DNA of 64,000 bases from Spirochaetia bacterium (GTDB lineage Bacteria; Spirochaetota; Spirochaetia; WTKD01; G963693115): contig CBDDCA010000005.1 in the NCBI GenBank assembly GCA_965226055.1, forward strand, positions 416,001-480,000. The letters are read 5' to 3'. The position numbers and the translations under genes are program-made. The notes beneath the pieces are model-generated. The model did no database searches. It was not told where the DNA came from and saw nothing but the letters and a program-made list of their open reading frames with translations. Below, one piece after another: positions 1 through 64,000 of the stretch. Numbering within the stretch: position 1 is the stretch's first letter; the number at the start of each line of letters is the position of its first letter.

Positions 1-1292
1 GTTATTGTCACTGTCTTTGCTGGAGAACTGCTGTCCTTTTCTGTTGCTGTTATAGTCACTCCTGCGTAATCTCGTACATCGGGGGCTTGCCAGCCTACTA
101 CTATGCTTGTTGCTCCTCCTATAGCACTCACATTGCTTACAGGCTCTGTGCTTTTGTCTGTTGTTGCTTGTTCTTTTGACACTGCAGTGGAGTACTTTCC
201 GTTTTGAGAAACATACACTTCTACTTTGTAGGTAAGCGTGCCATAGAGTTTTGTGAGGGCTATGCCATCCTTCGCAACATACACAGTGGCGTACTCTTTG
301 TTTTGTGCGGTTGCACTGCTGAGTGTTGCAGTACTGCTATTGTTCACAGTTGCTTCTGCTACTACTGTATTTGTTGCAGTTGCTATAACGCGTACTAAGA
401 GGCTTTTGTCGGTAAAGGCAAAGCTCCCCCACTTGATAAGCAGGCTTTCATCGGCTGGGCTATTGCTTTTATCGTTTGCTGTTACTGTAAGGTCTGCCTC
501 TGGCAGTGGCGTTACTGTTTGTGAAAGCTGTGATGCTTGTATGCCTGTCAGTACTGTTGCAGGGCTGGTTGTGTTGTCATTTCTATCCTTATAGCTTATT
601 TCTACATCATAGGATATACCTGCAAGCATGGAGACATTTGGAAGTATAACTTCTCCTTGCTGTAGGTTCTGCACGGTAGCTTGTGCAAGCACTATGCCAC
701 CAGTCGTGCTTTTTACCACTATCGTTGCTTCTGCTATGTCTGTCTTGCCTAGTGCAAGTCGCTCTTTGTCCCATGTTATCTTTATGCCATCCCCCGATTT
801 CTCTACTCCTACCTGTGTCAATGTATCCTGTGGGGGAGTAGTATCTACCAGTGTTGTCACAGAGCGTGTCACTTTTGGTGATACTTCCGTGTCTTTTTGT
901 GCTTCTATCTCTACGGTGTAGTCGGTGAGTGCTTGTAAGCCTTTGAGTTGGTACGATTGTCCTTGTTGAAAGAGTGTTTGATATTCTATTACAGGAATAC
1001 GCACTTGTATTGATTGTACTGGTATTGTTGAAGTTGCAGTCACTACTACATGCGTGGCATCACTGGGAGCTTCCCAGCGTAATAAGAGTGTCCCGTCATT
1101 ATCTGCTGCTTGTATTTGCACATTGGATAGTGATGCAAGTTTCGGAGGGGTTACTGATTTTCCTCCACCGCCTGATGAGGAACTACTACTACCGTCCGAA
1201 CATCCTAGCACAAAGAAGGTAGCTATTGCTAGCACCCACGCTAATGTAGCTATAGTTATGTTCCACTTACTATTCAGCTGATATTTTTTCAT
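1..1292 (-). CDS. Giant surface lipoprotein with FnIII-like domains, 5' part only (runs off window); paralog of 27069..34745
   Basis: Not in the ORF track; my translation from ATG 1292 (SD AAGGAG upstream) is MKKYQLNSKWNITIATLAWVLAIATFFVLG-CSDGSSSSSSGGGG, with a lipobox and Ser/Gly linker. It continues ADNDGTLLLRWEAP..YQLKGLQALTDYTVEIEAQ..ADESLLIKWG..TKLYG..WQAPDVRDYAGV, colinear with the N-terminus of the 2558-aa protein, and stays open to the window edge. Confidence 0.85.
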   Translation of the reverse strand, partial: MKKYQLNSKWNITIATLAWVLAIATFFVLGCSDGSSSSSSGGGGKSVTPPKLASLSNVQIQAADNDGTLLLRWEAPSDATHVVVTATSTIPVQSIQVRIPVIEYQTLFQQGQSYQLKGLQALTDYTVEIEAQKDTEVSPKVTRSVTTLVDTTPPQDTLTQVGVEKSGDGIKITWDKERLALGKTDIAEATIVVKSTTGGIVLAQATVQNLQQGEVILPNVSMLAGISYDVEISYKDRNDNTTSPATVLTGIQASQLSQTVTPLPEADLTVTANDKSNSPADESLLIKWGSFAFTDKSLLVRVIATATNTVVAEATVNNSSTATLSSATAQNKEYATVYVAKDGIALTKLYGTLTYKVEVYVSQNGKYSTAVSKEQATTDKSTEPVSNVSAIGGATSIVVGWQAPDVRDYAGVTITATEKDSSSPAKTVTI

Positions 1293-1521
1293 AATGATCT
1301 CCTTTTATTATCCATATATTGTGTATTTATCATTACAATAAATACATTATATATAACTATCAATATTATAGTAATAAATACTATTTTTTATATACATTGC
1401 ATCAAATATAAAAAGAAAATACATAAAATTTACATGCACTATTAGTAACATGTGATAATAATGCTATATATATTCCCAAGGTATTTCATATCCTGCTATA
1501 ATGCTATTAGAGGGCGTATAT

Positions 1522-3456
1522 ATGATTCCTAGTTTACTTCTCATTGTATTTATATTATGGGGAGTACGATTATTTAAAATACATATTGTTATCTTTGGTA
1601 TGTTACTGGGACTTGCTCTCGGAGCTATATTCGGACACTATATTGTAAAAATAACAGCCTTAACACTTGAAAATTCAAATACTCTTACTACCATCGTAAC
1701 AGTTGCAGGAGGAATAGTAGGGGTAGGATTAGTATTTCCATTCAAAAAAATCTTTGCTTGCATCAATGCTGGTATCTATCTAGGTATACTTGGATCTATT
1801 GTAAGCATGTTACTCACTCTTCCCCATACAATTACTTTTGTCTTTATAGTATTGTTTCTTATCGGGTTTTTTATAGCATTTCGTTTTTACAATTATGCTG
1901 TCATTGTTATAATGGTAATCACTGGATTAGGCATTACTGTATTTTTATTCCAAATACAACTACATTCCATAGTAAATAATATACATTTTCTTTTTCGCTT
2001 AAAAAATTACTTTATGAGTAATCCTATCAGGACATTTCAGTTTATACTCCTTCCAAACAAACAATACATTACATATACAATCGTACTTTTACTTGGCTCA
2101 AGTATATATTCGGTATTACTACAGAAACACTATGCACATACCACATCTGATACTATACATATTACCCATAAAAAAACACTGTTTAGAAACATCGGCTATT
2201 TTTTTACTGTCATTTTACTTATAGGGAGCATATTTGAAATATTATTTTACATCATTTCTTTCTATAATATTAGTTTCAGTGAATCTATTGTTAGCAGCAC
2301 TGGACAGAGTATATACAGACTTATACAAATGATATTTAAGAACACTCAAAATATGACAGGAGTTATTTCTCCATATATCGTAGGTATGGGAATAATCCAT
2401 CTCCCCTTTGTTGCAATATTACTTTACTTATTGCTCCCTTCATATAAAAGCACAAAAACTTCTGTGCCTATAGTATATTCAAACCCTCTAATAGGAATAC
2501 TATGTAGTATAGCATGTTCAATTATTTTAATTCCATTCACATACTTTGTTATACAAACTATTGTCACTATTCCTTCAGCATTTACAGTACCATATACTGA
2601 GTTAGCCAATACAATAAGTAATTATTTTATAAGTACTATAAAAAAGAGTGTTCTGTTTTTCACTTTTTTCTTTCGTACTCCCTACAATACTACTATTAGC
2701 ATATTTATCATCACTAGCAAGTGGATATTTTCATTCATTATATTTCCTGTACTATTGTACCTCTTGGTATTCAAACGAGAAAAAGCCTTTGCATATTCTT
2801 CAAAACTCAATCTATCAAAACCACAAGACAAACAAGAACAAAACACTACAAACAGTATCATCCCCTCTTACAAGACTACGCATACAACTGTACCACAACA
2901 ACATACACTGCCTCCTTCTATTACCAATATACCCAATACTGTACAAAAAAATACTTCTAAAACAAGTAACGCTCCCATATCAAAAAAAAGAAACAACATA
3001 GACTATGTTACCTTACTTATTCAAAAAAAGTATACACAACAAAAACATTTATTACAGCTTATTACAGAAACTTTTTATAAAATACAGAAAGTACAAAAAG
3101 TCATTCCCAATACATACGAAATAAGAGGAGCTCATCTATTTGTACAATTCAAAGAAGGGCTTCCTATTTCTCATTTACAAACAAAGGGAGTTCTTGCTGT
3201 TCAGGTACTATCATACAATGCTACTACACAAGATAGAAAGAATATCCCTCTTATTAAAGAAGCAATGCAACGCTCAAAAGCCTCTATGGGAATGGTAATC
3301 ATCACTGCAAATTATAGCTATAAGGACATCATTATGATAAAAAAAGAAATTCAAACAGTAAAAGAAGCATTACAAAAACCAATTGTTTTAGTTGCAGGAA
3401 GAAATGTAGCACGCTTTGTTCTTACATTTGGAGGAGCATTCTTTTTAAGCAACTAG
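1522..3456 (+). CDS. Polytopic membrane protein (DUF4203-like N-terminus) with C-terminal Mrr-like restriction-endonuclease-fold domain, apparently inactive
   Basis: Many hydrophobic helices over about 420 aa, a T/P/Q-rich linker, then GAHLFV..GLP..LAVQVLSY..GMVIITA..KPIVLVAGRNVARFVL. Start placed at ATG 1522 after AGAGGG; the ORF track starts at 1501. Confidence 0.6.
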   Translation: MIPSLLLIVFILWGVRLFKIHIVIFGMLLGLALGAIFGHYIVKITALTLENSNTLTTIVTVAGGIVGVGLVFPFKKIFACINAGIYLGILGSIVSMLLTLPHTITFVFIVLFLIGFFIAFRFYNYAVIVIMVITGLGITVFLFQIQLHSIVNNIHFLFRLKNYFMSNPIRTFQFILLPNKQYITYTIVLLLGSSIYSVLLQKHYAHTTSDTIHITHKKTLFRNIGYFFTVILLIGSIFEILFYIISFYNISFSESIVSSTGQSIYRLIQMIFKNTQNMTGVISPYIVGMGIIHLPFVAILLYLLLPSYKSTKTSVPIVYSNPLIGILCSIACSIILIPFTYFVIQTIVTIPSAFTVPYTELANTISNYFISTIKKSVLFFTFFFRTPYNTTISIFIITSKWIFSFIIFPVLLYLLVFKREKAFAYSSKLNLSKPQDKQEQNTTNSIIPSYKTTHTTVPQQHTLPPSITNIPNTVQKNTSKTSNAPISKKRNNIDYVTLLIQKKYTQQKHLLQLITETFYKIQKVQKVIPNTYEIRGAHLFVQFKEGLPISHLQTKGVLAVQVLSYNATTQDRKNIPLIKEAMQRSKASMGMVIITANYSYKDIIMIKKEIQTVKEALQKPIVLVAGRNVARFVLTFGGAFFLSN

Positions 3457-3659
3457 AAGAGACATAAAGAGGCTGTCATAGCTTTTGATATTACTACATA
3501 TAACATATTATACTTATCTCCCCTTTATAATATATACATTATAATCGTAATCTGCACTATTTTTTACAACAATTGGAATAAAAACACAATTTTAATAATT
3601 TTACCCTTTATTTTCCTGAATACCCTCATAAAAAACACAAATTGTGATATACTGACAAC

Positions 3660-4271
3660 ATGTTTTTAAGAAATATAGTAATTATTACTGTCTTTACTGC
3701 TCTTATATATCTAATAGGGCTGATACCGAGTATTCAATTACCGTTTATGAATGTACCTATTGTATTACAGAATATAGGAGTATTCTTAGTTGCTTCCATA
3801 CTAGGTCCCATAGGAGTATTCAGTGTAATTTTATTTCTTATACTTGTTGCTCTTGGGTTTCCTGTATTATCAGGAGGACGTGGAGGACTTTCTGTTTTTA
3901 TTGATCCTACAACGGGCGGTCTTTTATTAGGATATATTTTAGCAGCACTTATCATTGGGATTTTAGTATATCATGTATGGCCCAACATTGGTTTTTCAAA
4001 ATATTTTTTCTGTAATCTTGTTGGATTAGTGCTAATGTATGTTCCCGCTATTCTCTGGTACGCCTACAGTACTACAAACGCTGGCATTCCCACACCATTT
4101 ATAAATGCATTATTTGTATTTCTTGTATATATTCCAGGTGATATTATCAAAATTCTTATCACTTGTTATATTGCAGTAACTATAAAAAAATACTACCCTA
4201 TGATTGAAAAAAGAAACATTGAAGACTATACTGACAAACATAGTAAACGTCAGCTTAGCATAGACAACTAG
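3660..4271 (+). CDS. bioY: Biotin transporter BioY
   Basis: VPIVLQNIGVFL..LG, LGFPVLSGGRGG, PTTGGLLLGY and IPGDIIK are BioY family motifs. Confidence 0.9.
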   Translation: MFLRNIVIITVFTALIYLIGLIPSIQLPFMNVPIVLQNIGVFLVASILGPIGVFSVILFLILVALGFPVLSGGRGGLSVFIDPTTGGLLLGYILAALIIGILVYHVWPNIGFSKYFFCNLVGLVLMYVPAILWYAYSTTNAGIPTPFINALFVFLVYIPGDIIKILITCYIAVTIKKYYPMIEKRNIEDYTDKHSKRQLSIDN

Positions 4272-7200
4272 ACATGATGTTTTCTTCCTGGTAAAAGAGA
4301 ATAAAACACTGGAATAAAAAATAATGTTATAAACATACAAGTACCTAATCCAACAGCAATAGTAATAGACATAGGACGCCATACAGGAGAGTTTCCCGCA
4401 ATTCCTAACGCAGTAGGCAACACCCCTGCTATAGTGGTAATATTTGTCAATACTATTGGCTTAAAACGCCTCACTGTAGCAATTTTAATTGCTTCTAAAT
4501 AATTCGTTCCTTTTTCCACTAAACGATTGCTTGTATTTATCAATACAATAGCTCCGTCCACAGTAATCCCCATAATAGCAAGAAAGGAGTACAGTATGAT
4601 AATAGAAAGCGAAGTCTGACTCATCAGTAGATATATACTAATACCCACTGCAGTAGAAAGAATTGTCATCATAATAAGAAATGGTTGCAAATAACTTTTG
4701 AAATCTAAGGTAAGTACTACATATATGATAACAATTCCAATAAAAAAGAGTAATATAATATCACCTAACAAAGAAGAAAATTCCTCAAACTCTCCTTCAG
4801 ATTTTAATGTAACTATAGCATCAGTATTTGAAATATATCCATCAAAATAATCCATAATTTCACTTTCAATAGTTTGAATATCCTGCTGTTGTGTAACATC
4901 TGCTTGTATTCTCAGTATTCTTTTGCCATTTTCACGTTCTATATAGCTATCACCAAAAGTCTCTTCTAATTGAGCAATATCTGAAAATGATACAAATGCA
5001 TTGTTTTGATTTATAAACTGTATATCATCAATAGTATCCTTACTCAATGTTTCGTTTCCAAAAAAACCAAAATACAGATCATAGCTTCTATTATCATCAG
5101 TAATAAGCGTGCTTACTGGTTCATTTGCAAAGAAATACCGTAATTCTGTTCCTACCTGGGCAACACTAAGCCCATAGTCTTGTATAGCATCTTTATCTAC
5201 TTGAACAATGTACTCCTTATTTTTTTCATTACGATTACTCCGAATATTCTGTACAGTATTATAACTGGATAATTTCTCCATCACTGCAGTGTACGCCTCT
5301 TCCAATGCTTCACTATCTGTACTCAACAGCTTAATTTCAACAGGAGCTGGTAATGGAGGCCCCGTCCTTTGTTTACGAATACGCACCGACTTTGTTCCTT
5401 GAATAGAAGACAAAATCTCTTGTACACGAAGAGTCACAACATCTAAGTGCTGCGAAATTTCATTTACTGCTCCTGCAACCTGAACTTGAAACTGAATATC
5501 ACTCGTAGTTTGCACTTTAATGCCTTCTACATAATCTGGATCAACATCTCCAATAATACTAATCACTCCTTCAACTATCCCTTCTGACTGTAAGAGCAGC
5601 AATTCTTTTTCTATAGCAGTAAGCGTATTTGTAGTTTGTTCAAGCATATACCCATGAGGCATTGCTACATCAATAAGCAGTACCTTATCTTCTTCTGTAT
5701 CATACAAACTCACAGGAGTAAAGAAAAATACTGATATGCTCATCCCAATAATAACAATAAATCCTATACCTGATACAACACGATGTCTTATAAGTACAGA
5801 AAGTACTCTGCCTAACACATTCTGACACCATACAATAAAAGCAAAATCTTTTTTAGCATCACTTCCTATGAGATTCATATACTGCGGAGGAACTACCAAT
5901 AGAGCAGTCAAGACAGAAAAACTTAACACAACTACTATCGTAACAGGAACAGGATAGAGAAAATCTCCTATAATACCGGGCATAAAAGATAATGGAACAA
6001 ACGCAGCTACAGTAGTAAAATAGGCAGTGAGTATCGGCCCTACCATTTCTCCTAACCCCAAAATAATAGCTTCTTTTTTATGTATATGACGGTGATTACG
6101 ATTATACAAAATACTTTCAAGTACCACTATACTATGATCCACCACCATACCAAGCACCAATACAAGAGCAAATAACGTTGCTCCATTGAGTGTAATCCCC
6201 ATCATCTTCAATACAAGAAAACTTGATGTAAATGTAAGAGGAATTTGTATACTCACTATCAATGCCGATTTTATCCCCAAAAAGATCCACATAATAACAA
6301 ATACAAGAATAAGCCCTACAAAAGCATTACTGATAAGTGTATTCATTGTATTAGATATATAAGAAGTCGTATCAGCAAAATAAGAGAGAGAAATATCACT
6401 ACCTATAGTATCTTTATATCGTGATAACTGTGTTTTTATAGTATCCACTAATTGTATTGAATCTGCATTTGTTTGCTTATGTATCTTAAAAACAGCAGCA
6501 GTTTTTCCATTGTAATATACTAACTCAGAGCTGTCATTAAATGCAAACTGTACTGTAGCAATATCCTTTACTCGTATGAGAGCTGGTGCTTGACGAACAA
6601 CAATATTTTCAACATCCTGTATATTTTTCACCCAAGTATCAGTTTTTAGCTGAAAAGCAAACGATGTATCTTCATTATCGTTTGTACTTGTTTCTACAGC
6701 ACTCTGGTTCTTCAATACTCCAGCAGGAATAACTGCCATCTGTTTTTGAATAGCATTACGAACTTCGGCACTACTGATTCCACCATATCTTGTCATGTTT
6801 TCCCTTTGCATTTGCACCTGCACTACTTTTGAATAGTACCCTTTAGTCGATACTTTTAGCACCCCTTCTGTATTTTGCAATGTATATAATAGCTCCTTAG
6901 CATGCTTCATCAACATCTCTTGAGAATGAGCATCTTGCGTATCATTTGATTGCAATATCACCGTAATGACACTAGAAAAATCCGCATAAGAAAAATCATC
7001 AACAAATAGCTGCCCTACATTAGGAGCAAAATCTATTGATAATACAGTATTTTTTAAGCTATGTATCGCGTCTTGAAACTCTGCTTTTGATATTTGCTGC
7101 TTATACGCTATATGAGTAAAATTGAAGCCCGGAGAAACAAACGAGTTTACCCTTTGAATATGTTCTAATTCTTTTAAGGCATGTTCCAATTTTGTAGTAA

Positions 7201-7399
7201 CTTCCTCTTCTACTAACACTACATCTGCACCAGGATAAGGTACAACAATATGTGCATAATACAACGGGATATTTGGATATTGTTCGCGAGGAAGAGTAAA
7301 AAAAACCCATATCCCCAAAAACGCACATGCTAATCGAACAATAGTAATAGCATGATAATATTGTAATGATATATTTCCTAGTGTTCGCGAAAAATTCAC
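4268..7399 (-). CDS. RND efflux transporter permease (AcrB/AcrD/AcrF family)
   Basis: 1043 aa; LPREQYP, YPGA..VEEEVT..LE, GMVVDHSIVVLE, GITVDGAIVL, RRFKPIVLTNITTIAGVLP. Confidence 0.9.
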   Translation of the reverse strand: MNFSRTLGNISLQYYHAITIVRLACAFLGIWVFFTLPREQYPNIPLYYAHIVVPYPGADVVLVEEEVTTKLEHALKELEHIQRVNSFVSPGFNFTHIAYKQQISKAEFQDAIHSLKNTVLSIDFAPNVGQLFVDDFSYADFSSVITVILQSNDTQDAHSQEMLMKHAKELLYTLQNTEGVLKVSTKGYYSKVVQVQMQRENMTRYGGISSAEVRNAIQKQMAVIPAGVLKNQSAVETSTNDNEDTSFAFQLKTDTWVKNIQDVENIVVRQAPALIRVKDIATVQFAFNDSSELVYYNGKTAAVFKIHKQTNADSIQLVDTIKTQLSRYKDTIGSDISLSYFADTTSYISNTMNTLISNAFVGLILVFVIMWIFLGIKSALIVSIQIPLTFTSSFLVLKMMGITLNGATLFALVLVLGMVVDHSIVVLESILYNRNHRHIHKKEAIILGLGEMVGPILTAYFTTVAAFVPLSFMPGIIGDFLYPVPVTIVVVLSFSVLTALLVVPPQYMNLIGSDAKKDFAFIVWCQNVLGRVLSVLIRHRVVSGIGFIVIIGMSISVFFFTPVSLYDTEEDKVLLIDVAMPHGYMLEQTTNTLTAIEKELLLLQSEGIVEGVISIIGDVDPDYVEGIKVQTTSDIQFQVQVAGAVNEISQHLDVVTLRVQEILSSIQGTKSVRIRKQRTGPPLPAPVEIKLLSTDSEALEEAYTAVMEKLSSYNTVQNIRSNRNEKNKEYIVQVDKDAIQDYGLSVAQVGTELRYFFANEPVSTLITDDNRSYDLYFGFFGNETLSKDTIDDIQFINQNNAFVSFSDIAQLEETFGDSYIERENGKRILRIQADVTQQQDIQTIESEIMDYFDGYISNTDAIVTLKSEGEFEEFSSLLGDIILLFFIGIVIIYVVLTLDFKSYLQPFLIMMTILSTAVGISIYLLMSQTSLSIIILYSFLAIMGITVDGAIVLINTSNRLVEKGTNYLEAIKIATVRRFKPIVLTNITTIAGVLPTALGIAGNSPVWRPMSITIAVGLGTCMFITLFFIPVFYSLLPGRKHHV

Positions 7400-7436
7400 T
7401 ATAAAAACTCCTTATCTCTTACTATGTATATTTCTA

Positions 7437-8057
7437 TCACTCTTCTTTTAGGAGCATAGTATCAATATCATGCTGAAATTTTTCTGCCTTTACACGCAAA
7501 TACTCACGGTTTTCAGAACTAACATTACGGGTCATTAAAGAAACACGTTCATGTACCTTTATACCATATTGAGACAACTGTGTAGCTTTATCAGGATTAT
7601 TACTTAAAAGACAAACACTGTTTATACTTAAATCACGTAGAATAAGATAGGCAATATAATAATCACGTGCATCAGGTTCATGGCCTAGCTTAGTATTTGC
7701 ATCATAGGTATCATATCCTTGTTGTTGCAAAGCATAGGCTTTTATTTTTTCTACCAAACCAATACCACGTCCCTCTTGACGCAGGTACATAAAGATCCCT
7801 TTTCCTTCTTTATTGATAGCTTCAAGTCCTAACACTAACTGATCTGCACAGTCACACTTTTGAGAAAAAAATACATTCCCAGTAAGACATTCCGAATGTA
7901 CACGACATAGCATATTACTAGACAGATCCCCCTTTACCAGCACTAAGTGTTCTTGTGCATCCGAATCTAAATAGGCATGAGCAATAAATATTCCAAAGCT
8001 AGTCGGAAGTTCTACAAAAGAATGATCAATAATAGAGAGCGTATGTTTCATAGACAA
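7437..8057 (-). CDS. ribA: GTP cyclohydrolase II
   Basis: RVHSECLTG..CDC, YLRQEGRGIGL, LLSNNPDK motifs. Confidence 0.93.
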   Translation of the reverse strand: MSMKHTLSIIDHSFVELPTSFGIFIAHAYLDSDAQEHLVLVKGDLSSNMLCRVHSECLTGNVFFSQKCDCADQLVLGLEAINKEGKGIFMYLRQEGRGIGLVEKIKAYALQQQGYDTYDANTKLGHEPDARDYYIAYLILRDLSINSVCLLSNNPDKATQLSQYGIKVHERVSLMTRNVSSENREYLRVKAEKFQHDIDTMLLKEE

Positions 8058-8058
8058 T

Positions 8059-8616
8059 TTAGTTTGCTCTTTCTACATATTCCATAGTTTCTGTATTAAC
8101 AAGAATATGCTCATTTTCTTTGATAAATCCTGGCGCACGTAGAGTAAGCCCTGACTCACATTCAATAGTTTTATTTACTGATGTAGCCGTATCTCCTTTC
8201 AATGCTTCGGGAGCATACACGACTTTCATCACCACTTTAGGAGGTAAAATAATATCAATAGGGTTTCCATCAAATAAGATAATCTGATACATCTCCCCTT
8301 CTTTCAAAAAATACACCTTATTTTCCAATCCTGTAAGAGATAATGCATATTGCTCATATGTATCTTGCTCCATTACATATATCTGACTTTCGTCTTTATA
8401 GAGATACTGTGTATGTTTATACTCAATGTTTGCTTCTTCTACAGTATCCTGTGTTTTCAGTGTTTCTCGTAATACCTGTCCATTATTAAGCCCTTTCAGT
8501 TTGCAACGCACAAAGGCTGCTCCTTTTCCTGGATTTACAAATTCACGTTCTACAACAGCAAACGGCTCTCCTTTTATAAGTACATACATTCCTTTTTCTA
8601 TTTGCCCTGCTTTCAT
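8059..8616 (-). CDS. efp: Elongation factor P
   Basis: VNPGKGAAFVR, KGDTA, YVERA; start placed at ATG 8616 after GAGGAGG. Confidence 0.95.
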   Translation of the reverse strand: MKAGQIEKGMYVLIKGEPFAVVEREFVNPGKGAAFVRCKLKGLNNGQVLRETLKTQDTVEEANIEYKHTQYLYKDESQIYVMEQDTYEQYALSLTGLENKVYFLKEGEMYQIILFDGNPIDIILPPKVVMKVVYAPEALKGDTATSVNKTIECESGLTLRAPGFIKENEHILVNTETMEYVERAN

Positions 8617-8679
8617 ATTCCTCCTCAGCAATCACTATATTTAGTGTACTATAATAAATACTCATGTTGCTAATAGCTA

Positions 8680-8723
8680 ACATATTTCTCTTGGAGTTTT
8701 ACCATTTCATGTGTTCTCTTTTG
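8680..8723. repeat. Left copy of an imperfect inverted repeat flanking the FnIII lipoprotein gene
   Basis: Core TGGAGTTTTACCAT (8692-8705) is the exact reverse complement of 15439-15452; the flanks also partly match. Confidence 0.6.
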
Positions 8724-8991
8724 ATAAAATCAGTATACTGTAAAAGTTCTATTATGTACTTTTACCATCTCGTACGATTCAAAAATCCATGCACGAGATG
8801 GCAAAAATCCTTTCTTAAATATGCTCAATTTGTAGTAGTAATAACAAGTTTTCTCATCTTACATAAACTTACTAAAGTGTAGGGATGATTGAAAGAATAA
8901 GAATAATAAAAATCCTTACATTGATACAATGAAGATTTTATGTTTCTCATCCCTACACACTTATACTATATCACCTTATTACTCCTTATAA

Positions 8992-11900
8992 TTATCGGGT
9001 AGTAGTCAATTCGTCATATATACCTATAGAGGCTTTTGTGGGGTCGGTTGCATTGACTACTTGTATTACTATTGCATAGATGGTATCAGACTTAAGATTA
9101 GTTATATTTACGCTTGTTCCCTTTTTTACTACTAACGGGTTCTTATCTTCTGCTTTAACCTGTACTATACTTTTGGCCCACTTTCCTCTTTCTACCCGAT
9201 ATACTTTGTAATATACATCTGCCGCTGTGAGTTGCGTTCCATCTGCTTTCTTGTGAAGGAATGTAAATGTTGGGGCTTTCCATGATACCCTTATACTGGT
9301 ACTGGTAGAACTTCCTTTAATACTGCGCCATGAGGGGTCGTCTGGTGGGGTTCCAGCGGATGTAGTAGTTGCTTCTTTTCTTATTCCTGTAGAGACTTTT
9401 GTGGGATCGGTTGCATTGACTGCTTGTACTACTATTTCATAGGTGGTACCAGGGGTAAGATTGGTTATACTTGTACTTATTGTTCCTTTTCCTACTGCTA
9501 TCGGGCTCGTGTCTGCTGTTTTAATCTGTGCTATTGATCGGGCATTCTTTCCCTTTGCTACTCGATATACTTTGTAAGATACATCTGCCGTTGTGAGTTT
9601 CGTTCCATCTGCTTTCTTGTGATTGTTTGTAAGAGTTGGGGACTTCCATGATATGCCTATATTTGTTTTACGGGGTTGTGTTACTATAAGTCTTGCATCT
9701 GCTGGTGCATTTGCAAGGGATAAGGTAGTAACTTCTTTTCTTATTCCTGTAGAGACTTTTGCAGGAGCGGTGGAATTGATTGCTTGTACTACTATTTCAT
9801 AGGTGGTATAAGGGGTAAGATTGGTTATATTTGTATTTGTTGTTCCCTTCGCTACTGCTAGCGGGGTCCTGTCTGCTGCTTTAATCTCTGCTATTGTTCG
9901 GGCATTCTCTCCCTTTGCTACATGATACACTTTGTAAGATACATCTGCTGCTGTGAGCCTTTGTCCGTTTGTTTTCTTGTGAATGCTTGTAAGGGCTGGG
10001 ACTGTCCATGATACCCCTATACTGTCATCGGTTGGGCTTCCTGTAACACTACGGGCTTCTGGCGGTGCAGTGGCGTTATTAGTGGTAGTTACTTCTACTT
10101 TTACTCCTGTAGAGACTTTTGTGGGGGCAGTGGAATTGACTGCTTGTACTACTATTTCATAGGTGGTAGCAGGGGTAAGATTAGTTATATTTGTACTTGT
10201 TGTTCCCTTTGCTACTGCTATCGGATTCGTATCTGCTGCTTTAATCTCTGCTATTGTTCGGGCATTTTTTCCTTTTGCTACATGATATACTTTATACGAT
10301 ACATCTGCCGTTGTGAGTGTTTTTCCGTCTGGTTTCTTGTGAATATTAGTAAGAACAGGATCTCTCCATGATATAGTTGCACTGGTATCAATAAGACTTT
10401 CTGCGGTAACATTGCGGGCATCTGCTGGTGCATTGGCAGGGTTAGTGGTAGTTTCTTCTATTCTTACTCCTGTAGAGACTTTTGCAGGAGCGGTGGAATT
10501 GACTGCTTGTACTACTATTTCATAGGTGGTACTTCCAGTAAGATTAGTTATATTTGTGCTTGTTGTTCCTTTTGCTACTGCTAGTGGGGTCGTGTCTGCT
10601 GCTTTAATCTCTGCTATTGTTCGGGCATTCTTTCCTTTTGCTACTCGATATACTTTATACAATACATCTGCCGCTGTGAGTGCTTGTCCGTCTGTTTTTT
10701 TGTGACTGCTTGTAAGGGCTGGAGCTGTCCATGATACCGTTATACTATCATCGGTTGGGCTTCCTGTAACACTGCGAGCATCTGGCGGTGCGGTGGCATG
10801 ATTAGTGGTAGTTACTTCTACTTTTTCTCCTGTAGAGACTTTTGTGGTATCAGTGGAATTGATTGCTTGTACTACTATTTCATAGGTGGTATTTTCATTA
10901 AGATTAGTTATATTTATACTTGTTGTTCCCTTTGCTCCTGCAAGCGGGTTCAAATCTGCTGCTTTAATCTCTGCTATTGTTCGGCTCTTTGCTCCCTTTA
11001 CTACACGATATACTTTATAAGATATATCTGACGCTGTGAGTCTTTGTCCGTTTCTCTTTTGATGACTATCTCTAGGTAAAATTGACCAGTTTAGTGTTAT
11101 GCTGTTATCGGTTTTACCTATCACCACACTAGATATGTCTGGCGGTGCGGTGGCATGATTAGTGACAACTACAAATGCTTTGACTCCTGTAGAGACTTTT
11201 GTGGTATCGGTGGAATTGATTGCTTGTACTACTACTTCATAGGTAGCATTAGACTTAATATCAGGTACATTGATACTTGTTGTTCCCTTTGCTACTGCGA
11301 GCGGGTTCGGATCTGCTGCTTTAATCGCTGCTACTGATCGGAATCGGATACCTCTTTCTACACGATACACTTTGTAAGATACATCTGCCGTTGTGAGTCT
11401 TTGTCCGTTGGCTTTCTTGTGACTGCTTGTAAGCGTTGGGGCTTGCCATGATACTGTTACACTCCCATCATCGTTTAGGCCTCCTGTAATACTACTTGCC
11501 TCTGGCGGTGCAGTGGCGGAGTTCGTGGTAGTCACTTCTATTCTCACTCCTGTAGAAGATTTTGTTATATCTGTTGTATTAACTGCCTGCACTACTATTT
11601 CATAGGTGGTACTAAGGGTAAGATTAGTTATACTTGTGCTTGTTGTTCCCTTTGCTACTGCTATCGGAGTCTTATCTGCTGTTTTAATCTCTGCTACAGT
11701 TCGAGCATTTTTTCCCTTTGCTACCCGATACACTTTGTAAGATACATCTGCCGTTGTGAGTCTTTGTCCGTTGGCTTTTTTGTGACTGCCTGTAAGCGTT
11801 GGGGCTGTCCATGTTATTCTTGCACTTGTATCGGTTGGTCTTCCTCTAACATTGCTTGCGTCCGCTGGGGCAGTGGCGGGGTTTGTGGTGGCTACTTCTA

Positions 11901-14900
11901 TTCGTATGCCTGCAGAGGCTTTTGTGAAATCGGTAGAATTGACTGCTTGTACTACTATTTCATAGGTAGTACTTCCAATAAGATTATTTATAGTTGTGCT
12001 GGTTGTTCCTTTTGCCACTGCTAGTGGGGTCCTGTCTGCTGTTTTAATCTCTGCTATTGTTCGGGCATCACTTCCTTTTGCTACTCGGTATACTTTGTAA
12101 GATACATCTGCCTTTGTGAGTTGTGTTCCGTCTGCTTTCTTGTGACTGCTTGTAAGCGTTGGGGCTTGCCATGATACTGCTATACTGTCATCGCCTGGGC
12201 TTCCTCTTACACTGCTTGCATCTGCTGGTGCTGTTGCATGATTCTGTGCAAGGGTAGTTACTTCTATTCGTTTGCCTGTAGAGACTTTTGTAGTATCGGT
12301 AAAATTGACTGCTTGTACTACTATTTCATAGGTGGTATTAGGGGTAAGACTGGTTATAGTTGTGCTTGTTGTTCCCCTTGCTACTGCTAGCGGGTTCTTA
12401 TCTGCTGTTTTAATCTCTGCTATTGTTCGGGCATCGCTTCCTTTTGCTACACGATACACTTTGTAAGATACATCTGCCGTTGTGAGTCTTTGTCCGTCTG
12501 CTTTCTTATGGCTAGTAGTAAGCGTTGGAGCTTGCCATGTTATTCTTGCACTGGTATCGGTTGGGCTTCCTGTAACACTACTTGCCTCTGCTGGTGCGGT
12601 GGCAAGGTTATCGGTAGTTACTTCTATTCTTACTCCTGTAGAGGCTTTTGTGGTATCGGTAGAATTGATCGCTTGTACTACTATTTCATAGGTGGTACTA
12701 GGGGTAAGATTAGTTATAGTTGCACTTGTTGTTCCTTTTACTACTTCAAGCGGGGTCTTGTCTGCTGTTATAATCTGTGCTATTGATCGAGTGTTTGCTC
12801 CATTCTTTGCTACTCGATATACTTTGTAAGATACATCTGCCTTTGTGAGTTTCGTTCCATCTGCTTTCTTGTGACTGCTTGTAAGGGCTGGGGCTGTCCA
12901 TGATACCGCTACACTGTCATCGGTTGGATTTCCTGCAACACTGCTTGCATCTGCTGGCGCGGTGGCAGGGTTCGTGGTAGTCACTTCTATTCTCACTCCT
13001 GTAGAGACTTTTGTCGTATCGGTGGAGTTGATTGCTTGTACTACTATTTCATAGGTAGTACTTCCTGTAAGATTAGTTATAGTTGTGCTTTTTGTTCCCT
13101 TTGCTACTGCTAGCGGGGTCCTATCTGCTGTTTTAATCTCTGCTATTGTTCGAGCATTCCTTCCTTTTGCTACACGATATACTTTGTACGATACATCTGC
13201 CGTTGTGAGTCTTTGTCCATTTGCTTTCTTGTGGCTAGTAGTAAGCGTTGGATCTGTCCACGATAAAGTTGTACTTGAGGCTGTCGTGCTTCCTGCGGTA
13301 ACACTGCGGGCGTCTGCTGGTGCAGTGGCAGGGTTCGTGGTAGCAACTTCTATTCGTATGCCTGTAGAGGCTTTTGTAGAGTCGGTGGAATTGACTGCTT
13401 GTACTACTATTTCATAGGTGGTACTTCCTGTAAGATTAGTTATAGTTGTGCTTGTTGTTCCCTTTGCTACTTCCATCGGGGTCTTGTCTGCTTCTTTAAT
13501 CTCTGCTATTGTTCTGCTCTTTGCTCCCTTTACTACTCGGTATACTTTGTAATATACATCTGCCTTTGTGAGTTGTGTTCCGTCTGCTTTCTTATGACTA
13601 CTTGTAAAGGCTGGTGCTTGCCATGATACCCCTACACTGTCATCGGCTGGGCTTCCTACAACACTGCTTGCATCTGCTGGTGCTGTTGCGTGATTATTTG
13701 CAAGGGTAGTTACTTCTATTCGTTTGCCTGTAGAGACTTTTGTGGTATCGGTGGAATTGACTGCTTGTACCACTATTTCATAGGTGGTAGCAGGGGTAAG
13801 ACTGGTTATATTTGTACTTGTTGTTCCCTTTGCTACTGCTAGCGGGTTATTATCTGCTGTTTTAATCTCTGCTACTGTTCGGACACCGTTTCCCTTTACT
13901 ACTCGGTATACTTTGTAAGATACATCTGCCTCTGTGAGTCTTTGTCCGTTTGCTTTTTTATGACTGCCTGTAAGTGCTGGTGCTTGCCATGTTATTCTTG
14001 CACTGGTATCGGCTGGGCTTCCTGCAACACTGCTTGCATCTGCTGGTGCAGTGGCGGGGTTATTGGTAGCTACTTCTATTCGTTTGCCTGTAGAGGCTTT
14101 TGTAGAGTCGGTGGAATTGACTGCTTGTACTACTATTTCATAGGTGGTACTTCCTGTAAGATTAGTTATAGTTGTGCTTGTTGTTCCCTTTGCTACTTCC
14201 ATCGGGGTCTTATCTGCTTCTTTAATCTCTGCTATTGTTCTGCTCTTTGCTCCCTTTACTACTCGGTATACTTTGTAATATATATCTGCCTTTGTGAGTT
14301 GTGTTCCGTCTGCTTTCTTGTGACTGCTTGTAAGGGCTGGGGCTTGCCATGATACCCCTATACTGTCATCAGCTGGGCTTCCTCTCACACTGCTTGCATC
14401 TGCTGGCGCGGTGGCTTGATTATTTACAAGGGTAGTTACTTCTATTCGTATGCCTGTAGAGGCTTTTGTGGTATCGGTGGAATTAACTGTTTGTACTACT
14501 ACTTCATAGGTGGTATTAGGCTTAAGATTAGTTATAGTTGTACTTGTTGTCGTTCCTTTTGCTACTTCAAGCGGGGACTTGTCTGCAATTATAATATTCG
14601 CTACTGTTCGGGCGTCTACTCCCTTTGCTACATGATATACCTTATACGATACATCTGCCGTTGTGAGTTGCGTTCCATCTGCTTTCTTGTGACTGGTATT
14701 AAGTGTTGGAGCTTGCCATGTTATTCTTGCACTGGTATCAGTTGGGCTTCCTGTAACAACGCGGGCGTCTGCGGGGACAGTTGAGGGGTTTAGGACAGTC
14801 ACTTCTACTCTTATTCCTGTAGAGATTTTCGTTGTATCCACTGCATTGACTGCCTGTACTACTATTTCATAGGTGGTATCAAGTTTACGATTATTTATAT

Positions 14901-15255
14901 TTATCGTTGTTATTCCTTTTTTTACCTTTGCAGGCGATTTATCTAATGCTATAATACTCGCTACTGTTCGGCTTTTTGCCCCCTTCTCTACTATAAAAAC
15001 ATTATACGATATATCTGCTTTTGTGAGTTGTGTTCCGTCTTTCTTTTTATGGCTAGCGGTAAGTGTGGGAGCTGTCCATGATAATATAATACTTCTGTTG
15101 ATAGTTTTATATGTAATATCTTTTACTTCTGCTAATCCAGTCGCAGAGGATAGTACATCATCCCCACTACCAGAGCTAGTCGAAGTGTTGGCCTCACAGC
15201 TACTTATCAAAACAATAAAAACAATAAAAATAATAAAATATACATTCTTTTTCAT
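8992..15255 (-). CDS. Giant lipoprotein made of 17 tandem fibronectin type III-like domains
   Basis: MKKNVYFIIFIVFIVLISS-C lipobox (ATG 15255 after AAGGAG); 17 repeats of about 120 aa with the W.AP..Y.VY..ITNL...TYEIVVQAVN pattern. Confidence 0.9.
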   Translation of the reverse strand: MKKNVYFIIFIVFIVLISSCEANTSTSSGSGDDVLSSATGLAEVKDITYKTINRSIILSWTAPTLTASHKKKDGTQLTKADISYNVFIVEKGAKSRTVASIIALDKSPAKVKKGITTININNRKLDTTYEIVVQAVNAVDTTKISTGIRVEVTVLNPSTVPADARVVTGSPTDTSARITWQAPTLNTSHKKADGTQLTTADVSYKVYHVAKGVDARTVANIIIADKSPLEVAKGTTTSTTITNLKPNTTYEVVVQTVNSTDTTKASTGIRIEVTTLVNNQATAPADASSVRGSPADDSIGVSWQAPALTSSHKKADGTQLTKADIYYKVYRVVKGAKSRTIAEIKEADKTPMEVAKGTTSTTITNLTGSTTYEIVVQAVNSTDSTKASTGKRIEVATNNPATAPADASSVAGSPADTSARITWQAPALTGSHKKANGQRLTEADVSYKVYRVVKGNGVRTVAEIKTADNNPLAVAKGTTSTNITSLTPATTYEIVVQAVNSTDTTKVSTGKRIEVTTLANNHATAPADASSVVGSPADDSVGVSWQAPAFTSSHKKADGTQLTKADVYYKVYRVVKGAKSRTIAEIKEADKTPMEVAKGTTSTTITNLTGSTTYEIVVQAVNSTDSTKASTGIRIEVATTNPATAPADARSVTAGSTTASSTTLSWTDPTLTTSHKKANGQRLTTADVSYKVYRVAKGRNARTIAEIKTADRTPLAVAKGTKSTTITNLTGSTTYEIVVQAINSTDTTKVSTGVRIEVTTTNPATAPADASSVAGNPTDDSVAVSWTAPALTSSHKKADGTKLTKADVSYKVYRVAKNGANTRSIAQIITADKTPLEVVKGTTSATITNLTPSTTYEIVVQAINSTDTTKASTGVRIEVTTDNLATAPAEASSVTGSPTDTSARITWQAPTLTTSHKKADGQRLTTADVSYKVYRVAKGSDARTIAEIKTADKNPLAVARGTTSTTITSLTPNTTYEIVVQAVNFTDTTKVSTGKRIEVTTLAQNHATAPADASSVRGSPGDDSIAVSWQAPTLTSSHKKADGTQLTKADVSYKVYRVAKGSDARTIAEIKTADRTPLAVAKGTTSTTINNLIGSTTYEIVVQAVNSTDFTKASAGIRIEVATTNPATAPADASNVRGRPTDTSARITWTAPTLTGSHKKANGQRLTTADVSYKVYRVAKGKNARTVAEIKTADKTPIAVAKGTTSTSITNLTLSTTYEIVVQAVNTTDITKSSTGVRIEVTTTNSATAPPEASSITGGLNDDGSVTVSWQAPTLTSSHKKANGQRLTTADVSYKVYRVERGIRFRSVAAIKAADPNPLAVAKGTTSINVPDIKSNATYEVVVQAINSTDTTKVSTGVKAFVVVTNHATAPPDISSVVIGKTDNSITLNWSILPRDSHQKRNGQRLTASDISYKVYRVVKGAKSRTIAEIKAADLNPLAGAKGTTSINITNLNENTTYEIVVQAINSTDTTKVSTGEKVEVTTTNHATAPPDARSVTGSPTDDSITVSWTAPALTSSHKKTDGQALTAADVLYKVYRVAKGKNARTIAEIKAADTTPLAVAKGTTSTNITNLTGSTTYEIVVQAVNSTAPAKVSTGVRIEETTTNPANAPADARNVTAESLIDTSATISWRDPVLTNIHKKPDGKTLTTADVSYKVYHVAKGKNARTIAEIKAADTNPIAVAKGTTSTNITNLTPATTYEIVVQAVNSTAPTKVSTGVKVEVTTTNNATAPPEARSVTGSPTDDSIGVSWTVPALTSIHKKTNGQRLTAADVSYKVYHVAKGENARTIAEIKAADRTPLAVAKGTTNTNITNLTPYTTYEIVVQAINSTAPAKVSTGIRKEVTTLSLANAPADARLIVTQPRKTNIGISWKSPTLTNNHKKADGTKLTTADVSYKVYRVAKGKNARSIAQIKTADTSPIAVGKGTISTSITNLTPGTTYEIVVQAVNATDPTKVSTGIRKEATTTSAGTPPDDPSWRSIKGSSTSTSIRVSWKAPTFTFLHKKADGTQLTAADVYYKVYRVERGKWAKSIVQVKAEDKNPLVVKKGTSVNITNLKSDTIYAIVIQVVNATDPTKASIGIYDELTTTR
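8995..15130 (-). repeat. 17 intragenic tandem repeats of about 360 bp
   Basis: Recurrent DNA block gactgcttgtactactatttcataggtggta every ~360 bp; 17 copies of the VVQA(V/I)N-type motif counted. Confidence 0.92.
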
Positions 15256-15308
15256 ACTTATCTCCTTTTTCAAGCTTAACGCTTAAATTTTTAATTCAGA
15301 TTACTATA

Positions 15309-15337
15309 ACTATAAAGAAAAAAAAGATAAAGTTCAA
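15309..15337 (-). promoter_or_regulatory. Putative sigma70 promoter of the FnIII lipoprotein gene
   Basis: TTGAAC-N17-TATAGT on the minus strand, with a T8 run in the spacer. Confidence 0.5.
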
Positions 15338-15422
15338 TACAAAAACATCTATTTTTTAAAAAATAGCCTTTTTTTCTCAATTTTAAGAAATATTTAAGTA
15401 AAATACTTAAATGAAATTGCAC

Positions 15423-15463
15423 CAAAAGTATACATCAGATGGTAAAACTCCACAAATATATGT
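15423..15463. repeat. Right copy of the imperfect inverted repeat flanking the FnIII gene
   Basis: caaaagtatacatcagATGGTAAAACTCCAcaaatatatgt versus the reverse complement of 8680-8723, caaaagagaacacatgaaATGGTAAAACTCCAagagaaatatgt. Confidence 0.6.
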
Positions 15464-15614
15464 CTCTATTATGTAATAAAAACATATATGTATTTCTATT
15501 TACCATATATAATATCTTACATAATCTATTGTCATTGTTTTGAAAAATATATTACTTAACATTATAATTAATACAACAGCATACTATATATATGCTAATA
15601 CAAAGGAGGAAACG

Positions 15615-16631
15615 ATGGTAAAAATAGGAATAGTAGGATTAGGAAGATTAGGAAAGAATCATGCAATAAACATTAGTCGCACTAATAATTGTAGCTTAAC
15701 TGCAGCTTGTAGTGTAATACAAGAAGAACTTGACTGGGCAAAACAACAATTTCCCACCATTACTCCCTATACATCCTATGACAAAATGTTAGAGAAAGCA
15801 GATATTGATGCTGTCTTCTTGGTAACTACTACTAAATTTCATGCAACACAAATAATGAAAGGGTTTGAAGCAGGCAAGCATGTGTTCTGTGAAAAACCTC
15901 TCGCTATTGATGTAGCAACAGCTCGCTCTATTATGAATGCACTTGAAGAATATGAAAAGAAATATACTTTTATGCTTGGTTTTGTGAGACGCTTTGATCC
16001 TGCACATATGTATGCAAAAAAAAGAATTGATGAAGGTATTATTGGAGAACCATTTATGGTATATTCTCAAACTGCCGATCATAATGATTTCGCTCCGTTT
16101 CAAGTAACATTTACTCCACAAGCAGGGGGAATATTTCATGACATGAATGTACACGATATAGATCTTGCTCGTTGGTTCTTATCTTCAGAAATACAAACAG
16201 TATATGCAACAGGAGGAGCTTTTGTACATAAAGAGTTTGAAACTATCAATGACGCAGATAATACTGTTGTAAACTGTCAATGTAACAGCGGAAAGATAGC
16301 CATTATATCAGCAAGTCGTACTTCTTTTTATGGACATGATACTCGCATAGAAATAATAGGAAGCAAAGGAAGGATACGTATAGGCTACACTCCTGCAAAT
16401 GCTGACATAGATATACTTGACACACAAGGCATGAGAAAAGAATGCGTATACACATTTTATGATAGATTTGAACAAGGATTTAAGAATGAAGTGCAAATAT
16501 TTGTAGACTGTATTATGCAAAACAAAGCATCTCCAGTTACAGCAAAAGATAGCCTCTTACCTAGCATAGTAGCTGAGGCGTTTACCCTATCGTTTAAGGA
16601 AAAAAGAGTAGTATCAGTGGATGAAGTATAA
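15615..16631 (+). CDS. Gfo/Idh/MocA family oxidoreductase (inositol 2-dehydrogenase-like)
   Basis: GIVGLGRLG, GKHVFCEKP, GFVRRFDP, GGIFHDMNVHDID; ATG 15615 after AAAGGAGG. Confidence 0.88.
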   Translation: MVKIGIVGLGRLGKNHAINISRTNNCSLTAACSVIQEELDWAKQQFPTITPYTSYDKMLEKADIDAVFLVTTTKFHATQIMKGFEAGKHVFCEKPLAIDVATARSIMNALEEYEKKYTFMLGFVRRFDPAHMYAKKRIDEGIIGEPFMVYSQTADHNDFAPFQVTFTPQAGGIFHDMNVHDIDLARWFLSSEIQTVYATGGAFVHKEFETINDADNTVVNCQCNSGKIAIISASRTSFYGHDTRIEIIGSKGRIRIGYTPANADIDILDTQGMRKECVYTFYDRFEQGFKNEVQIFVDCIMQNKASPVTAKDSLLPSIVAEAFTLSFKEKRVVSVDEV

Positions 16632-16801
16632 AAAGATACTTTCACCTCATGAGACATGCTATGAGACTATCTATCCTGTATCACCAATACTTACTATACT
16701 TATTATACTATATAAAACCTATAAGCATATAACAAAAATATCGAAACTATAGTATAATATATAGTGTATGTATATATAACTTATATACAAAAGGAGTTTT
16801 T

Positions 16802-17002
16802 ATGTATAGATTATCCCCACGTGCAAGTTTTTTAGAAGGATTTGCGAGAACTATTGATTTCGATAATAACTTACAGCAATATAATCACTCAGAATCATGG
16901 AAAGAGGCAGACGCACGAGCATTGTATTCAGATTTTTTAGCAGTAGGAAATGATTTTATGGAATTTTTAGAAGAAAATTATTCTTATGTCGAAGAAGAGT
17001 AA
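16802..17002 (+). CDS. Small acidic hypothetical protein, partner of the DUF2335 gene
   Basis: 66 aa with strong SD AAGGAG; SFLEGFARTID..YN.S...EADARALYSDF.AVGND; overlaps the next gene. Confidence 0.7.
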   Translation: MYRLSPRASFLEGFARTIDFDNNLQQYNHSESWKEADARALYSDFLAVGNDFMEFLEENYSYVEEE

Positions 17003-17432
17003 AAAGAAGAGAAAACCTCATTTCATTGAAAAACGAAAAGCTGCAATTAACAAAAGAGAAGTAGCAGAATTTTCTCTTAAAATGCAACATATACGTATAT
17101 CTAGCCCCATACCTCCACCAGAAATAATGAAAGGATACAATGCGTTGATGCCAGATGCAATGGAAAAATTCTTTGCATTAGCCGAAAAACAAAGCAATCA
17201 TAGACAAGAAATAGAAAAAATAGAAGTAATAAATCAAAACAAAAGAGCAAATATAGGTCTTTGGGCGGCATGGTCAATTTCCTTCTTATGTATTATTATA
17301 GGGGCTTTTCTTATATATAAAGACAAACCTATATCTGGATTTACCTTAATTACAAGTACAGTGATATCTAGAATGTTCTCTTTTATAGTAGCGAAGCATA
17401 ATAGAGACAAAGATATAGAAAAGCATAAATAA
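16986..17432 (+). CDS. DUF2335-family membrane protein
   Basis: SPIPPPEIMKGYNALMPDA.E.FF.LAEKQSNHR..IE followed by two TM helices, the DUF2335 signature. Confidence 0.8.
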   Translation: MSKKSKKKRKPHFIEKRKAAINKREVAEFSLKMQHIRISSPIPPPEIMKGYNALMPDAMEKFFALAEKQSNHRQEIEKIEVINQNKRANIGLWAAWSISFLCIIIGAFLIYKDKPISGFTLITSTVISRMFSFIVAKHNRDKDIEKHK

Positions 17433-17470
17433 GCAAAATAGGAATTATATTATTATGATATAATCAGAAT

Positions 17471-18298
17471 ATGAAAAAACTTTTTTCATACATTGGCAAA
17501 TCTCTATTGTTTGTAATAGTATTATTCTTTATATATGCTTTCTTTATTGGTTGGGTAAACATATGGATTAAAGACGGGCATGCAGGAGTATTATACTTCA
17601 TATCCTCTTCAAAAGATGATAATACCCCCAAAGACGATGTCCCACAAGTTTCAGATTATACGTTAATAGAAAAAAGTAATTATTATTGGCATTGGAAGCG
17701 TATTATGCCCTTTCAAACTCAGTTACTACAAGTCCCTCTTTTTCTTCAATCTATAACAATCCCCATACACTACTATCTCCCTAACGCACAATTATACAGT
17801 GAAAAAATATATGAATCAGAAGATATTTTTCTTAGCACTGGTGAAGTAACTATTGATTATCGTATAGATAGCAAGCAAATACTATCATTTATCACAAACA
17901 ATAAACTTATCGCCAGCGAAGATACTATACGCAGTATAGAGCGAAATATTGTAAACGATATAATACAAGCAAGCATACAAAGCATCGAAAGCGACAATAT
18001 CAATACTCTTAAAAATACATTATACGCTATAGCTTCACGATCCCCTATCACTAACACTGTTGTCAATGTTTCTTTCCAAAAAACTCCAGATTATGATACT
18101 TACACATTAACTAAAACGCTCTACCATAACGAAATATCGAAAAATATAAATACAACTGAAAATAAACAGCAAAATTATAATCAAGAGTATCTATTTTTAC
18201 TGCGAAACCTATCTTCTCTTATAAAACAAACACCTGAGACATTAGAGCTGATAAAACTACTCCCTCCAGAAAAAATCAGGTCACTGTTGGATGAATAA
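17471..18298 (+). CDS. Membrane-anchored hypothetical protein (possible distant SPFH/band-7-like)
   Basis: N-terminal TM helix, then GW..I..GHAGVL..YWHWKRIMP pattern. Confidence 0.55.
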   Translation: MKKLFSYIGKSLLFVIVLFFIYAFFIGWVNIWIKDGHAGVLYFISSSKDDNTPKDDVPQVSDYTLIEKSNYYWHWKRIMPFQTQLLQVPLFLQSITIPIHYYLPNAQLYSEKIYESEDIFLSTGEVTIDYRIDSKQILSFITNNKLIASEDTIRSIERNIVNDIIQASIQSIESDNINTLKNTLYAIASRSPITNTVVNVSFQKTPDYDTYTLTKTLYHNEISKNINTTENKQQNYNQEYLFLLRNLSSLIKQTPETLELIKLLPPEKIRSLLDE

Positions 18299-18331
18299 CA
18301 GGTAATGTATAGGACGCGGACGCACCATAAC

Positions 18332-19024
18332 CTATACTATTGTAGGATACTCAATAATATTATTATGCTCCCATATTGCCATCATTGCCCCTTTCTGAAG
18401 GCATAGCATTACTGTATCCTCTTTGCATTCATTACTTACACTGACAAAGCCATTATGTAATGTAATCTCATCAAGCTCCCATTTTAGCCCTTTACTTTTT
18501 GCTTGTGTGCTACTATAAGGAAAAGGAAATACAGAAAATATACTCCCTTTTGTAACATTCATGGTATATTGCTTTTGTATTTCTGTGATACATTCAATAT
18601 GATATTTCTCAGTAATGATACGTGTAGGAGCAAGCGTATCAAAAAACAGGTATAATAGTCCAATAAAATGATCAACTCTCCCTACACTACTCCCTATAAT
18701 ACTTATGTCAGTATATCCCCTTTCTTTTACATACTGTAAGCAAAGTTCTGTATCTGTTTTGTCTTTATCTTTGTTAAAAGTATATACTTGTACAGTAGAC
18801 GGAACAGATGAAAACACCTCCTGAGGAACAGAATCCATATCTCCCATAAATACATCGGGAACATACCCTAATGAAGTACATAAAGTATATCCAGAATCTG
18901 CAGCAAGAACAAGATCTACATCCCATGTAATAACAGTACTCTTATGAGGACCTCCTCCTCCAGTAAAAATAAAACAAGATGCTGTCTCAGCACATGACGT
19001 ACGAAAAGAAGATACTTTTTTCAT
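18332..19024 (-). CDS. thiN: Thiamine pyrophosphokinase
   Basis: LAADSG, GDMDSV, DKDKTDTEL, GRVDH, GLKWEL, VSNE; start placed at MKKVSS. Confidence 0.9.
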   Translation of the reverse strand: MKKVSSFRTSCAETASCFIFTGGGGPHKSTVITWDVDLVLAADSGYTLCTSLGYVPDVFMGDMDSVPQEVFSSVPSTVQVYTFNKDKDKTDTELCLQYVKERGYTDISIIGSSVGRVDHFIGLLYLFFDTLAPTRIITEKYHIECITEIQKQYTMNVTKGSIFSVFPFPYSSTQAKSKGLKWELDEITLHNGFVSVSNECKEDTVMLCLQKGAMMAIWEHNNIIEYPTIV

Positions 19025-19030
19025 TATTAC

Positions 19031-19058
19031 TAAATAGTATACCATAATATACCGATAT
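19031..19058 (+). promoter_or_regulatory. sigma28 (FliA)-type promoter of flaB
   Basis: TAAA-N16-ACCGATAT upstream of the flagellin gene. Confidence 0.75.
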
Positions 19059-19063
19059 AGACT

Positions 19064-19112
19064 TATAGAGGGCAAGGAAGCCCTCTATATAAAAATTTTA
19101 CCAAGGAAGGAG
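19064..19112 (+). promoter_or_regulatory. Two putative CsrA-binding sites in the flaB leader
   Basis: Hairpin TATAGAGGGC-AAGGAA-GCCCTCTATA with GGA in the loop, plus CAAGGAAGGAG overlapping the SD. Confidence 0.8.
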
Positions 19113-19118
19113 TATATT

Positions 19119-19994
19119 ATGGTAATCAATCATAACCTTAGTGCAATGTTTGCGCAACGTGCACAAAAATTCAACAAAATCCATGTTGATCAAAATATGG
19201 AAAAATTATCATCTGGTCAAAGAATCAACCGAGCAGGTGATGATGCAGCTAATCTTGCTGTTTCTGAGAAGATGCGAGCTCAAATACGCGGTCTTCAAAG
19301 AGCAGAAAAAAACGCAGCAGATGGTATTTCACTTATTCAGACCGCTGAGGGATACCTTGATGAAACACATCAAGTACTACAGCGTATACGTGAGTTATCA
19401 GTACAAGCAGCAAATGGAACCTATTCTTCTGAAGATAGAGGGTACATCACTGTAGAATTTGATCAGCTTATTGATGAAGTTAATCGTGTTGCAAGAGATG
19501 CTCAGTTCAATGGACTTAACATCCTTACAGGACGATTTGCACAAGAAAATGGCTCTAATACAGTAACCTCTACTATGTTCCTCCATGTTGGAGCTAACAC
19601 AGATCAGAGGTTTCAAGTATTTATTGGGACAATGACTTCACAAGGCTTAGGACTACAAGAAATTGGTCCTACAGCAGATGCTGCACCAAAACTCTCAATA
19701 GGCACACAAGATGAAGCAAACAGGGCTATCTCTAAAATTGATGACGCTATAGAAAAAGTATCTTCTCAGAGAGCTGATCTTGGAGCTTTTCAACAAAGAT
19801 TACAGCTTACTCGTGTAGGCTTGTCCATCGGAGCTGAAAACTTACAGGCTGCAGAATCACGTATACGAGATACAGACATGGCATATGAAGCTGTACAGTT
19901 TACTAAGAATCAAATTCTATTGCAAGCATCGACTTCTATGATAACGCAAGCTAATAGTCAAAGTGCATTAGTGTTACAAGTGTTACAGCAATAG
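19119..19994 (+). CDS. flaB: Flagellar filament core protein FlaB
   Basis: MVINHNLSAMFAQR, LSSGQRINRAGDDA, HVGANTDQR, ENLQAAESRIRDTDMA. Confidence 0.95.
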   Translation: MVINHNLSAMFAQRAQKFNKIHVDQNMEKLSSGQRINRAGDDAANLAVSEKMRAQIRGLQRAEKNAADGISLIQTAEGYLDETHQVLQRIRELSVQAANGTYSSEDRGYITVEFDQLIDEVNRVARDAQFNGLNILTGRFAQENGSNTVTSTMFLHVGANTDQRFQVFIGTMTSQGLGLQEIGPTADAAPKLSIGTQDEANRAISKIDDAIEKVSSQRADLGAFQQRLQLTRVGLSIGAENLQAAESRIRDTDMAYEAVQFTKNQILLQASTSMITQANSQSALVLQVLQQ

Positions 19995-20025
19995 TTAGTT
20001 CCTCTGCACATTTATCATCCCTTAC

Positions 20026-20058
20026 AAAAGCGTTGTATGTTCTACAACGCTTTTTGTT
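20026..20058 (+). terminator. Rho-independent terminator after flaB
   Basis: AAAAGCGTTGTA-tgttc-TACAACGCTTTTTGTT. Confidence 0.85.
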
Positions 20059-20123
20059 TGTTTTATACATATCATTGTAAACATTCATTTCCATTAAAAT
20101 AGTAGTATACAACAATAACTATC

Positions 20124-21452
20124 ATGGAATACACGTATCCTCTTCATACATTTCCGTATCTATCACATATAAAACAGATAGCAAACCTGTTTAAGCAAAA
20201 TGGATTCAAATTCTATGTTGTCGGAGGTGCAGTGAGAGACTTTCTTCTTCAGAGACAAGTAAAAGATATTGATTTTAGTACAGACGCAAGCCCCGACATA
20301 GTTATGAAAATGTTTCCTCGTTCCATTCCTACAGGCATTGCTCATGGTACTGTTACTATTTTATTTCACCACTTACATTTTGAAGTTACCAGTTTTAGAA
20401 TTGATGGAGACTACTCAAACTATCGAACACCAGATTCTATAGCATATACTACTTCTCTTGAAAAAGATCTTGAAAGAAGAGACTTTACCATAAATGCAAT
20501 AGCACTTGATCCTTTACAAGAGCGTATTATAGATATGCATAATGGGATAGAAGATCTACATAATAACATCATTCGTTGCGTAGGAAATGCCTCAAAACGT
20601 TTTCAAGAAGATGCTTTACGTATGTTACGAGCAATACGTTTTAGTTGTAATCTTAATTTTTCTATTGAAAATGAAAGTCAAAATGCTATAAAAACTCATG
20701 CCTCCTTAATTTCTCATATCTCAAAAGAAAGAATTTGGACTGAACTCAGTAATATGTTTAGCTCTCTTAATGTTTATACTGCAGTACAACTCCTTCATGA
20801 GAATAATTTATTCCACATAATTTTTTCCTTTACTTTAAGAAAACAGGAGATGGATTACTGTAAAAAAATATACACATTTAGCAATATGTTCCCCTCTTTT
20901 TACAATAAAAATACCATGCAGACACTTTCTTTACATATTGCTATCTGCTTTATAGCACATGGTATCACAACATATAAGGAGTATACCGCTATTCTGAAAA
21001 CCTTGAAACTCTCAAATGCACAATTACATCTTATACAATGTATTATAAAAAATAGTCGCTATACTGTGATAAAAAAAAGAAATAATAAACAGATGAGAGT
21101 ATGGTCAACATTCAAACAAAACTGTTTTATATATACACTGGGAATAGAACGAGCCCTCCTTGTTTTGTATTATTATTACCTTGATGCACTTGCTCAAAAT
21201 ATGGTACAGGAAGCACAAGGGATACAACAATACATGCAAACAATACAACACACTCAAGACAAGAAACTTACAACATTAGCACAACTAGCAATCAATGGAA
21301 ATGATATTATGAAACTTAATACTACCATTAAAGGAAAAGACATAGGACTGTTATTACATACTGCTTTACGATATGTACTGCAGTATCCTGAAAAAAATAC
21401 AAAAACAATACTATTAGAATATATCAAAAAACGAGTTCCGAAACATAACTAG
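20124..21452 (+). CDS. cca: CCA tRNA nucleotidyltransferase / poly(A) polymerase family protein
   Basis: VVGGAVRD, KDIDF, DLERRDFTINA, RFQEDALRMLRAIRF, LAINGNDI. Confidence 0.88.
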   Translation: MEYTYPLHTFPYLSHIKQIANLFKQNGFKFYVVGGAVRDFLLQRQVKDIDFSTDASPDIVMKMFPRSIPTGIAHGTVTILFHHLHFEVTSFRIDGDYSNYRTPDSIAYTTSLEKDLERRDFTINAIALDPLQERIIDMHNGIEDLHNNIIRCVGNASKRFQEDALRMLRAIRFSCNLNFSIENESQNAIKTHASLISHISKERIWTELSNMFSSLNVYTAVQLLHENNLFHIIFSFTLRKQEMDYCKKIYTFSNMFPSFYNKNTMQTLSLHIAICFIAHGITTYKEYTAILKTLKLSNAQLHLIQCIIKNSRYTVIKKRNNKQMRVWSTFKQNCFIYTLGIERALLVLYYYYLDALAQNMVQEAQGIQQYMQTIQHTQDKKLTTLAQLAINGNDIMKLNTTIKGKDIGLLLHTALRYVLQYPEKNTKTILLEYIKKRVPKHN

Positions 21453-22285
21453 TATAGCTCTTTCTGTGTAAATTCACTTTCAAGATGTATATCTAAATCA
21501 GAACACACTTGTTTCGCCACTTGTTGTTCAGCACGCTTTTTATTTGTATCTATGTATGTACTTGAAATATACTTTCCATTCTCATGATGAAATTGTAAAT
21601 GTACTTTGAAATAAAGCTCCCCTTTTTTCTCCTGTGTAGCCACACATATATACTGAGGGACAGAGTTATATTTTTTTTGTGTATATGTTTGTAAAATAGA
21701 CTTATAATCTTTTAAGTGTTCCCCTTCTACTACTTCTTGTATAAAAGGAATAAACAAAGGTAAAAACACTTTCTTCATACGGGTGTAGCCTCTATCAAGA
21801 TACAACGCTCCAATCAATGCTTCCACTACATTTGCAACGATACGATTGTATTTATGTGATTCTTTTTGCAAATCATATACAGAAAATATATACTGCCTAA
21901 CATGCAGAGTATTCCCTACACGACTGAGATAGGGCTGTGATACAACATAAGAACGTAGCTTTGAAAGAAATGCCTCAGTAGCATTAGGATAATGAGCATA
22001 CACATACTCTGCCACCAGCACACTCAATAGAGCATCACCTAAAAACTCAAGACGCTCATTATTATAACTCTGTAGAGGAACAATACTATTTTCTATTGTA
22101 AAGCCTGATGCGTATACATACGATTTATGCATTAACGCAAAATATACATATAAGAGATTTCGAAAAGGCAATCTTGCATGTTTACAAAAAGCCTTTAATT
22201 TATTTTTAGCTACTATATAATGCTGGGTCTTATGAACCTTTGCATATGTAGATTGGGATATTTTAGTATGAAAAAAAGCAAACAA
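21449..22285 (-). CDS. rnc: Ribonuclease III
   Basis: NNERLEFLGDA, VEALIGALYLD, DYKSILQ, KKRAEQ; start uncertain (TTG). Confidence 0.92.
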   Translation of the reverse strand: MFAFFHTKISQSTYAKVHKTQHYIVAKNKLKAFCKHARLPFRNLLYVYFALMHKSYVYASGFTIENSIVPLQSYNNERLEFLGDALLSVLVAEYVYAHYPNATEAFLSKLRSYVVSQPYLSRVGNTLHVRQYIFSVYDLQKESHKYNRIVANVVEALIGALYLDRGYTRMKKVFLPLFIPFIQEVVEGEHLKDYKSILQTYTQKKYNSVPQYICVATQEKKGELYFKVHLQFHHENGKYISSTYIDTNKKRAEQQVAKQVCSDLDIHLESEFTQKELY

Positions 22286-22342
22286 AAGCTACATTCAATT
22301 TATTAACTTTTTATTGACTTCTATTGTGTAGACTTCTACAGT

Positions 22343-22576
22343 TTAGCTTTTCAACGAATCAACATATGCAATAACTTTTCCTACAGTCTTCAAATCATTT
22401 GCTTTATCTTCGGAAATGGTTATATTAAAAGATTCTTCAAGTCCTTGAAGCAACTCATATGTATCAAGGCTATCACATCCTAAATCTTCAATAAAATTTG
22501 TTTCTTCAGTGATTTTACTTCCATCAACATCAAGTCGATCTACCATTATTGCTTTTACTTGTTCAAAAGTATTCAT
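22343..22576 (-). CDS. acpP: Acyl carrier protein
   Basis: DLGCDSLD motif; rpmF-acpP-rnc synteny. Confidence 0.95.
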   Translation of the reverse strand: MNTFEQVKAIMVDRLDVDGSKITEETNFIEDLGCDSLDTYELLQGLEESFNITISEDKANDLKTVGKVIAYVDSLKS

Positions 22577-22584
22577 AGTTACTC

Positions 22585-22770
22585 CTATTCTTCTTCTTTA
22601 ATAATTACTTGTTTTTCTCTATACATCCCTGATGTAGGATCCATTCTATGTCTTTGAATAAAATCTCCAGATTCACTTTTTCCATGCAATGTTGGGAGCT
22701 TAAGCTTTCCATTGATAGAATGCTTACGAGAAGTACGTGATTTTGAAGCTTTTTTCTTTGGTACTGCCAT
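22585..22770 (-). CDS. rpmF: 50S ribosomal protein L32 (Cys-free form)
   Basis: MAVPKKKASKSR..RHR..GMYR; start placed at ATG 22770. Confidence 0.9.
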   Translation of the reverse strand: MAVPKKKASKSRTSRKHSINGKLKLPTLHGKSESGDFIQRHRMDPTSGMYREKQVIIKEEE

Positions 22771-22800
22771 ATTATCCTCTATATAATTAGTATATGTATT

Positions 22801-22873
22801 ATGATACCACATATATATAAAAATATCAAGTAGGGTATGTGACTTGACAAAGCTCTCTACTTACAGTTAGAAT
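22801..22873. promoter_or_regulatory. Back-to-back sigma70 promoters for rpmF (-) and rpmG (+)
   Basis: Minus strand: TTGATA-N17-TATCAT with extended TG (22829-22801). Plus strand: TTGACA-N18-TAGAAT (22844-22873). Confidence 0.6.
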
Positions 22874-22891
22874 ATATATAAGGAAGTTTTT

Positions 22892-23065
22892 ATGGCAAAA
22901 AAGAGTAAAAATAATTTTATACGTATTCGTCTTAAAAGCAGTGAAAGTGGTCATTGTTACTATACAAAAAAGAACAAAAAGAATACCCCTGATAAGTTTG
23001 AATTTATGAAATACGATCCTTTTATACGAAAACATGCACTCTATAAAGAAGTTGGAAAAGCATAA
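22892..23065 (+). CDS. rpmG: 50S ribosomal protein L33 (no Zn-ribbon CxxC)
   Basis: Not in the ORF track (57 aa); [57 protein letters not shown]. Confidence 0.92.
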
Positions 23066-23171
23066 ATAACAATTATCAGTACAACTACCAATAAACTATT
23101 GGTAAAAACAAATAGTAAAAAATATTCAAATTATAGTAAAAAAATTATAGTAAAATAAGGCAGGAAAGCAT

Positions 23172-23399
23172 ATGGCAAGAAGATGTATGATTAGTGGAAA
23201 GAGTCCACTTACAGGCAATAATGTATCTCATTCACACAACAAAAGTAAACGAAGACAATATCCAAATTTACAAAATAAAAAGATTTATATCCCAGAACTA
23301 AAAAAAAGTGTTCGTCTTAGAGTGTCTACATCTACTTTACGGAGTATAGATAAAATAGGATTTCTCAATTTTGTGAAAAAATACGGCTTACATATTTAG
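23172..23399 (+). CDS. rpmB: 50S ribosomal protein L28
   Basis: MARRCMISGK..GNNVSHSHNKSKRRQYPNLQ. Confidence 0.95.
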   Translation: MARRCMISGKSPLTGNNVSHSHNKSKRRQYPNLQNKKIYIPELKKSVRLRVSTSTLRSIDKIGFLNFVKKYGLHI

Positions 23400-23442
23400 T
23401 TTCATTGAGAAATAACAGCTCACAGTACTCTCAAAAGTACTC

Positions 23443-24300
23443 CTATGGAGTAAGTAATATATCTTTCAATAATCTTGCCACCCCATCCTCATTATTACTG
23501 TAAGGCGTTCTTTTTAAGTGGGGAAGTAAATCGTCATTGGCATTTTTCATAATATAGCCATAGTCACACACATCAAACATAGATATATCATTATAAGAAT
23601 CGCCTAACGCAAGTACATTTTTTGAAGTCAAATCATATTTCTCTAGTAAATACTGGATAGCCAGTCCTTTTGATGCCTCATTACTAAATACCTCAAGATA
23701 TTCCTTAGAACTAAATACCGCATGTACACCTTCTATATTATCAAGATGCCTCTTTATATCTTGTAATATACTATTATCCCAGCTTACAAACATTATCTTT
23801 GATACAGGGGTATTTTCTATCGATTTCCAACTAGAGATTGTAGTAAATGTAACACTTGTTCTACTAGCATACACCTTAGAGTATTCATTCTCTTTTAGAG
23901 TATAAAGCATCTCTCCTTGATAGAGATGTATATGCACATTTGGAAACTGATTATCTCGTATATCAATAATCTTTTGAGCAACTGGCCATGCAAGATCGGT
24001 GGATACAATAAGCTCAATTTCCTTATCCATACTCTTCTTGCTATATATATGCACACCGTTCGTACATATAATATCTTTACATAACTCTAATGGCACATGA
24101 TTTTTCATAGCAGAAAAAGGACGGCCAGTAACTGGCACAAAATAAATTTCTTTCTCAAGAAGAGCTTTCCATACCTCTTTGGTATAGTCGCTACACATAT
24201 GATCATCTCTCAAAAGAGTACCATCAAGATCACATGCTATAAAACGTATAGTATTGCTTGGTATTGCTACTGTATCTTGTACTGATGTTGTATTGTTCAT
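23443..24300 (-). CDS. Cof-type HAD-IIB hydrolase
   Basis: DLDGTLL, VTGR, SKG, LGDSYNDISM, MKNA, NNEDGVA. Confidence 0.9.
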   Translation of the reverse strand: MNNTTSVQDTVAIPSNTIRFIACDLDGTLLRDDHMCSDYTKEVWKALLEKEIYFVPVTGRPFSAMKNHVPLELCKDIICTNGVHIYSKKSMDKEIELIVSTDLAWPVAQKIIDIRDNQFPNVHIHLYQGEMLYTLKENEYSKVYASRTSVTFTTISSWKSIENTPVSKIMFVSWDNSILQDIKRHLDNIEGVHAVFSSKEYLEVFSNEASKGLAIQYLLEKYDLTSKNVLALGDSYNDISMFDVCDYGYIMKNANDDLLPHLKRTPYSNNEDGVARLLKDILLTP

Positions 24301-24354
24301 TTTTATCCTGTGAGTTATACTATAAACTCTCTATGTTTAGTATATAATACAATT

Positions 24355-25203
24355 ATGAATAATGTAAACAAACAAATAGATACATGCACAAACTCTCTCT
24401 CTTTCCCTATTATAGACAGCCATTGTCATCTTACACTTACAGAAAAGTATCACCCTACACTCCATAGAGACTTAGAATACCTTAGTTCAAAAGAAATGTA
24501 CTTACTTGATATTGGTATTGAACCAAAAGATTTAGAGCAACGAAAACAGAAGTTTTCTAAATATCAACACATATACTTTAGCATAGGGCTACATCCAAAC
24601 TATTGCGAAAATTATACAGCACAAGAAATTGAACCTTTATTACATAAAGCCATCCCTACAGCAGATGCTATTGGAGAATGTGGACTCGATTGGTTTGCTC
24701 AAAGAGCAAGCAAAGAAAAGCAAAAAGATATATTTCGCTTACATCTCAGTATGGCATTTGAATACAACAAGCCACTTATCATACACTCACGAGATTCATT
24801 AGAAGATATACTATATGAGATTGATACTTTTTATAAAACACATGCTATTGATATACAAGATCCACAGTACTCCCAATATCCTATAGGAGTTATTCATTGT
24901 TTTAGCGGAACAAAAGAACAAGCACAACACTGTTTAGATCTTGGGTTTTATATATCTTTTACTGCTAATATAAGCTACAAAAAAAATATACTCTTACAAG
25001 AAGTAATCAAAATAATCCCTACTGATACATTACTCTTAGAAACGGATGCTCCTTATTTAAGCCATCAAAAAATACGTTCAGAAAAGAATCATCCAAAAAA
25101 TATGCCGCTTCTGTACGAAACAGTAGCGGCATTGCAATTAACAGATATACATAGCTTAGTACAATGTACTAAACAAAATCTTCTTCATTTTTTACGATGC
25201 TAA
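24355..25203 (+). CDS. tatD: TatD family hydrolase
   Basis: IDSHCHL, GLHP, IGECGLD, IIHSRD, IHCFSG, LLETDAPY; start placed at ATG 24355. Confidence 0.88.
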   Translation: MNNVNKQIDTCTNSLSFPIIDSHCHLTLTEKYHPTLHRDLEYLSSKEMYLLDIGIEPKDLEQRKQKFSKYQHIYFSIGLHPNYCENYTAQEIEPLLHKAIPTADAIGECGLDWFAQRASKEKQKDIFRLHLSMAFEYNKPLIIHSRDSLEDILYEIDTFYKTHAIDIQDPQYSQYPIGVIHCFSGTKEQAQHCLDLGFYISFTANISYKKNILLQEVIKIIPTDTLLLETDAPYLSHQKIRSEKNHPKNMPLLYETVAALQLTDIHSLVQCTKQNLLHFLRC

Positions 25204-25204
25204 A

Positions 25205-25921
25205 TCACCATCCATCCGATATGTCATCCTCACTCTTATTAGCATCAATCATGGCATCACGGATAACCCGTAAATCATCAAAATAAACATAATAAGAACC
25301 TACAGTATCTTGAAAGTATGTATCTATTCTTAATCCTAAAAGATACATTCCATAAAAATTACCTCTTCGTAAATCTTCTTGTGCAAACGATTCAGGAATA
25401 ATTACTTCCAGCTTTTTCCATCCACTAAAATTTAATTGCCCTATAGGTAATGTTAGTATATTTCCATTCATATCAAGTACCCGTGCAGATAATGTATGTC
25501 GTTTATCTCTCCCAAGTACCCATAAAGATAATTTTTTAGCAATACCAGGAATAAACATAGCTTTCTGTAGCTCCATATCAATAACGGTCTCGCTTCTTCT
25601 ATAAAATTCTGCCTTTACACCAAGCACATATTCATCAGTAGGAAAAATATTTTTTTCTTCTTGTTCTAAAATTTGCTTTTCTTTTGGTCCACCAAAAATT
25701 CTACGAACTTTCGTTGTTCCTTCATCCTCAGAAATACTTATTCTCCATAGTGTAGGGTCCTCAAACGATGTTACAAGCATCTCTCTTAAAAGCTGACGCC
25801 CTGTATCTGTGGGTACTCTTGTTGTTGTTGTCTGATTATCATTTTCAGTACTCTGAGAATACACACTTCCTATGAGCATAAAAATAAGCATGACTATTAG
25901 TATATTTTTCTTATGAAACAT
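25205..25921 (-). CDS. flaA: Flagellar filament outer-layer (sheath) protein FlaA
   Basis: Signal peptide; VLGVKAEFYR, LSLWVLGR, GQLNFSGWKKL, YVYFDDL. Confidence 0.85.
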   Translation of the reverse strand: MFHKKNILIVMLIFMLIGSVYSQSTENDNQTTTTRVPTDTGRQLLREMLVTSFEDPTLWRISISEDEGTTKVRRIFGGPKEKQILEQEEKNIFPTDEYVLGVKAEFYRRSETVIDMELQKAMFIPGIAKKLSLWVLGRDKRHTLSARVLDMNGNILTLPIGQLNFSGWKKLEVIIPESFAQEDLRRGNFYGMYLLGLRIDTYFQDTVGSYYVYFDDLRVIRDAMIDANKSEDDISDGW

Positions 25922-25941
25922 TGTATTTCCTCCCTATCTGC

Positions 25942-26814
25942 CTATTGTTCATTACTATCTTCTTCATCATTACTGAAGAAACTATCTCTAATATCTGGTT
26001 TTGTAAGCTGATATCCATCATAGTAATCAGAAGAATCTTCCTGAATAGGAACAGTAACAAAAAGGGAATCAAAGAATAAATCAAAATCGTTTACTGCTTC
26101 CCCTGCTCCAGTTCTTATGATTATTTTGTTCAATCGTAAATAATAATCATTTTCCACCAAATCTCTTGTACTCACATACTTATAAAAAGGTATATCTCCT
26201 TCAAGTACTTTCCATCCTTTATAATTCAAATTTCCTACATTTACCAGAAAAACTTCACCATAGAAATTTTGAAATTCAATAGATACATAGTAATCTCTAA
26301 GAACACCAAGGGCATATATACCAACACCTCCTACTGCTTCGCGTAAGTAGATACCTGGTATTGGATCACCTTGCTTAAATGATTCTCCATCCCTTGCATC
26401 CTGTTCATAGGTGAAAATTCCTGGCTTAATTCCTTTTTTTTCTAGATCAGTATCAGTCGGAATTAAGTAAAGATAATTCGTACCTTTTAAATTAAACGCA
26501 GCTCTTACAACAAGCAATCTTTGTTCTTCGTCTTCATTACTACCACGCATAATATGGGGCAAGAATAAAGGATTATATCCTGCAATATATTTCCATTGTG
26601 GATATGGTTTATCCTCAGTTTGCGTTATAAATCTACTTGCTCTTACTTCCCACTTGTATCCGCTTATAAGAGAATCTTCTTGTCCATCAAAACTTTCTAG
26701 CAAGCGTGAACTGGCAACATGAGAAAGAGAAGACTGAGCTCCGAGATACCCAATGAATACAGCGAAAAAGAGCAATGACATTACTAATAATGTTATTGTT
26801 TTTTTATGAAACAC
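25942..26814 (-). CDS. flaA: FlaA-family flagellar sheath protein (second, divergent paralog)
   Basis: GTG start after AAGGAG; signal peptide; GNLNYKGWKVL, FDLFFD; tandem with the other flaA. Confidence 0.7.
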   Translation of the reverse strand: MFHKKTITLLVMSLLFFAVFIGYLGAQSSLSHVASSRLLESFDGQEDSLISGYKWEVRASRFITQTEDKPYPQWKYIAGYNPLFLPHIMRGSNEDEEQRLLVVRAAFNLKGTNYLYLIPTDTDLEKKGIKPGIFTYEQDARDGESFKQGDPIPGIYLREAVGGVGIYALGVLRDYYVSIEFQNFYGEVFLVNVGNLNYKGWKVLEGDIPFYKYVSTRDLVENDYYLRLNKIIIRTGAGEAVNDFDLFFDSLFVTVPIQEDSSDYYDGYQLTKPDIRDSFFSNDEEDSNEQ

Positions 26815-27008
26815 TACAATTACACTCCTTTTTATATTTAATTTATCAGAAAAATTAAAATAATAATTATACACTTTTATATTATCATAAAATATGTCTT
26901 TTGTCAATTTTTCTCTATTACTTATATCGTCTTAAAAGAATAGAAGTGTATGTTTTTTTCTAAAAATATCTTTCATCCATTCTATTTACTTACTATATAT
27001 GCATGAAG

Positions 27009-27044
27009 AAAAAGGAATACAAGATATTCTTGTATTCCTTTTTT
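27009..27044. terminator. Rho-independent terminator after the giant lipoprotein gene
   Basis: AAAAAGGAATACAAGA-tat-TCTTGTATTCCTTTTT, a perfect stem with A/T tails on both sides. Confidence 0.85.
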
Positions 27045-27068
27045 GTACAATGATGCTCCTAGATGAGA

Positions 27069-30000
27069 TTAGAAACAAACATCTTTATTACTACTACTAT
27101 CCAATTTCGTTGGATATTGTGCTGTTTTTCCTGCCATAGCTGATCCTGTAAACATAGCATCAAAAGTATCAGAAGCCTTATAGGTACATATCTTCCATTT
27201 CGATAAATTTTGATCAAATGCTGTGGCTTCCTTAAACATATCCTTATATGATATATTAGCTTGTATCGTCCAATCCGATATATCTTGATTAAATGCTTTT
27301 GTTAAACGAAACATTCTGTCCATGTTTGAAACATTATGCACTTTCCATTTTGATATATCTTGATTAAATTTGTCAGCAGCAAGAAACATACTACTCATAT
27401 CTTGAACATTACTTACATCCCAGTCCGATATATCTTGATTAAAATCTGCATTCGCATAAAACATTTGACTCATACTTCTCACATTACTTACATTCCAACC
27501 CGATATATCTTGATCGAACTTTACATTTGCTTTAAATAGACCGTCCATATCAGTTACATTACTCGTATCCCACTGTGATACATCTCTATTAAATACCCAT
27601 GCATCAACCAACATATTGCTCATAGTAGTTACATTACTTGTATTCCAATTTGATATATTTCCATTAAATTTCGTTGGCTTAAGATATTGATAAGTATAAC
27701 TACCTTGATTATACAATAAATACTCCATATCAGTAATAGCACTGGTATCTATCATGTTAAGATTAGGAGCATTTCCCTGTGCCTTTACCTCCGCGTCTAT
27801 AATATCTCTCAACGCATTCTTTGTCGTTGGTCTATAATAATTAGCTGCTTTTCCTTGTACTGCTTGTAGCCCTGTTTGTATTGTAATGCTACGTCTTTGC
27901 TGTCCTGCATGAGATCCTGTTCCTGTACATACTAAAGTGTATTTATACTCTCTAATAAAAGGATCATGCTCATTTGATTTGTTAGGCTTGCCAGTGATAC
28001 CATCTCTTACAGAAAATTGCAAGCCTGTCTCTTTCGCTAGTGCATCAATAGTACAGCTAAACGTTGCATTGCCTGGATCTTTTGTTATCGTTATTGGCGT
28101 AATAGCAGTACCTACTGTATATGTACTATTACTATTTTGCAACTCTATAGTAAAGGTTGCGGTGGTAACACTTTCTGCAGAAGTAGGGATAGATCTATTG
28201 TTTACAATGCTATTTACTGCCTCTACGGTAATAAAGTACTTCTGTCCTTTGTTGAGATTGCCTAGTACATATATTGCTTTCGATGTTACATCAGTTTTTA
28301 CTCCTCCTACTTTTGCATCTTGATTGCTTCCTTTTGCTTGCTCTGCCTGTGCTTGTGTTTTTACCTGTGCTGCTGTCAAGGTACTTGTCGATGCATAGTA
28401 ATATAATGTATAGCTTAGCTCATCCTCTGTCAATCCTGTACCATCTGTCTTTGTTCCCTTAAAGCTCGGTGCAGTAACATCCACCTCTATTGTATTCCCA
28501 TTTGCTTCTAGTGCTACAGTAGGGGTATTAGGCGCTGCTCCTTGTGCTGTCTTAAACTCTGCTCTCTTACCATCTGACATTTTTGTGGTATCGGTACTGT
28601 TTACTGCTTGTACTACTACTTCGTAATTTACTCCTGCTTTAAGGCTTGTCAATCCTGCTGTCTTTACATTTGCTCCTATTGTCATAGGACTACTATCTGC
28701 TGCTTTAATCTGTGCTACTGTTCTTGCTGTTGCTCCTTTTTCCGCATGATACACTTTATATGACACTTGACTGGCTTGCAATGCTGTCCCTGCCTTGTTC
28801 TTATAATTATTCCCTAATGTAGGCGCATCCCATTGCACCGTTGCCGTACCATTTGCTCCCCCTGAAATTGAAGTAAAAGTAATAGCATTTACCTCAGTAG
28901 GAACAAGGGTATCTACAAGAATACTTTCCACATCTGACACTACCTTTGCATCAAGATCTGTTTTTACTGCTATTTGAAATACAAAATGATACCGCTTTCC
29001 TTTAATAGAAGCACCGCCCACTGTTGAAAGTGCATTCAGTGTATATTTTCCTCCTTTCACTGTAGATCCACTTAGTGCAGGGAGTACTATTTCTGATCCC
29101 TTATCTATCACTTCTTGGGCAGTAGGCACTGTATCCTGTTGAAGCCCAAATACTATATATACTAATTCTTTATTATCGTTTATATTATCCCCACCCCTTG
29201 TTTGTGTGTACACTCTGTCCAAACCTGAACCATGTGCAAATTCAGACAACTGCGTCAACACTAGCTTTATTGCTCCTATTGGGCTTGATTGTGACACTGC
29301 TAATTTATTATCAAGCAACACTTTAGGAGGAGCTATTGCTTCTGATGATATTTTTGTTGAGGTAATAGCTTTTACACTACTATATACTGTTTTTGCTGTA
29401 TCTGATTTTATTACTACCTCTACCACAAAATGATACTTTGTTTCTGATTGTACAGTAAAAGTAAAAGTATTAGCAAATAAAGATACTCCTTGAACTAATT
29501 TAGACAAAGATATCTCAGTTCCTCCCGTATGTACTTCTGCTGCTGTTGGTATACTGCCTGTATCTTTTAGCAGATATGCGTTATACTCAAGATCTGCATT
29601 TGCAGTAACATTTGATCCATCAAATTTCTTTGCTCCTGTAAATGTTGTAAGCAAAGTAACATTAACGACAATACCCCCCCTATTTACACTAGGATCCGAT
29701 CTTACTGTTAGAATATCTGTCACTAACGATTGTTGAGGAGCTACTGCTTGAGACACTGTTATCCTTTGTACCGTACTGTATACTCTTTTTTCTGGCACTC
29801 TTGCTATTGCTACCTCTGCCACAAAATGATACTTCTTGCCTCCATCTAGGTCTATTTGTGCTGCTGAATCGCTTGTTAGCCCTAACTTATCCAACGCTTC
29901 TACTGTGTACTTGCCTCCACTTACTGTGCCTATGGCTACTTTTCTTCCATTGCTTACTATCTCTTGCACATTTGCTGGGTTCGTATCTTTCTGTAAGCCA

Positions 30001-33000
30001 TACACGGTATATACAAGATTACTGTTATCTGTTATTGTTTGTCCTGTACTGTCTTTTGCATTCGTAAACTGTGTCAGTTGTGTGAGTTCTAGCTTTAATT
30101 TTTCTACTGCGCTTGATTGTCCCAACGATAGTATATTGTTCACTAAGGATTGTTTTGGCGGTACTGCTGGTGATACTGTAATGCTCTCTATAGTACTCAA
30201 TACTTTTTTTGTCTTGTCTGTTGCTACTGCTACCTCTGCTACAAAATGATACTGCTTGCCTGCTACAAGCGATACTTGTGCTGCTGAATCGCTTGTTAAT
30301 CCTAGCTTATCCAATGCTTCTACTGTGTATACTCCTGCAGTGTTTGCTCCACTGGCACTGCCTATGGCTACTTTTCTTCCATTGCTTACTACTTCTTGTG
30401 CATTTGCTGGGTTCGTATCTTTCTGTAAGCCGTACACTGTGTAGCTTAGCCCTGTGTTATCGTTTATCGCTGCTCCTGTGTCTGCTTTGAGTCCTGTAAA
30501 ACTTGTCAATCTTCGTAATGTGAGCTTTACGGCTCCTGTACTACTTGATTGTTCCATAGAAAAATTACCAGACAATGCCCCTGCTGATGGTGCTACTGCT
30601 TCTGAGTCTGTCGTCACACTTTCTACATTGCCTACTACTTTCTTAGTCATATCTGTTGCTACTGCTACCTCTACTACAAAATGATATTGCTTATTGCCAA
30701 GTATCCCTACTTGTGCTGAAGAGTCTGTAGTAAGCCCTAACTTATCTAAGCTATTGACTGTATACTTGCCTGCACTTACTGTGCCTATGGCTACTTTCCT
30801 TCCTGCAAGTACTTCATTTTTCGTAGGTGTGGTATCTTTCTGTAAGCCGTACACTGTGTAGCTCAGTCCTGTGTTATCGTTTATCGCTGCTCCTGTGTCT
30901 GCTTTGAGTCCTGTAAAGCTCGTGAGTACTGTTACTTCTAGCTTTACTTCTCCTACTGTTGTCGATTTACTCACTGCTAATATATCGTTCACTGAGGACT
31001 GCTGAGGTGCTACTGCTTTTGACGCTGTCTTTACTGTCTCTACAGTACTGTACACTTTCTTTGTTGTATCTGTTTTTACTGCTACTTCTGCGACAAAATA
31101 GTAATCTCTGTTACCTTTTATCGTTTCTACTGAGGGACTTGCTCCGAGTGTTGTGAGTGCATTGATCGTGTACTTTCCGCCACTTACTGCTCCTAATGCT
31201 ACTTTCTTGTTATTGTTTACTATATCCTGTATACTTGGGGCTGTTCCTGTCTTTTGTAGTCCATATACTGTATAGATAAGTCCTGCATTGCTAGTAATAT
31301 CTACTCCTACATCATCTTTTGCATTCGTAAATTGCGTTAATACTGTGAGATCTACTTTTACTGCTCCTACTGTTGTTGATGTACCCACCACTAATATATC
31401 GTTCACTAAGGACTGCGCAGGTGCTACTGCTTTTGATGACAGTACTACCGTCTTTATTGTTCCTACTACTTTCTTTGTCACATCTGTCTTTATTGCTACT
31501 TCTACTACAAAATGATACTGCTTTCTCTCTACTATATCTATTTGTCCTCCTGCATCTGTGGTAAGCCCTAACTTACTCAAGCCAGAGACTGTATACTTGC
31601 CGTCTCTTGCACTTCCTATGGCTACTTTTCTTCCATTGCTTACTACTTCTTGTGCATTTGCTGGGTTCGTATCTTTCTGTAAGCCATATACGGTATATAC
31701 CAGTCCTGCATTACTGGTGATTGCTGTGCCTGTATCGTCTTTTGCTTGTGCACTTGCAAAGTTTGTCAATTCTGTGAGTTCCAAGTCTATCGTGCCTGTT
31801 GGTATTGGGTTTGTTTCCTCTACTGTCAAGAGCGGGTTTATTGCAATTTGTAGCGGTGCTTTTGCTTGCGAGCCTGTTGTCACACTTTCTACTGCTCCGT
31901 ATACTTTCTTGGTCGTATCTGTTTTTACTGCTACTTCTACCACAAAATGATATTGTGCTTTCCCTTTTATTGCTATTTGTACCTTTGGTGTTTCGCTTGT
32001 CAAGCCTAATTTATCTACTCCATCCTGGGTATACTTGCCTCCACTTGCACTTCCTATGGCTACTTTTCTTCCATTGCTTACTACTTCTTGTGCATTTGCT
32101 GGGTTCGTATCTTTTTGCAAGCCATATACGGTATATACCAGCCCGTCATTATTGGTTATCGGATTTCCTGACGCATCTATTGCATTGGTAAATGCTGTCA
32201 ACTCGGTCACTTCTATTTTTATTGTCCCTTCTCTTGTCAGTGACTTACTCACTGCTAAGATATCATTCACTAAGGACTGGGCTGGCGGTACTGCTTGTAC
32301 TCCTTCCATTGTCAGCTTCTTTATTGTTCCTGCTGTTCCGCTTGCCACTTTTGTGCTATTGAGTGTATTTATCGCTGCTACTCCTACCGTATAGGTCTTT
32401 TTGTCTTCTCCTGCAAAGGTGATGCTGTGCTTGGTCGCACTATTGCTTCCTTGTACCACACGGCTTCTTACTCCGCTTTCTGCTTGTATTTCGTCTAGGG
32501 TGCTATGGTCTCCTTCTGCTATGTACACTCTATACTCTACTTGTGATTGTGATAACTCCGTCCCTGCTGGTGTTTTATACGATGCTCCAAATGTTCCTAT
32601 ACTAAACTCATAGATCCCCTTAAATGATTGTGCTTCTTTTAAGGTTGCTCCACTGGGCATAGGGGGGGCTGTCGATACACTATCCCATACTTTGAGCTTT
32701 GTGCTTGCTATGTCTGTTGCGGGACTTACTTGCCCGCCTTTTATCTCTACAAGAAAAAATCCGTATTCTTTTGCTGTTCCTTCTGTGCTTGCTACTTCTA
32801 GGCCATCTGCTATCCCAAAGTATACTTCTTTTGTACTTCCTGTTATGCTCTTTTCTGCTACGACTGTTGCTCCTTCGTTCATCCTTACTCGATAATAGAT
32901 ACTACTTCCAGGGCCTGTCTTAAATGCTACCTTTGCTCTTATTGCCCCGCTCTTATCAAGCGTAATCCCTTCTACTCCATCCTTTGAGGGGGCTGCTAGT

Positions 33001-34745
33001 GCTGCTGGTACTGTCACCTCTGCTGTTTTTTCACTCTCGTTTCCTGCATAATCTTTACTCAATATCTTTACTTCGTAGGTCTTTCCTGATTCTAAACTTG
33101 CTATTTCTTTATAGAAACGGGTCGCTGGATACTTCACTGCTGTCGATGGCAACACTTCGGTATTGGGGGCTTCTTTCTCTGCTACACTTACTAGATATTC
33201 TTTTATGTCTTGATTTTTCGCAAGTATAGTATTTGGTGCTCCCCACTCTATACGCAACGCTTTCTTGCCTCCTGAAAGCACTACTTTACTGGTGATACTT
33301 CCTACGGCATCAGGTGCTTCTGTATCTGCATTTGTGAGTGTTGTCACTTCTTTTTCTGCTGCTGCTCCTTCGTTATCAGCACTATCAAGCGATACGACTT
33401 TCACCTTGTATTTTGTTGCTGCTTCCAAGCCTGTTATTTCGGCATTCCTTACACTACTGCTCCTTATCGTCTCTGTCTTTACTACTGTTATCCCTTGCAT
33501 TACTGTTATCTTTACTCCTGCATAATCTCCTACTTGCGGTGCTTGCCAGCTTACTATCACTCTAGTTTGCCCTGCTACTACTCCCACATTTGTTACTGTT
33601 TCTGTCTGCTTATCGGTGGTGGTTCCTTCTTTCTCTACTGCCGTGTAGTATCTCCCGTTCTTATAGGGTCGCACTATCGCTTTGTAGCTCTGTACTCCAT
33701 AGAGCTTGGTTACTGCTACGCCATTCTGCCCTACATACAGCATCCCTTTTTCTTCTGTCGCATTTGCTACTTGGGCAACACTGTTTTTTGTCACACGAGC
33801 ATCTGCTACTACTTGTCCCGTGCTTGTCTCTACTACTACCAACAGTTCTACTTCACCGCTTACATCGTAATTCCCCCATGTAATAAGCAGACTCTCATCT
33901 GCTGCTGCTCCTGTTTTATCTTTTGCTTCTACTTTTACATTTGATGCTTGTAACGCAGGCACTGCTTCTCCGAGCTTTGAGGGATCTATATCTGTCAATT
34001 CTTCTTTTATGCTTGCTTTGTTGCCATTGATATCTTCATAGACTATCTTTACATCGTAGCGTACATTACTGCTTGTCGCTACCGAAAACGCAAGCTCTCC
34101 GCTCTCTATATTGGTTATTTCTTTTTTCGCTACTACCTCTCCTGATGCATTTTCTATTTGCACCTCTGCTTTGCTTATATCGGTTTTGCCTTTCCCTAGC
34201 CTCTTTGTGTCCCATACTACTTTGAGCTGGTTGTCTCCTGCTTTCTCTACTCCTACATGAAAAAAGCCATCTTGCGGGGCAGTGGTATCCGCTGCGGTAA
34301 TAATTTCTTGCGATACCTTTGACGACTTCTGACTTCCTGATTGTGCTTCTACCTCTATCGTATAGGCGGTATGCTCTTTCAAGCCTTTTAGCTCATATTT
34401 TAGCCTTCCCAGAAAGAGTTCTTTATATTCCTGTGCGGGTACTGTTACGCTAAAAGACTGCCCTGTAGTGCCTACGGGACTTGCAGTGATGACTACACTG
34501 TCCGCTGCTACTGGTGCTTCCCAGCTGAGCTCTAGTGATCCATTATCTGCTACTGATGTTATCGATAAATCTGATACTGACCCAAGTGTTGTCGGTGTCG
34601 GTGGAGTAGGATCAGACCCTCCTCCTGATGAACTGCTACTACTATCTGTACATGCTATGAGTATAGCAGCTATCACTATATATACGAGAAAAGAGAGTTT
34701 ACCCCCCCCCCCCCCCATTTTTCGTGTTATATTATTTCTTATCAT
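27069..34745 (-). CDS. Giant modular surface lipoprotein: FnIII-like domains, 8 repeats of ~140 aa, putative Ig domain, C-terminal BspA/DUF285 domain
   Basis: Lipobox ILIA-C followed by SSSSSSGGG; WEAP/WQAP FnIII motifs; repeated YTVYGLQKD..YHFVVEVA; C-terminal FNQDISxWxVSNVxxMxxMF repeats; SD AAGGAG. Confidence 0.9.
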   Translation of the reverse strand: MIRNNITRKMGGGGGKLSFLVYIVIAAILIACTDSSSSSSGGGSDPTPPTPTTLGSVSDLSITSVADNGSLELSWEAPVAADSVVITASPVGTTGQSFSVTVPAQEYKELFLGRLKYELKGLKEHTAYTIEVEAQSGSQKSSKVSQEIITAADTTAPQDGFFHVGVEKAGDNQLKVVWDTKRLGKGKTDISKAEVQIENASGEVVAKKEITNIESGELAFSVATSSNVRYDVKIVYEDINGNKASIKEELTDIDPSKLGEAVPALQASNVKVEAKDKTGAAADESLLITWGNYDVSGEVELLVVVETSTGQVVADARVTKNSVAQVANATEEKGMLYVGQNGVAVTKLYGVQSYKAIVRPYKNGRYYTAVEKEGTTTDKQTETVTNVGVVAGQTRVIVSWQAPQVGDYAGVKITVMQGITVVKTETIRSSSVRNAEITGLEAATKYKVKVVSLDSADNEGAAAEKEVTTLTNADTEAPDAVGSITSKVVLSGGKKALRIEWGAPNTILAKNQDIKEYLVSVAEKEAPNTEVLPSTAVKYPATRFYKEIASLESGKTYEVKILSKDYAGNESEKTAEVTVPAALAAPSKDGVEGITLDKSGAIRAKVAFKTGPGSSIYYRVRMNEGATVVAEKSITGSTKEVYFGIADGLEVASTEGTAKEYGFFLVEIKGGQVSPATDIASTKLKVWDSVSTAPPMPSGATLKEAQSFKGIYEFSIGTFGASYKTPAGTELSQSQVEYRVYIAEGDHSTLDEIQAESGVRSRVVQGSNSATKHSITFAGEDKKTYTVGVAAINTLNSTKVASGTAGTIKKLTMEGVQAVPPAQSLVNDILAVSKSLTREGTIKIEVTELTAFTNAIDASGNPITNNDGLVYTVYGLQKDTNPANAQEVVSNGRKVAIGSASGGKYTQDGVDKLGLTSETPKVQIAIKGKAQYHFVVEVAVKTDTTKKVYGAVESVTTGSQAKAPLQIAINPLLTVEETNPIPTGTIDLELTELTNFASAQAKDDTGTAITSNAGLVYTVYGLQKDTNPANAQEVVSNGRKVAIGSARDGKYTVSGLSKLGLTTDAGGQIDIVERKQYHFVVEVAIKTDVTKKVVGTIKTVVLSSKAVAPAQSLVNDILVVGTSTTVGAVKVDLTVLTQFTNAKDDVGVDITSNAGLIYTVYGLQKTGTAPSIQDIVNNNKKVALGAVSGGKYTINALTTLGASPSVETIKGNRDYYFVAEVAVKTDTTKKVYSTVETVKTASKAVAPQQSSVNDILAVSKSTTVGEVKLEVTVLTSFTGLKADTGAAINDNTGLSYTVYGLQKDTTPTKNEVLAGRKVAIGTVSAGKYTVNSLDKLGLTTDSSAQVGILGNKQYHFVVEVAVATDMTKKVVGNVESVTTDSEAVAPSAGALSGNFSMEQSSSTGAVKLTLRRLTSFTGLKADTGAAINDNTGLSYTVYGLQKDTNPANAQEVVSNGRKVAIGSASGANTAGVYTVEALDKLGLTSDSAAQVSLVAGKQYHFVAEVAVATDKTKKVLSTIESITVSPAVPPKQSLVNNILSLGQSSAVEKLKLELTQLTQFTNAKDSTGQTITDNSNLVYTVYGLQKDTNPANVQEIVSNGRKVAIGTVSGGKYTVEALDKLGLTSDSAAQIDLDGGKKYHFVAEVAIARVPEKRVYSTVQRITVSQAVAPQQSLVTDILTVRSDPSVNRGGIVVNVTLLTTFTGAKKFDGSNVTANADLEYNAYLLKDTGSIPTAAEVHTGGTEISLSKLVQGVSLFANTFTFTVQSETKYHFVVEVVIKSDTAKTVYSSVKAITSTKISSEAIAPPKVLLDNKLAVSQSSPIGAIKLVLTQLSEFAHGSGLDRVYTQTRGGDNINDNKELVYIVFGLQQDTVPTAQEVIDKGSEIVLPALSGSTVKGGKYTLNALSTVGGASIKGKRYHFVFQIAVKTDLDAKVVSDVESILVDTLVPTEVNAITFTSISGGANGTATVQWDAPTLGNNYKNKAGTALQASQVSYKVYHAEKGATARTVAQIKAADSSPMTIGANVKTAGLTSLKAGVNYEVVVQAVNSTDTTKMSDGKRAEFKTAQGAAPNTPTVALEANGNTIEVDVTAPSFKGTKTDGTGLTEDELSYTLYYYASTSTLTAAQVKTQAQAEQAKGSNQDAKVGGVKTDVTSKAIYVLGNLNKGQKYFITVEAVNSIVNNRSIPTSAESVTTATFTIELQNSNSTYTVGTAITPITITKDPGNATFSCTIDALAKETGLQFSVRDGITGKPNKSNEHDPFIREYKYTLVCTGTGSHAGQQRRSITIQTGLQAVQGKAANYYRPTTKNALRDIIDAEVKAQGNAPNLNMIDTSAITDMEYLLYNQGSYTYQYLKPTKFNGNISNWNTSNVTTMSNMLVDAWVFNRDVSQWDTSNVTDMDGLFKANVKFDQDISGWNVSNVRSMSQMFYANADFNQDISDWDVSNVQDMSSMFLAADKFNQDISKWKVHNVSNMDRMFRLTKAFNQDISDWTIQANISYKDMFKEATAFDQNLSKWKICTYKASDTFDAMFTGSAMAGKTAQYPTKLDSSSNKDVCF
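28911..32297 (-). repeat. 8 intragenic repeats of about 140 aa
   Basis: Units begin A(V/K/I)(A/P)P and end YHFV.EVA; near-identical DNA block cctatggctacttttcttccattgcttact at ~29930, 30361, 31615 and 32054. Confidence 0.85.
34702..34716 (-). repeat. Poly-G15 tract inside the signal-peptide coding sequence
   Basis: 15 consecutive C on the plus strand, encoding M-GGGGG. Confidence 0.9.
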
Positions 34746-34788
34746 ACATCACTCCTTATGATATAATTTTATTTTTATCAACTTTTAC

Positions 34789-34817
34789 ATTATATATATT
34801 ATTTCCTATTTTGTCAA
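34789..34817 (-). promoter_or_regulatory. Consensus sigma70 promoter of the giant lipoprotein gene
   Basis: TTGACA (34817-34812), 17-nt spacer, TATAAT (34794-34789). Confidence 0.85.
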
Positions 34818-34824
34818 TATAGAT

Positions 34825-34841
34825 AAAAAAAAAAAAAAAAA
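34825..34841 (-). repeat. Poly-T17 tract just upstream of the -35 box
   Basis: 17 consecutive A on the plus strand, 7 bp upstream of TTGACA. Confidence 0.85.
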
Positions 34842-34967
34842 TACACTTTTTTTATCGCATATCCCTTATATCTGAAAGCACTAGCATATAAGTATAGTAC
34901 TAAAGAAATAAAAGTACTATACTAAAAAAAGAATAAAAAATATATACATATATAATAAGGAGTTATT

Positions 34968-37685
34968 ATGAAAGAAACATTGGCATATATATCTTTCTTT
35001 GGCAAAGGTATATCCGAAGGAGATTCATCAATGAAAGAAATACTAGGAGGAAAAGGAGCTAATCTTGCTGAAATAGCAGGCTTAAACATACCAGTTCCTC
35101 CTGGATTTACGATTACTACCGAAGCTTGTGCAAAATACAATGAAACAAAAAAGTTTCCTCCAGGACTAAAAGAGAGTACTAAAAAAGCAATCACTCGACT
35201 TGAAACTATACTTTCAAAAAAGCTAGGAGATTCTAAAAATCCATTATTAGTATCAGTTCGTTCTGGAGCGGCAGTATCAATGCCTGGCATGATGGATACT
35301 ATTCTTAACCTAGGGCTAAATGATACATCTGTTATAGGACTAGCACAGTCTTCTCAAAATGAACGTTTTGCATGGGATGCCTATAGAAGACTTATCAATA
35401 TGTTTGGTAATGTTGTATACAACATGAACCATCATGATTTTGAACAAGCTCTTACAAAAGTAAAAAATGAGTATGATGTAGAACTAGACACTGAGCTTAA
35501 TGCAGAAGCATTAAAAAAAGTAGTACTTGCATATAAAGCTCTTTTTAAGAAACATGCAAACAAAGATTTTCCTCAAAATGCACACACACAATTACAAGAA
35601 GCTATTTTAGCAGTATTTAGTTCATGGAACAACGAACGTGCTATAACATATAGAAAACTAAATAAAATTTCTGGATTATTAGGAACAGCAGTAAATGTGC
35701 AGTCTATGGTATTTGGAAATTTTGGGCTTGATTCTGGTACTGGTGTTGCTTTTACTCGTGATGCATCAACAGGAGAAAAAGTATTTTATGGTGAATATCT
35801 TATGAACGCTCAAGGAGAAGATGTAGTAGCAGGAATACGAACACCAAAAAAAATACATGCTCTAAAAAAACAACAACCAAAAATATATTCTCAATTAGTA
35901 GCAATAAAAGATAAGTTAGAAAAACATTATCGTGATATGCAAGACATAGAGTTTACCATAGAACAGGGAAAACTGTATATTTTACAAACAAGAAGCGGAA
36001 AACGCACTGGTGCAGCAGCAATAAAAATTGCTGTAGATATGGTAAAAGAAAAACTCATTACTAAAGAAGAAGCATTACTTCGTGTTGATGGAGAACTATT
36101 TCAACAGGTATTTCATCCCCGTATTGATGATAAAGCAAAAAAAACATCATCTGTACTAGCAAAAGGAATCAATGCATCTCCCGGAGCAGCAGTTGGCAAG
36201 ATAGTTCTCTCTTCAGAGGAAGCACAAGCCGCTGCCCAAAAAGGCATTAAAACGATATTAGTACGCGAACAAACATCCCCCGAAGACATTGGAGGAATGA
36301 GTGTAGTACAAGGTATCCTCACAAGTACTGGAGGAATGACAAGTCATGCTGCAGTCGTAGCAAGAGGAATGGGAACTCCCTGTATTGTTGGTTGTTCTGC
36401 ACTACAAATAAAAGATGGAAGTGTAATTATAGCTGATAAAGAATATCCAGTAGGAACAATACTTACCTTAGATGGTTCTACAGGAGAAATATATGATACT
36501 GCACTTCCACTTATTGAAGCAAGTATTAACAATGATATAAAAGCATTCCTCAGCTATGCCGATCAAATACGATCAGCTGCAAAACGCCCTAAAGATCATC
36601 CTTCAAGTTTTAATATTCGAGCAAACGCTGACACTCCAGAAGATGCCTTAAAAGCACGAAATTGGGGAGCACAGGGAGTCGGATTATGTAGAACAGAACA
36701 CATGTTTTTCAACGAAGATAGAATACGCATTTTTCGAGAAATGATACTAGCCGATGATCAAAAGAGTAGAAAAAAAGCATTAGATAAGCTCCTTCCTTTA
36801 CAAAAAAAAGACTTTGAAGGCATTCTCACTGCAATGAAAGGATTGCCAGTAACTATTAGGCTTCTTGATCCACCTTTACATGAATTTTTACCACAAGAAG
36901 CAAAACAGCAATCTGAGCTAGCATCTATGCTTAATATCTCTATTACTGAAATACAACACAGAATACAAAGACTTCATGAAAGCAACCCTATGATGGGATT
37001 GCGTGGATGTAGACTAGGAATTATATATCCTGAAGTATATGAAATGCAAATTAGAGCAATCATCAATGCTGAAATATCATGTCTTAAAAAAGGCATTAAA
37101 GTAAAACCTGAAATAATGATACCGTTAGTAGGCTCATATACAGAATTAGCACGCCTTAGAGAACTTGCACAATCTATAATAAAAGAAGAAAAACAAAAAA
37201 ATAAACTCAGTATTAGTTCAAAAATAGGCACTATGATAGAAATCCCTCGAGCAGCCATCACTGCAGATCAAATTGCTCAATATGCAGATTTCTTCTCTTT
37301 TGGCACAAACGACTTAACACAACTTACCTATGGTTTTTCAAGAGAAGACACCTCTTCTTTCTTTCCTAATTACCTTGATGAAAAAATATTAGAAAATGAT
37401 CCATTCCAAATACTAGATACTACAGGAGTGGGCTTTCTGGTAAAACATGCTACTATTGCAGGAAGAACGACAAAGCCAAACCTTTCTCTCGGCATTTGTG
37501 GTGAACACGGAGGAGAACCCCACTCCATCAACTTTGCGTACCAATGTGGATTAAACTATGTATCCTGTTCTCCATTAAGAGTACCTGTTGCACGCCTTGC
37601 TGCAGCTCAAGCAGTAATAAAATCAAGCAATCAAAAGGCTACTTCTATCAAAAAAACTACTAAAACAACAAAAAAGAGTACGTAG
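34968..37685 (+). CDS. ppdK: Pyruvate, phosphate dikinase
   Basis: LGGKGANLAE, VSVRSGAAVSMPGMMDT, GGMTSHAAVVARG, GLCRTEHMF, SFGTNDLTQ, GICGEHGG. Confidence 0.97.
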   Translation: MKETLAYISFFGKGISEGDSSMKEILGGKGANLAEIAGLNIPVPPGFTITTEACAKYNETKKFPPGLKESTKKAITRLETILSKKLGDSKNPLLVSVRSGAAVSMPGMMDTILNLGLNDTSVIGLAQSSQNERFAWDAYRRLINMFGNVVYNMNHHDFEQALTKVKNEYDVELDTELNAEALKKVVLAYKALFKKHANKDFPQNAHTQLQEAILAVFSSWNNERAITYRKLNKISGLLGTAVNVQSMVFGNFGLDSGTGVAFTRDASTGEKVFYGEYLMNAQGEDVVAGIRTPKKIHALKKQQPKIYSQLVAIKDKLEKHYRDMQDIEFTIEQGKLYILQTRSGKRTGAAAIKIAVDMVKEKLITKEEALLRVDGELFQQVFHPRIDDKAKKTSSVLAKGINASPGAAVGKIVLSSEEAQAAAQKGIKTILVREQTSPEDIGGMSVVQGILTSTGGMTSHAAVVARGMGTPCIVGCSALQIKDGSVIIADKEYPVGTILTLDGSTGEIYDTALPLIEASINNDIKAFLSYADQIRSAAKRPKDHPSSFNIRANADTPEDALKARNWGAQGVGLCRTEHMFFNEDRIRIFREMILADDQKSRKKALDKLLPLQKKDFEGILTAMKGLPVTIRLLDPPLHEFLPQEAKQQSELASMLNISITEIQHRIQRLHESNPMMGLRGCRLGIIYPEVYEMQIRAIINAEISCLKKGIKVKPEIMIPLVGSYTELARLRELAQSIIKEEKQKNKLSISSKIGTMIEIPRAAITADQIAQYADFFSFGTNDLTQLTYGFSREDTSSFFPNYLDEKILENDPFQILDTTGVGFLVKHATIAGRTTKPNLSLGICGEHGGEPHSINFAYQCGLNYVSCSPLRVPVARLAAAQAVIKSSNQKATSIKKTTKTTKKST

Positions 37686-37717
37686 ATATTGGCTTTAATA
37701 TACAATAAATAAGGCAC

Positions 37718-37755
37718 AATAAAAAAGTGATGGTACATACCATCACTTTTTTATT
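37718..37755. terminator. Bidirectional terminator between ppdK and rnhA
   Basis: AATAAAAAAGTGATGGTA-ca-TACCATCACTTTTTTATT. Confidence 0.88.
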
Positions 37756-37782
37756 CTTTTATCCTTTACCAATAATATACAA

Positions 37783-38226
37783 TTATATAGATATATTACT
37801 CATACTTTCATTTACAAGTGTATCACATAACTCATTATACTCATTATTATCATGACCTTTCACCCACACCCATCGTATAGTCACTTGTTCATTGAGCATA
37901 TGTAGTTGCTCCCATAATTGTTTATTCAATACAGGTTTGCGATTACTTGCTTTCCAATTATTACGTAACCATTTATCAATCCATTCAGTGATGCCTTTTT
38001 GTACATATTGAGAATCAGTATACACTGTAATAATACTTTTTGGACGCACTCTTTCTATCCATAATAGAGATTTTATTGCAGCAATAAGCTCCATTCTATT
38101 ATTAGTAGTGTCAGAAACAGCTTCACTCTCAGCATAGGTATACTTTGGAACATAAAAAGCCCATGCTCCTAGCCCAGGGTTTCCTCGACACCCTCCATCA
38201 GTATAAATCTCTAATTTATCATTCAT
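37783..38226 (-). CDS. rnhA: Ribonuclease HI
   Basis: YTDGGCRGNPG, TTNNRMEL, TDSQY, WVKGH, NELCD. Confidence 0.95.
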   Translation of the reverse strand: MNDKLEIYTDGGCRGNPGLGAWAFYVPKYTYAESEAVSDTTNNRMELIAAIKSLLWIERVRPKSIITVYTDSQYVQKGITEWIDKWLRNNWKASNRKPVLNKQLWEQLHMLNEQVTIRWVWVKGHDNNEYNELCDTLVNESMSNISI

Positions 38227-38271
38227 TATAATTATTATCCCTTTCTTTTTTATTTCCTTTACTATTTTCTA

Positions 38272-38955
38272 CTATGGAAGTGGTAGAAATACCACAGAAA
38301 AATCATTATCCAAATATTTTTCCTTAAAAGATTTTATCTTAAAATTTTTTGATTGCAAATACGTAATAAGTGTTTCAGGATTATGATAATTAAAAATAGA
38401 ATACTTATACTTTGAATCTGTATGCAAAAAATTACACACAACCCCTTTTTTAGCACTCTTACACATTATTGAAAGGGCAAATTCAATAACAGCATACTTA
38501 GCAATTACCTTTTCTTCTGGATCCTTAAAATAATTACTCGCATCTAAATTCCATACACCAGAAAGAAACACTACATCATAAGAATTAGGCAGTACAGTAA
38601 CATCACTCTTTAGTATATCAAAAACAGAAAAATATGCATCAGGAAAACGTTTTTTTACTTTTTTAATATACTGTGGATTACTATCAATACCTGTATATTG
38701 ATATTGTAGTTTTTCTTGACACATATACTCAAAAAGAGCAGCATACCCACAACCCACATCAATTACAGTATTACCCATCTTTAGATCTAGCTCTTTTTGG
38801 GCCAACTCTACCAGTACTTCAAACCGCTTAAATTGTGATTCACGACTCATCCATCCTAACAGCTCATCACTATCATCCTTGTCTGTATTAGAATAAAACA
38901 CAGAGGTCACTTTTTTATAAACTTCTAAAACTTTTTGAACCAATGGGGTAAGCAA
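38272..38955 (-). CDS. Class I SAM-dependent methyltransferase
   Basis: LGW..ESQFKRF, VIDVGCGY, YTGID, YDVVFLSG. Confidence 0.8.
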   Translation of the reverse strand: MLTPLVQKVLEVYKKVTSVFYSNTDKDDSDELLGWMSRESQFKRFEVLVELAQKELDLKMGNTVIDVGCGYAALFEYMCQEKLQYQYTGIDSNPQYIKKVKKRFPDAYFSVFDILKSDVTVLPNSYDVVFLSGVWNLDASNYFKDPEEKVIAKYAVIEFALSIMCKSAKKGVVCNFLHTDSKYKYSIFNYHNPETLITYLQSKNFKIKSFKEKYLDNDFSVVFLPLP

Positions 38956-38963
38956 AATATCAC

Positions 38964-39617
38964 TTATTCTCCCTTTGAAGAAACATCTCCATCTTTGCTA
39001 GTACTATTATCTCCCTGCACTGTATCATTTACTGACACAGATTGTGCTTCTTCTTTATTTTGTACACTCACAGTTTCATTATCCGCATCTGTACTGCTTT
39101 CTTTCTTTTCTTCTTTATTATCAGAATGAGAAGAAACAACTGTCTCTTTACTAGCTTGTACAGCAGGCGATTGATTACTAACAGTATTTTTATTACCAGA
39201 TTTTCCTTTTTTACTTTTACTATCCTTTTTTAGAACAGCACTATCATTTTCTGATTCATTTGTAGAAACAACAAGTGATATATACACCATCTCACTTGCG
39301 TCACCATATCTTTGACCGAGCTTTACAATGCGTGTATATCCCCCTTTTCTATCAACAAAAAGAGGTGCTATTGAAGTAAATAATTTTGCATGCACTTCTT
39401 TGTCTTGCACCCATTTTGCAACTAACCTACGATTAGCAACTGAATCTACTCTTGCTCGTGTTATCATTCGTTCTGCAATTCGCTGTAATACCTTGCTCTT
39501 CGCTAATGTAGTTTTAATCCTTTCATATCGAAATAATGCTACCAACATATTTCGAATCATAGCTTTTCTATGAGCTGGTGTTTTACTTAGTTTTTTTAAT
39601 TGTATTCGATGATTCAT
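38964..39617 (-). CDS. rplQ: 50S ribosomal protein L17 with long low-complexity C-terminal tail
   Basis: HRKAMIRNM..ERIKTT..GGYTRIVKLG.R.GD. Confidence 0.95.
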   Translation of the reverse strand: MNHRIQLKKLSKTPAHRKAMIRNMLVALFRYERIKTTLAKSKVLQRIAERMITRARVDSVANRRLVAKWVQDKEVHAKLFTSIAPLFVDRKGGYTRIVKLGQRYGDASEMVYISLVVSTNESENDSAVLKKDSKSKKGKSGNKNTVSNQSPAVQASKETVVSSHSDNKEEKKESSTDADNETVSVQNKEEAQSVSVNDTVQGDNSTSKDGDVSSKGE

Positions 39618-39629
39618 AATTACTCCAAT

Positions 39630-40649
39630 CTATTCGTGTTTATTTAATTCTTCTGGCAAAGACATTCCTAAAGATAAATCCATATCCTGTAATTTTTGTC
39701 TTATTTCATCCATCGATTTTGCACCAAAATTTGGTAAATTAGCTATTTCTCTTTCTGTTAGTGAAACTAATTCATAGATTTTCTTAATATTAGCAGCACG
39801 TAAACAATTAGATGAACGAGACGATAACTCTAACTCATCAACAGAAAGCTCTAACAATTTTTTCATATCATTCATCTCTTGTTCAGCTTCACTATCATGC
39901 TGTTCAATAAGAGACTCATCAAAATTGATAAGAACGGTTAAATGATCTTTAAGAATTTTAGCAGCATAAGAAAGAGCATCTGCTGGAGACAAAGTTCCAT
40001 TCGTTTCAATATTGAGTATTACCTTTTCATAATCATTACGATACCCTATCCTTATGTTTTGCACTTTCAATACAACATTTATTATAGGAGAAAAAATAAC
40101 ATCAAGAGCAATCGTTCCATGCTCTTGTATATCATTAGCAAGCAATTCAGCAGGAAGATACCCTCTTCCATACTCAATATCTAATTCAATTTCAATATGT
40201 ACATCTTGTGAAGCATGAAATAAAACTTGCTGATCGTTTAAGATTTGAATATTTTGTTGTTCAAACTCTGTTGCAGTAAAAGCTTTCTTTCCTTTAAATT
40301 CTGCCTTAATAGTACTCTGTAACTGAGTATCATCAAGCACACGAAATTTCAATAGCTTTAATGCATCAATAATAGCAACAGTATCTTCTTCAACACCATC
40401 AATATTTTCAAATTCACTGCTTATAATATGCTGACTACCATCATTAAAGACACTTATTCTTATAGCACTTATAGCATATCCTTTAATAGAAGACAGCAAG
40501 GTTCTTCTCAGTGAATTTCCTATTGTTTGACCTACCCCTCTCTCAAAAGGAGAAATTTCAAACACTCCTTTATTTTTCTCTTCAGATACCTTATTAAATG
40601 TAATTGAGGTAGGTAACTTAAAACCTTTAAGTAAATGTTTAACTGACAT
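39630..40649 (-). CDS. rpoA: RNA polymerase alpha subunit
   Basis: PFERGVGQTIGNSLRRTLLSSI; CTD LELSSRSSNCL..NFGAKS. Confidence 0.96.
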   Translation of the reverse strand: MSVKHLLKGFKLPTSITFNKVSEEKNKGVFEISPFERGVGQTIGNSLRRTLLSSIKGYAISAIRISVFNDGSQHIISSEFENIDGVEEDTVAIIDALKLLKFRVLDDTQLQSTIKAEFKGKKAFTATEFEQQNIQILNDQQVLFHASQDVHIEIELDIEYGRGYLPAELLANDIQEHGTIALDVIFSPIINVVLKVQNIRIGYRNDYEKVILNIETNGTLSPADALSYAAKILKDHLTVLINFDESLIEQHDSEAEQEMNDMKKLLELSVDELELSSRSSNCLRAANIKKIYELVSLTEREIANLPNFGAKSMDEIRQKLQDMDLSLGMSLPEELNKHE

Positions 40650-40674
40650 ATTTTCTCATTTTCTCCCTTATAGT

Positions 40675-41046
40675 TTATGGACGTCGTACCTTACTTGGTC
40701 TGCAACCATTATGAGGAATGGGGGTTATATCATGAATAGACAGTACAGATAACCCTAGATTCACTACGGTACGAATCGCAGATTCTCTTCCTGTACCAGG
40801 TCCTTTCACATATACATCAACACGCTCAAGACCACATATTTCCAATGCTTTCTTTAATGCTGTCTCAGATGTCACTTGTGCAGCATAAGGAGTTGATTTT
40901 TTTACTCCCTTAAAACCAAGTGATCCTGCACTAGACCAACATATAACTTCACCATTTTCATCTGTTATAGTTACTATAGTATTATTAAAGGTAGCTTGAA
41001 TATATATTCTACCATTTACAATATTTTTTTTAACTTTTTTAGCCAT
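40675..41046 (-). CDS. rpsK: 30S ribosomal protein S11
   Basis: [28 protein letters not shown]. Confidence 0.97.
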
Positions 41047-41063
41047 GAATTACTATCCTCCTC

Positions 41064-41429
41064 CTATTTCTTCTTACCAGCAACGGTCTTCTTCTTACCT
41101 TTCCTTGTACGTGCATTCGTTTGAGTTCTCTGCCCTCTTACTGGCAAACCCTTTCTATGGCGTAATCCTTTATAGGTAGCGATATCCATAATACGTTTAA
41201 TATTCAAATTAACCTGTGTTCGCAATCTTCCTTCAACAATACATTCATTTTCAATATACTGACGAAGTTTAGTTATTTCCTCCGAACTTAAATCATTTGG
41301 TTTTACATTGATATCTATCGAAAGATCCTTACATATCTTTTCAGCAGTAGATCTTCCTATACCATAAATATAGGTAAGAGAGATATGTAAGTGTTTATTG
41401 GGTAAATCTATTCCTGCTATTCTTGCCAT
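41064..41429 (-). CDS. rpsM: 30S ribosomal protein S13
   Basis: [27 protein letters not shown]. Confidence 0.97.
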
Positions 41430-41436
41430 ATTACTA

Positions 41437-41550
41437 CTACCTCTGTTTTTGCTTATGCTTAGGATTAGAACAAATTACTCTAAGTACCCTTTTTCTTCTT
41501 ATAACTTTACAGTTATCACAAATTGGTTTAACACTTACTCTTACTTTCAT
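41437..41550 (-). CDS. rpmJ: 50S ribosomal protein L36
   Basis: [37 protein letters not shown]; start placed at ATG 41550. Confidence 0.95.
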
Positions 41551-41560
41551 AAGTCCTCCA

Positions 41561-42880
41561 TTACAGTGTTCTGGAACGTATATGTCCCTTAGTTGTGGTT
41601 TGTCCCTGATAATGCATTTTTTGACTGGCATCAATTTGAGACATAAGATCTAAATCTACACCAACAAGTATCAGCATTGATGTGCCTCCAAGCAAATAAG
41701 TCACTTGTTGAGGAAGTCCCAATACTATTTGTACAATAGTAGGCATTATAGCAATAAGTGCCAAAAATAAAGAACCAGGTAAAATAATTCTATTTAATAT
41801 CTTTAAAAAATACTCTTCCATATTTTCACTTCTAATTCCGGGAATAGTTCCACCATTTTCCCGTATATTTCTTGCAATTTCAATAGGATTTAAGGTAACT
41901 TGCGTATAAAAATAAGCAAAAAATATTATAAGGAGCGTAAAAACAATTATATAAAAAGGCCCTGTAGGGCGCAACCAATATAGTAAAGTAACAACAAACT
42001 CAGACTGAGAACCTAATCCTTGCAATATCTGTAAAGGGAATGTCATCAAAGATGAAGCAAAAATAACAGGAATAACCCCCGAAGGATTGAGCTTAAAAGG
42101 GATATATACATTTTGTGCACCATACATTTTTCTCCCTACTACGCGCTTTGCATAAAAAACAGGAATTCTTCGTTGTCCTTGCTGTTCAATTACTACCAAA
42201 GCCACCACAACAACAAATACAATGAACACTATGATGATATAAATTGCATTTAGCTGCCCTTCCTGCACCAAACGAAGCAAAGTAAACACTGCACGTGGCA
42301 TCTGTGCTAAAATACCAGCAAAAATTATAAGAGAAACACCGTTTCCTATACCTCGTTGATTTATCTGTTCTCCTAACCAAAGCAAAAATACAGTACCAGT
42401 AGTTACCGTAAGCATAGCAAGAGGAGCATAATATAAAAATGATAAATTTATTGCATCAGGAATAGTTCGAGCATACTGAGTGACAACATATGATTGAACA
42501 AGACATACAATTACCGTAAAATTTCTTGTATACTTATGTATTCGCTTACGTCCCCCTTCTTCTTGAGATATCTTTTTAAGAGGAGGAAGTATTACCGTAA
42601 GCAACTGCATAATAATAGAAGTAGTAATATACGGAACAACCCCTAACATAAAAATAGAAAATCGAGAAAAAGCTCCTCCAGCAAAAAAATCAAGATAGTT
42701 TACTAAATTTACTCCTACAGAATTACTATTTTGATTTTGAAGAAAATATGAGTTCAATGCATCTAAATTTATTCCAGGAATAGGAATCGCAGCACCTAAA
42801 CGAAAAATGAGCAAACAGAAAGCAGTAAAGAATACTCTCTGACGTAACTCTTGAATAGTAAAAATTGATCTAAGATTCAT
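41561..42880 (-). CDS. secY: Preprotein translocase SecY
   Basis: [40 protein letters not shown]. Confidence 0.97.
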
Positions 42881-43370
42881 TGTTTAAATCCTCATTTTTA
42901 CTATCAACAGTATTTTCATTTCCTTCTTTTTTATGAGAATTAGCTACATTTCCACCTGCTGCCTGTATCTTTTCCTGTGCTCCTTTTGACACAAGAATAG
43001 TCTCATCTACACTAATAGATTTAGATATTGTACCATTTGAAAGTATTTTTACATATACATCTTTAGAAGCAATAAGCCCTTTTTTATGTAAACTAATAAT
43101 TGAAACAGTATCTCCACTATCAAAATGAGCATCTACACTATTCAATGAAATAATAACTGGTTCCATCTTAAAAAGGGCATTAGAAAAACCTCTACGAGGC
43201 AAACGTCTATATAAAGGCATTTGTCCTCCCTCAAAACCAAGTCGAACTCCTCCTCCTGACCGTGCTTTTTGTCCTTTTGTTCCTCTTCCTGCAGTACATC
43301 CTGTTCGAGATCCTGCTCCTCTCCCTAATCTTTTACGAGAACGAACCGTTCCTTTAGGAACACTAATCAT
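42870..43370 (-). CDS. rplO: 50S ribosomal protein L15
   Basis: RLGRG..GRGTKGQKARSG, GFEGGQMPLYRRLP.RGF. Confidence 0.96.
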   Translation of the reverse strand: MISVPKGTVRSRKRLGRGAGSRTGCTAGRGTKGQKARSGGGVRLGFEGGQMPLYRRLPRRGFSNALFKMEPVIISLNSVDAHFDSGDTVSIISLHKKGLIASKDVYVKILSNGTISKSISVDETILVSKGAQEKIQAAGGNVANSHKKEGNENTVDSKNEDLNNES

Positions 43371-43569
43371 TTGAAATCTCCTTCACTGAAATTAAGTGCT
43401 TAACAGTTTGTATCATCCCTTGTATAGACGCTGTGTTTTTATGAATAACACTACTATGCATCTTTCGTAATCCAAGCGCAATCAAGGTTGCTCTCTGATT
43501 TGGTTTACGCCCAATATCACTTCTTATCTTAGTTATTTGTACAGTATTTTGTGTTGCATTTTCCATCAT
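43363..43569 (-). CDS. rpmD: 50S ribosomal protein L30
   Basis: RSDIGR..QRATLIALGLRK..GMI..VKHL. Confidence 0.94.
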   Translation of the reverse strand: MMENATQNTVQITKIRSDIGRKPNQRATLIALGLRKMHSSVIHKNTASIQGMIQTVKHLISVKEISND

Positions 43570-43588
43570 AAACTCCTGACAATATCAA

Positions 43589-44101
43589 TTAACTCCAAAA
43601 ATTTTGTAATGTTTTTCCTCTATCAGAGGCTGCTTTACTTGCAGTTAACATTTGCTCAAACGCATCAAAGGTAGCTTTCACCATATTTATACTATTTCGC
43701 GATCCTAAAGATTTTGCTAAAATATCATGATACCCTGCCATCTCTAAAACAATACGCACAGGACCTCCTGCAATAATACCAGTACCAGGTGCCGCTGGAC
43801 GAAAGATAATCTTAGCTTTCGATGATTTTCCTTCTACCCAATGAGGGATAGTTGTTTTATACATAGGCACCTTTACAAGAGCTCTCCTTGCTTTATTCAC
43901 TGCCTTTCTTATAGCTTCAGAAACATCCGTTGCTTTTCCAAACCCATATCCAACCAAACCTTTTTTATTTCCTACAATAACAAGAGCAGAAAATGAAAAC
44001 CGTCTTCCTCCCTTTAATACTTTTGCAAGACGTCTAATACCTATGAGGTTTTCTGTAAATTCTGGCTGAGTAGTATCTTTATTTTTAGGGGTAAATGCCA
44101 C
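43589..44101 (-). CDS. rpsE: 30S ribosomal protein S5
   Basis: KGGRRFSFSAL, GFGKA, PAAPGTGIIAGG. Confidence 0.96.
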   Translation of the reverse strand: MAFTPKNKDTTQPEFTENLIGIRRLAKVLKGGRRFSFSALVIVGNKKGLVGYGFGKATDVSEAIRKAVNKARRALVKVPMYKTTIPHWVEGKSSKAKIIFRPAAPGTGIIAGGPVRIVLEMAGYHDILAKSLGSRNSINMVKATFDAFEQMLTASKAASDRGKTLQNFWS

Positions 44102-44112
44102 TACAATATCTC

Positions 44113-44487
44113 CTATATTTTTATTTCATTTGATCTTAATGTATCTACAAACGATCTAATAACACCATGAAATTTAAGACCATTTCTATCAAACACTAAA
44201 CTATTGACATTAGCTTCTTTAAGTCTTTGAGCAAAAAGTTGAGCAAGACTCTTTACCGATTCTACTGTTACATTTTTTCTTTCCATTTCTTTTTCAATAC
44301 TAGAGATTGCACACACTGTGTCTTGCTTATTATCATCAATAGCTTGTGCAAAAATATTTCTATTAGACCTATATATAGTTAAGCGTAATTTTTGTTCAGT
44401 ACCATGTATTTTGGCACGTATCTTTCTTTTACGCTTTATTTTACGCTGTAACTTTGGAACAATTTTTTTATTTAATAATTTTATCAT
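44113..44487 (-). CDS. rplR: 50S ribosomal protein L18
   Basis: RLTIYRSNRNIFAQAIDD, VFDRNG.KFHG; start uncertain. Confidence 0.93.
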   Translation of the reverse strand: MIKLLNKKIVPKLQRKIKRKRKIRAKIHGTEQKLRLTIYRSNRNIFAQAIDDNKQDTVCAISSIEKEMERKNVTVESVKSLAQLFAQRLKEANVNSLVFDRNGLKFHGVIRSFVDTLRSNEIKI

Positions 44488-44532
44488 ATATACATATCCT
44501 TGCACACAGTACCTACATATAGAGAGTACTAT

Positions 44533-45072
44533 TTATTTTTTGCCTGTTTTACCTTCTTTTCTACGTATAATTTCATCACTGTACTTAATACCTTTTCCTT
44601 TATAAGGCTCTGGTTTACGCAAACTACGTATCTCAGCACTTACCTGACCAACTTTCTGTTTACTTATACCCTCAACAATCACAGTATCTTGCTTTGGTGT
44701 TTGTATACTAATTCCTTCAGGCACAAAATACTCAAAAGATGTTGAATACCCAACATTAAAAGTAACAGATGCTCCTTTTGATTCAGCACGATACCCCACA
44801 CCTACAAGAGTAAGTGTTTTACTAAACCCTTGTGAAACTCCTATAACCATATTATACACTAATTGTCTATACAACCCATACATTTGCCTAGCTCTCTTCT
44901 CTTGATTAGTAGGAACAATAGTACATTTTTTATCATCTATCTCACAACGAATTTCGGGAACACATTTTTCCTGTAATGTTCCTTTTGGGCCATTTACTGT
45001 AATCATAGTATCACTTACTTCTATTGTAACACCATTTGGAATTTCAATAGGAATTTTTCCTATACGTGACAT
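44533..45072 (-). CDS. rplF: 50S ribosomal protein L6
   Basis: MSRIGKIPI, GVGYRA, RKPEPYKGKG; start placed at ATG 45072. Confidence 0.96.
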   Translation of the reverse strand: MSRIGKIPIEIPNGVTIEVSDTMITVNGPKGTLQEKCVPEIRCEIDDKKCTIVPTNQEKRARQMYGLYRQLVYNMVIGVSQGFSKTLTLVGVGYRAESKGASVTFNVGYSTSFEYFVPEGISIQTPKQDTVIVEGISKQKVGQVSAEIRSLRKPEPYKGKGIKYSDEIIRRKEGKTGKK

Positions 45073-45115
45073 AATTCCTCCTCTGTAGTATGAGAAATAA
45101 TACAAATAGCACTCT

Positions 45116-45514
45116 CTACCAGATGGAACATATAAGCTCTCCTCCAACTTTCATTTCACGTGCTTGCTTATCAGTTAATACACCCTTTGAAGTTGAAATA
45201 ATAACAGTGCCAAAACCATTTCTTACTCGTTGTATATTTCTATATTTTGAATAAATTCTTCGTCCTGGCTTTGATATTTTCTTTATTTCATGAACAACAG
45301 GCTTCATAGATTCATCATATTTCAATGTAATCGTCATTGTTTTTATTGATTGAGAATTATCAATTTCATAGCTCTCAATATACCCTTCTAACTGCATAAC
45401 TCGAACTATTTCTTGATTAATCTTTGAATTTTTCACCACTAACTGTTCATGCTGTGCCATGTATGCATTTCTAATCTTAGTTAACATATCTGCTATTGGA
45501 TCTGATACTGCCAT
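45116..45514 (-). CDS. rpsH: 30S ribosomal protein S8
   Basis: DPIADMLTKIRNA, SKPGRRIY, STSKGV, GGELIC.IW. Confidence 0.96.
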   Translation of the reverse strand: MAVSDPIADMLTKIRNAYMAQHEQLVVKNSKINQEIVRVMQLEGYIESYEIDNSQSIKTMTITLKYDESMKPVVHEIKKISKPGRRIYSKYRNIQRVRNGFGTVIISTSKGVLTDKQAREMKVGGELICSIW

Positions 45515-45523
45515 TTCCCCCTC

Positions 45524-45709
45524 CTACCAACTTGATTTTCTCACTCCAGGTATATACCCTTCGCTTGCATATTTTCTAAAGCATATTCTACAAAGTTCAA
45601 ACCTTCTCATAAAACCTCTTGGTCTTCCACATAACTTACATCGATTTACACGTCTTGTAGAAAATTTAGGAGATTTTTCTGCTTTAACAATCATTGATTT
45701 TTTTGCCAT
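45524..45709 (-). CDS. rpsN: 30S ribosomal protein S14 type Z (Zn-binding)
   Basis: 61 aa; [25 protein letters not shown]. Confidence 0.96.
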
Positions 45710-45744
45710 AAATTTATATATCCTTTTTATTTACATACCTACAC

Positions 45745-46287
45745 TTACTTCATAAAAGGAAGCTGTAATTTCTCTAATAAAGCAATAGCCTCTTCATCTG
45801 TTTTTGCAGTTGTGCAAAAAGTAATATTTAAGCCTATAACCTTATCTATTTTATCATAATCTATCTCTGGAAAAATAATATGTTCTTGTATTCCCAAAGA
45901 ATATGAACCGTGACCATCAAAACTATTTTTCTTAATACCTCTAAAATCACGAACACGAGGAAGCGCAATATGTATTAAACGAAAGAGAAATTCATACATT
46001 CTTTTTCTTCGCAATGTTACTTTCGCTCCAATTGGCATACCTTCACGCAGCTTAAAATTTGCAATAGATTTTTTTGCTTTTGTAATTACTGCCTTTTGTC
46101 CTGTAATGATACTTATTTCCTGCATAACATTTTCTACTCGCTTCTTATTTTGTATAACATCACCAACTCCAGAACTGACAACTATTTTTGTGAGCTTTGG
46201 CACTTGCATAGGAGTAGTATAATTAAATTGCTTCATGAGTTCAGGGACAATAGTATCTTTATATAATTCATTTAATAGTATTGCCAT
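45745..46287 (-). CDS. rplE: 50S ribosomal protein L5
   Basis: [30 protein letters not shown]. Confidence 0.97.
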
Positions 46288-46583
46288 TATAATACTTCCC
46301 TTGTTTTTTTAGAAATTCTTTCTTTTTTACCATTTTCAATTTTTATTCCCGCTCTCGTTTTCTTTCCTTTTGACACTAACATAACATTAGAAATATGCAA
46401 AGGAGCTTCAATAGAAATAATTCCTCCCTTCTCTTGCTGTGATTTAGGTTTTACTGCTTTTTTAATAAGATTTAATCCTTGCACAATAATTTTATCCTTA
46501 CCAACACTCACAACCTTCCCTGTTTTTTTCTTATCTTTCCCTTGAGTAATCATTACTGTATCATTCTTTTTAATATAAGACAT
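46287..46583 (-). CDS. rplX: 50S ribosomal protein L24
   Basis: [24 protein letters not shown]. Confidence 0.95.
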
Positions 46584-46951
46584 TATAATACCTCCGGAGC
46601 AAGTGATATAATTTTCATCTGCCCTCTATCACGTAATTCTCTTGCAACAGGACCAAACACACGTTTTCCACGCGGATTAAAAGAAGCATCAAGAATAACA
46701 CATGCATTATCATCAAAACGAATATATGTTCCATCACTGCGTCTTGTCTCTTTACTTGTTCTTACAATCACTGCTTTTTGTACGCTTCCTTTTTTTACTT
46801 GAGATGTTGGTATTGCTCCTTTTACTGCCACAGTAATAATGTCTCCAAGATGTGCAATATAGTGTTTTGTACCCCCTAATACTTTGATACATTCTACTAC
46901 TTTTGCACCACTATTATCTGCTACTGTAAGCACTGTTCCTGCCTGAATCAT
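46583..46951 (-). CDS. rplN: 50S ribosomal protein L14
   Basis: [31 protein letters not shown]. Confidence 0.97.
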
Positions 46952-46973
46952 AATTTCTCCTTAGCTTAAAATA

Positions 46974-47228
46974 CTATTGTGCACGCGAAATAATAGAAAG
47001 CATTGCCCATTTTTTATGCTTACTTATAGGACGAGACTCTATTACTCTCACAATATCTCCAATATTTGCTTCATTATTTTTGTCATGTGCAACTACTTTT
47101 TTTGTTACTCCAATAAACTTTTTATACAGCGGATGCATCTTTCTATTTTTAATTGCTACCACAATGGTTTTATCCATTTTATTACTAACAACTTCTCCTT
47201 GAAATATTTTTTTATTTTCTGCTGCCAT
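46974..47228 (-). CDS. rpsQ: 30S ribosomal protein S17
   Basis: VVSNKMDKTIVV, HPLYKK, ESRPISKHK.W. Confidence 0.96.
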   Translation of the reverse strand: MAAENKKIFQGEVVSNKMDKTIVVAIKNRKMHPLYKKFIGVTKKVVAHDKNNEANIGDIVRVIESRPISKHKKWAMLSIISRAQ

Positions 47229-47240
47229 ATCTTTCTCCTC

Positions 47241-47474
47241 TTACTCTTGTGTTTCTTGATCATTACTTTGTATATTTTGTACATCTTGAGAATGATCAAA
47301 ATTATACATTCTTGTCAAAACTCTCGCTAATTGACGTCTTACAGTACGTAACTCAAGAGGATTATTTATTTGTCCCATAACTTTTTTTACACGCAACTCA
47401 TGATTTTTTTTTCGCAACTCATCGCGTTTCAATACTAATTCTTCAAAAGTCATTTCAGCAAAACTATTTTTCAT
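47241..47474 (-). CDS. rpmC: 50S ribosomal protein L29
   Basis: Position in the S10 operon; NPLELRTVRRQLARVLT. Confidence 0.92.
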   Translation of the reverse strand: MKNSFAEMTFEELVLKRDELRKKNHELRVKKVMGQINNPLELRTVRRQLARVLTRMYNFDHSQDVQNIQSNDQETQE

Positions 47475-47475
47475 C

Positions 47476-47892
47476 TTATCCTCTCTTTGCAAACTTTGCT
47501 TTTAATGGAAGTTTACCAATAGCACTGCGTATAGCTATTACAGCTACTTCCTCTGATACACCAGCAATTTCAAATAACACTTGTCCACGCTTAACACATG
47601 CAACCCATTGATCTAAATTACCTTTTCCACTCCCCATTCTTGTTTCTGCAGGCTTACGTGTATACGGATAATCAGGAAAAATTCTAATCCATACTTTTCC
47701 TCCCCGTTTCATTTTTCGTGAAAGAGCAATTCTTGTTGCTTCAATTTGACGAGAAGTTACATAGTTATGTGTTAACGCAATAACTCCGTACTCTCCAAAA
47801 GCAATACTGTTTCCTCTCGTAGCTTCACGAAGAAGACGTGTCCGAACCTGTCGCATCTGCTTTCTATGTTTTACTCGCTTAGGACTAAGCAT
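47476..47892 (-). CDS. rplP: 50S ribosomal protein L16
   Basis: [25 protein letters not shown]. Confidence 0.96.
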
Positions 47893-47894
47893 AG

Positions 47895-48629
47895 CTATTT
47901 TCCTCCCTCTTTCGTTTGTGCAGAATATTCATAGTATAAAGAACGTGAGTTACCAGATGATTTCATTATCTTTCCAGCATCAAGACGCTGTTCTTTTCTA
48001 TAAATCTCTCCCTTAAATATCCATATCTTTACCCCTATAGCCCCATAAGTAGTCATTGATTCAGTAAAACCATAATCAATATCTGCTCTCAGAGTATGTA
48101 ATGGAATACGCCCTTCCTTAACAGTTCTATGCTGAGTCATTTCAGCTCCATTCAAACGACCAGACAATTTTATCTTTACTCCTTGCACTCCTGCTTTCAT
48201 AGCACTTGCTAATGCCATTTTTAGAGTACGTCTCCATGCAGTTCGCTGCTTTAATTGGCGTGCTATATGTAATGCCATAAGCTGTGCATTAGATTCAGGC
48301 TTATTTATCATACGTATCTTAAGTAATATCTTATGAGAAGAATACTTTGACAATTTAGCAGTAAGTTTTTCTATATTTGCACCCTTTACTCCAATAAGTA
48401 CTCCTGGCTTTGAAGTATACACAATCAGAGTTATTCTTTGAGGATACCGTATAATTTCTACATCAGAAATATCCGCATTAGTCAATTCAGGCAATTTTGC
48501 CATAGCTTTTCGTATAGCAAGATCTTCATGCAACTTTGCAAGATATTCTTTTCCAGACGCATACCAATTTGAGCGCCATAATTTATTAATACCTATTCTT
48601 AATCCATAAGGATTTACTTTTTGACCCAA
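47895..48629 (-). CDS. rpsC: 30S ribosomal protein S3
   Basis: [32 protein letters not shown]. Confidence 0.97.
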
Positions 48630-48632
48630 ATG

Positions 48633-48983
48633 TTACTCCTTCCCTTTTAAGCTATCTTCTAATTCAACTGTTATGTGACTCATTCTTTTTAACAGAACAT
48701 CAGCACGCCCTCTTGCTCTTGGCCACATACGTTTCATTCGTGGCCCCTCGTTTATCACTATATTTTTAACAAATAAATGAGATTCATCTAACTGTGAATC
48801 TTGAGATAAAGCATTGGCTGCCGAAGATTGTGCTACTTTTTTAATCAATTTTGCTGCAGAATGCGGCATAACTTGGAGATAGGCCATCAATTCTGTATAC
48901 GGTCTTTTTTTAAGAGTATTTGCTACCCTTCTTGCCTTAAAAGGAGAAATACGCGCATATCTATGAATACTTTTATATATCAT
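48633..48983 (-). CDS. rplV: 50S ribosomal protein L22
   Basis: RISPFKARRVA, SAAANA, PRARGRA..SHITV. Confidence 0.96.
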   Translation of the reverse strand: MIYKSIHRYARISPFKARRVANTLKKRPYTELMAYLQVMPHSAAKLIKKVAQSSAANALSQDSQLDESHLFVKNIVINEGPRMKRMWPRARGRADVLLKRMSHITVELEDSLKGKE

Positions 48984-48986
48984 ATA

Positions 48987-49265
48987 CTACCTCTTAACCT
49001 TTTTATCAGAACCAGCATGTCCATAAAATATTCTTGTAGGAGAAAATTCTCCTAACTTATGTCCTACATGTTGTTCAGTAATATACACAGGAATAAATTT
49101 TTTTCCATTATATACCGAAATTGTAAATCCAACCATATCTGGTATAATAGTAGATTCTCTTGAATAAGTTTTTATTACTATTTTTTTATCAGAACTTTTT
49201 GCATGTGCTACTTTTTTTAATAAACTATTTCGTACAAAAGGTCCTTTTTTTACTGATCTTGACAC
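48987..49265 (-). CDS. rpsS: 30S ribosomal protein S19
   Basis: [21 protein letters not shown]. Confidence 0.97.
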
Positions 49266-49275
49266 TATATACCTC

Positions 49276-50100
49276 TTACTTTTTCTTCTTTACAAGAAAT
49301 TTACTTGAAATTTTATTTTTCTTTCTTGTTTTATATCCTTTAGTAGGCATTCCCCAAGGAGACACAGGATGTCGTCCTCCAGATGTTCGCCCTTCACCTC
49401 CCCCATGTGGATGATCATGAGGATTCATAGCAACCCCTCGCACTTTAGGACGTCTTCCTAAAATACGAGCCATCCCTGCTTTCCCAAGACTAACATTGGT
49501 AGTTTCTTCTCCTCCAACAGCACCAATAGTTGCTTTGCAACGTCCAAGCACCATTCTTATTTCTCCTGAAGGCAATTTAAGGTTAACGTATTTTCCTTCT
49601 TTTGAAGAAACTATCGCATAATTCCCAGCAGAACGTGCCATAACCCCTCCTTTCCCGAGGGTAAGCTCTATATTATGTACGGCATTACCTAAAGGAATAT
49701 TTTCAAGAGGAAGACAAGTACCGACTTTTGGTTCAGCTTTTTCTGCACTGATAACTATGTCTCCTACCTTTATACTTTTTGGAGCTAAAATATATCTTTT
49801 TTCACCATCTACATAATGCACTAAACATATATCAGCACTTCTATTAGGATCGTATTCAATACTGGCAATTTTTCCTGGTATGTTTATTTTATCCCTCTTA
49901 AAATCAATATATCGATACAATTTTTTTGTGCCACCTCCTCTACGGCGCACAGAAATAGATCCAGAACCAGCTCTTCCACTTATACGTTTTTTTCCTTTTG
50001 TAAGCGACTTAAGTGCACTCGATTCTGTGAGATGATCATATGTTCGAGAAACTCTAAATCGTAATCCCGGAGTAATTGGCTTTCTTGATCTAACACCCAT
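49276..50100 (-). CDS. rplB: 50S ribosomal protein L2
   Basis: [30 protein letters not shown]. Confidence 0.97.
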
Positions 50101-50102
50101 AT

Positions 50103-50393
50103 TTATACACCTTCAAATATTGAAATACTATCACCTTGCTTTAGAGTGATAATTGCCTTTTTATAACTACTTGTATTTCCTACAAACTTCCCTTGTCGTT
50201 TCTTTTTACTATTTACATTTATTACTCTACATGATAAAGGTATCACTTGATAGAGAGTTGTAATTGCTTCCACAATCTCTTTTTTATTTGCTTGTTTTAG
50301 CACCTTAAATATATACTTATTTTGCTCTTTACTTATATTTGATTTCTCAGTAAGAAGAGGAGTAATAATAATTTTCTCAGGATACTTTTGCAT
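50103..50393 (-). CDS. rplW: 50S ribosomal protein L23
   Basis: PLLTEKS, ANKKEI, KKAIITL. Confidence 0.95.
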
Positions 50394-51030
50394 ATCTTTT
50401 CTCCTTATCTAAAAAATCATTTAATTTTATAATAGCATCTTTTGTTATCAAAATTAATTTACTGTAAAGCAACGATTTTATTTCCAATTTATTAAAAGTA
50501 AATACTTTTATCCATGGAATATTTTTTGCAACTCTTTTAAGCTGTGCATTATCATCGGAAATGATAAATATCATAGGTGTTTTCTTTGCATTAAAAGATA
50601 TAATTCTTTCATAAAATTCTTTTGTTTTTGTATTTAGTAATTGCTCATTAAAATCAATAACTTGCAACTGTTTATCTTGAATTTTTTTTGAAAACAAACT
50701 ACGATACGCTACATTACGAATTTTTTTTGGCAAAGTAACACTATAATCACGAGGCTGTGGACCAAAAACAGTTCCTCCGCCTACCCATACTGGTGAACGC
50801 CTACTTCCTGCACGAGCTCGCCCCGTACCTTTTTGTCGCCAAGGCTTTCGATTTGAATAGTTTACATCACTACGCCCTTTCGTTGCAGCTGTTCCTTGTC
50901 GAGCATTTGCTAATTGATTTTTCAAAGCATAGTATATAGAGCCTTCACTAATTTTAGAAGCAAACACTGTATCGTTTAGCTCTACTGACTCTACTATTAC
51001 TCCATTACTACTTATCACTTCAAGATTCAT
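50377..51030 (-). CDS. rplD: 50S ribosomal protein L4
   Basis: [32 protein letters not shown]. Confidence 0.97.
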
Positions 51031-51033
51031 TCA

Positions 51034-51717
51034 CTACTCCACTTCTTTGTTATTTTCTACACTGGTATTTTCTACAATATGAACTACTTTCTTCACTGAT
51101 GGTCTAATGCGAATAGGTGCATTTACTGCTCCTGGTACAGAGCCTTGTATCAACAAACGATTATATTCTTTATCAATACTAATTACCCGCATATTCTGAA
51201 GAGTAACCGTATTATTTCCCATTCTTCCTGCACCTTTCGTTCCTTTTCTTTTTCGAGATGGATCTGCAGATTGTCCTGAAGAACCTATATGTCTATGAAA
51301 TTTAGAACCATGTCCTGCTGGACCTCCATGTACACCATGTCGTTTCATTACTCCTTGATAGCCTCTTCCTTTTGCACGCCCACTAACATCTACATATGTC
51401 ACGTACTCAAAAATTTCAACTCCAATTTCATCACCAATATTCTTATCTTCAAAGCCTTTGCTTTCAAATAACACAGAACGACTTTCAATTCCTTCAGAAA
51501 AATACCCTAGCTGTGGCTTATTTAGCAATGCCGCTTTTTTCTTAAAAGCAGAAAGAATTTTAGCAGAATATCCATTTTTTTCTTCTGTACGTTCACTTAC
51601 TACCACATTTGGCTCAACACTAATGATAGTTACAGGTATGATTTTTCCTTTATCATCAAATATCTGTGTCATTCCTATTTTTTTTGCATACAACTCTTTC
51701 ATATTACTCATAGACAT
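51034..51717 (-). CDS. rplC: 50S ribosomal protein L3
   Basis: KKIGMTQIFD, KGRGYQGVMKRH, GRMG, GSVPG. Confidence 0.96.
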   Translation of the reverse strand: MSMSNMKELYAKKIGMTQIFDDKGKIIPVTIISVEPNVVVSERTEEKNGYSAKILSAFKKKAALLNKPQLGYFSEGIESRSVLFESKGFEDKNIGDEIGVEIFEYVTYVDVSGRAKGRGYQGVMKRHGVHGGPAGHGSKFHRHIGSSGQSADPSRKRKGTKGAGRMGNNTVTLQNMRVISIDKEYNRLLIQGSVPGAVNAPIRIRPSVKKVVHIVENTSVENNKEVE

Positions 51718-51771
51718 ACCTTATGTATTGATGATATGATGCACATACATACCATCTTCTATCCTTTTAGT

Positions 51772-52080
51772 TTACTGTTTTACCTGCACTTCTACCCCAG
51801 CAGGTATATCCAATTTCTGCAAAGCATTCATTACTTCAGGGCTTGGATCCATTACATCAATGAGACGAGTAAAAGTTCTCATCTCAAACTGCTCACGAGA
51901 TTTTTTATTTACATGAGGTGAGCGCAATACTGTAAATTTCTCTATTTTTGTTGGAAGAGGAATAGGACCAACAACTCCAGCTCCTAATTTTTTTACTGAT
52001 TCAACTATACTTTTTGCACCTATATCTGCCAATTTCGAATCAAATGATTTCAGCTTTACTCTAAAACGTTGATTATCCAT
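51772..52080 (-). CDS. rpsJ: 30S ribosomal protein S10
   Basis: [24 protein letters not shown]. Confidence 0.97.
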
Positions 52081-52170
52081 ATCCTCTTCCTTATTGTGTA
52101 TTACTACTATCTTTATACATATTTATATATAACTGTACATGCTTCTATAAAAAGCATGCACAATATTTTC

Positions 52171-53364
52171 TTATTCAAGAATATCAGTTACTTGACCACT
52201 TGCTACTGTTCTTCCGCCTTCACGAATTGCAAAACGCAATCCTTTATCCATAGCAATAGGTTTAATAAGTGTCACCTCAATTTCAGTATTATCACCAGGC
52301 AATACTATTTCAGTTCCACCAGAAAGAACTATCTCTCCTGTTACGTCAGTAGTTCTAAAATAAAATTGTGGACGATACCCGCTTGTAAAATTGGTATGTC
52401 TTCCTCCTTCTTCTTTACTGAGAACATAGATTTGTCCCTTAAATTTTGTATGAGGAGTGATAGAACCTGGTTTAGCAACAACTTGCCCTCGTTCTACTTC
52501 ATCTTTATCAACACCACGAAGCAATAATCCTACATTATCACCTGCTTGCCCTTCATCAAGAATCTTATTAAACATTTCAACACCAGTACATACTGCTTTA
52601 CGTGTTTCGCGTATACCTACAATTTCAATTTCATCACTTGTATTGATTTTTCCAAGCTCAACTCTTCCTGTAACTACAGTACCACGTCCTTGAATAGAGA
52701 ATATGTCCTCTATAGGCATAAGAAATGGCTTTTCTACATCTCTTTCAGGAACAGGAAAATATTCATCCATAGCTTTAAGCAAATCATCTATTGCTTTTGT
52801 CTTAGATTCATCTTCCATATTTTCCATTGCTTGAAACGCACTTCCTTTAATAATTGGAATTTCATCACCTGGAAAATCATATGAACTTAGTATTTCTCTG
52901 ATTTCTTCTTCTACCAATTCTACCATTTCTTCATCATCAACAAGATCTGTTTTGTTCAAAAATACAATAATCTTAGGAACACCTACCTGTCGTGCAAGAA
53001 GAATATGCTCTCTTGTTTGAGACATTGCTCCATCTGGTGCAGATACTACAAGTACAGCACCATCCATCTGAGCTGCTCCAGTAATCATATTTTTAATATA
53101 GTCTGCGTGACCTGGACAGTCTACATGAGCATAATGACGGTTTGGGGTTTCATACTCTATGTGTCGAGTATTTATAGTGATACCTCTTGCTTTTTCTTCA
53201 GGTGCATTATCAATATCTTCATATTTCAATGCTTTTGATCCCATTGCTTTTGCACTATACATGGAAATTGCTGCAGTCAAGGTAGTTTTTCCATGATCTA
53301 CATGCCCAATAGTACCTACATTTACGTGAGGTTTATTACGTTCAAATTTTGCTTTTTCTGCCAT
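52171..53364 (-). CDS. tuf: Elongation factor Tu
   Basis: [31 protein letters not shown]. Confidence 0.98.
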
Positions 53365-53423
53365 ATGCAGCCTCCTTAAGTTTTTAATTGCTTTAATAGC
53401 AAAATAAATTCAAAAAAAACAAT

Positions 53424-53621
53424 ACGGCTTCTCTCTTGTCAGAAATATACAGTCGAGACATTGAAAAAACCGTTATCTGATACTTGGTATACTACTAAGC
53501 ACCAGAACCTGCTTTTAATAATAACATATCATTACTATTACAATACTATAATAGTAATACAATAACTTATTATAGCATACACAGTATACTATGACAAGTT
53601 CTTTATACTTCTATAAGTATA
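53424..53621 (-). other. Candidate structured RNA region (tuf/S10 leader) in the rpsG-tuf spacer
   Basis: Five consecutive stems; most mismatches read as G-U pairs on the transcribed strand. Confidence 0.4.
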
Positions 53622-53649
53622 GCATATAACAATCATAGCAATGGCTACA

Positions 53650-54120
53650 CTACCAACGATAGTGCGAAAATGCCTTGTTTGCTTCTGCTGTTCTATGCGT
53701 TTCTTCTTTCTTCTTAAATGCTACACCAGTGGAATTAAATGCATCTAAAAGCTCGTTACCTAGCTTTTGTGCCATAGATTTACCACTGCGTTTTCTTGCT
53801 CCCATAATAACCCAACGAAGAGCAAGGGCTTGTTTTCTATTAGCACTTATTTCCATAGGAATTTGGTAGGTAGCTCCTCCTACTCTCCTTGATTTCACTT
53901 CTAATTCAGGCTTAATGTTATCAATGGCCTTATGAAATGTTTCAAGAGGATTAGCATCAATTTTCGTTTTCAAAAAATCAAGCGAATCATACACAATACG
54001 TATTGCGGTTGCTTTCTTTCCTTGCCACATCAATGTATTGATAAGTTTAGACAGAACTGCGTCTTTATACCTATAATCGGCTTCATACGATATTGGTGCT
54101 TTACTGTATTTTTTACTCAT
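53650..54120 (-). CDS. rpsG: 30S ribosomal protein S7
   Basis: EVKSRRVGGATYQIP, AEANKAFSHYRW. Confidence 0.97.
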   Translation of the reverse strand: MSKKYSKAPISYEADYRYKDAVLSKLINTLMWQGKKATAIRIVYDSLDFLKTKIDANPLETFHKAIDNIKPELEVKSRRVGGATYQIPMEISANRKQALALRWVIMGARKRSGKSMAQKLGNELLDAFNSTGVAFKKKEETHRTAEANKAFSHYRW

Positions 54121-54151
54121 ATTTTTTGTCCATTCTTTTTTTTATGTGTAA

Positions 54152-54526
54152 TTACGCCTTTGGTTTTTTCGTTCCATATTTTGAACGTCCACGATTTCTT
54201 TTTTCTACCCCAAGAAGATCTTTTGCTCCTCTTACTATATGATAACGAACCCCTGGTAAATCTTTTACTCTTCCTCCACGAATAAGCACAACAGAGTGCT
54301 CTTGAAGATTATGTCCTTCGCCTGGAACATAGCCTGTTACTTCTATACCATTAGTAAGGCGAATACGTGCTACTTTCCGCAGTGCAGAGTTAGGTTTTTT
54401 AGGAGTAACTGTCATAACACGAGTACAGACTCCACGCTTTTGAGGACATTCCTGCAATGCAGGAGATTTTGTCTTTTTAGTAGTTTTCTTTCTTCCTTGT
54501 CGAACCAATTGATTGATTGTTGGCAT
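54152..54526 (-). CDS. rpsL: 30S ribosomal protein S12
   Basis: [29 protein letters not shown]. Confidence 0.98.
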
Positions 54527-54804
54527 GTATCTTTATATTCCTTTTATGATATTCCTTTATTTATTTTATCTAAAACTTTTTTTTATAATCTGCTTTAGAC
54601 TTCTTATTGTACTATGTTCTAGAAAAATTGTAAAGTGTTTTTTAGAAAAAATTTGTACTTTTACCATCTTGTGTGAACCCCTAAAATCCATGATAGTAAT
54701 TATACTGTACTATTATCAAAATAATAAGAAAAATAAGTAATTAAAATTTCAATGTAACACTTAAAATCGCAATCAAGTGGTGGAAAATATGGTATCATAG
54801 AAGT

Positions 54805-55665
54805 ATGAACGATACAGAAAATACTGATTATATATCAATTGATGCACCAGCAACTCACTATGATATGCTTTTAGAAAAAATGAACAGTATGACAGAAAAG
54901 ATGGATAGTATTAACACAAGTATGACAGAAAGAATTGATAGCGTAAACACCAGCATGACAGAAAGAATGAATAGTATGGCAGAAAAGATGGATAGTATTA
55001 ACACAAGTATGACAGAAAGAATTGATAGCGTAAACACCAGTATGACAGAAAGAATAAACAGCGTAAATACCAGCATGACAGAAAAAATGAATAGTATGGC
55101 AGAAAGAATTGATAGCGTAAACACCAGCATGACAGAAAAAATGAATAGTATGGCAGAAAGAATTGATAGCGTAAACACCAGCATGACAGAAAAAATGAAT
55201 AGTATGGCAGAAAGAATTGATAGCGTAAACACCAGCATGACAGAAAGAATCGATAGCGTAAATACCAGCATGACAGAAAAAATGAATAGTATGGCAGAAA
55301 GAATAGATAACGTAAACACCAGCATGACAGAAAAAATGAATAGTATGGCAGAAAAGATGGATAGTATTAACACAAGTATGACAGAAAGAATAGATAGCAT
55401 AATCACCAGCATGACAGAAAGAATCGATAGCGTAAACATCAGCATGACAGAAAGAATAAACAGCGTAAATACCAGCATGACAGAAAGAATAAACAGCGTA
55501 AATACCAGTATGACAGAAAGAATGAATAGTATTCAAACAAATATGACAGAAAAAATAAACAGTGTAAATGCAAATATCAAAACTATATATTGGATATTAG
55601 GCATACACTTTGCTATTACATTGACAGGATTTTCGCTTATTTTTTCCCAACTGTTTAATTTTTAA
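54805..55665 (+). CDS. Bdr-like tandem-repeat coiled-coil protein with C-terminal membrane anchor
   Basis: Mixed 11-aa (SMTERIDSVNT) and 7-aa (SMTEKMN) repeats, ending IYWILGIHFAITLTGFSLIF. Confidence 0.75.
   Translation: MNDTENTDYISIDAPATHYDMLLEKMNSMTEKMDSINTSMTERIDSVNTSMTERMNSMAEKMDSINTSMTERIDSVNTSMTERINSVNTSMTEKMNSMAERIDSVNTSMTEKMNSMAERIDSVNTSMTEKMNSMAERIDSVNTSMTERIDSVNTSMTEKMNSMAERIDNVNTSMTEKMNSMAEKMDSINTSMTERIDSIITSMTERIDSVNISMTERINSVNTSMTERINSVNTSMTERMNSIQTNMTEKINSVNANIKTIYWILGIHFAITLTGFSLIFSQLFNF
54873..55570 (+). repeat. 33-bp/21-bp composite tandem repeat
   Basis: Recurrent agcatgacagaaagaattgatagcgtaaacacc and agcatgacagaaaaaatgaat units. Confidence 0.9.
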
Positions 55666-55691
55666 TGCTGTGGAGATTGATATACATTATT

Positions 55692-55957
55692 TTAGAAAAA
55701 CATCCTTTGTAGTAGACCTTTCTTATACTGCTTTGTAAGTTCTACTTGTTTCTGTGTGAGAGATATTTTTGTGTCTACACTCTGCAGAAAAGATCTTATC
55801 TTTTGTTGTTCGGGGAAGGAAGGTAGTAATACTTTTTCTTGAGAATAATCCTTAAAATACATATGAGGAATAACACTTCCAATAATATATTTTAAAGTAC
55901 AATTCTTTGTAATACACTGTATAAAAAATATACATTAACTTTTTCTTGTTTACTCAT
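55692..55957 (-). pseudogene. hsdS: Type I restriction-modification specificity subunit remnant (C-terminal part, frameshifted)
   Basis: Manual translation: MSKQEKVNVYFLYSVLQRI, then a frame change to KYIIGSVIPHMYFKDYSQEKVLLPSFPEQQKIRSFLQSVDTKISLTQKQVELTKQYKKGLLQRMFF*; the P..EQQKI..KKGLLQ.MF end is typical of HsdS. Confidence 0.8.
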
Positions 55958-56085
55958 CTAATAGTAGTATAGCAATACAGCCGTTATGTGAATCTTCATC
56001 TTGTGAAAGCCTTGCATTTCGCACTTGATTCTGGAATCTGCATTATATTATATAAAAACTTTAGGAAAATATTTATATAATATGC

Positions 56086-56112
56086 TAAAGAAACGAAAAA
56101 TAATGCCGAAAT
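56086..56112 (+). promoter_or_regulatory. sigma28-type promoter of the second flagellin
   Basis: TAAA-N15-GCCGAAAT. Confidence 0.7.
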
Positions 56113-56187
56113 ACCTTGATTTTTTTTCAATTTTTATCTAAACTTATAGTAAAAACAAACAGTAAAAAATATGCTTAGGAGGCAACC

Positions 56188-57021
56188 ATGGTTATCAATC
56201 ATAATTTAAGTGCAGATTTTGCAACCAGAGTGAATAATATGAAAAATACATCTATTCGCTCAAGTATTCAAAAGTTATCTTCTGGATTAAAAATAAATAA
56301 CGCAGGAGACGATGCGGCTGGACTTGCAATATCTGAGAAAATGAGAGCCCAGATTAGAGGAATGCAAAGAGCTTCTAGTAATGTGCAAGAAGCATACTCA
56401 TTTATAGAAACTGCAGAGGGATACCTTGCTGAATCAAATGATGTTCTACTGCGTATTCGTGAGCTCTCTATTCAAGCAGCGAATGGCATTAATTCTGGTG
56501 AAGATATTGAACTTATCAATGCTGAAATCGATCAGCTTGTGCAAGAAATAGATAGGGTTGCAAGAGATGCTCGGTTTAATGAAAAACCTCTCTTTATTGA
56601 TGGAGGTAGCTCAATAAGCTTCCATGTGGGACCTAATCCAGATCAAAATATCTCTGCTACTATTGGAGATACGTCAGCTACAGCATTAGGACTCCTTGAA
56701 GAAGGAGAACAAATACCTTCATTAAGCATATTGGATACTGAAGATGCAAATCGTGTTATTGGGAGAGCAGATAGTGCATTAAAGGCAATTTCTTCACAAA
56801 GAGCTGAGTTAGGAGCTATTCAAAGCAGATTTAGTTATTTACAACAAGGACTTGAAATAGGAACAGAAAACTTACAAGCTGCAGAATCAAGTATCAGAGA
56901 TACTGATATGGCAACAGAAGTTTCTACACTGGTAAAAAATCAAATACTCGCTCAATCTAGCCTTGCTATGCTTGCTCAAGCAAACACAAATCCTCAATCT
57001 ATCCTCAGCTTACTAAACTAA
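56188..57021 (+). CDS. flaB: Flagellin (second, divergent FlaB-type)
   Basis: MVINHNLSA, LSSGLKINNAGDDAAGLAISEKMR, ENLQAAESSIRDTDMA. Confidence 0.92.
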   Translation: MVINHNLSADFATRVNNMKNTSIRSSIQKLSSGLKINNAGDDAAGLAISEKMRAQIRGMQRASSNVQEAYSFIETAEGYLAESNDVLLRIRELSIQAANGINSGEDIELINAEIDQLVQEIDRVARDARFNEKPLFIDGGSSISFHVGPNPDQNISATIGDTSATALGLLEEGEQIPSLSILDTEDANRVIGRADSALKAISSQRAELGAIQSRFSYLQQGLEIGTENLQAAESSIRDTDMATEVSTLVKNQILAQSSLAMLAQANTNPQSILSLLN

Positions 57022-57045
57022 ACGAGCTTTTGCAATAATGAAAAC

Positions 57046-57083
57046 AAAAATGTAATCACATAGATATGTGATTACATTTTTTA
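57046..57083 (+). terminator. Rho-independent terminator after the second flagellin
   Basis: AAAAATGTAATCACAT-aga-t-ATGTGATTACATTTTTT. Confidence 0.8.
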
Positions 57084-57122
57084 TATTAAGTAGTATTATA
57101 TTGTTCCGACTATCATAATAGT

Positions 57123-59201
57123 ATGGATATACCTGGCTTACCTTCCAATAATTCGGGAAACATTGATACCCAAAAACTCATTCAGGATCTACTGGATGCG
57201 GAAAGGATACCTATCACTAATCTTGAAGAAGAAATTGAAGAGGATAAAAATAGAATTACCCTCTGGCAAGATGTGGAAGATACTATGGAAAAACTTCAGT
57301 CTTCTGCAAGAGATATATATAAATTAGACAATTCTTTCGATACATTTTCAGTAAGTAGCGATACCCCAAGTGTTATATATGCTTCTGCTCGAAGAGGGGC
57401 ACTTACAGGAGAATTTCTTATAAAGGTAGTACAAACAGCCAGTGCTGATAGATGGATAAGTGGATATGTGTCAGACGATTACATAGTAAAAGCAGGAAAC
57501 TATACCTTAGCTATAGGACAAGAACGCATTAGTGTAGAAACTAACGCGACAAATATCAGTAGTTTTGTAGAAAAACTGAATAAAAAAGCAAAAAATCTAT
57601 TACAGGCAAAACTGCTTCGAAAAGGAAGCCAAGAAAAAGAGCAAGTTCTATTGTTAGAGAGCTTGAAGATAGGAAAAAATCAAAAATTACGTTTATCAAA
57701 AAACTTTGAAGCTCTGGCATTAGATATACAGCTTATTGAACATAAAAATGATATTTACTCTCATACTGTTGCTCTTACGAGTAAGCATATAGAGAGTGCC
57801 AAAAGTAATGTAAATCTTTTTTTCGATGCTACTATAAAAAAAACAGATATAACCATACCTACACAAACAGCACAGCTTCGCTTACATCCAGGGGCATTGG
57901 GGACAGTTCGTGTTTCTGGTATACCGCAAAATTTACTCAACTCAACAAAAGCGGTGCTAAAGCTATCGTTTATCTTTGATACTATACAAGATAATGCTAC
58001 TGCAACTACTACACAGGCTACAGAGTCTTTTTCTGAATCATCTATAAAAGAACAATCAAGTACTCCTACGGCTACCCTTGAAGACATATCAATACCGTTT
58101 AGTGCTGTGAATAATCTGCTTGATACAGCAAAGACAAGCACTACACTCCCTGTACTGATAAGCGATAAGACATCTTCTCATCCTAACGCAGTATTTCTTT
58201 CTATTGATACTACCCGTATATCAAAGAATAGTATTATCTCAACAGAGATTGATATTACACAAATACGACACAATGATGAGATTGTGTTTACAGTTATAAA
58301 TCCTCTTACAAACTATGATCTACAATATATTGATGCTATCGTATTTGAAGAATCAAGTTCTCGTACGCTTGTTCCGAGAAATCCAGTAAGTCATGCTCAA
58401 AACGCTATCATTGAGTACAATGGCATTGAGGTGGAGCGTGATAGTAATGATATTCTGGATGTGATACCTGGATTGACATTGCATCTTAAAAAAAAGTCTG
58501 ATCAAGAGGTTACTATTAGTGTCACCAATAATGTGGAAGATGTAAAAAATGATATTATCTATTTTATTGGGCGGTATAATCAACTTATGAGAAAACTTAA
58601 TATTTATTCAAGTTCTCGCCCTGAGGTATTGAATGATATTACTTTTGAAACACAAGAAGAGAGAGATACAGCATTGGATAATTTAGGAAAACTTTCAAGT
58701 AATTTTGGAATTTCTCGCATTATTACAAACTTAGAGCGTATTACGACTCAGCAATATTCTAATCCTATTGAGATACGCTTTGCGTCTTTGCGTGCTATTG
58801 GAATAGAACGCAATTTTGGAAGTAGTCAATCAGTGGCAGGAAACAGGTATCTTAATATAGATGAGCTACAGCTTAGTAATTCTCTTGAAAATAGTTTTGA
58901 TGGAGTAAAATATTTATTTGCGGTAGATCAAAATAGCGATTTTAGGGTCGATTATGGGATAGCATATCTCATGTATGATGAATTGGAAAAATACTTGCAA
59001 ACAAATGGAATAATACGGCAAAGAGTAAATGCTCTTAATCGTGGTATACAGACAAAAGAAAGAAATGTTAGCAATGCTTTAGCAAACTTAGACAGAACAG
59101 AGAAAAATTTACGACGAAAATATGGCTTAATGGAGCAGTCCTTACAAGAGCTAGAATCAACCCAAAATACCCTTAATTTATTTAACAATACCAATCGCTA
59201 A
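57123..59201 (+). CDS. fliD: Flagellar filament capping protein FliD
   Basis: MDIPGL..IDTQKLIQDLLDAERIP; AQNAIIEYNGIEVERDSN..DVIPGLTL; C-terminal LRRKYGLME. Confidence 0.9.
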   Translation: MDIPGLPSNNSGNIDTQKLIQDLLDAERIPITNLEEEIEEDKNRITLWQDVEDTMEKLQSSARDIYKLDNSFDTFSVSSDTPSVIYASARRGALTGEFLIKVVQTASADRWISGYVSDDYIVKAGNYTLAIGQERISVETNATNISSFVEKLNKKAKNLLQAKLLRKGSQEKEQVLLLESLKIGKNQKLRLSKNFEALALDIQLIEHKNDIYSHTVALTSKHIESAKSNVNLFFDATIKKTDITIPTQTAQLRLHPGALGTVRVSGIPQNLLNSTKAVLKLSFIFDTIQDNATATTTQATESFSESSIKEQSSTPTATLEDISIPFSAVNNLLDTAKTSTTLPVLISDKTSSHPNAVFLSIDTTRISKNSIISTEIDITQIRHNDEIVFTVINPLTNYDLQYIDAIVFEESSSRTLVPRNPVSHAQNAIIEYNGIEVERDSNDILDVIPGLTLHLKKKSDQEVTISVTNNVEDVKNDIIYFIGRYNQLMRKLNIYSSSRPEVLNDITFETQEERDTALDNLGKLSSNFGISRIITNLERITTQQYSNPIEIRFASLRAIGIERNFGSSQSVAGNRYLNIDELQLSNSLENSFDGVKYLFAVDQNSDFRVDYGIAYLMYDELEKYLQTNGIIRQRVNALNRGIQTKERNVSNALANLDRTEKNLRRKYGLMEQSLQELESTQNTLNLFNNTNR

Positions 59202-59263
59202 ATTGTATTTGCTTATGTATATACTTTTACATAAAAGCACGATAGATACTACAATAAACATAC

Positions 59264-60193
59264 ATGAAACTTTTTATAAACGATGAAAAGATTGATATTC
59301 AATTAGGAGAAGAACTCTATTTGTCTGATGTTCTTGAATCTATTGAGTCTCAAATACAACATGCTGGTGGAATTATCTCGGCTATACTTGTAAATGATAA
59401 AAGTATTGATTTTTCTAATGATGCATGGAAGCAGATTGCGGTGCATTCTATCAATACTCTTCATATAGAAGCAGACGCTCCTGAGCTTACACGAAAAAAA
59501 CTTTTCGATTCATTTTTACAGTACCTCTACAATATACAATCATTTGCTTTACAAAAGGAGGATACTGAAGAACAAGCACAGCAGAGACAACTCTTTTTAG
59601 AGAACAGTACCTTAGCACAGGAGCTAGAACAGCTTATATCTGGCATTGATATGCTTATGGTAGAAGACATTACACAGCATTCTATACGCATACCGTTACA
59701 AAAGGCTTTTTCTTTGCTTGGATTATTTCAATCTCCGCCTCAAATACAGTATAATGAAGAGGCATGTACTATACTAGAACAAAGTATAGAGCATATCAAA
59801 AAATATAGAAACGGTCCTTTTTCTTCAATACAGCAATGGAATGAGGCAGTACATTCTATACTGCAACAAGCTGATGATATAAAACAGCTTTCGTCCATTG
59901 TGCATAGTGCTGATGCTATGATTATCGGCAATACTGTTATATCGCATATTGAATCTATAGATAAGTATCTTTCTGTTATACAATATCCTCCCGAACATTG
60001 CCATGATACACAGGCATACGATCAGCTTTACAGTGAACATACTCAAAGTCTTGATACTATATTCAAAGAATTAGAACCAGCAATACAACATACTGATTGG
60101 GTTACGGTTGCAGATATTATGGAGTATGAGATAGCAGCATTACTAGAAACATATGCAAAAACACTGCTCCATGATTATAGCAATGAACCATAA
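59264..60193 (+). CDS. Conserved hypothetical protein
   Basis: MKLFINDEKIDIQL N-terminus and DWVTVADIMEYEI C-terminus; lies upstream of tsaE. Confidence 0.65.
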   Translation: MKLFINDEKIDIQLGEELYLSDVLESIESQIQHAGGIISAILVNDKSIDFSNDAWKQIAVHSINTLHIEADAPELTRKKLFDSFLQYLYNIQSFALQKEDTEEQAQQRQLFLENSTLAQELEQLISGIDMLMVEDITQHSIRIPLQKAFSLLGLFQSPPQIQYNEEACTILEQSIEHIKKYRNGPFSSIQQWNEAVHSILQQADDIKQLSSIVHSADAMIIGNTVISHIESIDKYLSVIQYPPEHCHDTQAYDQLYSEHTQSLDTIFKELEPAIQHTDWVTVADIMEYEIAALLETYAKTLLHDYSNEP

Positions 60194-60788
60194 GAACACA
60201 ACTGTTACTCATAGCACTACCACTACAGAGGATGGATTGTTTTCTCATCCTCAATTAACGCACAATAAGTATAGCGTACAGTGTAACTCTGTACAAGAGA
60301 CAAAAGAAACTGCATTGCAATGGCTACAAACATATGTCGCATATATTGAGACAACATCAGTAGTACTTTTGTATGGAAAAATTGGTGCTGGAAAATCATT
60401 ATTTGTACGATTTTGTTTAGAATATTTAGGCTGTCTTGATTTGTATGATCAATTTAGTAGCCCTAGTTTTTCTTTAGTACATGAATATGAGCTAGCTCCC
60501 CATACGATGAACACTGAGCATACTAGCCTCTCTATTGCAGATACAATACATAGCGTACAGCATATTGATTTATATCGATTACATCATCAAGATGAATTAT
60601 ACGATATTGACATTTTTTCTGTAGAACATGCTCTCTATTTTGTTGAATGGCCTCATAAAATACCGTATGATTTTTTTCTGCAACTACAAATCCCTATTTC
60701 TGCACTCTATTTTACATTGCTTGATGAAACTGTCCGTACCATTACATTTGCTGATGATTCCACACATACTAAAAAACTAATACAATAA
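60183..60788 (+). CDS. tsaE: t6A biosynthesis ATPase TsaE
   Basis: GKIGAGKS, SSPSFSLVHEY, HIDLYRL, VEWP. Confidence 0.9.
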   Translation: MNHKNTTVTHSTTTTEDGLFSHPQLTHNKYSVQCNSVQETKETALQWLQTYVAYIETTSVVLLYGKIGAGKSLFVRFCLEYLGCLDLYDQFSSPSFSLVHEYELAPHTMNTEHTSLSIADTIHSVQHIDLYRLHHQDELYDIDIFSVEHALYFVEWPHKIPYDFFLQLQIPISALYFTLLDETVRTITFADDSTHTKKLIQ

Positions 60789-60793
60789 AAACA

Positions 60794-61657
60794 ATGAAAC
60801 ACACGCATACTGATATCTTTGATATGCTATATATTGATGGTAGCTTACACACAAGTATGAGTCTTCGCTGGGAAAGAAGAGAGCGTATGCCACATACACA
60901 GGATAGTCATGCTTACCACAGTAACTATCGTATACTACAACAGGCAAGCACAACACTTTCCACCTATGATATAAAACAAAGCCGTTCTGAAAAACTTCCT
61001 CTTCTCTGTGATGAGCTTAGGGCACACTGTGAGGGTACATATGAGACATTGCAAGCGGTGTGTGTATGCATAGGGCCTGGTTCATTTACTGGCATACGAT
61101 CTTCTCTTGCTTTTGCAAAGGGGCTCTGTTGTGGAAATGGCATTACTCAACTGATTACTCTTACTTCGTTTGATATTATTGCACAGGCATATTGTTCATA
61201 TCGTCCACTCATTGCTCTCTGCGATGCTCGTGGGCATCGGTATGTAGGGCAAACATTTATACAACATACTGAAACTGAAAGAAAAAAAAATGATACTCAT
61301 AGTGCTTCTTCTATAGATACTACCGATTACATACAAGAGCGGGAGCTGTTAGATATTCATACTTTGCATACAACGATACAGGCGTTACAGCAGTCTTTGC
61401 ACCAGCAAGATCCTATTGTATATATTGCAGGTGAACCTGCAGCATTTCTCCATACACAGCTACACGAGCAGTATAGTCGCTATTATGCAATGAGCTACGA
61501 TACTACCGATACCGCTTCATTATTGCGACTTCCTCATATGCATTGGAATGAGATACAGTGTATGCATGCTATGTCTATTGTTTCATTTCGAAAATTTTTG
61601 CATGAAGATTTTAGCTCTATGGATAGCATTCCACTCTATGGAAAGCACTACATATAA
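60794..61657 (+). CDS. tsaB: t6A biosynthesis protein TsaB (divergent)
   Basis: SEKLP, GPGSFTGIR..AKGL, DAR; adjacent to tsaE. Confidence 0.82.
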   Translation: MKHTHTDIFDMLYIDGSLHTSMSLRWERRERMPHTQDSHAYHSNYRILQQASTTLSTYDIKQSRSEKLPLLCDELRAHCEGTYETLQAVCVCIGPGSFTGIRSSLAFAKGLCCGNGITQLITLTSFDIIAQAYCSYRPLIALCDARGHRYVGQTFIQHTETERKKNDTHSASSIDTTDYIQERELLDIHTLHTTIQALQQSLHQQDPIVYIAGEPAAFLHTQLHEQYSRYYAMSYDTTDTASLLRLPHMHWNEIQCMHAMSIVSFRKFLHEDFSSMDSIPLYGKHYI

Positions 61658-61679
61658 CTATATTGGTAGTGCATATGTA

Positions 61680-61952
61680 TTAAAGGCTATCCTTTGTGTT
61701 TTTATTGATCTTTTTTTGAATTTTTGATCCTAATTGAGATGCGATTGCATTGCCTGTATGTGCTTTTGCTTTCTCAACTGCAACTATATTTTCTGCTTGG
61801 ATATGCTCCCATAACTCCTCACGATACACTTTAACATGAGATGGTGCTTCAATCCCTACTTTTACTCCATCAGAGCGAATATCCACAATTTTTATCTTAA
61901 TGTCGCCATTTATAACTATAACCTCGTCTTTTTTACGAGTCAATATAAGCAT
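61680..61952 (-). CDS. csrA: Carbon storage regulator CsrA
   Basis: MLILTRKKDE.IVI..VKVGIEAP..V.VYREEL...IQAEN, with the C-terminal extension of FliW-regulated CsrA. Confidence 0.95.
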   Translation of the reverse strand: MLILTRKKDEVIVINGDIKIKIVDIRSDGVKVGIEAPSHVKVYREELWEHIQAENIVAVEKAKAHTGNAIASQLGSKIQKKINKNTKDSL

Positions 61953-62100
61953 ACTTATAGTATAGTATAAATTGTATAATAGCATAAATCATAATTTCCA
62001 AAATTATATACAGTAAGCTAACTTTACCAAATATTGAAAAGCAATAATGTAGAATATGACAAAAATTATAAATTGCTATATTTGATCTAACTATAAGAGC

Positions 62101-62331
62101 TTAATAATAAGGGAATAGCAATAAAGAACCTACTACATAAAATACACCAGATATTATGAAAGCAGAACCTAAAAAATAATCTCTTACTCTATCCTTATGA
62201 TTCTCCTCTAAAATTTGCTCAGCACTTAATATTTCATCAGCATTAATTTCTACATTATAGTTGTTTTCAGTAGTAGTACAACTTGATAGTGATACTATCA
62301 ATATCAATAAAAATATCGTTCTAAACTTCAT
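62101..62331 (-). CDS. Small putative lipoprotein with C-terminal TM helix
   Basis: MKFRTIFLLILIVSLSS-C lipobox; hydrophobic FLGSAFIISGVFYVVGSLLLF. Confidence 0.6.
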   Translation of the reverse strand: MKFRTIFLLILIVSLSSCTTTENNYNVEINADEILSAEQILEENHKDRVRDYFLGSAFIISGVFYVVGSLLLFPYY

Positions 62332-62338
62332 ATACTTA

Positions 62339-63280
62339 TTATATATGTTTCTTTGATTGATGGGAGAGGGTGTTTCTTTCCCAGAATACCTTGTCTACAT
62401 ATCCTTGTATTGTATTATCTTGTACGGCATCCAATCTTTTTTGTGATATGCAGGCATAGTGTTCCGCTATATCCACTCCTATATATGTTCTATTCAATTT
62501 TTTTGCTACTACACAGGTAGTGCCTGACCCTACAAAAGGATCAAATACTATATCACCTTCATTACTGCTTGCTAGTATTAGCTTTGCCACGAGCTTCTCA
62601 GGCTTCTGTGTGGGATGCTCTGTATTTTCTGGCATAGACCAATACGGGATAGTGATATCGTCCCAAAAATTTGATGGATATGTATCTCTAAATCTCCCTT
62701 TTTCTGTTTCTTTCCAATCTTTAGGAGTGCCTTTTTCTTTATATGGAGCTATTACTTTTTTTCTTGTTTTTACCTTTTCTACATTAAAAGTAAATTCTTT
62801 TGACATTGTACAGAACCATATATCTTCATGGGCATTTTTCCAGTTACTTTTTGATCCTCTTCCTTTTTCTCTTTGCCATGTTATTCTATTTTGTATATGA
62901 AAATAGGTACGTGCTATTACATGTAAAGAGGAAGATGAGTACCAGTCTCCATGTATATATATACTTGCAGTGTCTTTTAGCATATGAACAATACTTTTAA
63001 GAAGTCTATCAATATACTGTGAGTATGTTTCTATGCTTACTTTCTTAAAGCTAATATTTTCAAACTGTTTATTGAGGTTATACGGAGGATCTAGTATGAG
63101 CAAATCTACACAGTTACTTGGCAAATACTTTGCTATTTCAAATATATCTCCTAGTATAACTTTATTACCTATACTTTCAATAGCTACTTTGTCTTTTATA
63201 TGTGTTACTAATTTCTTGTATAAACAATCCTTCTCATGATCTTCTATTACCAGAGTTTTGTTCCGTTTGCTTCTTTCCAT
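62339..63280 (-). CDS. Beta-class N4-cytosine/N6-adenine DNA methyltransferase, no adjacent nuclease
   Basis: DPPY precedes HPTQKP and DPFVGSGTT. Confidence 0.9.
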   Translation of the reverse strand: MERSKRNKTLVIEDHEKDCLYKKLVTHIKDKVAIESIGNKVILGDIFEIAKYLPSNCVDLLILDPPYNLNKQFENISFKKVSIETYSQYIDRLLKSIVHMLKDTASIYIHGDWYSSSSLHVIARTYFHIQNRITWQREKGRGSKSNWKNAHEDIWFCTMSKEFTFNVEKVKTRKKVIAPYKEKGTPKDWKETEKGRFRDTYPSNFWDDITIPYWSMPENTEHPTQKPEKLVAKLILASSNEGDIVFDPFVGSGTTCVVAKKLNRTYIGVDIAEHYACISQKRLDAVQDNTIQGYVDKVFWERNTLSHQSKKHI

Positions 63281-63345
63281 ATTAGCTACTGCTTACTGTA
63301 TTTTGCTCTCATCACTAAAAGTGATATATCATATGAAATACATTT

Positions 63346-63891
63346 TTACGAAGAAATATCTTCTCCTGTATCTAAGGCATGTTTTGTTCCCCATCCACTG
63401 TTAATACATTGTTTTGCAACATTATTGTTTGGGTTGATAAGAATAGGCCCTAATAAATTACATGTTATGTGTTGTAAATCTTGTTGCAATGTTAATATAG
63501 AATATACTAGCACATGCTCTTTTTCATCTTTGATATGTAACACTTCAAAGTCGTACGATTGCAATGAAAGTGTATAATCTTTTCGTACATCAAAAGGATT
63601 TACAAGATAAAACAATAAATCATGTTCTTCTACTGAACGTAATACTGCAATGGGATTTTCTTTGTATTGTTCAAGAAAAAATTGTTTATACTGATCTAAG
63701 CCAATTAATCCATACGGAAAATCAATGTGAGTAACAGCTTCAATCTTTAGCTCCTCTTCATTCTGCTTTTCTGTAACAGCAGTAGATGTTTCTCTTTCTT
63801 TTACTGCTACAACTTCTCTTGTAGTAGTATCAACTGATGAATGAAAACTATTATTATTTTGTTCTCCTTGTAATGTTTGCATATAGCTCAT
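63346..63891 (-). CDS. fliW: Flagellar assembly factor FliW
   Basis: IDFPYGLIGL, LRS, LVNPF..DY, TCNLLGPILIN; near csrA. Confidence 0.9.
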   Translation of the reverse strand: MSYMQTLQGEQNNNSFHSSVDTTTREVVAVKERETSTAVTEKQNEEELKIEAVTHIDFPYGLIGLDQYKQFFLEQYKENPIAVLRSVEEHDLLFYLVNPFDVRKDYTLSLQSYDFEVLHIKDEKEHVLVYSILTLQQDLQHITCNLLGPILINPNNNVAKQCINSGWGTKHALDTGEDISS

Positions 63892-64000
63892 ATATTCTCC
63901 TTTTCTTTATATATCAAAATATTTTTATTACTAATATGTTTTTTTCTCATTGTTGCATGTCCTTATTCATTAACAATTATCGTAGATAATTTAATAATGA

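Follow-up and report, generated by a model that had tools for sequence, protein, structure and literature searches.

The window analysed here, a 64,000-nucleotide stretch of the 2.25-Mb genome of an uncultured Spirochaetia bacterium, carries a gene for a 2558-amino-acid surface lipoprotein (P0001) with two long homopolymers at its 5′ end – a run of 15 G residues inside the reading frame and a run of 17 T residues close to a consensus promoter. An earlier note on this DNA read the pair as a two-level phase-variation switch, and the locus raises the question of whether each tract could regulate the gene and whether the arrangement is confined to it.

Phase-variable repertoires of this kind are usually a sign of shifting pressure from hosts or phages. 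In Campylobacter jejuni, Neisseria and Haemophilus, contingency genes for surface structures, glycosyltransferases and restriction-modification systems (phasevarions) have G/C tracts of about 8–11 in their 5′ coding regions, and Helicobacter and Campylobacter, classic examples of homopolymer switching, are not known to have both MutS and MutL intact. The Mycoplasma genes for Vaa and P78 have poly-A in the 5′ coding region and those for Vlp have it in the promoter spacer; in this second type, to which Neisseria porA and opc also belong, a repeat between the −35 and −10 boxes sets the spacer length. In Helicobacter pylori sabA, as an excerpt of the source describes it, a T tract adjoining the −35 box modulates transcription in a graded way, and a CT tract in the coding region sets the gene ON or OFF (PMC4081817). 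In Treponema pallidum, which is likewise a spirochete, poly-G tracts, again according to an excerpt, differ in length within strains and regulate putative surface proteins, the promoters concerned being those of tpr, tp0126 and tprL (PMC7864442).

Here, we examine the 5′ end of the P0001 gene and compare it with its relatives in this genome and in that of a sister genus. We consider it probable, though well short of certain, that a giant exported lipoprotein gene is gated by two hypermutable homopolymers and that it forms part of a genome-wide contingency system.

Results

The P0001 gene and its product

All of the features described in the earlier note were found, and the gene lies on the minus strand:

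27069..34745 (−), coding sequence of the 2558-amino-acid surface lipoprotein P0001 (ORF list and translation)
34650..34661 (−), lipobox L-I-A-C, residues 29–32 (translation)
34968..37685 (+), divergent neighbour, a pyruvate phosphate dikinase-like gene (ORF; relatives 50–59% identical)

P0001 consists, in order, of a signal peptide with lipobox, a Ser/Gly/Pro linker, fn3 domains (PF00041; Pfam 1.8e-23, 83 bits against a gathering cut-off of 25), eight tandem repeats of ~142 amino acids each, and a C-terminal DUF285 domain (PF03382; 1.5e-55, 186.5 bits against a cut-off of 25). The repeat motif YxVYGLQ occurs eight times at a spacing of 138–146 amino acids. A bacterial lipoprotein signal has a positively charged n-region, a hydrophobic core and then a lipobox ending in Cys, with the lipobox rule [LVI][ASTVI][GAS]C; by this rule the P0001 N-terminus is predicted to fit, as MIRNNITRKMGGGGGK-LSFLVYIVIAAILIA-C, with Cys32 as the predicted lipidated residue, at which the mature protein would begin.

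A G tract within the signal peptide

The elements at the 5′ end, from upstream to downstream on the minus strand, are as follows:

34847..34853 (−), A7 box, 5 nt upstream of T17; A7–A8 in all family A copies
34825..34841 (−), T17 tract (A17 on the plus strand; read from the sequence), one of 29 A/T runs of at least 13 in the genome
34789..34817 (−), predicted sigma-70-type consensus promoter TTGACA-N17-TATAAT, scored 12/12 in the scan
34752..34757 (−), Shine-Dalgarno sequence AAGGAG (read from the sequence), 6 nt before the ATG at 34745
34743..34745 (−), likeliest start codon ATG, Shine-Dalgarno-linked and in conserved context
34716..34718 (−), in-frame ATG (Met10) abutting G15, without Shine-Dalgarno sequence and not conserved
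34702..34716 (−), G15 tract (C15 on the plus strand; read from the sequence), one of 31 G/C runs of at least 11 in the genome

The order is thus A7, gtgta, T17, atctata, TTGACA, the 17-nt spacer, TATAAT, AAGGAG, ATG, and finally the second ATG with G15. The earlier note had taken M-GGGGG, at this second ATG, as the N-terminus, a placement that is most likely wrong. Translation most likely starts nine codons further upstream at the Shine-Dalgarno-linked ATG at 34745, eight codons separating the two. The AAGGAGTGATGTATGATAA context of the upstream ATG is kept in five of five copies of the P0001 family (family A) in two genomes; the tract-adjacent ATG is replaced by ATT in the two copies of the sister genome, and two paralogs from the same genome as P0001 have an additional T directly after it. 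With the start at 34745, the Gly run would therefore lie within the n-region of the signal peptide.

The first G of the tract is the G of the tract-adjacent ATG, and the tract, which spans codons 10–15, is followed by T AAA CTC; together with this T it encodes Gly11–Gly15. As the earlier note had stated, the frame is presently ON, the ORF at 27069–34745 being open across the tract. After G15, the three frames stay open for 0, 2543 and 7 residues. The predicted effects of a one-base change were borne out by frame translation: one extra G (G16) creates a TAA at once, and the loss of one (G14) gives GTA plus seven codons and then TAG. Only 1.3e-5 G/C runs of length 15 are expected per genome. Three marks of a translational contingency gene – a slip-prone repeat near the 5′ coding end, an early stop on a +1 or −1 change, and length polymorphism with conserved flanks and intact OFF alleles – were all found for G15 and its family. 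That the G tract acts as a binary, slipped-strand ON/OFF switch, as the earlier note proposed, is well supported by the bimodal run lengths in the genome, the varied G lengths of the five family copies and the intact OFF paralogs, all presented below.

ViennaRNA modelling gave −53 versus −31 kcal/mol for G15 and −36 versus −29 kcal/mol for G13. On this model, at 15 or more G residues the mRNA or the non-template DNA could fold into a three-tetrad G-quadruplex, which, if formed, would add a structural layer to frame and promoter control.

A T tract adjoining the promoter

Four promoter-like sites were found in 34600–35000, and the one at 34789–34817 (−35 TTGACA at 34817–34812, −10 TATAAT at 34794–34789) is the sole perfect match, which upholds the claim of a perfect promoter upstream of the gene. 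Such perfect TTGACA-N17-TATAAT sites number nine genome-wide against 1.8 expected, two of the nine being in the P0001 gene family. Transcription from the P0001 promoter would be expected to start about 7 nt downstream of 34789. The T17 tract lies 7 nt from TTGACA, exactly where it had been reported; about 0.01 A/T runs of this length are expected per genome. In the sabA-type arrangement, as given in an excerpt of PMC4081817, a T/A tract lies no more than 20 nt upstream of the −35 box. T17 lies within that distance, and tract length varies at this position among relatives (T14, T15, T17, T19 and T20), so that a role for T17 as a rheostat of promoter strength is plausible. In a sabA-type rheostat, RNA polymerase contacts A boxes or UP-like elements further upstream; by analogy, the conserved A7 box may be a UP-like element, with its phasing set by the T tract.

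A repeat-in-spacer type of switch is excluded at P0001, where the spacer is a fixed, non-repetitive 17 nt. Another family in the same genome may be of the promoter-spacer repeat type.

Distribution of long homopolymers in the genome

The genome has 31 G/C runs of 11–20, with a mode of 14–15, against about 0.02 expected; shorter runs are few (four of length 8, one of 9, none of 10). Likewise, there are 29 A/T runs of 13–30 against about 1.4 expected, and four, zero and zero runs of 10, 11 and 12 against 27, 9 and 3 expected. Both length distributions are bimodal, and nearly every long run is located at the 5′ end or in the promoter of a giant fn3/DUF285 lipoprotein gene, an hsdS gene or a glycosyltransferase gene.

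A scan of the genome for other lipoprotein genes with G tracts, which the earlier note had suggested, placed 20 of the 31 G/C tracts in the 5′ coding ends of giant lipoprotein genes: three in family A, 14 in family B (one at a contig end) and three in family C. Four others are in hsdS genes (PF01420), four precede further giant lipoprotein genes, two precede GT11/HtrL-like genes and one is unassigned. Among the 29 A/T tracts, 19 lie upstream of the promoters of family B/E lipoprotein genes (1528–1716 amino acids), one more has the same flank and is at a contig end, and three belong to family A. At least 44 giant lipoprotein genes account for 10.7% of the genome, and one and the same protein family can carry either module, G or T, or the two together. 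The gene at 3..1292 (−) in the window, which the earlier note had called a paralog without a G tract, does lack the tract but is a member of another lipoprotein family, whose proteins have about 1530 amino acids.

Read from the Shine-Dalgarno-linked ATG, five of 19 G-tract lipoprotein genes are in frame (two of three in family A, two of 13 in family B and one of three in family C), an assignment of ON and OFF that hinges on exact homopolymer lengths in the assemblies. In all 14 OFF genes the frame after the tract is open, for 1526–2536 amino acids.

These distributions bear on whether the T tract has any regulatory part. The G tract alone might switch the gene, with the T tract a static UP-like or bent-DNA element, or a slippage-prone relic of a duplicated 5′ cassette, its length in neutral drift and of no useful effect on expression. 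The broad range of lengths (13–30), with no favoured value, would suit this reading. So would the gene at 3..1292 and the family B members in this genome, which keep a TATAAT promoter while their T tracts are interrupted or decayed; because the family B promoters are kept despite lost or interrupted tracts, the tract is dispensable for the existence of the promoter. Neutrality, however, should let interruptions build up, whereas the 29 runs of 13–30 persist as pure tracts and runs of 10–12 are depleted. Moreover, in both genomes nearly all A/T runs occupy a single site near the promoters of surface lipoprotein genes, and a tract so placed has a rheostat function in sabA and further H. pylori genes, according to an excerpt of the sabA source. 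A static or neutrally drifting T tract thus seems to us unlikely, if still deserving some weight.

Comparison with the sister genome

The two tracts and their near-identical flanks are found in five family A copies in the two genomes: T17/G15 (ON), T14/G13 (ON), T20/G15 (OFF), T19/G15 (OFF) and T15/G18 (OFF). Because the family copies have a common origin, tracts at matching positions cannot be counted as independent events. With the dikinase-like gene as a synteny anchor, the T19/G15 copy, which lies beside a dikinase gene, was identified as the sister-genome ortholog of P0001; in L082 the same dikinase-like N-terminus is found 256 nt upstream of that copy's G tract. The sister-genus genome, covered by pattern searches and 20 short targeted stretches, has 43 G runs of at least 11 and 30 T runs of at least 13, and six more of its genes, beyond family A, carry both tracts. 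The two-level design claimed for P0001 is therefore present there, both tracts included, but is not particular to it, being found in three genes of this genome and at least eight of the sister genome.

Tract length differs in eight of nine likely ortholog pairs, defined as best BLAST hits over 526–999 nt, with G tracts of 18/15, 14/11, 14/12, 14/15 and 15/9 and T tracts of 19/17, 15/20, 26/30 and 17/26. In one likely ortholog pair, one species has the G module and the other lacks it. A search of the protein database with the P0001 family gave 23 hits, all from these two genomes. Exact-pattern scans of metagenome contigs, with the family A flanks separated by a variable gap or with G10 plus the family B flank, gave no match, and literature searches on phase-variable spirochete lipoproteins and DUF285 returned T. 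pallidum papers and unrelated work rather than this system.

Transcriptional slippage on long homopolymers is established, and non-heritable slippage of RNA polymerase or ribosomes on G15 could give mixed-frame products, and low leaky expression in place of a clonal ON/OFF state, from every copy. Such rescue would fit the 14 of 19 genes that are out of frame yet intact, as well as the intact mutS and mutL products of this genome. We nevertheless think it very unlikely as the explanation, because tract lengths in the DNA differ between paralogs and orthologs, so that heritable change occurs, and because the ON share of five in 19 is near the one-third expected from freely drifting frames. Slippage in the transcript or on the ribosome and switching in the DNA can coexist.

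Tract lengths in contigs from other sequencing runs

Seven sequencing-run entries contain the stretch, all of them Logan contigs and none RNA, of which four (X2, X4, X5 and X6) were compared, with positions 34812–34856, including the T tract, masked as repeat. X4 crosses the G tract with the same C15, and X5 and X6 cross it at equal total length with a synonymous C>T at 34704 (G12-A-GG); as all three agree with the reference in length, no frame-shifted allele of P0001 was seen in these contigs. X5 and X6 leave the reference upstream of 34910, for which reason they may represent a paralogous or rearranged copy. The 169-nt X2 contig has two unplaced gap letters. Loose contig ends at 34700/34702 in X2, X4 and X6 were considered as evidence of tract heterogeneity and set aside, as plain assembly difficulty also fits them.

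The same breaks, and the error-prone nature of long homopolymers on every platform, could mean that the tracts or their lengths are sequencing or assembly artefacts; a related reading takes the out-of-frame genes for decaying pseudogenes. The same gene positions bear tracts in two independent assemblies, however, and the short-read-derived contig X4, though possibly from the source sample, repeats the C15. Errors would not fall selectively on signal peptides, hsdS genes and promoters, and decaying genes would not hold frames of 1500–2500 amino acids in every one of 14 cases. An artefactual or pseudogene origin thus appears extremely improbable.

Discussion

Control of the giant lipoprotein gene by two hypermutable homopolymers would work as follows. 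G15 and T17 would change length by slipped-strand mispairing at replication. A change in G15 that is not a multiple of three would end translation within 0–8 codons and, since the stop precedes the hydrophobic core and lipobox, no exported protein would be made; the tract would thereby be a heritable, reversible ON/OFF switch, and changes of three would merely add or remove a glycine in a tolerant n-region. Changes in T17 would shift both the spacing and the helical phasing of the core promoter relative to the upstream A/T boxes and, in consequence, grade promoter output, as shown for H. pylori sabA. Genome-wide, about 60 long homopolymers would control 44 genes for giant lipoproteins, four hsdS genes and genes for glycosyltransferases. 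The sequence anatomy, the frame consequences, the non-random placement of tracts across the genome and the length differences among paralogs and orthologs are observed directly; we infer that switching occurs, at what rate, where transcription starts and any effect of T length on it. A further extension, in which the at least 44 lipoprotein genes form a modular surface-coat generator, each under exchangeable T13–T30 and/or G11–G20 modules, with a possible quadruplex layer on top, is doubtful.

The closest counterpart is sabA, in which two simple repeats, a promoter T tract and a 5′ coding repeat, act on one adhesin-type gene, as proposed for P0001; an excerpt of PMC4081817 discusses T13–T19 in sabA, similar to the lengths here, and A boxes upstream. 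The coding repeat of sabA is a CT dinucleotide, whereas that of P0001 is G15 inside a lipoprotein signal peptide; unlike sabA, P0001 has a perfect consensus promoter and a spirochete host with intact MutS and MutL. In T. pallidum, as far as the excerpted account goes, the G tracts (7–11) are in promoters and act on transcription, while at P0001 the G tract is part of the translated sequence and it is a run of T residues that adjoins the promoter.

The gene classes with tracts in this genome are those of the poly-G contingency genes of C. jejuni, Neisseria and Haemophilus, although the G tracts are longer here (mode 14–15) and gate giant fn3/DUF285 lipoproteins of 1500–2580 amino acids. As in the variable lipoproteins of Mycoplasma, from which the DUF285 lipoprotein domain also present in P0001 takes its name, the homopolymer is in the N-terminal coding region or the promoter of lipoprotein genes; the phylum, the base (G), the far larger proteins and a promoter tract upstream of the −35 box, not in the spacer, set P0001 apart. 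The mismatch repair genes sit less easily with the proposed switching. MutS and MutL are both present and intact, so slippage rates would be lower, which counts against a switch; the G11–G20 and T13–T30 tracts are nonetheless held well beyond classic contingency-gene lengths.

If the proposal is right, sabA-like two-tier repeat control arose in a distant, uncultured spirochete lineage, where a very large family of giant lipoproteins is under its control and hsdS and glycosyltransferase genes are phase-variable as well, and the repertoire is a clue to how an organism lives that has never been grown. Gene callers have given OFF copies false starts in the protein database (MGGGGG..., MTTLVLVGC...), so that genes of this kind will end up mis-annotated or called pseudogenes. 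The G and T tracts of P0001 are 108 nt apart, so that single accurate reads can score both and the independence of the two putative switches is directly testable in natural samples.

Organization of the 5′ region

The gene under study (27069-34745, minus strand) is an open reading frame of 2558 aa encoding a giant surface lipoprotein, and on the plus strand the region of interest has C15 (34702-34716) at one end and A17 (34825-34841) at the other. The features, in order of transcription, are:

34853-34847, minus strand: A7 box, followed by gtgta
34841-34825, minus strand: T17, followed by atctata
34817-34812, minus strand: TTGACA, followed by a 17-nt spacer
34794-34789, minus strand: TATAAT, followed by about 31 nt
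34757-34752, minus strand: AAGGAG, followed by 6 nt
34745, minus strand: ATG, followed by ATA AGA AAT AAT ATA ACA CGA AAA
34718-34716, minus strand: ATG touching the tract, followed by fourteen more G, then T AAA CTC TCT

Seven nt separate T17 from the -35 box, a conserved A7-A8 box lies 5 nt beyond the tract, and the TTGACA-N17-TATAAT site scores 12/12 in a promoter scan. The protein begins MIRNNITRKMGGGGGKLSFLVYIVIAAILIAC, which we take to be a signal peptide of lipoprotein type with an LIAC lipobox. Because the three frames after the G tract contain 0, 2543 and 7 residues before a stop, one additional G gives TAA at once, and loss of one G gives eight codons and then TAG, ahead of the hydrophobic core. 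The earlier note had described the G15 and T17 tracts, the 12/12 promoter, and the G16 and G14 stops, correctly in every detail.

Its choice of the tract-adjacent ATG as the start is most likely wrong, since that codon has no Shine-Dalgarno sequence and varies among copies: it is ATG here and ATT in both copies of the sister genome, G001, and in two paralogs the ATG has one more T after it. AAGGAG precedes the ATG at 34745 by 6 nt, in a context (AAGGAGTGATGTATGATAA) kept in 5/5 copies, from two genomes, of family A (our grouping of giant lipoprotein genes, to which this one belongs). With initiation at 34745, the glycines (residues 11-15) fall within the n-region, and the consequence for switching is the same. 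No plausible start was found downstream of the G tract in this gene; the lone in-frame candidate, a GTG within the hydrophobic core, has no Shine-Dalgarno sequence, and a signal peptide starting from it would be too short.

Long homopolymers in the source genome

The source genome (2.249 Mb, 6 contigs, 34.9% G+C) has a bimodal distribution of homopolymer lengths in both base classes. G/C runs match expectation up to length 9 (four of length 8, one of length 9), none is of length 10, and 31 are of 11-20 (mode 14-15) against about 0.02 expected. A/T runs of 10, 11 and 12 are depleted (4, 0 and 0 vs 27, 9 and 3 expected), and those of 13-30 number 29 against about 1.4 expected; the scarcity at 10-12 suggests selection against accidental mutable tracts. 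Runs of 5-8 A/T are also in excess. Genes of at least 1400 aa linked to long tracts number 44 and make up 10.7% of the genome.

Long homopolymer tracts of the source genome, by associated gene
G/C, family A: 3/31; about 2540 aa, fn3, eight ~142-aa repeats and DUF285
G/C, family B: 14/31; about 1510-1590 aa, fn3 and DUF285; one at a contig end
G/C, family C: 3/31; 2454-2580 aa, 22 DUF285 stretches
G/C, hsdS (PF01420): 4/31; poly-C near the start, a Pro run
G/C, upstream of other giant lipoprotein genes (Big_5/Kelch, DUF285/He_PIG): 4/31
G/C, upstream of GT11 fucosyltransferase-like and HtrL/YibB-like genes: 2/31
G/C, remaining: 1/31
A/T, family B/E (family B proteins with a different 5′ cassette): 19/29; ~36 nt upstream of a TGnTATAAT promoter, lipoprotein genes of 1528-1716 aa
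A/T, B/E-type flank at a contig end: 1/29
A/T, family A: 3/29
A/T, an fn3 family: 2/29; one gene of 2199 aa, the other with only a 77-aa open frame
A/T, upstream of a 610-aa DUF285 lipoprotein gene: 1/29
A/T, elsewhere: 3/29

All 20 of the 20 G/C tracts of families A, B and C lie within the first 10-25 codons. The contingency-locus sets of Helicobacter, Campylobacter, Neisseria and Haemophilus classically comprise genes for surface proteins, glycosyltransferases and restriction-modification specificity subunits. The four hsdS genes carry C14-C20 near the start (G000:C1:13372, C3:96327, C4:27722 and C6:662400; three in frame, one out) and, judged by sequence, look like phase-variable type I specificity subunits. 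The GT11 fucosyltransferase-like and HtrL/YibB-like genes are preceded by G13 and G14 tracts (G000:C6:301332 and C6:302460) whose flanks are nearly identical. Three non-surface loci have long T runs (G000:C6:554563, C4:167442 and C6:742767), among them T15 upstream of an EF-G-like GTPase gene, T16 upstream of a dynamin-family GTPase gene, and a T30 site kept as T26 in G001.

Length variation and ON/OFF states

Frames were counted from the Shine-Dalgarno-linked ATG, and single calls are provisional as assembly homopolymer lengths can be off by one. In-frame genes make up 5/19 of the G-tract lipoprotein set (family A 2/3, family B 2/13, family C 1/3), one of the two in family B being cut short at 527 aa. 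If frames drifted freely, about one third would be expected in frame, which is near this proportion. That the tracts are artefacts, or the out-of-frame genes decaying pseudogenes, is very improbable; all 14 of the 14 out-of-frame genes retain an uninterrupted frame of 1526-2536 aa directly after the tract, which decay does not explain. The interpretation of G15 as an ON/OFF switch is strongly supported by sequence comparison.

Tract lengths and frame in the five family A copies, with near-identical flanks
Gene under study: T17/G15, ON
Second copy: T14/G13, ON
Third copy: T20/G15, OFF
Copy adjoining the same dikinase gene in G001, the ortholog: T19/G15, OFF
Fifth copy: T15/G18, OFF

G001, of the same genus (2.36 Mb, one contig), has 30 T runs of at least 13 and 43 G runs of at least 11; the G runs average about 15.3 in length (from 226 G11 windows). 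Likely orthologs were taken as G001 loci with their best BLAST match in the source genome over 526-999 nt (n=9), and tract length is unequal in 8/9 pairs. G tracts differ as 18/15, 14/11, 14/12, 14/15 and 15/9 and are equal in one 14/14 pair and in the gene under study (15/15); T tracts are 19/17, 15/20, 26/30 and 17/26. Six further G001 genes, of family B, have both tracts (T13-17 and G11-17; two ON, four OFF). The two-level layout that the earlier note described for this gene therefore recurs, with three genes in the source genome and at least eight in G001 having it. More widely, the gene is just one among the many loci with a long tract. In other genomes of the family, long tracts number two (G004), about six (G005) and none (G002 and G003).

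The stretch occurs in seven sequencing runs, each as assembled contigs and none RNA, and four were compared across the G tract, with the T-tract region masked. The X4 contig, which may derive from the source sample, spans the tract free of indels; its sole gap is 3 letters at 34781. Those of X5 and X6 span it without a change in total length and carry C>T at 34704, a synonymous GGG-to-GGA change splitting the run into G12-A-GG; they depart from the reference beyond 34910 and hence may represent another copy. X2 contigs stop at the tract, and one of 169 nt has 2 unplaced gap letters. No frame-shifted allele of the gene was found among contigs spanning the tract (X4, X5, X6), nor was heterogeneity within a sample seen in these contigs.

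Proposed mechanism

Slipped-strand mispairing would be expected often on a 15-base homopolymer. A frame shift would end the preprotein ahead of both the hydrophobic core and the lipobox, leaving nothing to be exported, and 3-base shifts would change only the number of glycines. Dominance of non-heritable slippage, by polymerase or ribosome, seems improbable. MutS (901 aa) and MutL (654 aa) are intact in the source genome, unlike in Helicobacter and Campylobacter, and also in four relatives; we infer that intact repair may lie behind both the unusual tract length and the avoidance of 10-12-base A/T runs elsewhere.

By analogy with H. pylori sabA, a role for T17 as a promoter rheostat is plausible. 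Family B genes of the source genome have lost the pure T tract and kept the promoter, so the tract is at most a modulator; that it is a neutral, slippage-prone relic is rather unlikely. A further idea is that a G-quadruplex could form in the 5′ region: the ViennaRNA quadruplex model gives natural G15 regions -53 kcal/mol with a quadruplex vs -31 without, and the natural G13 copy -36 vs -29. In the predicted fold lacking a quadruplex, a pyrimidine stretch 5 nt downstream, CUCUCUUUUCUC, pairs with the G run (34640-34720, minus strand, mRNA sense), and a small hairpin further upstream holds the Shine-Dalgarno sequence in its loop.

Relation to known systems

Mycoplasma variable lipoproteins, poly-G contingency genes and phasevarions are related systems, and the closest is sabA, with two-tier repeat control. 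According to PMC4081817, transcription of sabA is graded by a T tract next to the -35 box, and a coding CT tract of the gene gives ON/OFF switching; this layout is common to five other H. pylori genes. The present locus is laid out alike. The promoter poly-G tracts of T. pallidum, varying from 7 to 11 within strains (PMC7864442), are also related. No report of the system in this lineage was found among the literature listings searched. The interest of the locus lies in its scale, lineage and testability. Among 5.8 billion clustered proteins, all 23 matches to the protein family come from the source genome and G001. The neighbouring dikinase-like protein has at most 59% identity to anything in the species collection, the top matches being Spirochaetaceae and Treponema MAGs.

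Other tract-associated genes and annotation

As the earlier note stated of the paralog at 1..1292, the gene at 3..1292 (minus strand) has no G tract. It encodes the first part of P0021 (MKKYQLNSKWNITIATLAWVLAIATFFVLGC), a family B/E lipoprotein of 1528 aa; in the upstream region, to 1450, the family promoter is kept and the T tract has decayed (tattttctttttata). At 8992..15273 (minus strand) lies a lipoprotein gene of 2093 aa belonging to a third fn3 family, with its promoter at about 15290-15330. Its relatives (G000:C3:41621 and C3:51427) have T13 or T15 between TTGCGG and TATAAT, so that the tract sets the -35/-10 spacer (17 or 19), which may make it a spacer-type switch. In the window, this gene has just T9. 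In G001, G and T tracts are almost exclusively forward to about 1.15 Mb and reverse past about 1.2 Mb, and the genes bearing them seem co-oriented with the two replication arms. A G41 run (G001:C1:1976500-1977300) is far longer than every other tract. In out-of-frame copies (P0003-P0005, P0010 and P0015-P0017), gene callers chose artificial start codons, lying within the tract or downstream of it (MGGGGG..., MTTLVLVGC...), and the database entries for these proteins therefore lack the true signal peptide.
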